This document shows, piece after piece, positions 1 to 64,000 of a stretch of 64,000 nt of DNA. The notes under the pieces were generated by a model. The model was not told where the DNA came from, made no database searches, and saw nothing but the letters and a program-made list of their open reading frames with translations. Position numbers and translations under genes: made by a program. Within the stretch, counting starts at the first letter, position 1; each line of letters begins with the position of its first letter. The stretch is from positions 206,522,001 to 206,586,000 of the forward strand of contig OX597814.1 in assembly GCA_951406725.2 (NCBI GenBank), written 5' to 3'. The DNA is from Octopus vulgaris (lineage: Eukaryota).

Positions 1-630
1 TCATCTCATTGATAAAGCTGGAATTCACCCACTGCCAGACGAAGTTGAAGCTAATAACAAATTTCCAATACCAAATTCTTTACAAAAAGCATTGAGAATT
101 TTTAGGACTCATTAATTTTTAGAGACGTTTCATTCCACAATTGCACAGAAATTCTATTTCCTCTAACTGAATTATTAAAGAATAGGAAAAAGAAAAATGA
201 AGCTATAGCTTTAAAAGGTGAAGAATTACAGGCCTTTCATTGCATAAAAGGAAAACTTTGTGAAGAAACACTTTTGAGTCATCCGGTTCCTGAAGCAAAA
301 TTATCATTAGTAGTTGATGTTGGAATCGGTGGAGTTTTACAACAGTTTCATTGTGGTTCTTGGCCACCATTATCATTCTTTTCAAAGAAATTCAAGGCAC
401 CAGAAACGAAACACAGTGTTTTCGGCTGAGAATTATTGGCAGCTTACTTGTTAACTAAATACTTCAGACATCTTCTTGAAGGTAGGTCATTTACATTATT
501 TACTGACCATAAACCATTGACACATGCACTAAAAAATTCTTCTGAAAAATATTCTCCCAAATAAATTAGACACCTTGATTATATTTCACAGTATACTGTG
601 GATATACAGTATATGAAGGGTGTTGAAAAT
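1..630 (+). mobile_element. Ty3/Gypsy LTR retrotransposon pol remnant (end of RT plus RNase H), frameshifted and with stops
   Basis: Manual translation across frames gives FLGLINF, LSHPVPEAKLSLVVD, PLSFFSKK, ELLAAY, FRHLLEGRSFTLFTDHKPL and IRHLDYISQY...IQYMKGVEN, which are canonical Gypsy RT/RNase H motifs. Confidence 0.9.
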
Positions 631-987
631 GGATCTTTTCACTTTGACCGGCAGATTTTAAAAATAATTTCTTTGTAACTAAACACTTTTAAACTTCGTA
701 TACTGATAGAATGTGTCGCATAAAACATTTTTTTCTCTTGGCTTTCTTGAGAAAATTCTGTATTTTGTAAGTTATTTCTTGTTTAATTTCTTGTATTTCG
801 GCAATTTCAACCAATTAATGATGTCTTTTGAGGTGAATACAATTACTGCTGTTGCTTGCAACAAGTTCAAGAACAGCTTCCAGTGGTACGTGTATTTGTT
901 TACATTTGAAGAAGATCGTCACTTTCCGTAAAATTTTTATTTTTTTATATATGTGGGGTTAGGGTGAGGGTTAAGGTTAGGGTTAGG
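631..987. mobile_element. Half of a Merlin-related MITE (one TIR arm), ending in telomere-like TTAGGG repeats
   Basis: Starts GGATCTTTTCACTTTGACC and shares ~190 bp with the arms at 30071, 31114 (reverse) and 35790. It interrupts the Gypsy pol and ends in ggggttagggtgagggttaaggttagggttagg. Confidence 0.75.
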
Positions 988-1458
988 TGTGATATTTCTA
1001 CTGGTATTTCTAAACCATTTGTGCCTGAAAGACATAGAAAAGTTGTTTTTTCTACCTTACATAATTTATCTCATCCTGGTATTGGAGCTTCATTAAAATT
1101 AATATCGAGTCAATTTGTTTGGCCCAGCATGAATAAGGATATTCGTTCTTGGGTTCAATCGTGTATGCAGTGCCAAGAAGCAAAAGTGAATCATCACATT
1201 AAAGCACCATTAGGTACTTTTGCAAATTCTGATGTTCCTTCTTTTACAAGTAAATTACAAAATATTAAAAGTTTCCTCCCTTCCGATATCAATTCTTGGA
1301 CTCATGTATTTATATGTTATGATGCTAGTCATCATTCACTGAATTATAAATACACTGGACCTTTTAAAGTTTTGTCAATTAAAGATAAAACTATAACTTT
1401 GGATATGCATGGTAAGAAACAGATTATCAGTTTAGACAGATTTAAAAACACTGAATAG
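988..1458 (+). mobile_element. Gypsy integrase remnant: HHCC zinc-binding region joined to the GPY/F C-terminus, catalytic core deleted
   Basis: ORF 964-1458 reads LHNLSHPGIGAS...FVWPSMNKDIRSWVQSCMQCQ, then YTGPFKVL...ISLDRFK, with no DD35E core between them. Confidence 0.85.
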
Positions 1459-1729
1459 AAAGCAGAGGTGATGGGAGTTGCAGAGAGCAAGCTCATCATT
1501 CAAGCCCATGGGTTGACGCAAAACATCGGATGGAAGGCAGAGGCGATGGGAGTTGCAGAGAGTAAGCTCATCATTCAAGCACCATTCAACCGTGGGTTGA
1601 TGTCAGTGCTGCCTGACTGGTTCCCAGTGCCAGTGACACGTAATAAGCACCATTCAAGTGTGGATCAATGTCAGTGCCACCTGACTGGCTCCCTATGCCA
1701 GTGACAAGTAAAAAGCATGTAAAAAGCTG

Positions 1730-1850
1730 TAGAAACCTTGCCAGGTGAGATTGGAACCTGGTATGGCCTCCTGGCTTGCCAATCCCCAGTCAAACCGTCC
1801 AATCCATGACAGCATAGAAAATGAACATTCAACAATGATGATGATGATGT
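1730..1850 (+). mobile_element. Retroposon 3' tail ending in (GAT)n
   Basis: cagtcaaaccgtccaatccatgacagcatagaaaatgaacattcaacaatgatgatgatg resembles a LINE/SINE 3' end with a short-repeat tail. Confidence 0.4.
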
Positions 1851-2822
1851 ATTTGTATCTATATAGATAGATCGATAGATAGACAGATACACATGTGATT
1901 AATCTATAATAGTGGTTAATATATTCTTAAGGTCAAATTTGAATCACTCATAAGAACTTCTAGCCTCCATCGCTAAGTCAGTTCCAAACCAAATTCCATT
2001 CAGTTTTTTTTTCGTAATAATGGTCCATCCAAATCTACATTTGGATATAAATAATTGAAATTTCATCATCATCATCATCATCGTTCATTAGAAAAAAAGT
2101 TAGGTCAAAATATTTGAGGTGAAAATGAGAAAGTCAAGTGAAAAATTGATTTTGAATCAAAATATTTGAATTATTTTTAAAGAAATTGACTTTCAAAGAA
2201 TGTGCTCAATGAGATGAATTTTTTGTGAGGAACTCATTAAGAGATATTAGCCACAAAACAGTGGTGTGGCTTTAAATGACCAAAAATATGTTAAGTAACC
2301 CCCCAAATTGACTTTAAATCAAAATATGTGAATTATTTTAAAAGGAAATTATACAAAAGTTGTGTTAGAATGAAAGTGCTCTATGATAGGAATGTTACAG
2401 TGAAAATATTGTCAATAGATATTAGCAATAAAACAAGTGACGAAAACAAAAGGTGATTATTTTTAACGAATTAAAATATTTCTGTAATTTTAAGATATTT
2501 AGCATTATAGAAGATAGTAGATGATGTCAGGGTTTACTTAATGGTACAGCTTAACTGAAATTAAAAAGGTACACACTTTGATTCTCTGTAGTGGCTTGTG
2601 AGGCCACTCTTCTTTTTGTGTGTCTTTCAAGGGTATTTACCTGATCTGCTAAGCTGTTTTCACAGCAATTCTATATTCAGGTTTGTTTTATTTTCTGCAA
2701 AAATATCACCTCACTTGGTACCTTAAAGTTTGTCTCTCAAAATATATCATTCACCCATGGCAGTCAGCATTTCGAGGATTCATCACAAATTCAGTTATTT
2801 TCAATTCAAGTTAATATTTTGG

Positions 2823-3021
2823 AATTTGAAATTTCTTTGTATTAAGCAGGTGTATGCATCTTGGGAAGTCATCTGGGAGCGAGAGGTGGAGTTACCGTGA
2901 TGGTTCAGAAAAATCTGGATCTTGCAATACAGATGATCTTCCTGGATCCGGAAGGTAGGTTGGTGGTTTTGGACGTGAAAGACTGTGAAGGACATACTTT
3001 CAGGTTAGTTGCTGTCTATGC
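2823..3021 (+). mobile_element. Tx1/L1-clade apurinic-like endonuclease fragment
   Basis: Translates to GGVTVMVQKNLDLAIQMIFLDPEGRLVVLDVKDCEGHTFRLVAVYA, matching the D.eGR.....v..........v.vYAP segment of LINE endonucleases. Confidence 0.7.
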
Positions 3022-3212
3022 ATCATCATAATAAACATCATGACCATGATGTTTATTATGATGATGCTCATGATGATGATGATGATGATGATGAAGATGA
3101 AGATGGTGATGATGATGGTGATTATCATAGTGATGATGATGATGTTGATAATTTTATAATGATGAAGCTGATGATAATGAATGTGCTGACAATGGTAATG
3201 ATGCTGATGATG
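3022..3212. repeat. Imperfect (GAT)n microsatellite
   Basis: Direct inspection. Confidence 0.9.
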
Positions 3213-3312
3213 GGTAAAGGTTTTATTGTTTTATTTCTGTAAATTTTCACAAGTAGTATTTTTGAAAATTTATGTCTCAAAGAGAAAATTTTAGAAAAAT
3301 ATGATGTATGTA

Positions 3313-3530
3313 TGTCTGTGTTTGTCCCCCCCCCCCCAACATCGCTTGACAACCGATGTTGGTGTGTTTACATCCCCGTAACTTAGCAGTTCAGCAAAGA
3401 GACTGATAGAATAACTACTAGGCTTACAAAGAATAAGTCCTGGGGTCGATTTGCTTGACTAAAGGCGCTGCTCCAGCATGGCTGCAGTCAAATGACTGAA
3501 ACAAGTAAAAGAGTAAAAGAGTAAAGAGTA
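3313..3530 (+). mobile_element. SINE family A, 5'-truncated copy
   Basis: Matches the 3' half of the full copies at 29400-29812 and 56785-57190 and ends aaatgactgaaacaagtaaaagagt. Confidence 0.85.
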
Positions 3531-3546
3531 AAAAATAAATAAATAC

Positions 3547-3581
3547 CTTTCTCTGCCATGATTTCAACAGGTATTTTTACT
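3547..3581 (-). CDS. Candidate 35-bp start-codon mini-exon (ATG at 3559, M-A-E-K, phase 1 donor) of a left-pointing gene
   Basis: Minus strand reads ttttcttttcattttgcag|agtaaaaatacctgttgaaatcATGGCAGAGAAAG|gtattt: strong acceptor, ATG in A(-3)/G(+4) context, GT donor. It lies downstream of the minus-strand donors at 14346 and 29840. Confidence 0.35.
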
Positions 3582-3939
3582 CTGCAAAATGAAAAGAAAA
3601 TAATTAGGAAAAAACATCGTTAAGGCATTGAATACATCATTTGTACTCAAAGTTGTTTTTCACTCCCTCTCTCTCATATTATTTCTCTTTCTCACAGTTA
3701 AGGGAGAGATGAAAATCCTTCCCCCAGTTATTTGAAACAACATCCTAACACCTCCAATATCCACCTGCATCCAATTCTTCAAGTGGTTCACGCACATCCG
3801 TGCAAGTGAAGAATACTGCTTACAACATGCCTCCAACCATAATGTCTACAGAATGACTTGTGGATTCGGATTACTCGGTCAAATGTAATGCCTGTCTATT
3901 CACATTGTTTTGAATCGATGCCATTATCACATGGCTTAA

Positions 3940-4159
3940 CCCTTTTGTTACCGTATTTATTTTGAGATGCTCTGTGTTTCTTTCAATTACTTTAAGTATA
4001 ACAAAGAATTTAGTAAAATAACTTAGTTATCATTAAGCTAATGTTAGGAACATAAACTGTGACTAAGGTTTGGTGGAAAATTTTAATTCAAAACTTATGA
4101 AAACAAGACATTTGTACTACAGAGCCAGAGAGGTTTCAGCCAGGCTGGTAATGAAAGGG
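3940..4159. mobile_element. piggyBac-like MITE (~220 bp)
   Basis: TTAA-CCCTTTTGTTACC at the left end and GGTAATGAAAGGG-TT(TT)AA at the right; imperfect CCC...GGG TIRs with TTAA-like flanks. Confidence 0.5.
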
Positions 4160-5018
4160 TTTTAAACATTGTGATAATGTGATTATTTTTTTAGCATGAC
4201 GTTGTAGGGCAGGTGTTCTAGGGGCTGGATCTTGCCAGTTTAAATATAAAACATGTTATATGTTTGGGCCAGATATGGCCAGTTTAAACGCTAAAAGGTT
4301 AATTGTCAACATTGTGCAAGGTAGTAAGGTTTACATGTGTTTGGGAGAAAGTACAAAAGATATTTTCACATTTAACAAAGTCAGCTGAATAACGTGTTAG
4401 CCAAACGTGTGATAGAAAATGAATGCACAAATGCCTGTGTTTATAAAATCAAAATGTTTACCAGTTGACAATGGTTGACAGCAAGCAAAAACACTGTACA
4501 TTTTTTAAGCTGGTAGGAGTTATTGTCATGGAATGTGCAAACAAGGGGCTCTGTATGATTTTGCTCAAAATGCAAGTGAGTCTGCAGTGTGTCTACCATC
4601 AGCAAGTGAAGTCTGCATATGTGTGCAGTAGGTTCAGAGAAAGATGTGCAGCAGTTGGACAGTCTTTTCCCAGTGTGTTTTCTGCCAACAACACCTTGGT
4701 CTTTAACCACATAATACGGCAATGGTGATTGGTCAATTGTTTCGTTGGGGTTGTGGTACTCCTGTCACAATGCCAGTCACCGTGACTCCTGCTAAAATGT
4801 GGAAAGCAAAGAAACCAAATCTGTTGCTGTTTTTTTTCGTTTCGTTTTTTAACAGATTAATGTGCAACTTTTGGATTACAACTGGCCAATCAACAAGGCT
4901 CAGCAAATTCTCAACAAGCCATTCTTTGGTGCCTTACCAATGCATTACATAAAGATTCTTCAAAGTTGAATATAATCAGAAAGGAGTGAGTTGCCTTAGT
5001 CACAGGATGGTTTACCAA

Positions 5019-6320
5019 TCTATATTAATCATCCTATAAAGGCTGTTATGTCTGTCTGTCTGTACCCTTTTCATGGTGAAAAGGCTGGACCAATGGTCAC
5101 AATGTTTTTCAAAATTACCAAGGAGGTAATCAGGAAGGATTTTAATGAAAAAAATTTTGTATGCATAAAGCTGTGTAATGCTTTATTAAATTTTCCTTGG
5201 TTCCATGTCATTATGACCTGGAAACAGTAATCAGGAATTGGTAGGACTACCAGGAAAGCTGCCACAATAAAACGTAAGAGACAATCTAACAGTGAATACA
5301 GACAAGCCCAATAGAATAAGGATACTGAAGGTCATAGAATTCCCCGTGATACAGAAGTAAGAGCATCAGAACATGGCAGGGATACGCTAGCTTGCCAAAT
5401 AACACAGAGGAATCCTCAAGTTAGAGCTTCAGAACACGTGAAAGATAATGCCTTGGTTAGCATTTCCCTTGCTGGATATGACAATGAGTGGATTACAGAT
5501 TGACAGCGATTCAGGAAAACTTTATCGAGAGTAATATTCCATTATCATACCATTCTCACTACTGCGGAAGCTTGGGTGATTATCTATGCCCACATTGTTA
5601 TTGAAAGCACTGGCCAGCAGAACCACTTTCCCTCTGTTACAAAATGGTAAAGTTCAGCTGGAACCCATTCTGAATTTGTTGGCAGACAGTGTGTCATTAT
5701 GGAATGATAACAATTTCATAACAAATATTCGAGAGTTTAATAATGCACACAGATTCGTTGTGTTGTTGATTTAATCTCACATTTATGATCCAAGGTAAAG
5801 TGTATCACGCCATTCGAAGTTTAATGCCAGAAGCCAGTCAAGTGCCATCATTCGCACAGCTGTACTTCTTTGATACACACTACAAGAATCGGATGAAACA
5901 TGAATGATTTGCAGGCAGATATATTCATGACACTACAAGGTTATATTCAGCAAGTAAATCCATGTTTAGCATCATTTCAAGATGCTGTAGAACTTTCGAT
6001 AACTGAAGTTATTTCAATCCTTCTACACCGTGACAAAAAGCTCAAACCATCCAAGGCTCACTGTTGCCGGAACAACTTGTCTATGAATCCAGAGGAGGCT
6101 GCATTGGTTCCGGATGATATCAAGAACCCTCTAGATGTAATCATACACTGTCATAATGGACATGTTCAGTGAATAAACTCTATCCACTGATCATACGATC
6201 CACTGCATTATGTTCTGCTACTACCGGAGGGATTAGATGGTTGACAGGTCAATATGAAGATATCAAATGGACAAACATTAACAGCGATGAATTTTTACGT
6301 TTACCAACTGCAGGTAAGAA
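5019..6320 (+). mobile_element. Helitron 5' end plus decayed N-terminal region of the RepHel ORF
   Basis: A|TCTATATTAATC start followed by (TGTC)n. Translation gives SGIGRTTRKAA, CPHC..KHWPAE, QNGKVQL, NIREFNN, QGKVYH, SFAQLYFFDT, QVNP, SYDPLHYVLLLPEG and TAMNFYVYQLQVR, all typical Helitron motifs. Confidence 0.85.
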
Positions 6321-6499
6321 CTGTGTGTGTGGGATGGCTTGTGTTTCAGGTGTTAGAGGTAGTGGTGTCGATGCAGTGTTTGTTTGGGTTGTATTTGTTT
6401 TTGTTTGTTTTTGTTCTTTTTACTTCTTTTGTGGATGAAGATTGTTCTCATTTGTCCATATGCATGTTTGTCTTTCTGTTCCTTTTCTGCTTTTTTTTT

Positions 6500-8070
6500 T
6501 TTTTGTGATTTTAACTCCCTCTCCTCATCTTGATCCAACTCTCCATCTGTGTGTCAATCAGTTTCACATCGGGAAGTGGAACATATCTGGGGGCTGAGAA
6601 GTGTCTGAGAGAACTAAGTATCAGTATGGTTGGTATTGGTGGTGCCATGGCTGAATCTGCTGATGGTGATGCTGCTGTTGTCACTGGAGATCTGGTGGTT
6701 GTTGTTGGTGTAGGGAGGAGAGGTGTCCGTCTCGCTTTTTCTTTCAGTCTATGGCAGAAGGCTTTTAAATGATTAGTTGGAAAACAAATGTGGCACTTTG
6801 CTTTCCTTCCATCCACCTTGACTGGAATAATGGCAGAAGGCTTTTAAATGATTAGTTGGAAAACAAATGTGGCACTTTGCTTTCCTTCCATCCACCTTGA
6901 CATTCTTTTGGGTCATGAGGAGTTCTATCATCATCCTAGACCAGTTCTCTTTTTTGGTCTGATAAGCTTTGGAGATTTTCAGGTTTTCCTTGATACCTAT
7001 CATGAATGCAGCAATTAGCCAAGGAATGGCTATTTTTTATGGTATATGTTGATTAATGGATATGGTCAGTCTCTGGCCGCAGTAGAAAAGAACCAACAAC
7101 AGCTCCTCACTTTTGTAGGGTTTTATAGAGCAAGACTTAGTTTCTGCCTCAGTGCGAAATCAGTCCTCCACCATTCCACAGACCCTTCCTCTCTGTATAT
7201 ATTCCTTTAGATTCTAGAAGAAACCTAAAGCTTTTTGTATTTGAACCTCTGTGGTGCTTTCTACTCTCTTTGATTTTAATCTGATTGTACAGTACGTCAC
7301 TTGGAAACATATTGTATCCTGGATAGCCTGAAAGGGAGTATTTAGCTTTACAGCTAGTCCTTCTCTCTTAACTACCTGTCTGGCATTTATAACTTTCTCT
7401 TCTCTTCAGAGAATCTGATTCTGTGAAGAGACATCTTGGTGGCATAAGCGAAGAAAGGTTTAGAGCCATTCCAAGGCATTGCACCAGCCTGTTCTTCAAC
7501 TCTTTCATCACTTTTATTGTTGTTGTTGTTGTTGTTGCTTTCGCTGCAGCCAATGTTGTTGTTGTTATCACCCCTGCTATTGTTGTTGGTGGTAGTGGTG
7601 GTGGTGGTGATGCTGTTGTTGTTGCTGTTGCTGCTGTTGCTAATGCTTTTGCATCATGCTTCACTTTGCTCACTGTTCACATCTCCGCAGTTGCCACTTT
7701 GACTTTGAACTATGTTTTTGGAAACAGAGCTGCCAACTTTCCAAAGAACCCCCAAGAAATCCTTCTCACAAGAAATTTGCCCTGTTGTCTTCCCTATTCC
7801 TTTTTGAACCAAAATACAGCTGTCGTCTGTCTTTTCACAAAGCATACCATTGCTCGTCGCTCTTTCACTCTCTCTTATGAACGTCTTGAGACACTCCTTA
7901 CTCTCTCCCCCTCTCTCACATATGAGCATCACCGTGTTTTGATGTGCCTTCTCCTTGAAGATGGGGAAAGCTCAAACAACTCCAGATAGGAAAGCAAAAT
8001 TAATTGAGCCATCCCTCTGGGGACAAACAGGAAAATAAAACTCACCACTAGATAGCAACCAGCCTGTCGT
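6500..8070 (-). mobile_element. Non-LTR (probably Tx1/L1-type) ORF1 remnant with CCHC zinc knuckle
   Basis: CHICFPTNHLKAFC fits CX2CX4HX4C. It is flanked by low-complexity T/A/P-rich and K-rich segments, with many stops. Confidence 0.55.
6751..6901. repeat. Exact 72-bp duplication (6751-6822 and 6830-6901) covering the zinc knuckle
   Basis: atggcagaaggcttttaaatg...catccaccttgac occurs twice, separated by tggaata. Confidence 0.95.
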
Positions 8071-8172
8071 CCGTGATGGCACAAGGACTGAAGGGTGCAA
8101 ATACACTTAAATATGTTCCTCCTCGCAAAATCAACAGAGTGATGTTGAGCAAGGCTTGATAGGCTGATGGCC

Positions 8173-8211
<39 letters not shown>

Positions 8212-8542
8212 TGACTATAAGACCGACTCAGCCTTATAATAATAACATCATTATAAATAGTAATAATTGTGAAACTACAGTAGTGAACTAATAAATAATA
8301 AGATAGGGATTATAGTAGTAAAAGTGAAATGATAATAGTGAATGAGTAAATAATCACCCAGATTGATAATTAGCCAGAATGGTTAACAAATGGAGCTGTG
8401 AAACCATCGAGTCATCGACAACTAAACTAGCAACCCCACTAAACTTACTTGATGAGCACGGTGGATTTTTGACACCCTGTGGAAGTAAAAACAAAACCCA
8501 GCAAAGGGGTTTACATATAGTGGAATGATAAAATAAAAAGTA

Positions 8543-9124
8543 CTAGCTGACATATCTGGTAATTCCCAGGAAAGCAGGCTTATCCCTTGGTTCCGTTCTC
8601 ATAACTGTTTCACTAATCCAGTAACAGCAATACAAAGTATGTAGCCCTTAAAACGGTTTTGTGCATTTACAGAGAATACCGAACTGTCTTACACAGGATC
8701 TTGTTTTTAGGAATTCCCAATAAGTTACGAATGCCCAAATTGTGAAGTCAGCTATGTAATAATTAGTAACCCGATAGTAAGAGTTCAAATAAAGTAGCCC
8801 TGAAAGGGACTTTATTGCATTCCCAGAATATATAGAACTTGGGAAGAAATACTAATACGGTATGTATACTAAAATTGTGAAACATGTTACGTAATAAGAG
8901 GTATGAGATAATAACACTTCAAAGTATATAACTCTGAAAAGGCTTTTGTGCGTTCCCAGAGAATATTACCCTCAGCGGTACTAGTGTTGGTATATTCGTG
9001 AATAAATCACTAACCGAAATAAGTGGATTTATTGTTTAGGAAAATACTATTTACTTGTTTAAGGGTTGCACTGGATAAATTGAGAAAATAACTAAAATAG
9101 TTCAAATACTAAGAAATAAGCATA
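8543..9124 (-). mobile_element. Non-autonomous Helitron, 3' part; near-identical to 16840-17422
   Basis: Minus strand ends CTAG|T after a ctgggaattaccag hairpin. About 580 bp are nearly identical to the copy at 16840. Confidence 0.8.
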
Positions 9125-9189
9125 CTGAAAATGAATGGGTTATTTCCCTTGGTGGTTATTTTCGAGAAGGAATGGGTTATTTCCCTTGG

Positions 9190-11430
9190 AAGTATTATGG
9201 ACTTGGATGACAGATGAATCTGTGTGTAGCACAACAGCAGCTGTTCAACATAATTCAACAAGTCAGCAATACTGAGACCCTGAACAAATGTATGCAGATT
9301 GGTTTCATTTCTCGGTGAGCACCTCGGATTAGCCTGCCTGACAGCACATCCATGCCTGTAGAGTTTATCGCAAACTGATAGCATCCCCTCCACTGGTAGC
9401 ACTACCAGGCCAAAGACATCTGGAAATTATCCACAATGGTCCCCGACTGGAAAGTCCTTTGGAATAGACTTGCCAGTTCATCTTCACTGACACCTAGGGT
9501 CCCCCGGAGGACATCATCACACTTCCCTGCTACTAATCCTCTGCAAATATCTGAAGTGGAAGATCAACCTATCCTATTGCCTGACTTGTAGAGGACAGAG
9601 CAGGCCTGATGACATTCTAAGTGTCAGGCGCCCATTCTTGGCCTATCCTTTACCCATTTCCATCAAGGAGACAAGCTATGGAAAGACGTGTCTCACAAAC
9701 AGTCCATACATGTTCACCTTCTAGAAATCGCAGCAGACGGTGCAATCTGAGTGTGTGTCTGCACATCAAAAGCCATGGCATGCTTAAGCTGCCACACAGA
9801 GGGAGTTGGCAGCAAACTGACCACTTGACCATTGGAACATATCACTCCTACAAGAAAATAAACAGGAGAAGTTCCAATCTGATCCAACGAGAACTGGGGT
9901 AAGTGCGACGGTCAGACAATAAATATTAACAGAGGCGACATACGCATTTGTCACCTCTGCTCGACCTTTCAGGGACAGCTTCCACTATGCCCATTTCTGG
10001 GTAAGACAGGTCACCCTGTTCATCACCTTTTCCCAATTCTGGAGTTCGGTAACATACCAGATCCCAAGCAGTTTAAGTGGTCCATCAGCCCAGCGTCCGA
10101 CGGCATCGATATGCCTCTCCAGGTGCCCAATCATGATCCCACTGACTTGCTGGCATTGGTTTTAGCCCCTGCAACTAACTCATATTCCTTTACAATGGGG
10201 CTGACTGTTTCTACTTTGGAGGCATCCAACACTATGACGATGATATCACTTGCATATGCACCTCCACTTAGTCCAATTTTGAAAGGGAGGTCTCTTGACT
10301 GTTCCAACTTCCACAGTAGTGGTTTGAGAGCCAGCTCGTACAGAAGAGGTGACAGTGAGCAGCCCTGATGGACCGAACAAGCGATCCTAAATGGTTCAGA
10401 TAGGTGGCAGGTGCTGCTGTGCATTACAGCAATCCAGCATCTGAAAATGAGTCAAAAACTGGCTGTTTTAAGGATGGCTTCCAAGTTGTGATGGTCTACT
10501 CTATTGAAAGCTTTTGACTGATCTAAATTGATCAGGTTTTACAGGAACTAGCTTTAATTCCATCTCTCTCTACAATGTATCACATAAGGTGGAGATTGTC
10601 ATGGATAGACCTGCTCAAGATTGTGTACATTTGTGCCTCCCCGACGAGACTAACAATGACAAGTGCCAACTTTTTCACAAATAACTTGACCAAAATCTTA
10701 AACTCTGTGTTTAGCAGAGTTATGGCCTAAAATTCCCTAGTATGTCCCCATTGTCGGCATCCTTTCCCAGTAGTATTACCACACCCTGGCTAAGGGCACT
10801 AGGAATTCTTCCGTTCGGCTGCCAGTTATTGTAGACATCTGGCAAGAGGCTTCCAAATAAATCTTGCATGTAAACATAGAATTCGTGGTGCAAACCATCC
10901 AAACCACATGATTTGCAACTGTGCAATAGCTCACCACTTCCTGTATTTCAGAGGCTGTAATCAGCCTTCTGCAGAATCTACTGTTCGTCACTGAGAGCGG
11001 TGGTAGACCATCCAAGTACAAAATAAAGTTCGCTACTGTCGTCAACCCATCATGCTCTCCAAACAGCCATGCAAAGTGCTGCTGGAAAGCCACAGACATC
11101 TGCTCAGAATCAAATAGCACGTATTTATCCTCATCCGTCAAAGACTCGATTGTGGGTTTTTTTCCACATTCTGTCTCCACAGTTCGGGCCCATGGAATAG
11201 CTTTAGTTCTTTCGTGTTTTAGTGCATAGACCTCAGCTCTGATAATGCACCCTTCATGTTTTGGCTCAAAGAAATGGTCAAGGGCCATTCTTGCTGGGAG
11301 AAGGGTAACTCTAAACCCTCCATCAATCACGTCAGATGGAGGGTTTAGTGTTATCCTTCTCCCATCTCTTTTTACAATTTTTCTTGCCAATTTTAATTCT
11401 TCATCTATGTGGAAATTTTCCATATTTCCC
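9190..11430 (-). mobile_element. Tx1/L1-clade ORF2 remnant (tether, RT, C-terminal Cys region)
   Basis: KSCGLDGLHHEFY, GVVILLGK, NFRP, NLDQSKAFNRVDH, SVHQGCSLSPLLY, AYASDI, AGAKTNASKS and ETNLHTFVQ; multiple frameshifts. Confidence 0.85.
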
Positions 11431-11547
11431 ACTGCAGATGCAAAAGACCCAGAGGCGATATTTGCATTTTTTATGTTTCATTTGTTTCGTATTGTTGTTG
11501 CTGTTGTTCTCATAGTTGACACTGAAAGTTTTGACGTTGCTTAGAGG

Positions 11548-11930
11548 TGAAACATTTTTTATAATATATAACGAAATTATTGTATACAGTGCTCAGGTGC
11601 ACCACAACTTGTCAAAAGTGCGTATAAAGCATCTGCAGTAATGTACAAATGTCCGGGAAGTGAACAGTGTATGAGTCAGATACATGCTTGCGTGTGTATG
11701 GAGGGGAGAAAATCAGGTGTAGTATTGGCGAATCTCAGGAAGCTTGGAAGTTTTGAAGGATGCAGTGCTCCGACAACTAACAACTGATGCCGGCAGTTTG
11801 TTCCATGCTTCAGCAACTCTTAGCGTGAAAAAATATTTCCGAAAGTCATGGGAGCTGTGCTGTTTTCTGACTTTGTAAATATGTCCACTAGTGTTAGACA
11901 GGTGGAGTTTGAAAAGGTGCTAAGAATTAG
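11548..11930 (-). mobile_element. CR1-clade LINE 3' end
   Basis: NTSGHIYKVRKQHSSHDFRKYFFTLRVAEAWNKLPASVV...SFK matches the CR1 C-terminal TRGH...FF..RV...WN.LP motif, followed by a 3' UTR. Confidence 0.85.
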
Positions 11931-12682
11931 TTTCTTCCTCATGTCATTAAGTCTAGGTCATTCAATATTCATATTCGAAGTTCTTTCCCCATTCTCAATT
12001 TTTCCCGACTAGGAATGCATTCCTTTCTCGAAAATTATGATGGCTTCTTTATCAGCCATCTTGAAATAACTACAGAAAATTGCGATATATTTGTTTCTGC
12101 TGAAGGCGGTTAAAATTCAAAAATTATTGAAGCACACGTCCTGCAAAACAGCAGGTGTCTCAACACAAAAATACTTTCTACACAGTTCAGACAATCTCAG
12201 AAATGTAACGGTAACAAAAGTATTGAAAAGACGGGGCTTTAGAAGGCCAGCTTTTCAACTTATAGAGCACCAAATTTCCATGTCTTCACAGTATGGCTGC
12301 GGCAACAACAACAGCAGCAGCAATAGTAACAACAACAACAACAAATAAAAACTCGGATTTTGTGAATTTTCCGAAGCCCTCTCCCCACCCCCTTGGAAAA
12401 GATTTTACTCACGAAATTCTTTATAATTGTATTCTATGCCCTTTGAATGGTATTTTTTTAATAAAATTTCATTAAAAAATCCCCATTTTCCAAAAAGTTA
12501 CGAAGGAAAAGCTCGGATGTTGTGAATTTTCCGAAGTCCTTTCCTCACCCTCCCGTTGCTTTGCGCGCATTTTTTTTTCCATATTCGTTTCCTACACTTT
12601 GCTTTACACCCATTCCAGTATTTTTTTTTATTTTCATTTCTGGGGCAAGATGTAAACATTAATCAATTTTTCTTTTAATCTA

Positions 12683-12860
12683 GGGACAAGGGGCCAGCCG
12701 ATTAGACCTACAACAATACGCAACTGGCACTTAATTTATCGATCCCGAAAGGATGAAAGGCAGGGTCGACCTCGGAGGAACTTGAACTCAGAACATAAAG
12801 ACAAACGAAATACTGCTAAGCATTTCGCCCGACGTGCTAACGATTTTGCCAGCTTGCTGC
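12683..12860 (-). mobile_element. SINE family B (tRNA-like head, Meta-like central domain)
   Basis: Reverse complement contains gttctgagttcaag...gcctttcatcctttcgggatcgataaattaagtgccag. Confidence 0.8.
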
Positions 12861-12947
12861 CTTATGAGTGACAATAAAATTAAGACAGAAAATGAATAGC
12901 TGTAAAAAGAAGATGACGTAACGTGTAAATATACTTCCGTGATCAAG

Positions 12948-25016: not shown

Positions 25017-25450
25017 CTAGAGGGAAGTAGAGGATAGAGGGAGGTAGAAAAGAAGAAACACAGTTGGGATGGGTATAGGGAAAGAGAGAGGGAAATATAA
25101 AGGAAAGAGAGAGGGTGATATGAGGAGAGAGTGGGGGTATGAGGTATTAGAGAGAAAGAGGGAGGTAGAGGAAGGGGAGAGAAAGAGAGACAGAGTGAGG
25201 GAGAGGAGGAGAAGAGAAAGAGACAGAGTGAAGAAGAGGAAGTAGAAAAGAAGAAACACGGAGGGGAAATAGGGAAAGGGAGAGGGAGATATTGAGGAAA
25301 GAGAGAGGGTGATATAAGGAGAGAGAGGGGTATGGGGGTGTTAGAGACAGAGGGAGGTAGAGGAAGGGGAGAGGAAGAGAGACAGCGTGAGGGAGAGGAA
25401 GGGAAGAGAGAGAGACAGAGTGAAGGAGAGGAGGGGAATAGAAAGAGAAC
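25017..25450. repeat. Purine-rich (GA) low-complexity tract with an internal imperfect duplication
   Basis: gagagagggtgata...ggaggtagaggaaggggagag...gagacag.gtgagggagagga occurs twice. Confidence 0.7.
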
Positions 25451-26119
25451 AGTAAGATGATATAGTGGGTAAATGAGTGAGCTAAAATGGTTTAAAATTT
25501 TAGTGAAGGAAATTTAAATAAGTGAATTGAAAAATAAAATTGTAGAATATTGTAGATAAGGGGTAGACTAGATTTGTGTTCTAAAAACTTATTATAGAAT
25601 ATACCTAGCTTATTTATAATAGGTGAGATAAGCTGCTATAAGAAAATACCTAATAATTACATTATAATTTTATAATTACTAGATTAAAATTAATATTTCC
25701 TTATCATGGGAGTTGTCGTGTAAGATTAGTGTTTAATATTGGGTGAAGAAATGATCAAACTATTAGTTAAAAATTATATTATTAATAAGACTTTCATAGA
25801 AATAGAGACTAAATAACCTAGATAATATAATCTATTCTTTATCAGGTTTTGAATATTAATTAAGGAGGTTTTAGAAGAACTTTTTATGAGAATATTCTTA
25901 GTAAATAAGGTATTAATTGGCACACATACTAAAATCTTTGAAATATTATGGAAGGGAGGCAAACAAGATGTAAGTTCTTAGAATTAGGAATATTTAAATT
26001 TAGTATTTAAGAATGAAGTGTGGTTTATATGGGGCCTAATAATTTAGGCATATTATTATGCCCCATATAAACCACATGTGTCCGCATGGATAATGGCTCA
26101 CTTGCATTTAATGAGGCAG

Positions 26120-26370
26120 TACAGCAAGGAGAGAGACTTGGAGATGCCACTATGAAAGGTTGCTAAATGAATAGGAGAAAGAGAGTCTGCCAAATGTCGA
26201 CACAACGGAGGGACCAACTATCCAAATTGACAGCAATAAAGAGTATGAAGACAGGGAAAGCCCCCCCAGCCCATCAGGAATCACTGCAGAGATGCTTAAA
26301 ACATCTGGCGGTGTGGGCTATGGCCTAGTCATTCATATAGTCAATCAGGCGACACATGAAGGAGTCATAC
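26120..26370 (+). mobile_element. RTE LINE fragment, same family as 48141-50520
   Basis: WRCHYERLLNE, ESLPNVD, MKTGKAP and GITAEMLKTSGGVGYGLV match the minus-strand RTE at 49 kb. Confidence 0.8.
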
Positions 26371-26372
26371 TT

Positions 26373-26859
26373 TGATCAGTACTTTTGTCCAATGCTAACC
26401 TGTAATGAACACATTTAGATAATTAAGTCTGCAATGTACCCACAATACTCTCAAATAAGTCATCAATTCTTCCACCAATTGTCTGATGCAACAGACTTGT
26501 TTCATTGAATAATTTCACCTTCTTCGGACAATATTCATTAAAAGCAATTACAATACCTTCTTTATATTAATTTGCCATCAATCAGTGGCTTACCCTTCTG
26601 AGCCAATTTCCCAGCTATTAAATAACTAACTTTTGTACATGTACCAGTTTTCCCAACATGTTTTTTGAAACTGTTTTGTTGTGAACTAAGCTTCTTCTTC
26701 AATTCATTTATTTTCATTTCCCGTCTTTCTCTGTTTAATTAATTTATTGTGACTCATAATATTATTGGATGTTTCAATTACAAAATATTTTTCTGTCCAT
26801 AGGATATTGAACTTTCTCTTTTCTTCTGTTATTTTTCTCTTCTTAGTATGAGATGCCAT
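26373..26859 (-). mobile_element. hAT transposase N-terminal remnant (Charlie/SPIN/GTF2IRD2-like)
   Basis: KKRKITEEKRKFNILWTEKYF, LKKKLSSQQ, SYLIA..LAQKGKP..DG and LALDKSTD (first catalytic D motif, normally LDESTD). Confidence 0.8.
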
Positions 26860-29399
26860 GACCTGATAATGGGCTGTTAAAATTAACAATTAAAATTATT
26901 ACCTAATCATGTTGATATCAATATTCCAGAAATCAGAAACAAATGAAGAATAAATAGGCTCTTCTGTGTTAGCTTCTAAGCATTAGGCTTAGCCTGGACT
27001 AGAAACACTGAAGTACCACTGAAGCCATTATCACTTGACATTGTAAACAAGGTTAGGAAATTACACAATCAATATTGATCCGACTGCAAAAGATTTGAAA
27101 CTGAAATAATGGCCGTTAATTATGTATCAACAAAATGGTTCATTCTACAATGTATAGTCAGCCATTCTGTGTCATAGCCAACATGACCTCCCTCATTTTA
27201 CCATCCTCTATTGATGTTTCCATTGGTCCGTTCAAAATAATACACTCTGAGAATGATTTTCTCATCATGCTCTAACAAAGTAAACAAAAATATAACCAGA
27301 AAATAACATAGAATTATAATTTGAATTGCCAGTGGACCGCATGAAAATATTAAGTGAGACACAATGTGGCCCATGGCCGAAATTTTTTTTCCCACGAGAG
27401 TTCCAGATCCCAGTAATGAACTCATTTGCATACACCCAAACAGAGCTCGCTTTGAAAATCCACATACTGTGTATCACTGTACAGCCAGTCAGGCATAGAA
27501 TGGTGTATGCCACTCTGTGAGTACAGCATAGCAAGTCTCACATAAGCACCACATTCCACCCCCCACCATCGTCATAGATCAATTGAGCACCATCTCTATA
27601 TGGAGCTAACATTAGGTACCTACGCTCAGACTGAAATTAGTGATACAACATGTACCCACTGATATATGCCAAGAGGGTGCAAAACGACACAACACCATAT
27701 TGATTACGATGTTCTCAGATCAACATCAACATTTAAAATTAGGAATGTAGAAAATCAGTCAAAAAATTAGGAAACTACACTCATTTACATTTTCTAGTAA
27801 ATTACACAACTTGGCAACATTCACGGCATCATCGGTGAGCAGCTTGTGAAATTTTTTTTCCCACGAGAGTTCTGGACCCCAGTTATGAACTCATTTACAT
27901 ATACCCAATCAGAACTCAGCTATCAAAATAATTTATGAGTACATAAGTGATGGGCGATAAGGTCACTTGGGTAAGGAATGACCATGCTTCTTTTCTCTTT
28001 TAATAATGCTTGTTGTTCTTGTTCTTGTTTCGACCATGGCTGCCTCTGTGTAGTTGTGTTGTTTACTTTGTAAAACGGTAAGGGGAGAGAGTTGCTAGCA
28101 CATCCCCCTCTACCCACATTTTCCCCATCCACATCTTTACCACATGGGGCCCAAACAAAATCCAACATTAAGTATAGATGTAAATCTATCTAATTACTTG
28201 TGTAGTAGTCTGTAGCTAAATAGCTGAATGATCTATCTTGCAATAATGTTTATAGAGTAACCTCCCTCGTGAGAAGTGATTCTTAATTATTCAAGAAGCT
28301 TAGCATTTCTCTTGGAAGTTTCTAGAATGTCTAGCGTTCCATTAATAAAAACAGCTTGCTAACCCAGCTCTTCGCTTCTTAGTCAATTAGACTTAGAGCC
28401 ATTCACGCCATTGCTTTATCAGTCTATTATCTACACCACCTGACTGAAAACCACCACTTAGCTGTTATATCTACATTTTCCATCTCTGGACTTTCTTGCA
28501 TAGATTACTCCATTCAACTAGATTCTACATTTTGATTCTATGTATCATCATTGACCAGTAAATAAAATATATTTTTACGTAGTAAATATATAGGTCTTAA
28601 ATTTATTCTTCATCTCTTTATGAACTATTGTAATAACATACACGCAGCCATATCAATACTTGATACTGAACATATATACCCACTACACTTATCTTCTTCT
28701 AAATGTAGGAATAACTTGGCAATCGATCGACTTACAACACTGTTCTTCAACTTTGTAGAGTGTGTTTTGCCAAGGGATTGGTTGTTTTTAACACATTCAC
28801 GAATGTTATGACAAGGCCAAGGTTAGCTCTGATTGCTTGTATGCAAATGATTTCATTACTGGGGAAAATAAATATTTTGCCTGTGAGCACCGGGTCTATG
28901 TAATCCCCAAAATATTTTAATCTGCTAACATAGTCAAAATATTTTTAAACGTACATAATAGCAAACACCTTTTACTGCCATCTTAACATCAGACTATCAT
29001 CTTATCATCAAATTAATTTTAAAGCAATCTTTTAATGTAGGTATGTTTTGAGGAAGCTGACAGGAAGGAGGACGAGGAGAAGAAACAAAGAATGACAGGG
29101 CAAAGAAAGGAATAAAGACAGGAAAGAAAGAAATGTCCCACCCAAGAAATCAAAATGAAAGCAATACAATTAAGACAGAAAATGAATCATTGTAAAAAAA
29201 TGATGTAACAACCATTTTACACCTCAAATCCCGATAAAGCTGTTATGTACCCCTTCTGAAATGTAATTGTGGAAAAACAAACACACACACACACATATAT
29301 ATTCTTAAAATTCAGAGAAAACAAATTCATGTAGTTATAATGTAGTAAAAAGTACTGAAAGCTACTTTGTAAAGTATTTGTAAAGCAATGGAGAGACTC

Positions 29400-29812
29400 T
29401 CTCTCTTTTACTCTTTTACTTGTTTCAGTCATTTGACTACGGCCATGCTGGAGCACCGCCTTTAATCGAGCAACTCGACCCCGGGACTTATCCTTTTGTA
29501 AGCCCAGTACTTATTCTATCGGTCTCTTTTGCTGAACCGCTAAGTAACAGGGACATAAACACACCAGCATCAGTTGTCAAGCAATGCTAGGGGGACAGAC
29601 ACAAACACACAAACATACACACGCATATATATATATATATACATATATACGATAGGCTTCTTTCAGTTTCCGTCTACCAAATCCACTCACAAGACTTTGG
29701 TCGGCCCGTGGCTATAGTAGAAGACACTTGCCCAAGGTGCCACGCAATAGGACTGAACCCGGAACCATGTGGTTGGTAAGCAAGCTAATTACCACACAGC
29801 CATTCCTGCGCC
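29400..29812 (-). mobile_element. SINE family A, full length (tRNA-like head, CORE-like ccttgggcaagt, internal (TA/CA)n)
   Basis: Head ggcgcaggaatggctgtgtggtaa...ggttcagtcc, then gcaccttgggcaagtgtc; tail gaaacaagtaaaagagt. Confidence 0.9.
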
Positions 29813-30070
29813 TACGGGAAGATAGAAAGCAAAAACTTACCTCGTAACAACTCTGAGCAAAACTGAAAGTTGAATATTAATTTGATGGTTTTAAAACCGT
29901 CCATTGGTTTTACAATAACATTGTATGACATCAATGTTTTTTCTGAGAAAAACACTTGCCCTCTTTTATACAATTTACATCTACGAAAGTTTTCCCATAA
30001 AAGTTTATAATTATTTACAATGGCCAACATAAAGAAAAATTTTCAAAAGAAGAAAAACATGAAATAGTTT

Positions 30071-31114
30071 GGATCTTTACCTTTTGACCTACAGATTTAA
30101 AAAATAATCTTTTGTAATCAAACACTTTCAAACTTCGGACACTGGTAGAATGTGTCATATAAAACATCTTTTACTCTCTTCTTACTCTTTTAGTTGTTTC
30201 AGTCATTTGACTGCGGCCATGCTGGAGCACCGCCTTTAATCGAGCAACTCGACCCTGGGACTTATTCTTTTGTAAGCCCAGTACTTATTCTATCGGTCTC
30301 TTTTGCTGAACCGCTAAGTGACGGGGACATAAACACACCAGCATCGGTTGTCAAGCAATGCTAGGGGGACAAACACACGCATATATATATATATATATAC
30401 ATATATACGATGAGCTTCTTTCAGTTTCCATCTACCAAATCCATTCACAAGGCTTTGGTCGGCCCGAGGCTATAGTAGAAGACACTTGCTCAAGGACTGA
30501 ATCCGGAACCATGTGGTTGGTAAACAAGCATACTCTTAGCATTTTTGAGAAAAAATTATATTTACGAAGTATATTCGTGATAAAGTTGTCATATTTCGTA
30601 ATCTCAACCAATCAATGACGTGTATTCAGCTAAATAAAATTACTGCTGTTGTTTGTGAACAACAACTATCGGCGGCTTATATTTTATTTGTCACTGTTAT
30701 TTATGACATCGTTCATGCATTTGTACTGGTTTTAGCTTTATGGTTTTAGGGTTATGGTTAGGGTTTTAGGGTTAGGGTTAAGGTTTCAAGGTTTTAGGAT
30801 AATGGTTAGGGTGTTAGGGTTAGGGTTTTAGGGTTGTCATAAATAACAGTGACAATCGAAATATACACCGCCGGAAGTTCTTGTTGACAAACAACAGCAG
30901 TAATTTTATTCAGCTGAATACACATCATTGATTGGTTGAAATTACCAAAACAGGACTACTTTAACGTGAAATATCTTCGGAAATATAATTCTTTCTTAAA
31001 AATGCTAAGAGTAAAAGATGTTTTATATGACACATTCTACCAGTGTCCGAAGTTTGAAAGTGTTTAGTTACAAACAATTATTTTTTAAATGTGTCGGTCA
31101 AAAGGTAAAGATCC
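30071..31114. mobile_element. Complete Merlin-type foldback MITE with 8-bp TSD and a TTAGGG-like core; contains a nested SINE
   Basis: TIRs GGATCTTTACCTTTTGACC ... GGTCAAAAGGTAAAGATCC; TSD AATAGTTT at 30063-30070 and 31115-31122; the empty site is visible in the paralogous block near 14750; arms of ~280 bp. Confidence 0.9.
30175..30530 (-). mobile_element. SINE family A nested in the MITE
   Basis: Same sequence as 29400-29812. Confidence 0.85.
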
Positions 31115-31364
31115 AATAGTTTTTATAGGAAAGGAAGGTGAATATAGGTTAGAAAAGATTTCACTTTCATTTTTACCACTCCCCTCAATATACTTTATCT
31201 GGTTTTCTCCAATGGTGGCCACTAGTTGGTGTGGTTTTTCCCACAAACCTTCAGTTTCTGTGTACATGCACACATGCACGGACTTACCTTTGTGCAGATA
31301 GTATTTATTTGAGTCATATTATTGCAAAACCTGGCTGTTGTAAATTATGAGTTTGGTAACCACA

Positions 31365-32050
31365 GCATACAAACACACACACATACTGACAGAAAGATAT
31401 GCAAATAGGCCAGACATTATATTTATTGCCTACAAGGGGCTAAACATAGAAGGGTTCAAACAAGGACAGACAAAGGGATTAAGTCGATTACATCGACCTC
31501 AGTGCGTAACTGGTACTTATTTAATCGACCCTGAAAGGATGAAAGGCAAAGTCGACCACGGTGGAATTTAAACTCAGAACGTAGCGACAGACGAAATACT
31601 GCAAAACATTTTGTCTGGCATGCTAACGATTCTGCCAGCTATTATATTGAAGGTTTCCAGACAAAAGTCTTGCCTCCTCATCCATATGACTGTCCCACTC
31701 GACATAAATGTGTTTGACAAGACCTACCAAAAACTGAGCAAGTATGAAGATCTTGAAATAGAAATTGGCAAAATGTGGAACCTCAAGAGTAAAACTATAT
31801 GTATTGTCACAGGTTCCCTCGGATTGATAGCAAAAGGGGCTGATTGCTACCTAGCTCAGATACCAGGAAGTCCAAAAATGGAAGAAATTCAAATAATAGT
31901 GTTCATAGATACTGCCCATACCCTACGTAAAATATTGTCTATGTAATACGAAAAGCATTTTTATCTGCAAAAAGTCAAAATATTTTTAAATGTACATAAC
32001 AGCAAACATCTTATACTGCACTCTTAATATCAGACTATCGTCTTATAATC
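31365..32050 (+). mobile_element. R4/Dong-clade retrotransposon 3' end (RLE endonuclease plus 3' UTR), split by a SINE
   Basis: ANRPDII...LIHMTVP..N...K..KLSKYEDL..EI.KMW...IVTGSLG...TAHTLRKIL. The 3' UTR is shared with 28899-29010 and 55160-55270. Confidence 0.8.
31420..31640 (-). mobile_element. SINE family B
   Basis: ctggtacttatttaatcgaccctgaaaggatgaaaggcaaagtcgacc core. Confidence 0.85.
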
Positions 32051-32054
32051 CAAC

Positions 32055-32780
32055 TGGCAAATGCACACGTCTTTTGGATGGTTTAAGTTGCTTTGGTGGT
32101 ACTGTTTTCACATTGTCCCAGGTTCCACCTGAGCTCAGCGAGCCATTTGCTCAGTGATATCTCCCATGAAGTAAATTTGAAGGAATCGGTGTTCAGTGTT
32201 GTTGGCAGGAGGAATAGAGCCTATCCGATGATAGGATTGGCCCTGAATTTTGAATGTTGGCATATATGAGCCTTCATGAATTGATTTGGGACCAAAACTT
32301 GTCATCTGGAGTTATAAGCGTGAATTTCCTATAGAAATTGCTGTGAATCAGGGTGTTGACCAAGGAGAGGAAAGGCTGAGTAGTGTTTTGCAGGTCAGGC
32401 GAACCTTTCCGTTTGAGCAGCATATTACAGACATATTCCCTGTAACAGTCCCTCAATGAATGGTGTAATCCGCAGCAGGATCACAGTTCAGTGCCTTTTA
32501 TGCCCACCGATACCTCGATGGCTTCCAAAGGCCATGGACAAGAGCCTTCTGGTGAATATTAGAATGAAGTCTCATCATCCAATGGTTACTGTCATCTGTT
32601 AACCTTGCGGCAGAAGTGGATGTAGCATTATGTGCCTGACAAATAGCACTCTCTTCTGAGGCTTCTATGGCCCTTGCTTCAGCAGCACACACTGTATATG
32701 TTTCAAGCTGCCCTGGAATAGTTGTAGCTCTAGCAGGGGCAGCTCTTTTCAACAGTGTGCAGGAAATTGGTATGGAGCTT
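32055..32780 (-). mobile_element. Helitron RepHel N-terminal remnant
   Basis: Minus strand YMPTFKIQGQSYHRIGSIPP...HRFLQIYFMGD is a hallmark Helitron motif; upstream lies a degenerate E.SEES...ARL repeat. Confidence 0.85.
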
Positions 32781-33079
32781 TCTGTATAACTTTATGTATA
32801 ACTTTCGCTAGTGGTAGTAAAAGTCTTATTTAAAGGTTGATTCTTTGGGACGAATCATATGTGATTGTTTAAAAAAGGCTAGAACCTCAATGCTAAAACG
32901 TATTTGCAACAATGGACAATAGTCGAAATATCATAATGGAGGGGTAAATAAGCATCCCTCAAGTGAAACAATGCATTGGTAGGTAAACAAAAGTATTAAT
33001 GAATGCGTTAGTCATTATACACACACGTACTGCGATTTATATGTACTAGAATATTATTACGGTTGTTACAATGTAGGAT

Positions 33080-33285
33080 TACGCCGGACGAAATGCGTAG
33101 CCGTATTTCGTCTGCAGTTACGTTCTGGGTTCAAATTCCGCTGAGGTCGACTTTGCCTTTCATCCTTTCGGGGTCGATAAATTAAGTACCAGTTACGCAC
33201 TGGGCTCGATGTAATCAACTTAATTCGTTTGTCTGTCCTTGTTTGTCCCCTCTATGTTTAGCCCCTTGTGGGTAATAAAGAAACA
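33080..33285 (+). mobile_element. SINE family B
   Basis: gggttcaaattccgctgaggtcgactttgcctttcatcctttcggggtcgataaattaagtaccag. Confidence 0.9.
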
Positions 33286-33543
33286 TACCTTAGTCTGTAT
33301 GTAAGTACTGCAGAGAGACAGGTTAACAGAATATAGATAGATAGGAAGAGTAAAGTTTGTGTTGTGTCTGATACCCCATACTTGAAATAAGAGATAGGCC
33401 TTTGAGTAGGTACCCACGGACCAAAGAGGAGGAAAACCGATTTGGTTGAGTAAATTCCTAACTAAATTTTATTATATTATTTCTAACTAAATTATGGAAA
33501 CCATACGAAGGATTTTTCCAATGTATCATGTTTTTTTTAAAAT

Positions 33544-34342
33544 TATGGATGCTTCGAAAAGATCTAAGAAGTCACTATACTTTCATAAATTTCCTAGTGT
33601 AACAGGAGAGAATAACAGGTGGGGGCTTGTGGGGAAATGGGGATTCGGTTTCAAATCATAACTTACAAAGTTGGTAGCTATCTGCTACATAAGTATATTA
33701 TGTGTGTGTGTGTGTGCGTGTGTGTGTGTGTGTACACACGCATACTGAATTTTTGTGGAAAAAACACGCCAACAAGTGTGTGAGCGTACACAAACTGAAG
33801 AAAAACCATGCCAACTAGTGGCCACCATTGGAGAACACCAAGTATAGCGAGGGAAGTGTCAAAAATGAAAATGAAATCTTCTCTAACCTACATTCGACTT
33901 CATTTCCTATAAAAAAAACTATCTCCGGTTTTTCTTCTTTTGAAAAGTTGTTTTTTTTTTATGTCGTCTGTTTTAGATAATAATAAAACTTTATCACAAA
34001 GTTTTCTTGGAAAATAAATTGTATAAAAGAGGGCAGAGGGGAAGTGTTTTTTTCTGGGAAAACCATTGATGTCATACAAAGTTGCTGTTAAACCAATCGA
34101 CAGCTTAAAAACGATTAGATAAAGATTATTCAAGTTTCAGTTTTACTCAGAGTTGTTACGAGGTAAGTCTTCGTTTTACATCTTCCTAATTTAATTTTCT
34201 TTAATCCCGTCTCTCCATTGCTTTACAAATATTTCACAAAATCGCTTTCAATGCTTTTCACTACATTATAACTACGTGGATTTGTTGTTTCTTCTCCGTT
34301 TTCAGAATGTGTGTGTGTGTGTGTGTACGTACGTATTTCTAA
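33544..34342 (+). promoter_or_regulatory. Promoter/first-exon-like module, copy 3; candidate promoter of the PARP14-like gene
   Basis: IRF-like AAAAATGAAAATGAAA (33861), GAS TTCTTGGAA (34004) and TTCTGGGAA (34052), TATAAAAG (34022), GGGGAAGTG, TGATGTCA (34068), AACCAATCG (34091), AGTTTCAGTTTT (34133; includes an Inr-like TCAGTT) and AG|GTAAGT at 34162/34163. Confidence 0.55.
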
Positions 34343-34425
34343 GTGAAATTTTCCACAAATACCTTTCCGATGGGGTAGATTATGGCTGTATCGGAATTTA
34401 GGGTAATAAAAAGGTTGGCATAGTT

Positions 34426-34640
34426 AAAACTTCTATTTTTTTACATAAGTAATGAGAGCAAAAGAGACTAAGAGGAAGCGATTTTACGACGAGGTTTCAC
34501 TTTGAAGTCGGCCTGTGTGTGTTTGATGGGGTGTGGGAGACAGACAGTATGTTGTGTAAGTGAAGTGCTTCTGTTAGTGTGTGCGAAGAGACAGACATAC
34601 ATATACACATACACCGAGTAAAAAATTACGATGAATCGGC

Positions 34641-34672
<32 letters not shown>

Positions 34673-35126
34673 TAGATACATACACACACACACATACATA
34701 CATACATACACACATACTTACACACACACACACACATAGATACATACACACACACACATACATGCAGACATACATATACACATACACCGAGTAAAAAATT
34801 ACACTGAATCGACCATACATACATACACACATACATACATACACATACACACATACATAGATACATACACACACACATACATACATGCATACATACATAT
34901 ACACATACACCGAGTAAAAAATCAGTTATCTCTCTCTTTCACACATTACTCTCTCTGTCTCTTCGCACACACTAACAGAAGCACTTCACTTACACAACAT
35001 ACTGTCTGTCTCCCACACCCCATCAAACACACACAGGCCGACTTCAAAGTGAAACCTTCTCGTCATAAAATCGCTTCCTCTTAGTCTCTTTCGCTCTCAT
35101 TACTTATGTAAAAAAATAAAAGTTTT
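34426..35126. repeat. ~170-bp inverted repeat (34426-34595 and 34954-35126) enclosing CA-rich tandem units
   Basis: ttttttacataagtaatgagagc...gcgaagagacaga pairs with tctgtctcttcgc...ctctcattacttatgtaaaaaa. Confidence 0.9.
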
Positions 35127-35789
35127 TTACGGAAATCGACGGAAATCTGTGCTACTACATGCGAAACTTCGCCAAAAGGTTGTGTATCTGCACACATACA
35201 CACTAACATACATTATATATAAATATAAACATACACACGCACCCACACATATATTTTATTTTCGTGGCTGAGATTCAAAACGAAATTTAAGTCCTTCCAT
35301 GTCTGTTTCTTTCCTTAATGACCCTGTCAACTTACATTGTTCCACCACCATGTCACCTTAGGTCGTAAGGTGACTTTGCACCAGCCACAGATCTGGACGG
35401 TAGCCCCCAACAGGTTGTCATGTAGGAACCTTCAGATGTCCTCCACATATTTATAAGTAACCGTCTTTCTCATTACCTGGTGAGAATGTAGTCAATCTGA
35501 CTAGTGTAACCACCAGATTAGTAAGTGGACAGGTGACTTGGAGGTTTCCTGAAGTTAGTATTACAGATCATAAGATCATTTGCATCACAGAACTATATGC
35601 ATACACTTGCATATCTGTACGCCCACACGCACACATACACAGACACACACACGCGCGCGTACACACACACACGCACGCACACACGCACACACCCGCGCAC
35701 ACACACACGCACGCGCACACACACACATTTAAATGGGCATTCGGCATTCTTTCGATTTGGATATTTTATCTGTCATTGCTTCCTAGTTG

Positions 35790-36640
35790 GGATCTTTTCC
35801 TTTTGATAGCCAGTTTTCAACACAATTTCTAGTTAACTAAACAATTTGAAACTTCGTATACTGGTAGAATGTGTCAAAAGAAAACATTATTTTCACTTGG
35901 GTTTTTTGATAAATTTGTAATTTGTAAGTTTAACGTAGTTTAATTCTTCGAATTTTAACCAATGAATCGCCAGTATTTGAGCTGTGGTAATGTCGCCAAC
36001 AAAACTCCTGAAGATATGTTGAAAATAGAGCATCAGAAATTCCGTGCCTGTTGCAGTATTTGTTTTTGATAAATGAACTGAAGCGTCGTTTGGGTCTACG
36101 AAATTGAAACTGCGATTGACTGTAGAATGGTTTTGGAGCTGGTTGTAAGCTTGCCAACCTAGTTCCTGGAAGGACATGGCTATCAATTATGGGTAGCAAT
36201 GTGGCATCACTTCTGTCTGGTACAGGAACTAAAATACATCTCAGACTGTGGTATTCAACCATTCCTACAACCCAGTGACCAATCCAATATTGGCCATTGT
36301 AGTACTTCCTGTGCATAAATTTGGATTCATCAATCTCCACCACAACCCCTCCAATATGCATGAGATTTTTAATGCACCTCATGGCACAGATATCTTGAAA
36401 GTAATTGTACCAGTTTACTATGGCTTCACTAGACATCTTAACCTGTCACATAACAGTACACTGCTTGCAATCAATTTCAGCCCACCTGTACATCAATTTT
36501 GTAAGACGATTTAGTGATAGATGGGAACCAGAGAAAAAGGACTCCCGACTAATACACCGAAACCATTTGCATACAGAACACTTTCACATCTTCCCTTCAG
36601 AGACTTGACACTGCTTTACCAAGACCATAGCTTGGTTATA
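35790..36640 (-). mobile_element. Merlin (IS1016/ISXO2-like) DNA transposon: decayed transposase and one TIR
   Basis: C..C...ISRESFFSGSHLS, WYNYFQDIC, VVEIDESKF, WVVGMVE, VPDRSDATLLPII..HVLPGT, NHS.....NFVDP and YLQEFCWR; TIR GGATCTTTTCCTTTTGA at 35790 just 3' of the ORF. Confidence 0.85.
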
Positions 36641-36707
36641 GCACTCTAAGGAATTGTGGATTAATCCTAAATATACCAGGAACCGGATAGTTGAATCCAT
36701 ATCTGTA

Positions 36708-37190
36708 TCTCTTATTATAAAAGGCAGATTTTATCTGCCTCCCTTTGGGAGTTATACAAATCTACAATATAGCATTTCTTCAATTACAATTTACCTTGCA
36801 TTTTTAAGAGTACAATGCATCGCGTCATGCCAGCTCCAGTTTTTAAAATTTAAACTCCAGTTAAGCAAAATTTACAGAAAACTCACATTCTGGTGTGTGT
36901 GTCAAATGCTTTTCTTAGTCTGGTTTACACCACACGCAAACGCACACACACAGTGGGCAACGAATAAAATGAAACTAATTGACTTACTGTAGTGAGTGAT
37001 TCTTTCACTCTGCCTCCCACTTCTTCTTTCCACACAGACTCGCAAATATATAAATAAAATTGTAAGCTAACGTGCGTGTGTGTGAGTGGGTGTGTGTGGG
37101 TGTGCGCGTGTGTGTGTATGTTTGAGGGTGCGTGTGTGTGTGTGTGCGTGTGCGTGAGTGTGTGACAGGAAAGTTTTTTTACGACGAATA
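36708..37190 (+). mobile_element. Helitron-like 5' fragment
   Basis: A|TCTCTTATTATAAAAGGCAG start resembles the head at 38894; no 3' CTAG located. Confidence 0.4.
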
Positions 37191-37216
37191 TAACACCTAT
37201 ATCCAAGTAGCAGAAA

Positions 37217-37700
37217 GATAAGACAGTAAGGTGTGATTTGAGGGAGATTTGGCTGCTATTTCTACCATGTCTAGCTGCCATGTAGGGGTCTCCCTCATAG
37301 GCTCATACATACATATATACATAGATAAGACAGTAAGGTGTGATTTGGGGGAAATTTGGCTGCTATTTCTACCAGGTCTAGCTGCCATGTAGGGGTCTCC
37401 CTCATAGGCTCATACATACATATATACATAGATAAGACAGTAAGGTGTGATTTGGGGGAAATTTGGCTGCTATTTCTACAAGGTCTAGCTGCCATGTAGG
37501 GGTCTCCCTCATAGGCTCATACATACATATATACATAGATAAGACAGTAAGGTGTGATTTGGGGGAAATTTGGCTGCTATTTCTACCAGGTCTAGCTACC
37601 ATGTAGAGGTCCCCCTCATTGGCTCATATATATATATATACATACATAAGACAGTAAGGTGTGATTTGAGGGAGATTTGGCTGCTGTTTCTACCAGGTCT
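37217..37700. repeat. 107-bp tandem repeat, ~4.5 copies
   Basis: Unit gataagacagtaaggtgtgatttg...ctcataggctcatacatacatatatacata; ORF ends at 37388, 37495 and 37602 confirm the 107-bp period. Confidence 0.95.
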
Positions 37701-37789
37701 GTTAGGCCTTCTCATGTAAACTCAAGCTTTCTCATGCCTTCAACATATGACCAAAGCAGAGAATGTATTCTTTTATTCTTCTGCTTTTT

Positions 37790-37980
37790 CCAGCCATTGG
37801 TCTGTGGCCATGCTGGGGCAATGCCTTGAAGAATTGTAGTTTAATGAATCAACTCCAGTTTTATTTTTGTAAGCATTGTACTTATTCTATCTGTTTCCTT
37901 TGTCAAACCACTAGGTGACAGGGATGTAAACAAACCAACATTCGTTGTCAAGCAGTGGTGGAGGACAATCACAAGCACAG
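37790..37980 (-). mobile_element. SINE family A, degenerate
   Basis: ggccatgctggggca...tacttattctat...gttgtcaagc matches the family A 3' half. Confidence 0.6.
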
Positions 37981-38065
37981 ACACGCACACACACACACAT
38001 ACATGCATACACATATACACACATACATACATACATACATATATATATATGTGTGTATATATATA

Positions 38066-38324
38066 TTGCAGCGTGGAAGGTGTTTGTAAGCCATTTAAGA
38101 AACACGCAAAAACCGTTACATTCACTTCAACATTTAAATTTAATTTGCCAAAATATTTTCGTTGCTTTTAGACCGCGACCTGTTCACTGACAAAAATATC
38201 GTGCTAACAGGTCGCGGTCTCAAAGCGACGAAAATATTTTGACAAATTAAATTTAAATGTTGAAGTGAATCTAACGGTTTTTGTGTGTTTCTTAAATGGC
38301 TTATAAACACCTTCAACGCTGCAA
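38066..38324. repeat. Long palindrome (~119-bp arms, 21-nt loop)
   Basis: ttgcagcgtggaaggtgtttg...gaccgcgacctgtt [loop] aacaggtcgcggtc...aaacaccttcaacgctgcaa. Confidence 0.95.
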
Positions 38325-38396
38325 CTGTTTTCGTTCCAGCACACGATCTCAGATCAAGTCACTTGCTATGCAAGTACATCTCTGTAACTATATATA

Positions 38397-38438
<42 letters not shown>

Positions 38439-38498
38439 TAAAAACAGTAAGATAACAAAAGAAAGAAAGAGACCTCAATATTATGTAAATAGAGGAAA

Positions 38499-38893
38499 TC
38501 TTTATATATAAAAGTGAGGTTGTGTGTCTGTCTCCTACGATTTAGATTCCTAACTACTCCCACATTTTGCGGTGCAGTTTTACCAAAACCGGGTATCTTA
38601 TAGTCGTGATTCATATCGAGACCGTCTGGGTATTAGCGCGCGTCTACGATGAGTCTACGATTTAAAAAAAAAATTACCATCAATTTTTCCCATTTTTAAT
38701 CCATTTTTGACATATATAAGGGAAGTAACTCTCTAAAATTTATTATTAAATCTCAGAACGTAAATAGCTACAGTAACACCCCTCCCCCTTTGTGGTTAGC
38801 CATATTGAGATGGCTATTATACTTTACATCTCTAAAAATGCTTATATAATTATTTCCCTTACAAACCCGAGCAACGCCGGGCGATACTGCTAG
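38499..38893 (+). mobile_element. Complete 395-bp non-autonomous Helitron
   Basis: A|TC...cccgagcaacgccggg hairpin...CTAG|T, with no TSD. Confidence 0.9.
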
Positions 38894-39171
38894 TATATAT
38901 ATAAAAGGCAGGATATGTGTGTGTGTGTACACGAATGTAATTTATGCATGTCAACAAATTAGCACGCATGTCGCTCCAACTTTAGGAGAACATTTGTCAT
39001 GATCCTAGCTGCATTTTCGTCAAATTATTTTCCTCCGAGGCACTTGTGAATAGTGGTAAAAATAAATTTTCGACCATAACTTAACAATTTTCACAGCGGA
39101 GAAATCCACCATTGTTTACAAACATGAGTTAAGTCCCCTTCTAGCGACGGTGTAAAGAGAGGGTAGGAGAA

Positions 39172-39207
<36 letters not shown>

Positions 39208-39369
39208 GGAGATAACAGATTTTTAAAATTTCGCCTTTTTACTGAGTGATTGACAGGCAAAAACAGACAGCTGTTGTTATGTATGTATGTATGTGTGAAT
39301 AGCTTCAGTCACACACACACGAGCATGTATGCGTACAAAACATACGTATGCAATGTGTGTGTGTTGCCC

Positions 39370-39436
<67 letters not shown>

Positions 39437-40113
39437 ATATAAACAATATTTTCTCCGTTTCTCTACAACTAATTTCCAAATTAGCTGAATCCGTTGCTCT
39501 ACTTATAGCGATATATAGCTGGTTGTGCGTGAACATGGGAGAAAGCAGAGGTTACCAGAGCAAAAGACCTAAGTGTTGACTGTAGACACGCTCCTTCGCA
39601 AACGATCAGCTATTATTTTGTTTCAAGACTGTTCATGTTTTCGAAAGGAGAGATCTGACTCTCACATCTCTGCGGGAGAAGGTAGGCCTCTCTATTCCAC
39701 TTACAAAGCTTACGTCTGGATGTTTACAAATTTGCATTTTGTAAACAATGTTTTGAAACTGTCCATATTTTCGACAGGAGAGATCTGGTTCTTTTCAACG
39801 ATAATGTATACCAATTTTGATGTATTTTGTTCAAACTTGATGCCAACATTACTTAGGACTCATTGGATCTTTGAATGCTTTAAGTTCTCCAAAAACGAAA
39901 AAAAAAAAAAAAAAGATGAGGGGAAAAAATTGTTAAACCGTTTCTTTATGGGATTTCCCAATCAAATTGTCTGCAAAATTTCAACCGAAAGTTTACCAAT
40001 TTCAACAGATTTCACTCAAATTTGACGTCGATGTTACTTTGTTTGCTTTGAAATAAAGAGCTTGATTAGCTTAATAATCCTTAGTCCTGAGCAAAGCCAG
40101 GCTATACTGCTAG
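38894..40113 (+). mobile_element. Second non-autonomous Helitron, head-to-tail with the previous one
   Basis: Begins tatatatataaaaggcagg(tg)n and ends cctgagcaaagccagg...CTAG|T at 40110-40113. Confidence 0.7.
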
Positions 40114-41194
40114 TCATTTGTTATAACACAAATTTCGTCTAGTTGGTAATTCCTTTCGACCATATCATTAATGCCAATAACCGTTTCAACAATCCGATGT
40201 TATCTGGCCTCTTAGAATTAAGCAGTAGAGTTTGACGTGGGTGTGTAAAAGTTAAATTATGAACTTGCAAGACATGTCTGAGAGTTCAATGGAAAAGTTT
40301 TGCTGGTTCAGTAAACCTCATGTGCAAAACGCTTAGCAAATCAAACTGTTCAGAATAGAAGAAGAATCAGTGAAGAAGCCAGAAAAGCCACCTACAACAA
40401 AACAAAACCGTTGCATATGGTCAAAGTAAATCTTTTTAAAAAAAAATAACCATCTAATAAGACAGTTCTTTTTTTCTCTCTTCTTCTTTAAAAGCATTTA
40501 ACAACAGAAGGCAGTTTTTCTTCTCTTTTTCCTTTCTTTTTCTGCAATGGCCTTTCTCGGTCACAAGTGGATGACCATCATGTATGTATGTATATCATAA
40601 TTCAGTTTATTTCAAGATTTCTTACCAATGGAGAAAGAACCAGTTTCTAACCTAAATCCAAGGTTCCTTTATTGGAATTTCAACATCAACAACAGGGTAG
40701 TTTTGGTTGTTGTGTCTGTATATATGTATGTATGTGCATATTTGTATGTTTTATTTTATGTATGAATTCTCATGCATATACTTACATATCTAGACATGCT
40801 CATATATATTTAAATGATAAACTTCTGGAAAGTTTTACAGACTTTTACAGTTTCAGTGATGGACTGGATATGTAGTCTTGGAATTAGCTTTCTCCTGTCT
40901 GGTTTTGAGAAACCTTGTATGTATATATGTATGTGTGTATATATGTATGTATGTATGCTTGTATATGTATATATGTACGTACATACTTTTCATAAAGAAT
41001 CTAAGCATGCTGCTTGAAAATAAATGGGAAAAACTTGGTCTGCAATGTTTGCGGTCCTGTATGTTTGTTAAGAACAGGACTCGTTAGTCACTAACAGATC
41101 TGCAAGTGTAAAGTACAAGGTAGCTTCATGCACACAATGTTCCTAAAGATCAGGAATGGTTTTCCTCGGTCACGAGTGGATGGCCATCATCATC

Positions 41195-41234
<40 letters not shown>

Positions 41235-42169
41235 CCATCATCATGTACATATACAATTACGTATGTATGTATGTTATGTATGTGTGTATGTAGGTATGCT
41301 AGTATGTTATGAATTTATATATGTATGTTATGTCTGTATGTAGGCATATATGAATGTATTTATATATGTATGTATGAATGTATGTATGTATGTATGTATG
41401 TATGTATGTGAAATATATGTTACATATGTATGCACATATATATGTTGTGTATGTTATAAATTTATCATTCACACATGGTAAGTGAATAATATTCTTAAGG
41501 TCAACATTTACTCACTTGCAACTAATTTTAGGTTTTATAACTAACTCAGTTTTTAACCAAATTAGATGATGTTTACATTTTTAAATTGATCTTATCCTAA
41601 GCTACATTTTCAGTTATAAAACTTGAAAATTGCTTTGGTAGAAGAAAAGTTTGAGTTAAATATGTGAGGTCAAAAACAGGAGAATAACGCCTGAAATCGA
41701 CTTTGTGACCAAATATTTTTCTTTTTAAGAAATCTATATTTTATTTTAACTTGTATGATAGATTTTGGTGAGAGGAATCTATCCATGTTAGTTATATGCA
41801 AAAATATTCAGTAGATTTAGATTAATAACTGAAATCGACTTTGACTCCAAATATTCTTCTTTCAAAAGAAAACTATATTTAAATTCAACTTTTCTTGACT
41901 ACAGGAATCCTATGATGCTAATTATATATATAAGAAATTTAAATAAAATACTATTGGGGCCAAATGTGCCGAAAACAGTGATAATGCCTAAAAGCAAATT
42001 CAAAACCTAAGCATTTAGATTTTGTGTAAAAATGTTTTCATTTAGCTCATATGATAGAACTCATCAAGACGAGTGTCTTGGTGCTAATCTTTTCAAAAAA
42101 TATTCAAAATGAGAAAAGTTGAATGTGCTCAATGAATGTAAAACTATTTTCAAGTAATATTATTACTTA

Positions 42170-45100
42170 CTAGCAGAGATACCTGGCATTGCTCAAGATT
42201 ATAATGGCATAGTTTGTACATATATATTGCAGTTATGTTGAAACAGGTGATGTGGGAAAGTGAAGCATTGACCATGAAGCATTTGTGGAGTAGATGTTAA
42301 AGCTTTGCACAAATGACAAGAATATATGCACAGATGACAAGAAAGGTCACCGATTTGAACAGAATTATCATTTTTATAAGAATGCGATGGATCATATCTG
42401 AAAGAAGCTCCAGGTGTTGTGAAGAACGAATTTGTATGTGACCTGATTCTGAGAGCTATTCTATTGAACCTCTGTGTAATCTGGTGAGCTAAACGTTTTA
42501 ATGATTCAGCATTAAGTGCTGCAGCTGCATGCCTTTGCTGATCTTCAGAAAGTCTCATCTCCTTTCTGTCTTGAGACTCCATCTGATGTCCAGCAGAATG
42601 CCTTTGTTGATCTTGGGAAAGTCTCATCTCCTTTCTGTCTTGAGACTCCATCTGATGTCCAGCAGAATGCCTTTGCTGATCTTCAGAAAGTCTCATCTCC
42701 TTTCTGTCTTGAGACTCCATCTGATGTCCAGCAGAATGCCTTTGTTGATCTTGGGAAAGTCTCATCTCCTTTCTGTCTTGAGACTCCATCTGATGTCCAG
42801 CAGAATGCCTTTGCTGATCTTCAGAAAGTCTCATCTCCTTTCTGTCTTGAGACTCCATCTGATGTCCAGCAGAATGCCTTCGTGTCTGAAAGTCTTCAGA
42901 TCTCTGATCAGAAAGTCTCATCTCCTTTCTGTCTTGAGACTCCATCTGATGTCCAGCAGAATGCCTTTGTTGATCTTGGGAAAGTCTCCTTTCTGTCTTG
43001 AGACTCCATCTGATCTCCTTTCTGTCTTGAGACTCCATCTGATGTCCAGCAGAATGCCTTTGTTGATCTTCAGAAAGTCTCATCTCCTTTCTGTCTTGAG
43101 ACTCCATCTGATGTCCAGCAGAATGCCTTTGCTGATCTTCAGAAAGTCTCATCTCCTTTCTGTCTTGAGACTCCATCTGATGTCCAGCAGAATGCCTTTG
43201 CTGATCTTCAGAAAGTCTCATCTCCTTTCTGTCTTGAGACTCCATCTGATGTCCAGCAGAATGCCTTTGCTGATCTTCAGAAAGTCTCATCTCCTTTCTG
43301 TCTTGAGACTCCATCTGATGTCCAGCAGAATGCCTTTGCTGATCTTCAGAAAGTCTCATCTCCTTTCTGTCTTGAGACTCCATCTGATGTCCAGCAGAAT
43401 GCCTTTGCTGATCTTCAGAAAGTCTCATCTCCTTTCTGTCTTGAGACTCCATCTGATGTCCAGCAGAATGCCTTCGCTGATCTTCAGAAAGTCTCATCTC
43501 CTTTCTGTCTTGAGACTCCATCTGATGTCCAGCAGAATGCCTTTGTTAATCTTCAGAAAGTCTCATCTCCTTTCTGTCTTGAGACTCCATCTGATGTCCA
43601 GCAGAATGCCTTTGCTGATCTTCAGAAAGTCTCATCTCCTTTCTGTCTTGAGACTCCATCTGATGTCCAGCAGAATGCCTTTGCTGATCTTCAGAAAGTC
43701 TCATCTCCTTTCTGTCTTGAGACTCCATCTGATGTCCAGCAGAATGCCTTTGTTGATCTTCATAAAGTCTCATCTCCTTTCTGTCTTGAGACTCCATCTG
43801 ATGTCCAGCAGAATGCCTTTGCTGATCTTCAGAAAGTCTCATCTCCTTTCTGTCTTGAGACTCCATCTGATGTCCAGCAGAATGCCTTTGTTGATCTTGG
43901 GAAAGTCTCATCTCCTTTCTGTCTTGAGACTCCATCTGATGTCCAGCAGAATGCCTTTGTTGATCTTCAGAAAGTCTCATCTCCTTTCTGTCTTGAGACT
44001 CCATCTGATGTCCAGCAGAATGCCTTTGTTGATCTTCAGAAAGTCTCATCTCCTTTCTGTCTTGAGACTCCATCTGATGTCCAGCAGAATGCCTTTGTTG
44101 ATCTTGGGAAAGTCTCATCTCCTTTCTGTCTTGAGACTCCATCTGATGTCCAGCAGAATGCCTTTGTTGATCTTGGGAAAGTCTCATCTCCTTTCTGTCT
44201 TGAGACTCCATCTGATGTCCAGCAGAATGCCTTTGTTGATCTTCAGAAAGTCTCATCTCCTTTCTGTCTTGAGACTCCATCTGATGTCCAGCAGAATGCC
44301 TTTGTTGATCTTCAGAAAGTCTCATCTCCTTTCTGTCTTGAGACTCCATCTGATGTCCAGCAGAATGCCTTTGTTGATCTTCAGAAAGTCTCATCTCCTT
44401 TCTGTCTTGAGACTCCATCTGATGTCCAGCAGAATGCCTTTGCTGATCTTCAGAAAGTCTCATCTCCTTTCTGTCTTGAGACTCCATCTGATGTCCAGCA
44501 GAATGCCTTTGTTGATCTTGGGAAAGTCTCATCTCCTTTCTGTCTTGAGACTCCATCTGATGTCCAGCAGAATGCCTTTGTTGATCTTCAGAAAGTCTCA
44601 TCTCCTTTCTGTCTTGAGACTCCATCTGATGTCCAGCAGAATGCCTTTGTTGATCTTCAGAAAGTCTCATCTCCTTTCTGTCTTGAGACTCCATCTGATG
44701 TCCAGCAGAATGCCTTTGTTGATCTTCAGAAAGTCTCATCTCCTTTCTGTCTTGAGACTCCATCTGATGTCCAGCAGAATGCCTTTGCTGATCTTCAGAA
44801 AGTCTCATCTCCTTTCTGTCTTGAGACTCCATCTGATGTCCAGCAGAATGCCTTTGTTGATCTTGGGAAAGTCTCATCTCCTTTCTGTCTTGAGACTCCA
44901 TCTGATGTCCAGCAGAATGCCTTTGCTGATCTTCAGAAAGTCTCATCTCCTTTCTGTCTTGAGACTCCATCTGATGTCCAGCAGAATGCCTTTGTTGATC
45001 TTGGGAAAGTCTCATCTCCTTTCTGTCTTGAGACTCCATCTGATGTCCAGCAGAATGCCTTTGCTGATCTTCAGAAAGTCTCATCTCCTTTCTGTCTTGA

Positions 45101-47249
45101 GACTCCATCTGATGTCCAGCAGAATGCCTTTGTTGATCTTGGGAAAGTCTCATCTCCTTTCTGTCTTGAGACTCCATCTGATGTCCAGCAGAATGCCTTT
45201 GTTGATCTTCAGAAAGTCTCATCTCCTTTCTGTCTTGAGACTCCATCTGATGTCCAGCAGAATGCCTTTGCTGATCTTCAGAAAGTCTCATCTCCTTTCT
45301 GTCTTGAGACTCCATCTGATGTCCAGCAGAATGCCTTTGTTGATCTTGGGAAAGTCTCATCTCCTTTCTGTCTTGAGACTCCATCTGATGTCCAGCAGAA
45401 TGCCTTTGTTGATCTTGGGAAAGTCTCATCTCCTTTCTGTCTTGAGACTCCATCTGATGTCCAGCAGAATGCCTTTGTTGATCTTGGGAAAGTCTCATCT
45501 CCTTTCTGTCTTGAGACTCCATCTGATGTCCAGCAGAATGCCTTTGTTGATCTTCAGAAAGTCTCATCTCCTTTCTGTCTTGAGACTCCATCTGATGTCC
45601 AGCAGAATGCCTTTGTTGATCTTCAGAAAGTCTCATCTCCTTTTGTCTTGAGACTCCATCTGATGTCCAGCAGAATGCCTTTGTTAATCTTCAGAAAGTC
45701 TCATCTCCTTTCTGTCTTGAGACTCCATCTGATGTCCAGCAGAATGCCTTTGCTGATCTTCAGAAAGTCTCATCTCCTATCTGTCTTGAGACTCCATCTG
45801 ATGTCCAGCAGAATGCCTTTGTTGATCTTGGGAAAGTCTCATCTCCTTTCTGTCTTGAGACTCCATCTGATGTCCAGCAGAATGCCTTTGTTGATCTTGG
45901 GAAAGTCTCATCTCCTTTCTGTCTTGAGACTCCATCTGATGTCCAGCAGAATGCCTTTGTTGATCTTCAGAAAGTCTCATCTCCTTTCTGTCTTGAGACT
46001 CCATCTGATGTCCAGCAGAATGCCTTTGTTGATCTTCAGAAAGTCTCATCTCCTTTCTGTCTTGAGACTCCATCTGATGTCCAGCAGAATGCCTTTGCTG
46101 ATCTTCAGAAAGTCTCATCTCCTTTCTGTCTTGAGACTCCATCTGATGTCCAGCAGAATGCCTTTGTTGATCTTGGGAAAGTCTCATCTCCTTTCTGTCT
46201 TGAGACTCCATCTGATGTCCAGCAGAATGCCTTTGCTGATCTTCAGAAAGTCTCATCTCCTTTCTGTCTTGAGACTCCATCTGATGTCCAGCAGAATGCC
46301 TTTGTTGATCTTGGGAAAGTCTCATCTCCTTTCTGTCTTGAGACTCCATCTGATGTCCAGCAGAATGCCTTTGCTGATCTTCAGAAAGTCTCATCTCCTT
46401 TCTGTCTTGAGACTCCATCTGATGTCCAGCAGAATGCCTTTGCTGATCTTCAGAAAGTCTCATCTCCTTTCTGTCTTGAGACTCCATCTGATGTCCAGCA
46501 GAATGCCTTTGTTGATCTTGGGAAAGTCTCATCTCCTTTCTGTCTTGAGACTCCATCTGATGTCCAGCAGAATGCCTTTGCTGATCTTCAGAAAGTCTCA
46601 TCTCCTTTCTGTCTTGAGACTCCATCTGATGTCCAGCAGAATGCCTTTGTTGATCTTGGGAAAGTCTCATCTCCTTTCTGTCTTGAGACTCCATCTGATG
46701 TCCAGCAGAATGCCTTTGCTGATCTTCAGAAAGTCTCATCTCCTTTCTGTCTTGAGACTCCATCTGATGTCCAGCAGAATGCCTTTGTTGATCTTGGGAA
46801 AGTCTCATCTCCTTTCTGTCTTGAGACTCCATCTGATGTCCAGCAGAATGCCTTTGTTGATCTTCAGAAAGTCTCATCTCTTTTCTCTCTTGAGGTCCTA
46901 TATGATGTGTTGCAGCATGTGTTTGGTGATCTTTGGAAAGTGTCATGTCCCTTCTTCCCTCTTGAGACTCCATCCGATGTCCAGCAGCATGCCATTGCTG
47001 ATGTTCAGAAAGTCTCATCTTCTGTCTTCAGACTCCATTTGATGCGTCGCAGCATGCGTTTGGTGTTCTTTGGAAAGTGTCATGCCCCTTCTGTATTGAG
47101 ACTACATCTGACATGCTGCAGCATGCCTTTGCTAATCTTGAGAACATCTCATGTTGCTTATCTCTTGAGACACTCGCCTTCAGTTTTCTGCACTCCCCCT
47201 TGCTTTGTAGGTGTTTCTGGAGAGGTTATGTTTTTTTCTTTGGGGGCAT
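42170..47249 (-). mobile_element. Internally deleted Helitron carrying a hugely expanded STPR-like coding repeat
   Basis: ATG at 47249 (MPPKKK, then NLSRNTYKAR in another frame); 23-aa repeats; post-repeat ASFRYDPSHSY...VQIGDLS..C..CKAL typical of Helitron N-termini; 3' end ttgagcaatgccagg...CTAG|T at 42170. No Rep or helicase domain; 5' TC terminus not located. Confidence 0.8.
42527..47170 (-). repeat. 69-bp tandem array, ~63 homogeneous plus ~4 degenerate units, encoding ESQDRKEMRLS(E/Q)DQQRHSAGHQM
   Basis: Direct inspection and ORFs 42199-43521, 43546-45636 and 45777-47018; broken by TAA at ~43546 and ~45684, a 1-bp deletion at ~45642 and TAG at 45777. Confidence 0.97.
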
Positions 47250-47981
47250 ATTTTTTTTTAATATTAGAAACAAAAAATTTTGTACATAGAAAAAAAATAT
47301 ACATTAATCTCTGTTTTTGTAAGCAGTTGTATGTTTATAGTACGTCAATATGTTTTTATGCGGTGTAAATTAACCAAATACGAGCAAATTGTAAATACCC
47401 TGCATCTGCTGCAATAATTCTGAACTGTTAATTGAATGGTAGATGTGTATTTTCATATATCCTGGACATGCCACCTAATTGTTTTTTGTCAAGAGTTTCA
47501 CCTCCAGCCGTTCTCATCACATACGTATTAGGTTGTTTCACATGAAACGTCTCATTTTTAATTACTTATTATTTCAGTCATTTAAAAAATCAATTATGTA
47601 TACGTTGCATCTAATTTTGACTCTTTTTCTTTCCCAACAATATTGGTATACAAAATTTGTACCCACAGACCTTATGAAAATGATAACAACCAAACTATGT
47701 TGAGTGATTTTCTCGTATGATTACAAACTGGGTTACTCTGCCACAGAGGCTCTATGGTAAATGTTTTGTTTGCCGCAAAATGAGTAAGACAAAATACTAT
47801 GTGCTGCTTCAGTTCTTCAGAAAACAGACGCATACACATCAATAGCCATCCGAAAACATCAGAAACATTCAGACATGCCAAAAGAATAACATTTAAAAAT
47901 CTAAATCAAATGAAAGAGGATCAGGGAAAAAATGGCACAGGATATGAAATTCGACTAAATATAAGAAAACCCAACATAAAA

Positions 47982-48140
47982 TCTTCTTCTTCTTCTTCTT
48001 CTTCTTCTTCTTCTTCTTCTTCTTCTTCTTCTTCTTCTTCTTCTTCTTCTTCTTCTTCTTCTTCTTCTTCTTCTTCTTCTTCTTCTTCTTCTTCTTCTTC
48101 TTCTTCTTCTTCTTCTTCTTCTTCTTCTTCTTCTTCTTCT
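47982..48140. repeat. Perfect (TCT)53 microsatellite at the RTE truncation point
   Basis: Direct count over 159 bp. Confidence 0.95.
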
Positions 48141-50520
48141 ATTAACCTTCCTTTGATATTGCTGCACCTCTTATGTGTCCATAGCTTACACTGGGTACAT
48201 CTTAAGGAGTTTCTACCCACACCTTTTCTACAGATCAAGCAGGGCCACCTACCTGAAGGGGTGTGTGATGTGTTCACCTTCCTACTTACTAGAACTTTGG
48301 TCTTTGCTACATTGACTCTAAGGCCTTTTGATTCTAAACCTAGCTTCCACACACGAAATTTCTTCTCTAGTTCCAGTAGTGATTCTGCTACGAGGGCCAG
48401 GTCATCAGCATAGAGGAGCTCTCAGGGGCAACCCCTCTTGAATTCCTCTGTTATTGTCTGGAGGACTATGATGAATAAAAGGGGACTGAGGGCTGAACCT
48501 TGGTGGACCCCTACTTCTACCCAGAATTCTTCACTATACTCATTGCCAACCCTAACCTTACTAACAGCATCTCTGTTTAGGGCCTGTACAGCCCTTATTA
48601 ACCATTTGTCTATCTCCAGTTTCCACATCACCCACCAGATAAGGGATCGGGGGACCCTGTGAAAGGCTTTCTCCAAGTCCACAAAGGCTAAGTATAGGGG
48701 TTTATCTTTGGCTAGGTATTTCTCCTGCAGTTGTCAAACCAGGAATATGGCATCAGTGGTGCTTCTGCCTGGAACAAAACCGAACTGTATCTCATCTAAG
48801 CAGACTCTCACCCTAATGAGATGGGCTATGATCCCCTCTATCACCTTCATCACCTGATCCAGCAGTTTGATTCCTCTGTAGTTATTTCTGTCTAGAGCAT
48901 CACCTTTACCCTTGTAGCAGTAGACTATGGTGCTGCTATGCCAGTCATTGGGTATGACTCCGTTATGAACTACCTGGTTTACAATGTGGGTGACTAGGCC
49001 ATAGCCCACACCACCAGATATTTTAAGCATCTTAGCAGTGATTCCTGATCAGGTAGGGGCTTTTCCTGGCTTCATACCCTTAATTGCTTTATCTACCAAG
49101 ACACTGTCTATTGGGATATCTGGTCCCTCTACTGGGTCAACATTTGGCAGGCTTTCCTCCTCCCATTCATTCTCCATATTCAGCAGTCTCTCATAATGGC
49201 TTCTCCAAGCCTCTTTCTTTTCAGAATCACTAAAGGCAAGTGCACCATCATCCATTCGAACACATTTCTTTCCTGTGACATCACAATTTTCTCTCACACA
49301 CTCTCTTGCAATCCGAAATACTTTGGCAAACTTCTTCTTTTCCACTTCTCCCTTGGCCACGTACACCTGCCTCCCAGCCTCCCTTTTGGCTACGTGGTAC
49401 AGTTCCCTGCTACCCACATCCTTCCAGGCTTTCCAGGCCTGTTTTTTTGCTCTAATGGCTTTGTCTACCGTTCTATTCCACCACCACGTAACTCTGGGTC
49501 TGGAAGGGACTTTGCACCATCTGCAGACTTGGTCAGTGGCACTCAGCAAGCTGTCCCGTAGGAATTCCTAGCTACTTTCTATGTCCGACGTCTGAAGCTC
49601 CTCCTCCCTCTCATCAAATTTCTTGATGAGGATGTCCCTAAATCTCTGACCATGTGAAGGGTTCTTTAGCTTCCAAATCCTTCTTTTCTGGATTGGTCTG
49701 TTTCTTGGAGTCCTTCTGGCTTCAAGCTTAAAGTCACTAATGATTAGCCTATGCTGAGGGATACATTCTTCACCCAGGAGGGTCTTTGTATTTAAGAGCG
49801 ACCCTGCATCCTGCTATCTGGTGAGGATGAAGTCTATTTGGCTAGCGGAATCTCCTGACTGATAGGTTATCAGGTGGCAGTCTGGCTTCCTGAAGTTAGT
49901 GTTGCAGATTAAAAGGTTACATGCATCACAGAATTCCAGTAGCCTCGTGTACCCCAGTGAAGATTCCAGATACCTGCCTAACATGCCCATTAAAGTATCT
50001 AGCCACAAAGATGAGGTCATTTCCACTCATCTTTGAGGTAGCCTGTAGAAGGGTTTCATAAAAGTGGTCCTTCTGATCATTTGGTAACCCCGCATGTCGG
50101 GTGTAGGCAGAGATAATTGTTGCTGTGCTGTTCTGTAGGGCTAGCCTGATCTTAAGCACTCTATCGCATACCCTGACAACCTCTATGACCTTTTCCACCC
50201 ATTTCTCTTCAAGGAGTATGCCAACATCCCCTACACCATCCATGTTACCTTGCCAGAAGACCTTATACCTATGTGCCTTGCCTGTGAGGACCCTAGCTGA
50301 AGCCCCTCTCCATCTTACCTCTTGTATGCAGCATACATCAACCCATCTCCTTTCAAGCATCTCTACAATCTCACTAGATCTACCTTTCAGTGTGCCAACA
50401 CTGACAGTGCCAACTCTGAAAACTGGGAAGGTAATGTGGAGTGAGGTTTGGGGAGGAGGGATGTTATTTAGTGCCTGAAAAGAAGAGGGTTGTTGTGGTG
50501 TTCGTCTTTTAGGCATGTTT
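48141..50520 (-). mobile_element. RTE-clade LINE (APE endonuclease plus RT), 3'-truncated, decayed
   Basis: VGTVSVGTL, DVCCIQEVRW, SQIDFILTR, TWWWN, YKGKGDALDRNNYRGIKLL, QFGFVPGRSTTDAIF, DLEKAFHRVPR, GVHQGSALSPLLF, LLYADDL and GLRVNVAKTK, then a Cys-rich insert WPCLIC...CTQCKLWTHKRC. Confidence 0.92.
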
Positions 50521-52084
50521 CGTTGATCTCCCTTTCGACCTGAAAACATTCAAGCATGTTTGATTGCTGCCCTTACTGGAGGTAGGAGCTAGTGTTAACA
50601 GCGTTGTAAGCAGTTATCGTTTCTGCCAACTCCTCCTCCCGAATGGTGTTGTTCTCTATATTACCTGCACTCTCTCTTTCTCTATCTCTCTCCCTCTCTT
50701 TCTCTACCTGCCCCCCTCTCTCTATCTCTCTCCTCCTTCTCTACCTCTCTCCCTCTCTTTCTCTATCTCTCTACTGTGACAAGTGCAACCAGGTTCGGCT
50801 ATATTTCATTCCATTTTCGTTGTCTAGAAATATGCCAACAACTACCCATTTCCTTGGCCTTGGGAAGTAAATGTAAAAGCTATTTGGCTGTCTGTGCATG
50901 CTTGTTTCCTTTCTCTTTGTCTGAACCCTTCCCCGCTGGTGGTACCCGCCATTATACCTGCAAGCCCCTCTATTTGGACAAACTAGACCAGCTTTCAGCT
51001 GACACCCCGCCCCTGGAATATCCATATTTCTGCTACACCGCTTAAATCTACATCATTCAATGACCATAATGCTTATGCTTACAACGCTGCTAACAATAGC
51101 TCCTACCTCCTGTAAATTTCAACTATATATATATATCTAAATTAAATTAGAGATAAAACCACTATTATGCAAATCAAACAGTGAAAAACATAAACCAAAA
51201 CATAAAAATAAATATAATTAATATAATATACAAAATATATAAAATATAAAATTATTTAAATTTATATTTATAAATAAATTTATATTTATAAATTTTTAAT
51301 TTATATTTATAAATTTTAAATTTATATTTATAAATTTTTATATTTTTTTATATTATTTTGAAAATTTTAAATTTATATATTTTTAAACTTTTAATTTTTA
51401 AATTTATTATTATTATTTTCATTTTTATTTTTCTTAATTAATTAATTAATTTTTTATTTATTCATTTATTTTTTTATTAAAACGTATTAAAAAGTTCAAT
51501 ATGATATAATAAGTATTTACTTATTACTTATTATATTATATTAAACTTTTTAATAGCCTTTCTTAAGAAGTGAAACCATTAGACTTTTATTTTTTTCGTT
51601 TGAAGCGATCACTTCGTAAACAAATTTACGCAGATTGTAAACAAACACAAAATGGGGGTTCAAAGTTTGAAAAATTTGTGAAGCAAATACTGGGCACTGC
51701 ATGGATTTAGTTTTTATACAGGGAAAATAATGTTAGTCAGCATGGCCTAGGGAACGATGTGGTTTGAAATTTATCATTTCCATACCATAACCAGGGTCGT
51801 ATATTATTTTTTGACCTATTTCTTTAGTTCGGTCAAACTTGCAGTGGATTCCAGTAAAGAAATAAATAAATAGAAATATATATATATATATCTATGTATA
51901 GATAAATAGATAAATAAAATAAAATACAAATTAAGATGAGTACAAAGATAATCTTAATATATAAGGCTGCCAAACAAATACAGAGAGAGAGAGAGAGAGA
52001 AGAAGAGAGATAGATATAAACAGATATACATGTATTTGTATACGTATAAATACATATGTACATACATACAAATATACATACATA

Positions 52085-52490
52085 GCAACATATGGATGCG
52101 AGACCTAGACACTAAAGAAAGCTGACCAGAGGATAATTAATGCATTCAAGCTTTGGTGTTGGAGAAGACTTTTACGGATTCTATGGACAGCGAGGGTCAC
52201 CAATGGAGTAGTTATTAAGCAGATCAAGCCGAAAATGTCGCTAGAAGCTAGGATCACCATTGGCATATTTCGGTCATATTATGCGGAGAAAATCCCTGGA
52301 GAAGGACATCATGCTCAGAATGGTCAGTGGCAAGAGAGGAAGAGGCCGACCAAGAACCTGCTGGCTTGACATCATCAAGAGGGATACTGGAATGGACATA
52401 GCCAATCTGAAAGAAGCGGCTCAGGATAGAACTGACTGGAGGACACTGATCCAACGAGTGACCGAGAGTCGATTTCGACTGAGTGGATAG
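52085..52490 (+). mobile_element. BovB-like RTE 3' end with (GATA)n tail
   Basis: YGCET, INAFKLWCWRRLLRI.WT, YFGHIMRR.SLEK.IM..MVSGKRGRGRP...WLD.I and AQDR..WR. Confidence 0.9.
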
Positions 52491-52608
52491 ATAGATACAT
52501 ACATACAAATACATACATACGAACATCCATGAAAATAGATACATACAAACATATATAGATGATAATAATAATAATGATGATGATGGTAACAATAATGATA
52601 ATAATAAT

Positions 52609-52649
<41 letters not shown>

Positions 52650-52987
52650 AGATAGATAGATAGTAAATGAGCTATAGGAGTGAAATATGAATGATGTAAA
52701 ATGGGGAATTAGGTTTTGCTAGGTTGATTCAAGAGATTGCTTATCTGAATGACTTTGCAGCCTTTACTCCATGTGGTAAGCTGTCTATTTTAAAAATAAC
52801 TGGGTGAACTTTTGAAAAACTTTGGCTGTTACTTCTAGCATATCTGGACTGTTTGAAGGCTACATGTACTTCAGGTTTACATCAGGCATGTTAAGTGGAT
52901 GTTTATGATGTGGATAGCACAGTATTGTTACATGGATGGTGAGTAACTTGTATTTGTTTAGCATTAAATCTTGGTTTTATTTTGCAG

Positions 52988-53185
52988 GAATATCTGTCTC
53001 GAATATGGGAGGAGATGAAGAGGGCAGAACGATATTGGTGTCAGGAGTCCCAACTGATTTCTGTTTGGAAGCCATTCAGTCTTATTTTGAGAACAAGAAG
53101 ATATCAAGTGGAGGACCTATTAAAGGAATCCCAGAACGGATCCAAGATTCTGGGGAAGTTATTATCACATTTGAATCGGAAAAAG
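52988..53185 (+). CDS. Exon of a PARP14/PARP10-like gene (N-terminal RRM-type domain)
   Basis: Acceptor ttttattttgcag| and donor AAG|gttaga; 198 bp, phase 1-1. Protein (MGGDEEG)RTILVSGVP......IQSYFENKKISSGGPI.......GEVIITFESE matches the YFEN..sGGG...itF signature of the RRMs in PARP14/PARP10 and relatives (NMI/IFI35, DTX3L). Confidence 0.75.
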
Positions 53186-53586
53186 GTTAGAAGAAATATT
53201 CTTTATTTCATGAAATCATTTACAGACAATTTGTGAACACATTAGATTAATATAAAGCAATGTTAACCACCACCATCACCACTGTCATCATCATCAATTT
53301 TCCATAATGGAATGTGTTGAATAGTTTGATAGGATCATAATGAAGAGGTCTCATCACTGAAACATGCCTGGAGTTGTCTCTCTATTGCTAAATATATTCT
53401 TTATTTGGGAAATAATTATGGGGAAAATATTCTTTATTTGGGAAGTAGTTATGGGTTGGTGAGAGAAAGGGCATCCTGCTTTATATTGCTCCCTCAAATA
53501 CCCACAATAGCATAGAAAAAAAACAAACAAACATAAAATGAATGTCATGTGTCAGATCATAGATTTGCAATATAATAATAGAAACA

Positions 53587-53805
53587 AGGTGGTGAGCTGA
53601 CAGAATCGTTAGCACACCGGGCAAAATGCTTAGCAGTATTTTTTCTGCCGTTATGTTCTGAGTTCAAATTCTGCTGAGGTCGACTTTATCTTTCATCCTT
53701 TCAGTATCGATTAAGCAAGTACCAGTTATGCACTGGGATCAATGTAATCAACTTAATCCCTTTGTTTTTCTCCTCTATGTTTAGCATCCTGGGGGTAATA
53801 CATAA
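53587..53805 (+). mobile_element. SINE family B
   Basis: ggtggtgagctgacagaatcgttagcac...gagttcaaattc...tttcatcctttc...aagtaccag. Confidence 0.8.
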
Positions 53806-54265
53806 ATAAATATAATAATAGAAGCAATTATTACATTTATATATTTGTTGTGCAAGATTTTTGATGTGAAATCGTGTGTTGAAACAGATATTGTTGTATT
53901 TCGGAATGGTCATTTTGCCAGTTTAGCCAATAAAAACACACACACTATATATCAGTGTTATTTATTTTTTACATTAATCTTAATCTTATTTCACCCAGAG
54001 TTCTATCGTCACACTTCTGTGACCTCATCAGTGGACCTTTGCTTTCTTCTTTCTTATTTGTGTGTCTCTCCTTACTAACGGTCAGCCATTTTGTATTTTG
54101 TATTCCTATTGTATGTGTCTTCATTTGCACATGCGTATACCCCTATGTGTGTCTATGTTTAGTTAGTGTGTGTGTGGGGGGGAGTGCCTGTAATATTTAT
54201 ATCGCCTGTTTATACACATTCATATAATTTGTTTTTGTTTATTTTGTTTATGTGTTTACACCTAC

Positions 54266-54314
<49 letters not shown>

Positions 54315-54498
54315 GTATAATAATAATAATAATGATAATAATAATAATAATGATAATAATAATAATAATAATAATCATAATAATAAAAATGTATATAGTT
54401 ATTTACTTCCATCTGTTTATTTATCTGTGTATTTTATCTTATTTATTATGCTTTCAGTTTTGTTTATATTGTAACCAGTTTATGGGGATCCTCTTCTG

Positions 54499-54930
54499 TC
54501 ATATGTTGTGGTGTGTGCTAGTGTTCCATTCTAGTTTCCTATTCAGGCTAGGTTTATCTCCTATTATGTGTGTAGCTTCCGTAATTTGTCTGATTGTTGC
54601 GTCTGTTCTATGTGTGGACAAGATTTTAACTTCTATGTTGTTGATTGAGCCCCTGTGTTCCTGCTCGGCATGTTGGTATAGAATCGATGAGCTCTTTCCT
54701 TCCTTAAGTTCTCTCCAATGTTTCATTTATCCGCTCTCCTATGCTCCATGCCATTTACCCTATGTACATCGTTGTCTTGTTACTGCATTGTCCCTCTATA
54801 CATCTTATACTATAGACTACATTTCTGGCTTTACAGTTTGTTTGTGGGCTAAATCTACACACAGTACAGTTCCTATCTGTACAGGGGGTTCTACTAAAAG
54901 GGTAGGTTCTACTGATTATGGATTTGATAA
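54499..54930 (-). mobile_element. Penelope-like element GIY-YIG endonuclease remnant
   Basis: C....C..C, NVVYSIRC...C....MYIG, EH......SS.LYQH...EH and R.I.EA.HI....PSLNR. Confidence 0.85.
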
Positions 54931-54949
54931 TAGAGGAATAATGCAGTAA

Positions 54950-55480
54950 CAAGACAAAGTACAAAGATCTTGAAATAGAAATTGGCAAAGTGTGGAACTT
55001 CAAGACTAAAACAATACCTATTGTCACAGGTACCCAAGGAGCAATAGCAAAAAGATCTGATTGCTACCTTTCTCTGATACCAAAAAATCCCAAGATGGAA
55101 GAAATTAAAAAAATAGTGCTCATGAGAACTGCCCATATCCTACATAAAATATTGCCTATGTAATTCCCCAAAACATTTAAATCCGTAAACAGTGTGAAAA
55201 TACTTTTAAATGTACATAACAGCAAACACCTTTTACTGTCACTTTAACATCAGAATATCATCCTATTATCAAATATATTTTTAAAACAAACTCATAATTT
55301 TCTTGTGTTTTCTTAGACATTCTCAAGAACAATTCTCTGTGCAAAACCAAAAATATGGCACACTAGTTATAACACCAGCATGAACTTCAAAATTGTTGTC
55401 TCTTAAGGTTTCTGGGTGAGTCAACTTGTAGAAAAGCAAAGCAAAAGCCAAACATAGAATAATAATAATAACAATAATAA
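54950..55480 (+). mobile_element. R4/Dong-clade 3' end terminating in (AAT)n
   Basis: KYKDLEIEIGKVWNFKTKTIPIVTG...TAHILHKIL, then the shared 3' UTR and (AAT)n. Confidence 0.8.
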
Positions 55481-56343
55481 TAACTGGGTCCTGAACACTA
55501 CGTACTTTTCAAAAAATAGCCCTGCAAGGAACCGCCCACATCCTATGCAACATACTATCGATTCTATAATACAACCTAAACAAACTAATATACAAACACA
55601 AGACACACTCTATACAGCAATTAGCCAGTGAAACAGACTTCCACCAAACTTTACACACACATTACTTATGCGCCAAGGATGGTCATGCACTATAACATTT
55701 CACCCAGAGCTCCTGTGTAAAGAGAGAAACAGGGGGAAAATGGTGTTTTACACGAATCTCTCTAAAAGCTTCTGCAGTTTTCAACTGGTTCTCTCTCTGT
55801 TTATTTCTCTCTTCCCTCTTTTTTCTCATTCTCTGTTTCTCTTGCTTACACATATTCTCTCTCACCCTCTGTAATAGTTCCTCTCTTTTCTATGTCTTTT
55901 TCTTTCACTCTCTCTCCCTCTCTTTAACTCACTCACACACTAACTTCTGTCTACAAATTGCCTTCCATGTATTTCAATTAGTCATATGTAAAAATCTCTG
56001 TTGTTATGGTTTTTGTGCGTTCTCCCTGGAAAATAGCTTACTTATCTTTAATTTTTGTTTACCCAGTGCGTTTAAATTCAGTTTTGCCACATCTGCCAAA
56101 AATTGACTTCAGTGCATTTCAATTTTGTTGTGTGTAAATATCTTTATCTTTACAGTATTTGTACATTCTCCCTACAACATTACTTTCCTTATTTTAAGCT
56201 TTTTGAACTCTGTCTATTTAAATACACTATTCACATTTCTCCCTCTGTCAGAAAACGTTCATGTGGTCATGCAGGCACAAGTATGACTGCTATGGGCCAC
56301 ATACAGCTGAGAAGCCTTTATTACTAATTAATGAGATTTCAAC

Positions 56344-56423
56344 AGTACCACTTAGCAGTCATGCATTAGAAAAAACTCTCCTAAGTACCACTTAGCAGTC
56401 ATGCATTAGAAAAAACTCTCCTA
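56344..56423. repeat. Exact 40-bp tandem duplication
   Basis: agtaccacttagcagtcatgcattagaaaaaactctccta occurs twice. Confidence 0.95.
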
Positions 56424-56505
56424 AAGTAGCAAAAGCTATTTTCTTCTAGAGGATATATACGCTCAAATGGGGCTTGTAAGTTCTGTTTACAAATCGACTT
56501 CCTTG

Positions 56506-56939
56506 TCTATATATATAACATTCTTTGTCTGTTTATCTGTCTGTTCCCTATGCATTCTCAAACAGCTCAACCAAATCAAATCAACTTCTACAAGGTAATA
56601 GTATCAGATCCTGTGAGTGTCAGCATGTAATTTTTTTCATTTTGATAAAACAAAATAACATTGGCACTGGTTTGGTATTATGTGTCAAAAGTGAAAGAAT
56701 AACATCTATATTGTAATGTCATATGAAATTGTTATACTTGTTTTCTTTCAATTTTAATTCTACTGTGATAACTAAATGAATAATAGTGGCTGTGTGGTAA
56801 GTAGCTTGTTTACCAACATCATGGTTCCAGGTTCAGTCCCACTGCATGGCACCTTGGGCAAGTGTCTTCTACTATAGCCTCGGGCCAACCAAAGCCTTGT
56901 GAGTGGATTTGGTAGCTGGAAACTGAAAGAAGCCCGTCG

Positions 56940-56972
<33 letters not shown>

Positions 56973-57605
56973 ATGTGTGTGTTTGTGTGTCTGTGTTTGT
57001 CCCCCTAGCATTGCTTGATAACCGATGCTGGTGTGTTTATATCCCCGTTACTTAGCGGTTCGGCAAAAAGAGACCGATAGAATAAGTACTGGGCTTACAA
57101 AAGAATAATAAGTCCCGGGGTCGAGTTACTCGATTAAAGGCGGTGCTCCAGCATGGCCGCAGTCAAATGACTGAAACAAGTAATAGAGTAATGTGAACAA
57201 CATTACTCATCGGCAACTTTCCATCTTTACGGCCACCACAACAGAATGGTGTGTCAGTGTAGATGCGTTGACCAATATAATGAATGCCTGAAGGTGAAAC
57301 TCGTGACAAAAAACAATTTGATGGCAAGTCCAAGGTATGTGATAATATACGTTTACCATTCAATTACAACTTAATAATTATTGCACCAGTTGCTAGGTTA
57401 CAAGGGATTTACAATTACATATTTACCATTAAACTAATGTAGTATCAAAACAGAAGGGAGATGTGACTTTGCCAGAGAGAAGAAATGCATGTGGCTGCAC
57501 ATCAGATAGTATCTTAAGACTGAAGGGAGATGAGATTTTCTGAAGATCAGCAAAGGCATTCTGCCTGGCATCAGATGGATTCTCAAGACAGAAGGGTGAT
57601 GAATC
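56506..57605 (+). mobile_element. Decayed Helitron 5' part with ~2.5 degenerate copies of the 69-bp STPR-like unit (57440-57605)
   Basis: TCTATATATATAAC...tgtctgtttatctgtctgttccctatgc head; gagatgagattttctgaagatcagcaaaggcattctgcctggcatcagatggattctcaagacagaag matches the array unit. Linkage of head and repeats into one element is inferred. Confidence 0.55.
56785..57190 (+). mobile_element. SINE family A, near full length
   Basis: gtggctgtgtggtaag...ggttcagtcccactgc..ggcaccttgggcaagtgtc...aaatgactgaaacaagtaa. Confidence 0.9.
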
Positions 57606-58329
57606 TTTGTTCAAAGAGAAAGAAAAATTATTTTGTGAATCTTCTCAGTTTATAAAACTTTTCTGAATGTATATTTTGGAAAATTTCAAATTGTAAACTC
57701 AAAATATTTTCTTACTTCTTTTGTAAATTCACTAACTCGATAATAATTCTGTGATACCCGGGAATAAAATGATTTAATATTTTGTCTCTGTTTATATATA
57801 TATACGCATGTGTGGGTGTTTTACCAATACCATAAGTCCACATGTTTTCTCTTCAAATACTTTTCAACAGCAACAACAATAAGAGACCTAGCCTCAACCT
57901 TGATTCAATGTCAGTTGATGACCTACTTAATGAAACAGTCAGCTTTTCAGATTCCATTTGTTACCCAGCAACCAAATGTAAACAGTAGCAACAAGAATCA
58001 CCACAGCAATAACAATTACAGCTACAACAACTACATTACTGACCGTTCTACAGTACATGTGCATGTGCGAGTGTATACACACACACAGATATGCACATGT
58101 ACATGCACATATGCGTTTGTAATTACCCATATGTTTTCACCTACCACTAAAATCAAAGGAGATCAAATTTATTGCCGCTTTAGCGACCTCAGATCTTTTG
58201 AAGATGTTGAAAGCAACCTGTTGTCACTAAAGTGTCTAAAATTTGATAACTTTTCAACTTTCTACAAACACAACCAGGCTGAGATAATGCATTCTTCCAA
58301 GAGTGAATAAAAGAAATTCTGAAACTGGA

Positions 58330-59200
58330 GGGGTTGAAATTCTAACACCCCATAGCCCCCATAAACCAAGTTGCATTTCGTGCATTCTGCCATGAACACA
58401 GCAAAATGTAAAGCTCTACATTTCCCACCTTCTGTATAAATCATAACATTTCTGTTATGATTCCTGACGTGACTCATGTTGTCACACAGTGAAGAGGGCT
58501 TACCTCTCTTGCGGCTGTTTTTCAAGGTACTGCGTGCAGATACCCCAATGTTAGTTTTCTCGGAGTTAGAAGTAGAGGTTAAAAGGTCCCTTATACTCTG
58601 TCGAATGGCTACAATGGGTGGCTGAGGAAATATTTGTTTGAAACAAGGATATTTTTCTGCAACATGCTGGTAACTTTCTTTCAACGCTTTTGAAATGCCA
58701 GTGAAATTTTGATGCCAGTTAATCACTAAAGCATTTCTGTCACACATTCTATTGTGTTTGCTAAAATTATGTGTAAATTGGGCTTAACTTTCTTGGCTAA
58801 TCTTAGCTATGTCATTTGCTATTTCCTTTAATCGTGATTCACTGTAACTGCATTTGACATAATGATGTGCAAAAACATTTGCATGTTTCTAGTAATCCCT
58901 TATGTCAGTACGAATCTGTTTTATCCTCAACTATTGGGATTTGGGATTTGACCAAATTATATACTGTGGATGATCGGTGGTGGGAGTAAATGTGGGATGA
59001 CATAGGCTTGCAAAGTAACTCTGTCACTATTCTGCCTCCAGAAAACTTAACTTTTGTGTCCAAATAATCAATGCTAGTTTTTGAAAAACTAGACGTAAAT
59101 TTTATGTTGGACTTAAAGCCACAGTTTTTAGCATAACAGTCACAGAAATGCAAGAATTTAATTAAACTATTCTGTGATCTTTTCCAGACAAAATAATTCT
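58330..59200 (-). mobile_element. Penelope-like fragment (RT end, thumb, start of GIY-YIG)
   Basis: SNIKFTSSFSKTSIDYLDTKV, FPQPPIVA.RQ.IRDLL and VFMAECTKCNLVYGG; homologous to 61130-61700 in inverse orientation. Confidence 0.8.
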
Positions 59201-59204
59201 GTAA

Positions 59205-59885
59205 ATGGAAAAAAATAATTTTATGAATAAGGCCAAATCCAGGATTTTACAGTCAGAAAGAGGAACACCTGTATTTTATGGTCTCCCTAAAATAGACAAA
59301 AAGTTCAAAAAATTTCCTCCAATGCGCCCAATTTGCCACACACATGTCTATTGTACAACCAAAATGTCGAAGTGGCTAGATGGCTTTCTACTCCCTGTTG
59401 CAAAAAGATCAAGTTCCTATATTCAGGATACTTGATTTTACATCTAACATAAACAACCTTTTTAGGTACTGAAGCAATGTTGAAAGCTGTTTTTTGGTAA
59501 TCATGGATGTTTCTTTCTTATATCCCAATATTAACCACCATACAGAGGTAGAATTATGCATGGATGCCTTTGAAAAATAGCTAAACAAAAGTATTTCCTC
59601 AAATTTTCTCTGTAGGCTGTTAAAGCTTGTGTTACAAAGTAACACAATGAAGTTTGGACAAACATTTTACCACCCAATAAAGGTTTATGCCATGGGTACC
59701 CCTATGGCAGCTAATTTTGCTAATCTCTTTGTGAGGAAATTCGAGACACAGTCACTGAAGGCATTCAAATTCCTACATGGTCATCAACCAATACTCTGGT
59801 CACGGTTCACTGATGAAGTCTTTTTTTTTGGTAAGGATCACTGGGTAGTTTAATTGACATCTTGCATTTCTGTGACTGTTTACCT
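59205..59885 (+). mobile_element. Penelope-like RT fragment
   Basis: FYGLPKIDK...PPMRPI, SYIQDT, MDVSFLYPNI, AMGTPMA..FANLF and WSRFTDEVF. Confidence 0.85.
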
Positions 59886-59949
59886 TTGTGAAGAGTTACG
59901 TCAATCTTTTTGAAATAATATAATACTGATAATAATAATGATAATAATA

Positions 59950-61009
59950 AAATCTGACATAGAAAGGTTGTATATACAATGTATAGAAGGTGGTAGAAAA
60001 CTATTACAAAATAACCACCATAAGACTGCAAAAATACCTATTTCAGAAGGAAAGAAAACTAATACAAAAAGCCACAAAACACACACAAAAGAAAAACTGT
60101 TTTTAGTCTTTAAGGAAGCTAACAAATGCAAAAAAGAAGTTATAGTACCGAACAACTATGAAGAAAAAGAAGAAACAACAAAAAGTGTAAAACAAATGAA
60201 ATCCAAACTAAAACTAGAACAGCAACGGACCATGATAAAATGATGGCAAGAAAAACCTCTTCATAGCAAATACTGGACTAAATTAAATGCAAAAGAAATA
60301 GACAGAGAAAAATCCCAGCAATGGTTGAGAAGCTCAGGACTCAAAGCAGAGACAGGGGATTTTTAATTGCAGCACAAGACCAAAGCCTCCCCACCAGGAA
60401 TTACCAAAAACATATAATGAAAAGAAACATAACAAGTAACTGCAGAATATGTGGAGATGGACAAGAAACAATAAATCATATTATCTCTTGCTGCCCAGTC
60501 CTGGCTAAGAAGGAATATATTCACAGACACGACAAAGTTGGGGCCTACATATACTGGAAGCTATGCCAACATTATGGAATAACAACAGAAAAAAGATGGT
60601 ATAGGTACACACCAGAAAAGGTCACAGAAAATGAGAAAGCAACCATACTCTGAGATATGCCAATACACACAGATAGAGAAATTAAAGCTGACAGACCAGA
60701 TATAGTTGTTAGAGATCATGAAGAAAAAAATGCTTTCTAATTGATGTATCAATACCGGCAGATGACAACGTGTCTCTAAAAGAAATGGAGAAACTCTCAA
60801 AATACAAAGACCTGGAAATGGAGGTAACTCGAATGTGGATTCTAAAAACAGAAACAATTCCTATCATAGTAGCCATATTAGGTATGTTAAAAAAATATTC
60901 AGACAAATACATAACAAAAACACCAGTACTAACAAATATATATAACATACAGAAAATTGCACTACTAGGTACTGCACATATCCTATGCAAAACACTTTCA
61001 ACACAGTAA
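59950..61009 (+). mobile_element. R4/Dong-clade 3' portion (CCHC finger plus RLE nuclease) next to (TAA)n
   Basis: LIAAQDQSLPTRNY, CRICG...ETINHIISCC......YIHRHDKV, DRPDIVV, IDVSIP, KE.EKLSKYKDL and QKIALLGTAHIL. Confidence 0.9.
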
Positions 61010-62173
61010 TACTGTCTTTCAAAATAAGAAGTGATAAAAATTCAAAATTATAGAAATTTAAGTTTAAAGTATGAACGAGAACAAAAAGCTTCCACATGTT
61101 GATGGAATGACATCATCAGTCTTTAAGCATTTGTACTGACATAGGGGATTACTGGAAACATGCAAATGCTTTTGTACACCATTATGTCAACTGCAGTTAT
61201 AGTGAATCATCATGATTAAAGGAAATAGCAAATGAAATAGCTAAGCTTAGCAAAGATAGTCAAACCGTCATGCATAATTTTAGCAAACACAATACAATTG
61301 ATGACAGAATTCCTTTAGTGATTAACTGGCATCGAAATTTCACTGGCATTTCAAAAGTGTTGAAAGAAAGTTACCAACATGTGGCGCAAAAATATCCTCA
61401 TTTCAAACAGATATTTCTTCAGCTGCCTATTGTAACCTTTAGATAGGACAAAAATATAAGAGAATTATCGAGCTCTACTTCTGGCCCCCAAAAAACTAAC
61501 ATTGGAGTTTCTGCTGTACCTTGAAAAACAGCTGCAAGAGAGGTAAGCCCTGTTCATTGCGCAATAACATGAGTCAAGTCAGGAATCATAACAGAAATGT
61601 TATGATTTATACAGAAGATGGGACATGTAGAGATTACCATTTGGTGTTCATGGCAGAATGCACAAAACACAACTTGATTTATATTGGCTGCACAACAGAA
61701 CAATTAAACAAAAGATTTAATGGGCACAGATATGACATCAGGCACAACAACAGTAGTTCGACAGACCTTGCTGAACATTTTGCTTCAAATGGCTGCAATT
61801 TTGAAGAAGACTTGAAAGTGCATATTCTCAGAAAATATTCTGAATCTGCTTCACTTTCACTTCTCAAAATGCATGAGGAGAAATATGTTTGTGGGTTATT
61901 AACATCACGCCCTGGAGGAATGAATAAAATGACAGGAAAATTTCATCAAATTTATACAAAACTCTTTGATTAAATATTCTTTTTCCTTTCCTTTTTTCCT
62001 TACCTCTTTTTTTCTGTCTCTTTCTTTTTTGCCTGTTATAAAATTGAAGCCTGATGATGTCATTCCATCAACGTGTGGATGCTGGTTTCTCTCGTTCATA
62101 CTTCAAATTTAAATTTCTATAATTTTGAATTTTTATCACTTCTTATTTTCAACTCGACAAAGACAGCATTACT
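61005..62173 (+). mobile_element. Penelope-like element 3' part (GIY-YIG) with a 3' pLTR and an inverted 5' pLTR copy
   Basis: LVFMAECTKHNLIYIGCTTEQLNKRFNGHR...LAEHF...E.KY...L....PGGMN; 61005-61119 is the inverse of 62051-62173. Confidence 0.85.
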
Positions 62174-62701
62174 ATTAAAATATCATTCAACTAATAAAAT
62201 ATCTATTGCTATCGCATCGTGCTCTTTGTCTTGTCTTAATAATAATAATAATAATAATGATGGTGATAACAGTATTGCAATTTCTTGGCATACCCTCTGT
62301 ATGGTGGATGTATCAGAGTTTACCACTTGACCCTGACCCCCAATATAATCATCCAGTCCCCTCCACTTCATCAGTGTCAGCAGTACTCGGGTCACCTTAT
62401 GAACCCCCTGCTTTTTTCCTTAAACATATTTTTTTGTTCTTCCCCTCATTGCTCTCAGCATTGTTCATTTGTGTCTCCACCACCACCACCAGTGCAGCCA
62501 TGGTGGCAGGCCAGAAATTGGTCAATATCCATGAAGGACAGGCCATCAGGGACAAACCCAGCAACCTCACAGTGGATACTTTGTGAGATGAATGTTTTTC
62601 TTTGTATTTGATCACCCTGCAGGACAAAAACTGAAACCAGGCAAATGGTGGAGGGTCTCAGTTTGAATCAATGACCATCCAGACAGTATTTCTTTATTAT
62701 G

Positions 62702-62733
<32 letters not shown>

Positions 62734-63254
62734 CATTGCTGCTGAAGACAGCCTTGTTATTGTCATATCGTTGTACACTGTGCTACTGGTCCATGATAGT
62801 AGCAGTAATGATAATGTGTACCTGCCGAGACCAGAGAAGATAGAGAGGACCCCTTTGTTGGGTTAGGCCTACGACAACGGAAAGTAGGTCTCTTTTGCCT
62901 TAGAGATGGTTGCTTTTGGTTGTAACACCACATTCCTCTTTATGAGTGAAATGCCAAATAAAAATTATCATCACAACACTGAATCCCCAAGGAAAAGCCT
63001 TTTGCGGCCTGCTGTACATCCAGGTGGGCTTGGTCGTTTATTCGAATACTTCTGCAAAGTAGAGAAGAAGATGATCTCAGAATGACAAAAGGGCCATAAT
63101 GGAATGTTATGGCAGAAGTGAGTCTACCAAACTAGGATACAGGAAATAGAGACATGAAATATGCATAGAGAAACACATGTTCCCTCTCTCTGAATATTGT
63201 TCTGTGAAATCCTTTGTAAATTAAAGTCTCCGTCTAACTTATGCTAGCATGAAA

Positions 63255-63910
63255 AAGTGGGGGGATGGGTGGAAGCTGCAGTCTGGGATCAAGAAAAAAA
63301 AAGACCAAGATTAGAGTCATGGCATCTGGAATGTCATCTGCCAATCAAGTATTGTGGTCATGGAAGTTCTATGTTAGCAATATATAGAAATCTATTGTCG
63401 GCTAAGAGCAATGACATTCTCAGGAAAACATTAGGCGTTGACCAGTATGAAGCATCTGGTCTGCTTTGGAGGACATTCAGGCCAGGAATTAGCACAGGTA
63501 GTTTCCAGAAATTCTTGGTCTGGTTACCGAGGAGCAGCGCTGGCATAAACTCTATGGATGGGACTGGCTGAGATGCCCTCGTACAGTGTCCAAGCATTTC
63601 TGATCTGCAGAGTCATGTTGAACAGCTGTTGGCACATGTAGGAAGGATCTGGCTATGAGTTGAGTCTGTTTTGAGGATTACCCCATCACTGACCTTTAAC
63701 AAAGCAGGGCAGATGATGTTTCTCTCCCTAGAGAAAGGGCTTGTGTGGTGGACGAGGCTGAAAAAAATTAAGGAAAGACACCTTCCACTTAAGTTAAACC
63801 CAGATCCCTTTTTTTTTTAAAGTTCCATTTGGAAAAGAAATTGAGGGTGGAGAGGGAAGGTGGCTGACTGGTAAGAATGATTAGGGTGAATGAAGCTCCT
63901 TTAGGCATGC
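63255..63910 (+). mobile_element. Tx1/L1-clade ORF2 C-terminal fragment
   Basis: LWRTF..., ALVQCPSISDLQSHVEQLL and VWWTRLK parallel HTFVQGLSIADLLNYVEQLL of the element at 9.2 kb. Confidence 0.65.
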
Positions 63911-64000
63911 ACCTAGTGAGTGGAGGGCAACACCGGGGTGAGGACTCGTGCCCTTCATGGTCAGGGTGATCCTGGATCTGTGGGGTTCATTGACTGGTGC

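What the first reader, a model, noticed from the sequence alone, without database searches (positions are those of the whole stretch)
33544..53185. Candidate STAT/IRF-responsive promoter and first exon for a PARP14-like gene
Seen: within ~300 bp upstream of a perfect AG|GTAAGT donor (34162/34163) lie two GAS sites (TTCNNNGAA), IRF/ISRE-like motifs, an ETS-like GGGGAAGTG, a CRE-like TGATGTCA, CCAAT and TATAAAAG. The next recognisable plus-strand host exon, ~19 kb away, encodes a PARP14/PARP10-type RRM. Known: vertebrate PARP14, PARP9 and DTX3L are interferon-stimulated through GAS/ISRE elements, and molluscs have JAK/STAT and IRFs but no recognised interferon. Inference: an invertebrate interferon-like regulon wired to a PARP14-like effector.
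Basis: partly seen in the sequence, partly recalled or inferred. Interest (0 to 1): 0.75.

Follow-up and report, generated by a model that had tools for sequence, protein, structure and literature searches.

The report
Repeated promoter of octopus PARP14-like genes
This is most likely the shared start region (promoter plus a short first exon) of a family of octopus genes related to the antiviral enzyme PARP14; it is present three times in this stretch of DNA and carries sequence motifs like those that interferon-type signalling uses in vertebrates, but whether infection switches it on is untested.

Summary
All listed motifs, the donor (34162|34163) and the exon (52988-53185) are present; the exon peptide is 83-92% identical to Octopus PARP14-like proteins. 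B is followed on its own strand by the family's 35-nt start-codon exon (3581-3547), so two oppositely oriented copies each point at a different PARP14-like exon. That makes 'promoter and non-coding first exon of an Octopus PARP14-like paralogue family' likely (about 0.8). A and B are 97% identical in a 775-bp core but 78% in the flanks, suggesting gene conversion, and B has triplicated an 82-bp two-GAS unit (five intact GAS sites). STAT/IRF control is plausible but unproven (about 0.55): the motif cluster has a 1-19% whole-window chance rate, a similar cluster lies in a nearby transposase relic, C lost one GAS site, and the ISRE-like motif overlaps an initiator-like one. The A-to-52988 splice is unverified; the start-codon exon is missing from that intron. 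Interferon-like IRF signalling in molluscs and clustered invertebrate PARP14 duplicates are already published.

The parts
33546..34320 (+). Copy A core: putative proximal promoter, non-coding first exon and start of intron 1; 97.1% identical to copy B
   Evidence: 706 of 727 aligned positions identical to B; homology to C continues to 34417, where an inverted-repeat element 34426-35126 interrupts it
33286..33545 (+). Upstream flank of A, collinear with B but only about 78% identical (old paralogy)
   Evidence: 124 of 160 at 33286-33455 versus 15921-15757; 46 of 59 at 33483-33545
33867..33876 (+). IRF element GAAAATGAAA; B and C read GAAAGTGAAA (closer to the recalled IRF1 consensus), so A carries a derived change in the spacer
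33935..33944 (+). TTC-N4-GAA site (STAT6-type spacing, label recalled), present in all three copies; common in this window (25 sites outside the blocks), so weak
34004..34012 (+). GAS site 1, TTCTTGGAA; intact in two of three B units, lost in C
34022..34029 (+). TATAAAAG; conserved in C, but 117 bp upstream of the initiator-like motif, so its role as a TATA box is uncertain
34038..34046 (+). ETS-like GGGGAAGTG; intact in one of three B units, deleted in C
34052..34060 (+). GAS site 2, TTCTGGGAA; B has TTCTGGGAA and TTCTCGGAA (twice), C has TTCTCAGAA: changes fall in the free middle
34067..34074 (+). CRE-like TGATGTCA, identical in A, B and C
34093..34097 (+). CCAAT, identical in A, B and C (motif is common: 111 sites outside the blocks)
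34133..34144 (+). ISRE-like AGTTTCAGTTTT overlapping an initiator-like TCAGTT (34137-34142; candidate start A34139). C changes the ISRE G but keeps TCAGTT
   Evidence: initiator consensus recalled from Drosophila, not tested in octopus
34139..34162 (+). Putative non-coding exon 1 (5' end uncertain: about 34139, or about 34052 if TATAAAAG is used), ending at donor GAG|GTAAGT
   Evidence: 34121-34168 is 42 of 45 identical in C; 3 of 5 AGGTAAGT sites in the window are these three donors
52988..53185 (+). PARP14-like RRM exon (family exon 3), phase 1-1, open, with in-frame ATG at 53005
14198..15181 (-). Copy B of the block; donor 14347|14346; IRF-E at 14806
14449..14697 (-). 82-bp unit (GAS1, TATAAAAG, ETS-like, GAS2) repeated 3.0 times in B; five intact TTCYNRGAA sites
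   Evidence: (93% matches)
3547..3581 (-). 35-nt start-codon exon (family exon 2): strong acceptor, ATG at 3559, encodes MAEK plus one base, phase-1 donor; 10,765 nt downstream of the B donor
   Evidence: tblastn 12 of 14 identical to P0006 (E 0.016) and 13 of 14 to P0013 (E 0.05); splice sites read directly; boundary matches MAEKG|IS and MAEK|DAEN junctions in Octopus models
29817..30070 (-). Copy C, proximal part; donor 29841|29840; keeps GAS2, CRE-like, CCAAT, TCAGTT; lost GAS1 and the ETS-like site
31120..31240 (-). Copy C, distal part with IRF-E GAAAGTGAAA at 31168, pushed about 1,050 bp away by an insertion
30069..31116 (.). Terminal-inverted-repeat element (109-nt arms, 94% complementary) with a nested SINE-like repeat, inserted in promoter C
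29209..29397 (-). Copy C, intron-1 remnant homologous to 34209-34417, after a SINE-like insertion at 29401-29785

Best explanation
The block is the promoter and short non-coding first exon shared by members of an expanded Octopus PARP14-like gene family. Family layout: exon 1 (non-coding, ends at GAG|GTAAGT), exon 2 (35 nt, start codon, phase 1), exon 3 (first RRM, phase 1). B drives a minus-strand paralogue (exon 1 at 14347, exon 2 at 3581-3547, the rest beyond the left edge). A drives a plus-strand paralogue that has lost or lacks exon 2 and would splice to 52988 and start at ATG 53005. C is an older, partly decayed copy, either an upstream alternative start for B or an orphan. Transcription most likely starts near 34139; CCAAT, CRE-like and ETS-like sites give basal activity, while paired GAS sites (-135, -87) and an IRF element (-272) make it inducible by the mollusc JAK-STAT and IRF arms of nucleic-acid sensing, as in the composite GAS+ISRE promoter of human PARP14. 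A and B are old duplicates whose promoter cores were recently homogenised, after which B tripled its GAS pair. SHOWN: motifs, three copies, identity profile, exon 2 and exon 3 identity and phases. INFERRED: transcription start, every splice, gene conversion, STAT/IRF binding, induction. My odds: family promoter/exon 1 about 0.8; A splices to 52988 about 0.55; STAT/IRF-inducible about 0.55.
For: Two oppositely oriented copies each lie upstream of a different PARP14-like exon on their own strand. Exon 2 phase fits exon 3, and 5 of 17 Octopus models carry the exon-2 peptide at exactly this junction (P0006, P0008, P0012, P0013, P0015; first 110 residues inspected); 3 of 17 begin at the exon-3 Met (P0005, P0007, P0009). 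Core-promoter and donor positions 30 of 30 identical in C against 238 of 306 background (p 8e-4). Eight of the window's 13 strict GAS sites fall in the three blocks (the copies are not independent). IRF-E core 8 of 8 in all copies and GAS2 changes confined to the middle bases. Full cluster with ISRE-like site in 2 of 150 simulated windows, with a donor in 0 of 150. Pairwise homology ends differ between copies and continue as collinear 78% remnants past different insertions, as paralogous gene ends do. Human PARP14 promoter needs adjacent GAS and ISRE (PMC10287828 passages); oyster IRFs activate ISRE reporters (PMC5557890 passages); Aplysia co-expresses DTX3L, PARP12, IRF1 and STAT5B orthologues in an antiviral module (PMC8195618 passages).
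Against: No transcript, start-site or chromatin data were available. Exon 2 is not detectable in 34163-52987 (nhmmer, mismatch scan and mini-exon scan) and no exon after 53185 was found with 17 Octopus models, so gene A may be a fragment. Immune motif cores are 24 of 28 conserved in C (p 0.24; 26 of 28, p 0.04, with the other gap placement), C lost GAS1, the ETS-like site and the ISRE G. A GAS pair plus IRF-E arises in 28 of 150 simulated windows and once for real in a transposase relic at 35944-36171. The ISRE-like motif may simply be an initiator. In the Aplysia passages PARP14 was listed in a different module (darkgreen) from the one holding IRF1 and STAT5B. I could not confirm from the Octopus haemocyte paper that STAT or IRF transcripts were found (figure legend only).
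Confidence: 0.55

Rival explanations
1. The block is the family's promoter and first exon, but it is constitutive or driven by other inputs; the GAS and IRF-like words are by-products of T-rich/A-rich promoter sequence and the ISRE-like word is an initiator. STAT input, if any, could be developmental or haematopoietic and not antiviral.
For: Core motifs are conserved in C far better than immune motifs (30 of 30 versus 24-26 of 28); C lost GAS1 and the ISRE G but kept TCAGTT; GAS pairs are common by chance (140 of 150 simulated windows).
Against: Both A sites fit the stricter TTCYNRGAA (0.3% in local shuffles); IRF-E core is intact in all three copies; the genes are of a family that is interferon-inducible in vertebrates (PMC13224862 section 9).
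Confidence: 0.22
2. B is the working promoter; A is an orphan duplicate that does not splice to 52988. The exon at 52988 is a stranded piece of a broken paralogue, or takes its 5' exons from elsewhere.
For: No exon 2 between A and 52988; no later exon within 10.8 kb; A-B homology stops about 180 bp after the donor and the two introns share only dispersed repeats; about 10.2 of 18.8 kb of the A intron is repeat-derived by my hand-drawn spans; many database models of this family are short fragments (152-229 aa).
Against: A keeps all motifs and a perfect donor, with 4 A-specific against 6 B-specific substitutions, so no sign of faster decay; A retains downstream homology to C that B lacks; exon 3 is open with intact splice sites and its own ATG; no stronger donor (AG|GTRAG) lies in between.
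Confidence: 0.15
3. The block is a low- or medium-copy mobile or captured fragment (for example carried by a Helitron) and its position upstream of PARP14-like exons is coincidence.
For: Three copies in 20 kb, in both orientations, in a repeat-rich window; Helitron-like coding relics near 32080-32340 and 5760-5960 (label recalled, not scored); genome-wide copy number could not be checked.
Against: No shared ends between copies; printed end sequences are not complementary; no other match to 33740-34200 in the window; other elements have inserted into it; the best-conserved stretch is the donor region; each orientation has a matching PARP14-like exon downstream.
Confidence: 0.08

Closest known systems
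Human PARP14 composite GAS+ISRE promoter (also DTX3L, APOL6, UBE2L6, TRIM69; PMC10287828)
   Same: GAS and IRF-type elements within 300 bp at the 5' end of an RRM-macro-ART PARP gene; that paper reports variable spacing and orientation among composite genes (passages).
   Different: In human PARP14 the GAS is directly adjacent to the ISRE and the ISRE dominates; here there are two GAS sites 48 bp apart (five in B), the IRF element is 137 bp upstream of GAS1, and the ISRE-like word is one base off and overlaps a likely initiator. No sequence homology to the human promoter is claimed; binding and induction are untested. Table S4 of that paper was not seen.
Oyster interferon-like response (CgIRF1/2/8, CgIFNLP, cGAS/STING-TBK1-IRF; PMC8218723, PMC5557890, PMC13524488, PMC5869526)
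   Same: Mollusc IRFs that bind or activate ISRE-type sites and a poly(I:C)-induced set of ISG homologues.
   Different: Those passages concern bivalves and mostly mammalian reporter promoters; none seen mentions a PARP14 promoter or a cephalopod cis-element.
Clustered invertebrate PARP14-like paralogues (lancelet, sponges; PMC13224862 section 9)
   Same: Local duplication of PARP14-like genes: 17 Octopus clusters found, 11 and 5 sharing one longest-contig length each in O. vulgaris and O. sinensis.
   Different: Octopus models show RRM, macro and PARP domains but no WWE or PARP14-type KH match in the 3 scanned. Promoter-restricted homogenisation and GAS-unit amplification were not mentioned in the section read.

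Membership tests
Octopus PARP14-like paralogue family (exon at 52988) | High identity to annotated family members over the exon | tested here: met
   83-92% identity, 9 of 57 candidates, all named Octopus proteins
Octopus PARP14-like paralogue family (exon at 52988) | Same exon boundaries and phase as relatives | tested here: met
   Phase 1-1, junctions G|IS and K|DAEN match models
Octopus PARP14-like paralogue family (exon at 52988) | Start-codon exon 2 between exon 1 and exon 3 | tested here: not met
   Absent from 34163-52987; present for copy B at 3581-3547
Octopus PARP14-like paralogue family (exon at 52988) | Downstream exons (further RRMs, macro, ART) in this gene copy | tested here: inconclusive
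   None in 53186-64000; may lie beyond the window
PARP14 / macro-PARP | N-terminal RRMs | tested here: met
   RRM_PARP14_1 and _3 above cut-off in relatives P0002, P0005, P0007; the single exon is below cut-off
PARP14 / macro-PARP | Macrodomains plus C-terminal ART domain | tested here: met
   In relative P0007: Macro E 3.8e-39 (2 stretches), PARP E 1.8e-15. Shown for relatives only, not for the window's gene copies
PARP14 / macro-PARP | WWE domain and KH repeats as in human PARP14 | tested here: not met
   No WWE or KH family at E up to 0.01 in 3 of 17 models scanned; precomputed lists show WWE only in the two sea-anemone hits. Models may be incomplete; hence 'PARP14-like', not 'PARP14 orthologue'
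PARP14 / macro-PARP | Mono-ADP-ribosyltransferase triad without the catalytic glutamate | tested here: inconclusive
   WHGT and YGxGVYF motifs seen in relatives; third position judged only from a recalled alignment
PARP14 / macro-PARP | Orthology by phylogeny | not tested
   No tree built; no vertebrate sequences were fetched
Composite GAS+ISRE interferon-stimulated promoter | GAS consensus near the 5' end | tested here: met
   2 in A, 5 in B, 1 in the proximal part of C
Composite GAS+ISRE interferon-stimulated promoter | IRF element / ISRE near the GAS | tested here: inconclusive
   GAAANNGAAA present in all three copies; the closer ISRE-like word has a mismatch and overlaps an initiator-like motif
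Composite GAS+ISRE interferon-stimulated promoter | Motifs conserved above background | tested here: inconclusive
   24 of 28 (p 0.24) or 26 of 28 (p 0.04) against 238 of 306
Composite GAS+ISRE interferon-stimulated promoter | STAT/IRF occupancy, induction, loss on mutation | not testable with these tools
   Needs ChIP, RNA-seq and reporter data
RNA polymerase II promoter with first exon | Consensus donor with no matching upstream acceptor role, followed by family exons in the same orientation | tested here: met
   AG|GTAAGT in all three copies; B then exon 2, A then exon 3. Upstream acceptor use was not separately scored
RNA polymerase II promoter with first exon | Mapped transcription start | not testable with these tools
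   No CAGE, RACE or ATAC data
Transposable element | Defined common ends, terminal repeats or target duplication | tested here: not met
   Ends differ between copy pairs; end sequences not complementary; one search showed only the 25 longest of 247 and of 61 inverted pairs
Transposable element | High genome-wide copy number | not testable with these tools
   No octopus genome collection was available

The most novel reading that the evidence does not exclude
Octopus PARP14-like genes form a STAT/IRF-driven, interferon-independent antiviral cluster whose composite GAS+IRF promoter logic matches human PARP14 (inherited from the bilaterian ancestor or re-evolved), and the cluster tunes its response through the promoter itself: paralogues overwrite each other's promoter cores by gene conversion and raise STAT-site dose by tandem amplification (one, two and five GAS sites in C, A and B).
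Probability: 0.25. Interest if true: 0.7.

Novelty: new member of a known kind. Interest (0 to 1): 0.42.

Why it matters
If inducible, this gives a native cephalopod promoter, in three natural variants with one, two and five GAS sites, for testing whether STAT/IRF control of PARP14-type effectors predates interferon and what ligand drives it in octopus. It would also be an example of concerted evolution and site amplification acting on the promoter of an immune gene family. If not inducible, it is still a useful annotation: the missing non-coding first exon and start-codon exon of a poorly modelled Octopus gene cluster. My searches (open-access full text and bioRxiv only) listed no paper on this promoter; the two papers listed for PARP14 plus octopus were a skin-mucus proteome and a database paper.

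Tried and rejected
Search for a second RRM exon in the window (tblastn and phmmer over 2,041 six-frame segments): only the known exon. Search for exon 2 downstream of A or between C and B: nhmmer, ungapped scans (next best 21 of 35) and a mini-exon scan gave 6 candidates, of which only 3581-3547 resembles the family; the 'MAVK' candidate at 29056-28969 lies in a dispersed repeat and was rejected. PDB sequence search: best hit a PARP10 RRM at E 0.039, no better than ribosomal eL14 at 0.041, so uninformative. Rfam: nothing in the blocks; one 28S fragment elsewhere. NF-kB-like words: 0 in the three blocks. Short-protein search gave 1 of 1 candidate, an unnamed 87-aa ORF running into the intron, uninformative about exon 1. 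Accession-level look-up of the relatives could not be made, so the species and exact gene are not fixed; the peptide is identical to none of the representatives. The Nematostella immune-cell paper had no occurrence of 'motif', 'PARP' or 'ISRE'. No paper on mollusc initiator consensus appeared among 20 of 35 listed. Allelic misassembly as the origin of A and B was considered and is disfavoured by 78% flanks around the 97% core. Structure prediction, complex prediction and prokaryotic, phage or plasmid collections were not used as they do not bear on the question; metagenome and viral collections stayed unchecked. My first notebook entry had exon and donor coordinates off by one; the second entry corrects them.


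Full report
Source and setting. The window is repeat-rich animal DNA without Ns. The exon peptide places it in Octopus: 9 of 57 candidates pass E 0.001, all named O. vulgaris or O. sinensis proteins (seven PARP14-like or PARP10-like, two uncharacterised) at 83-92% identity. A second search with residues 1-300 of the longest multi-domain relative returned 14 of 1,624 candidates: 12 Octopus and 2 sea-anemone proteins at 26%. Together these are 17 Octopus clusters; 11 share one longest-contig length in O. vulgaris and 5 share one in O. sinensis, which suggests but does not prove a single chromosomal cluster. The species is not fixed.

The observation. Pfam gives RRM_PARP14_3 at E 4.9e-4, below the curated cut-off, as expected for part of a domain. 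Relatives carry PARP14-type RRMs, macrodomains and a PARP domain, but no WWE or KH match in the 3 of 17 scanned, so PARP14-like is the right label.

Self-comparison shows the block three times: A on the plus strand, B on the minus strand at 15181-14198, and C on the minus strand in three pieces between 31240 and 29209, split by an inverted-repeat element and SINE-like repeats (SINE label recalled). A and C are head to head; C is 15 kb upstream of B in the same orientation. tblastn of the relatives also finds a short match on the minus strand at 3583-3542 (12 of 14 residues, E 0.016; 13 of 14, E 0.05). Read directly it is a 35-nt exon, 3581-3547, with a strong pyrimidine tract, ATG at 3559 and a phase-1 donor. 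Five of 17 Octopus models contain this peptide at exactly that boundary, joined either to the RRM exon or to the next one (first 110 residues inspected). So the family layout is non-coding exon 1, start-codon exon 2, RRM exon 3. B points at an exon 2 (10,765-nt intron) and A points at an exon 3 (18,825-nt intron). Two opposite copies each followed by a family exon is the main reason to accept the block as the family's 5' end.

What weakens the A-to-52988 link. No exon 2 is detectable in that intron, the A and B introns share only dispersed repeats beyond the first 180 bp, and no later exon appears before 64000. A direct splice would still give a protein starting at 53005, as in 3 of 17 models, and no AG|GTRAG donor lies in between. 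Gene A may be exon-2-less, truncated or a pseudogene.

History of the copies. A and B are 97.1% identical (706 of 727) over 33546-34320 but 77.5-78% in the collinear upstream flanks (124 of 160; 46 of 59), close to the A-C level of 83.1% (468 of 563). The simplest reading is an old duplication with recent conversion of the promoter core; a short recent duplication onto an old paralogous site is the same thing in effect. Since then A gained 4 and B 6 private substitutions, and B tripled an 82-bp unit holding both GAS sites, giving five intact sites. Ends differ between each pair and no terminal repeats were seen, which argues against a discrete transposon; genome-wide copy number could not be checked.

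Are the immune motifs meaningful? For: both A sites fit TTCYNRGAA (0.3% of 20,000 local shuffles), the IRF element core is intact in all copies, GAS2 varies only in its middle bases, and a GAS pair with IRF-E and ISRE-like sites arose in 2 of 150 simulated windows. Against: a loose GAS pair arose in 140 of 150 and a pair plus IRF-E in 28 of 150; a real chance cluster sits at 35944-36171 inside an ISXO2-like transposase relic (1 of 1,166 control windows); C lost GAS1, the ETS-like site and the ISRE G. In A versus C, TATAAAAG, CRE-like, CCAAT and donor positions are 30 of 30 identical against a background of 238 of 306 (p 8e-4), while the immune cores are 24 of 28 (p 0.24), or 26 of 28 (p 0.04) with the alternative gap placement around GAS2. 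The conservation thus supports a promoter and first exon more firmly than it supports STAT/IRF control. C may be decaying, which blunts the test.

Where it starts. TCAGTT at 34137-34142 matches the initiator consensus I recall from Drosophila and is kept in all three copies; the word is common (70 sites in the window) and I found no mollusc data on it. If A34139 is +1, CCAAT is at -46, CRE-like -72, GAS2 -87, ETS-like -99, TATAAAAG -117, GAS1 -135 and IRF-E -272, exon 1 is 24 nt and has no upstream ATG. If TATAAAAG is the TATA box, the start falls on GAS2 and exon 1 contains a 17-codon upstream ORF. I prefer the first, which also makes the ISRE-like word suspect.

Mechanism committed to. Nucleic-acid sensing or a cytokine activates octopus IRF and STAT; they bind the IRF element and the GAS pair and raise transcription from a basal CCAAT/CRE-type promoter; exon 1 splices to the start exon and yields an RRM-macro-ART mono-ADP-ribosyltransferase acting in innate defence. 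Motifs, copies and exons are shown; start site, splicing, binding, induction and enzyme activity are inferred. Overall confidence 0.55.

Comparison with the literature. Human PARP14 and DTX3L are composite GAS+ISRE genes, and mutating both sites in PARP14 abolished the interferon response (PMC10287828: abstract and passages; its Table S4 not seen). Clustered PARP14-like duplicates are reported for lancelet and sponges (PMC13224862: passages and whole section 9). Oyster IRFs activate ISRE reporters and an IFN-like protein and ISG response are described (PMC5557890 passages; PMC13524488 passages; PMC5869526 passages; PMC8218723 abstract). Aplysia has a co-expression module with IRF1, STAT5B, DTX3L and PARP12 orthologues, with PARP14 listed in another module (PMC8195618 passages). 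An Octopus PARP14-like protein was more abundant in mucus of aquarium-kept animals (PMC11431876 passages). The Octopus haemocyte paper gave only a figure legend naming STAT and IRF (PMC4199593 passages). PMC13319465 passages held nothing relevant; PMC4038475 was seen as a search listing only. So an invertebrate interferon-like regulon and invertebrate PARP14 expansions are known; this particular promoter, its three variants and the conversion and amplification pattern did not appear.

Verdict. Observation confirmed, interpretation partly supported and extended. New member of a known kind; interest 0.42. Most novel reading not excluded: promoter-level tuning of a STAT/IRF-driven PARP14 cluster without interferon (probability 0.25, interest 0.7).

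Noticed in passing
window 42522-47152: 69-bp tandem array of about 60 or more copies at 95% matches with long open frames on both strands; a diverged, inverted 2.5-unit relative lies at 57437-57608.
   Followed up: no
window 35933-36445 (-): ISXO2/IS1595-like transposase relic (Pfam E 1.7e-5) that by chance holds two GAS words and an IRF element; used as a control.
   Followed up: partly
window 20038-22418 and 23074-23173: Degenerate element with zinc-finger-, Myb- and RT-like words (R2-like, label recalled; Pfam found nothing for the two frames scanned), bounded by 196-bp direct repeats at 97%, near a 100-bp 28S rRNA fragment (Rfam 55.5 bits).
   Followed up: partly
window 32080-32340 (-) and 5760-5960 (+): Coding relics resembling Helitron-type proteins (resemblance recalled, not scored).
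   Followed up: no
window 47921-50612 (-): Degenerate LINE with reverse transcriptase (RVT_1 E 4.7e-11) inside the putative intron of gene A, interrupted by a perfect (TCT)53 repeat.
   Followed up: partly
window 8541-9124 and 16838-17422: 585-bp direct repeat at 98.5% identity, one copy on each side of block B; could be a recent element or LTR pair.
   Followed up: no
window 34426-35126: Element with about 170-bp terminal inverted repeats (96.5%) that ends the A-C homology.
   Followed up: partly
window 53060-53062: The RRM exon encodes Cys where eight of nine relatives have Arg and one has His; may be CpG decay or relaxed selection.
   Followed up: no
proteins P0012 and P0015: Two Octopus models join the start exon directly to the exon after the first RRM exon, suggesting skipping or loss of that exon in some paralogues.
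   Followed up: no
window 58361-58915 and 61129-61970: Inverted pair of Penelope-like relics with a GIY-YIG match (E 2.1e-5; family label recalled) downstream of the RRM exon.
   Followed up: no

Follow-up and report, generated by a model that had tools for sequence, protein, structure and literature searches.

A probable minisatellite expanded from the relic STPR-coding unit of a dead Helitron copy in Octopus vulgaris

Tandem repeats in the centre of Helitron or Helentron elements have been described for Cg_HINE in the Pacific oyster, DINE-1 in Drosophila and Heli2Xen in Xenopus (PMC7492417, PMC12001565, PMC12628747). As far as these reports describe them, they are dispersed and non-autonomous, and their internal array is usually short (mostly ≤ 5 monomers) but occasionally long; the octopus family described here shares this form. 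Set against the same descriptions, it differs in being a Helitron1 (CTAG|T), in having as its unit a codon-phased remnant of the 23-aa repeat of the transposase and not a captured or non-coding monomer, and in that every long array has a private unit; the maximum given for Cg_HINE is 29 units, against 68–113 here. The features listed for Helitron1 (HLE1) in the HELIANO survey include a 3′ CTRR followed by the T of an A|T target, and in its account of accessory domains the survey places STPRs among those found in separate ORFs (PMC11417382), whereas in the autonomous element L089 the STPRs lie in the RepHel ORF. Helitron tandem repeats and Helitron STPRs have both already been published, and a unit of coding origin adds a modest twist to them.

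In STPR-bearing Helitron1 RepHels (L089, L095, P0003, P0005 and P0020), an MPPKK start is followed by 23-aa E-[ST] repeats and then by F.YDP...IG...C..C. The locus shares this layout, but with Rep and helicase deleted, a dead frame and 68 units in place of a few. The unit is also like the STPR domain of Bombyx FMBP-1 (PDB 5d23), as described in PMC4856987, in its 23-residue period and in E1, S/T2, R9 and L10; the residues given there as contacting DNA (R6, M13, S14, Y16, A17, R20 and L21) are K, D, Q, R, H, G and H here. Both phosphate-contacting arginines, R6 (common to FMBP-1 and Helitron units) and R20 in FMBP-1 or R21 in Helitron units, are lost here. We consider it very probable that this locus represents a dead copy of a non-autonomous Helitron1, in which the relic STPR-coding unit expanded in place into what is most likely a non-coding minisatellite.

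We found that the array, which has a period of 69 bp, lies on the minus strand, as initially annotated, within the window analysed (64,000 nt of Octopus vulgaris contig OX597814.1; Table 1). A unit HMM gave 68 matches spanning 42,516–47,171, and TRF detected period 69 at 43,009–47,152 (60.1 copies, 95% matches) and in a second block at 42,522–42,880 (5.2 copies). The 62 units past the diverged head comprise three main variants, A (n = 21), B (n = 19) and C (n = 13), together with D (n = 2) and 6 singletons. Units are ~2% apart from one another, the 56 clean ones being on average 1.6% from their own majority, and 9 of the 69 bases of this majority are not those of the family unit. All 62 genome matches to a private 30-mer of the array unit fall inside this one array. 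Unit order includes 10 BABA/ABAB runs, a number reached by only 0.15% of shuffles. The stops (TAG at 45,779–45,777, TAA at 45,686–45,684 and TAA at 43,548–43,546) and the 1-bp deletion near 45,643 to which the initial annotation had drawn attention were all confirmed in the sequence.

Table 1 Features of the Helitron copy and its array (window positions)
Feature	Position	Strand	Details
Helitron 3′ end	42170..42292	-	Decayed hairpin 42,198-42,182; CTAG 42,173-42,170, then T (42,169)
Post-repeat RepHel N-terminal relic, FRYDP...VQIG...C..CKAL	42293..42515	-	hhalign; ends at the family's internal deletion
Homogeneous 69-bp minisatellite, ~63 units, A/B/C	42516..46829	-	TRF, unit HMM; 3 stops, 1 deletion, 3 scrambled
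Five diverged ancestral 23-codon units	46830..47171	-	TAG at 47,134 and 47,104; 4-nt frameshifting deletion near 47,020
RepHel start relic (MPPKKK)	47172..47249	-	+1 A in run 47,237-47,231; TGA 47,182-47,180
Helitron 5′ non-coding part, truncated, without TC terminus	47250..47525	-	Sibling homology starts at ~47,525

The proposed Helitron origin was upheld by the 3′ end, by the segment which follows the repeats and by longer siblings. Of the hairpin-CTAG|T terminus which had been annotated, the CTAG and the T are present, but the hairpin has decayed here (−1.0 kcal/mol, z +1.0); in the intact version of the family it forms weakly (−4.4, z −1.2). The sibling alignment terminates at CTAG, T follows it in 28 of 30 fetched 3′ ends, and L089 terminates in a similar hairpin-CTAG|T. 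The Helitron-type segment reported after the repeats was located on the minus strand, with FRYDP at 42,402 and KAL at 42,306; it matched the N-termini of autonomous RepHels by hhalign (97%, E = 8e−11) and is 41% identical to P0003 across 127 columns. All 7 of the longer siblings fetched (L159–L165) run on into RepHel amino acids ~50–230 at 32–47% identity. Rep and helicase are missing, as had been noted; this copy belongs to a non-autonomous Helitron1 family which keeps only the RepHel N-terminus. Helicase C-terminal sequence occurred, as fragments only, in 3 of 30 loci sharing this 3′ end. A search for an autonomous parent of this very family gave none: 0 of 37 RepHel loci matched family DNA at E 0.01. 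We conclude that an autonomous Helitron1 underwent internal deletion of Rep and helicase, and that the derivative, which kept the start and a handful of STPR-type units as well as the zinc-finger lead-in and the 3′ end, spread widely.

The family is dispersed over many contigs, with 1,546–2,112 candidates in first-look searches, of which 150 were scored. Among distinct siblings selected by their flanks, 40 of 41 have 2–8 units (median 4), against 68 here, which agrees with the ~15-fold amplification initially proposed. The two flanks of this copy lie 10.2% and 10.4% away from the family majority, against medians of 10.9% and 11.6% for siblings, and its best non-self flank relatives reach 81–82% identity at top rank. 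Sibling copies decay neutrally, with pN/pS of about 0.8–1.4 (0.78–1.36) and stops in 36/51 and 33/52; of the 42 copies with an ATG, only 2 have a leader open throughout, and one of these is read in a shifted frame.

The MPPKKK start had been read as running into the array, and this did not hold: from the ATG CCC CCA AAG at 47,249 (minus strand) the frame reads MPPKKKT-stop, ending at codon 8, and the ancestral frame contains three further stops. The leader carries five lesions, namely two frameshifts and three stops (the size of the 4-nt deletion was read off the sequence against the 69-bp unit), and its pN/pS is about 1. Siblings extend at least 500 bp further 5′ than the ~47,525 limit of this copy, where the truncation adjoins another repeat of 232 bp. 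The TC terminus after A is absent from this copy, and the family's own TC end was not located. The element is a truncated relic and not an intact Helitron, having decayed ~10% from the family majority, with loss of the start frame, the hairpin and the 5′ end.

We also compared the unit with known STPRs, the conserved residues of which it had been said to carry. It has a strict 23-residue period with E1, S2, R9 and L10, but R6 and R21 are gone. Residues 6 and 21 are K and H, and K6/H21 was seen in 0 of 52 RepHel units, which have R at 6 in 44 cases and at 21 in 43; the family majority keeps both arginines. Five translations of the array gave no row for Pfam STPR (PF21107, cut-off 27 bits) even at an E of up to 10, and a PDB sequence search gave no match, 5d23 included; an autonomous RepHel N-terminus matches 5d23 at E = 2e−4. 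Pfam STPRs are present in RepHel relatives and in one sibling array, L088, in which 28 of 28 units are clean, R6 is kept and R21 mostly so (61.8 bits). The STPR ancestry proposed for the unit therefore holds, being supported by these sequence relatives, although this unit itself has drifted out and scores no STPR. Structure prediction of four units without DNA gave a single long helix (pLDDT 72, pTM 0.26, 5-row alignment), with which Foldseek found no match, and which is uninformative as to the zig-zag of tandem helices that STPRs form on DNA; another alignment, with an out-of-frame row, was discarded. Net charge was rejected as a test of function, as intact RepHel units range from −2 to +5 and 8 of 52 are as acidic as this unit.

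The array had been interpreted as a coding satellite or a modular DNA-binding protein of ~1,600 aa, with a non-coding satellite as the fallback. Judged by sequence, the fallback appears to be the best fit, and the array is most likely a non-coding minisatellite: it consists of head-to-tail, homogeneous, locus-private units within a decayed element. Against the ~1,600-aa product stand the five leader lesions and the four in the array with its scrambled patch, the loss of R6 and R21 with no Pfam STPR match for the unit, the neutral decay seen across the family, and a 19-unit sibling array in which a 138-bp dimer bearing a stop codon is repeated four times. Evidence of purifying selection was not found: the distinct new array substitutions (n = 4) comprise 2 nonsense, 2 missense and 0 synonymous changes, and the post-repeat segment, which is an open frame, has a pN/pS of ~0.5–0.7 on small numbers (10 synonymous, 17 non-synonymous; rough hand binomial ~0.1–0.2, not significant) and is stop-free in 19 of 52 siblings too. 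Stop-free stretches of 416, 714 and 448 aa over the array would owe their persistence solely to the length of the period, which three divides evenly; a shuffled unit leaves a mean of 1.7 of 6 frames open. A plus-strand ORF of 1,342 aa over the array, with LRR_5 and two other repeat-summed matches, was rejected as a side effect of the 69-bp period on the antisense strand. It should be noted for annotation that a period divisible by three gives spurious ORFs of > 1,000 aa on either strand. A host-gene exon was also rejected, as Pfam found transposon domains only (4/25) in 25 other ORFs of the window, a search which short exons could escape.

A reading in which the STPR units of dead Helitrons form a recurrent nursery of long codon-phased arrays, and some of these arrays are in addition expressed as very long, modular DNA-binding proteins, is very unlikely. 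The candidates would be this array, read from internal AUGs, or more suitably L088 with its 28 clean units, the leader of which contains a stop; the putative proteins might cover ATAC-rich DNA or act as competitors of live Helitron transposases. Were any array expressed, it would be a test of chaining STPR modules far past four copies and, if this reading were true, a path by which TALE-like repeat proteins arise out of transposon junk. For the present array, translation from internal AUGs (each 69-bp unit has two ATGs) into poly-STPR-like proteins of 400–700 aa, putative AT-rich DNA binders which were domesticated or compete with active Helitron transposases, is most improbable. The stop-free stretches, the open tail and the retained E1, S2, R9 and L10 would suit such proteins, as would the binding of STPRs to ATAC repeats described in PMC4856987, microsatellites of this type being common in the window (TRF). 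However, the leader is broken and the 5′ end missing, R6 and R21 are gone from every unit, no Pfam STPR or PDB match was obtained, and none of the new mutations is synonymous. Two length-limited protein database searches, of the tail against longer proteins and of array-plus-tail against proteins of similar length, also gave no match at threshold; a profile search of proteins did recover RepHel N-termini.

One locally mutated unit, with no occurrence outside this array, accounts for nearly all of it. Since the flanks are 10% off the family majority, the units only ~2% apart and the unit private to the array, amplification likely postdates the decay of the copy. Slippage and unequal exchange are the likely mechanism, which pre-existing near-identical direct repeats may have seeded; a B–A dimer would have been amplified first, with later exchanges giving the recombinant C unit and the scrambled order. 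We regard it as highly doubtful that the array instead arose during rolling-circle transposition, through aberrant copying of an internal segment, and entered the locus already formed. Helitron segments made tandem by rolling-circle replication are described in PMC12628747, and this genome holds autonomous Helitrons with long intact ORFs, but such an insertion does not fit units ~2% apart between flanks decayed by 10%, the lack of a close sibling and of a second copy of the private unit, a decayed hairpin and a lost 5′ end, and would need added later homogenisation, which is expansion in place again.

Array growth is not confined to this copy. Sibling arrays, which had been anticipated, were found in the form of at least five further arrays of this family (113, 34, 28, 19 and 14 units) among the 150 of 948 candidates scored, which is not a genome-wide total, and one array of ~115 units belongs to an unrelated Helitron family. 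This shows that array formation recurs in this genome, in two unrelated Helitron families. That array length or the breaks are largely assembly artefacts is hardly credible: the three scrambled units (29, 64 and 87 bp; 43,035–42,856) do resemble those of array L086, which has one N gap, scrambles and 35 of 113 units off-length, and the +1 A of the leader sits in a homopolymer, but the array has three haplotypes whose order is not periodic, two distant units share one TAA variant, the window contains zero N, the leader TGA is a CpG transition found in 13 of 63 aligned rows (this copy included), and other arrays carry private units of their own. The 34-unit array shows 20% divergence, and its 21 full-length units contain 8 stops. 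The birth of satellites from a protein-coding repeat can be seen at several ages within one genome: homogeneous young arrays occur at this locus and on C3 and C25, and older, decayed arrays on C4, C8 and C11.

A 69-bp tandem array follows a minus-strand ATG at 47,249 of the window (G000:C1:206,522,001-206,586,000, in a genome of 2.8 Gb). The array proposed in the initial annotation is real: TRF reported 60.1 plus 5.2 copies and a unit HMM gave 68 unit matches. The head of the array consists of five diverged units, and among the 62 that come after it, sorted by haplotype, were 21 of type A, 19 of type B, 13 of type C, a TAA variant found twice and six singletons; three scrambled units lie at 43,035-42,856. 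The stops and the 1-bp deletion within the array also lie where they were first placed. We consider it very likely that the array is a genuine minisatellite which arose from a transposon and has a coding ancestry, and that it most probably serves no function.

Both array flanks belong to a dispersed family, for which genome searches returned 1,546, 1,629 and 2,112 first-look candidates. Flank selection gave 62 loci, 41 of them distinct; these 41 have a median of 4 units, with 2-8 units in 40 of them. Alignments of these siblings end sharply at CTAG, and at 28 of the 30 exact ends that were fetched the next base is a T. The tail which follows the repeats matched the N-termini of autonomous RepHel proteins from the same genome (hhalign 97%, E 8e-11) and the RepHel fragment P0003 (41% over 127 columns, E 5e-25). 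RepHel sequence continues from the end point of the tail in all 7 longer siblings fetched, helicase C-terminal sequence was found at three loci with the family's 3' end, and the autonomous elements L089 and L095 have an MPPKK start and Pfam STPRs above the cut-off of 27 bits. This leads us to read the family as an internal-deletion derivative of a Helitron1, and bears out the Helitron origin first suggested for the array. Among Helitron-like elements, STPRs are described in part of PMC11417382 as almost confined to Helitron1. The array-bearing copy lacks its 5' end, with homology to siblings stopping near 47,525 beside another repeat, and its 3' hairpin is decayed. No autonomous parent of exactly this family was found among the RepHel loci and same-3'-end loci compared. 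Autonomous Helitrons that are nearly identical to one another and have 1,500-1,744-aa open frames are numerous (L089, L090 and L097 among them), which suggests recent activity; L095 and L100 belong to one family with unequal STPR copy number.

The amplified unit had no STPR match in Pfam and none in PDB, and its predicted fold was uninformative. It keeps E1, S2, R9 and L10 (residue assignments from part of PMC4856987) and has K6 and H21 instead of arginines. In a set of 52 distinct units taken from 15 RepHel-type proteins, position 6 is R in 44 and position 21 is R in 43, and K6 or H21 occurs in none; positions 1, 2 and 9 are not evidence of STPR identity because they were used as the selection pattern. 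The family majority unit retains E1, S2, R6, R9, L10, R16 and R21, and the sibling array L088 scored 61.8 bits against Pfam STPR. On these grounds we regard the unit as an STPR by ancestry, as had been proposed. Net charge was useless as a test of STPR function, since 8 of the 52 RepHel units are equally acidic.

The flanks of the array-bearing copy differ from the family majority by 10.2% and 10.4%, similar to typical family copies (10.9% and 11.6%). The array majority differs from the family unit at 9 of 69 bases, clean units differ from their own array majority by 1.6%, and all 62 genome matches of a private 30-mer lie inside this array. Together, the decayed flanks, the private unit and the small spread between units argue for amplification or complete turnover in place, after decay. 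B-A alternation is kept at both array ends (10 BABA/ABAB runs, matched by 0.15% of shuffles), and the middle is rich in C, in which the left difference of A is joined to the right difference of B. Excess identity was also found at lags 5 and 7 (p 0.005 and 0.014; 12 lags, uncorrected). The parental direct repeats may have seeded the amplification, a dimer would have been amplified first, and unequal exchange or conversion between units would have followed.

The family majority has an uninterrupted frame that starts at the ATG, crosses the units and reaches the zinc-finger lead-in, which argues that the family's ancestor was coding. The array-bearing copy itself does not appear to be coding. 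Its actual frame reads MPPKKKT-stop, and in the ancestral frame its leader is broken by three stops (TGA at 47,182, TAG at 47,134 and at 47,104) and by the loss of 4 nt near 47,020. The TGA is a CpG transition shared by 13 of 63 aligned rows and is thus not a homopolymer error. In siblings (51 leader and 52 tail sequences of 62 passed the identity and coverage filter) pN/pS was 0.78-1.36 and stops were about as common as synonymous changes. These near-neutral values and the leader lesions speak against the long modular protein of ~1,600 aa which the initial annotation had offered. The array has four distinct new substitutions, two nonsense and two missense, where 5.5% would be expected to be nonsense, although these numbers are small. 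Two observations speak against a non-coding reading: this copy has an open tail, with a pN/pS of 0.5-0.7 on 27 changes (the single stop scored in that comparison is absent from the real frame and probably an alignment artefact), and stop-free stretches of 416, 714 and 448 aa are headed by internal ATGs. Long ORFs are expected by arithmetic: shuffled units also leave frames open, on average 1.7 of 6, and 22% of 20,000 shuffles had at least three. In the real unit three frames are open, of which two lie on the plus strand. The antisense ORFs risk being mis-annotated by gene finders, and an LRR_5 score for the longer one was spurious.

Five further family arrays were found, with 113 (L086), 34 (L107), 28 (L088), 19 (L106) and 14 (L108) units, and the other 18 of 23 fetched candidate loci have 4-9 units each; these array counts are lower bounds, with 150 of 948 candidates scored. 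L106 contains a TAG-bearing 138-bp dimer repeated four times, so amplification ignores the reading frame. L107 and L108 (20% and 16% diverged, both with stops) show the fate of old arrays. All 28 units of L088 are clean and its leader has one stop; should any array be expressed, L088 would be the best candidate. A 69-bp STPR array of 114.7 units on C30 is followed by a helicase fragment that has no Rep match. Satellites built from a transposase's own STPR units were not described in the literature searched, which was largely open-access articles; information relevant to STPR copy number may be given in the HELIANO supplements. Excerpts of PMC7492417, PMC12001565 and PMC12628747 describe non-autonomous Helitrons/Helentrons of oyster, Drosophila and Xenopus with central tandem repeats as potential satellites. 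As in those elements, tandem repeats have here grown long inside a rolling-circle element, but the unit has a coding ancestry.

Coordinates of the array, related arrays and neighbouring features (window positions unless a locus or contig is named)
Feature	Position	Strand	Description
69-bp array	42,516-47,171	-	span of unit HMM matches
Antisense ORF	43,014-47,042	+	1,342 aa
Antisense ORF	42,505-45,651	+	1,048 aa
Dispersed repeat	47,526-47,757		232 bp, adjoins truncated 5' end of Helitron
210-bp segment	47,771-47,980		matches C1:206,951,957 (97%) and C1:206,997,499 (92%)
Decayed LINE	47,982-50,600	-	endonuclease and reverse-transcriptase-like by eye
Second Helitron copy	55,900-57,620	+	same family, more decayed; 5' modules, inserted repeat, about two units, FRYDP tail not seen
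Mobile-element fragment	910-1,455		integrase zinc-binding domain match
Mobile-element fragment	23,075-23,830		LINE endonuclease domain match
Mobile-element fragment	35,933-36,445		IS1595-like DDE domain match
Mobile-element fragment	61,500-61,970		GIY-YIG domain match
L088 array	7,058-8,983 of L088 (G000:C25, ~15 kb from contig start)		28 units, R6 kept, R21 mostly, Pfam STPR passed
C30 STPR array	L175-L177, G000:C30 about 18,776,600-18,784,500		unrelated Helitron family

The 232-bp repeat shares ~91% identity with many copies (a 461-bp query gave 781 first-look candidates) and has no clear terminal inverted repeats. The 210-bp segment is perhaps an exon or a local duplication. The decayed LINE, which we take to be of RTE type, has a perfect (GAA)53 run at its end.
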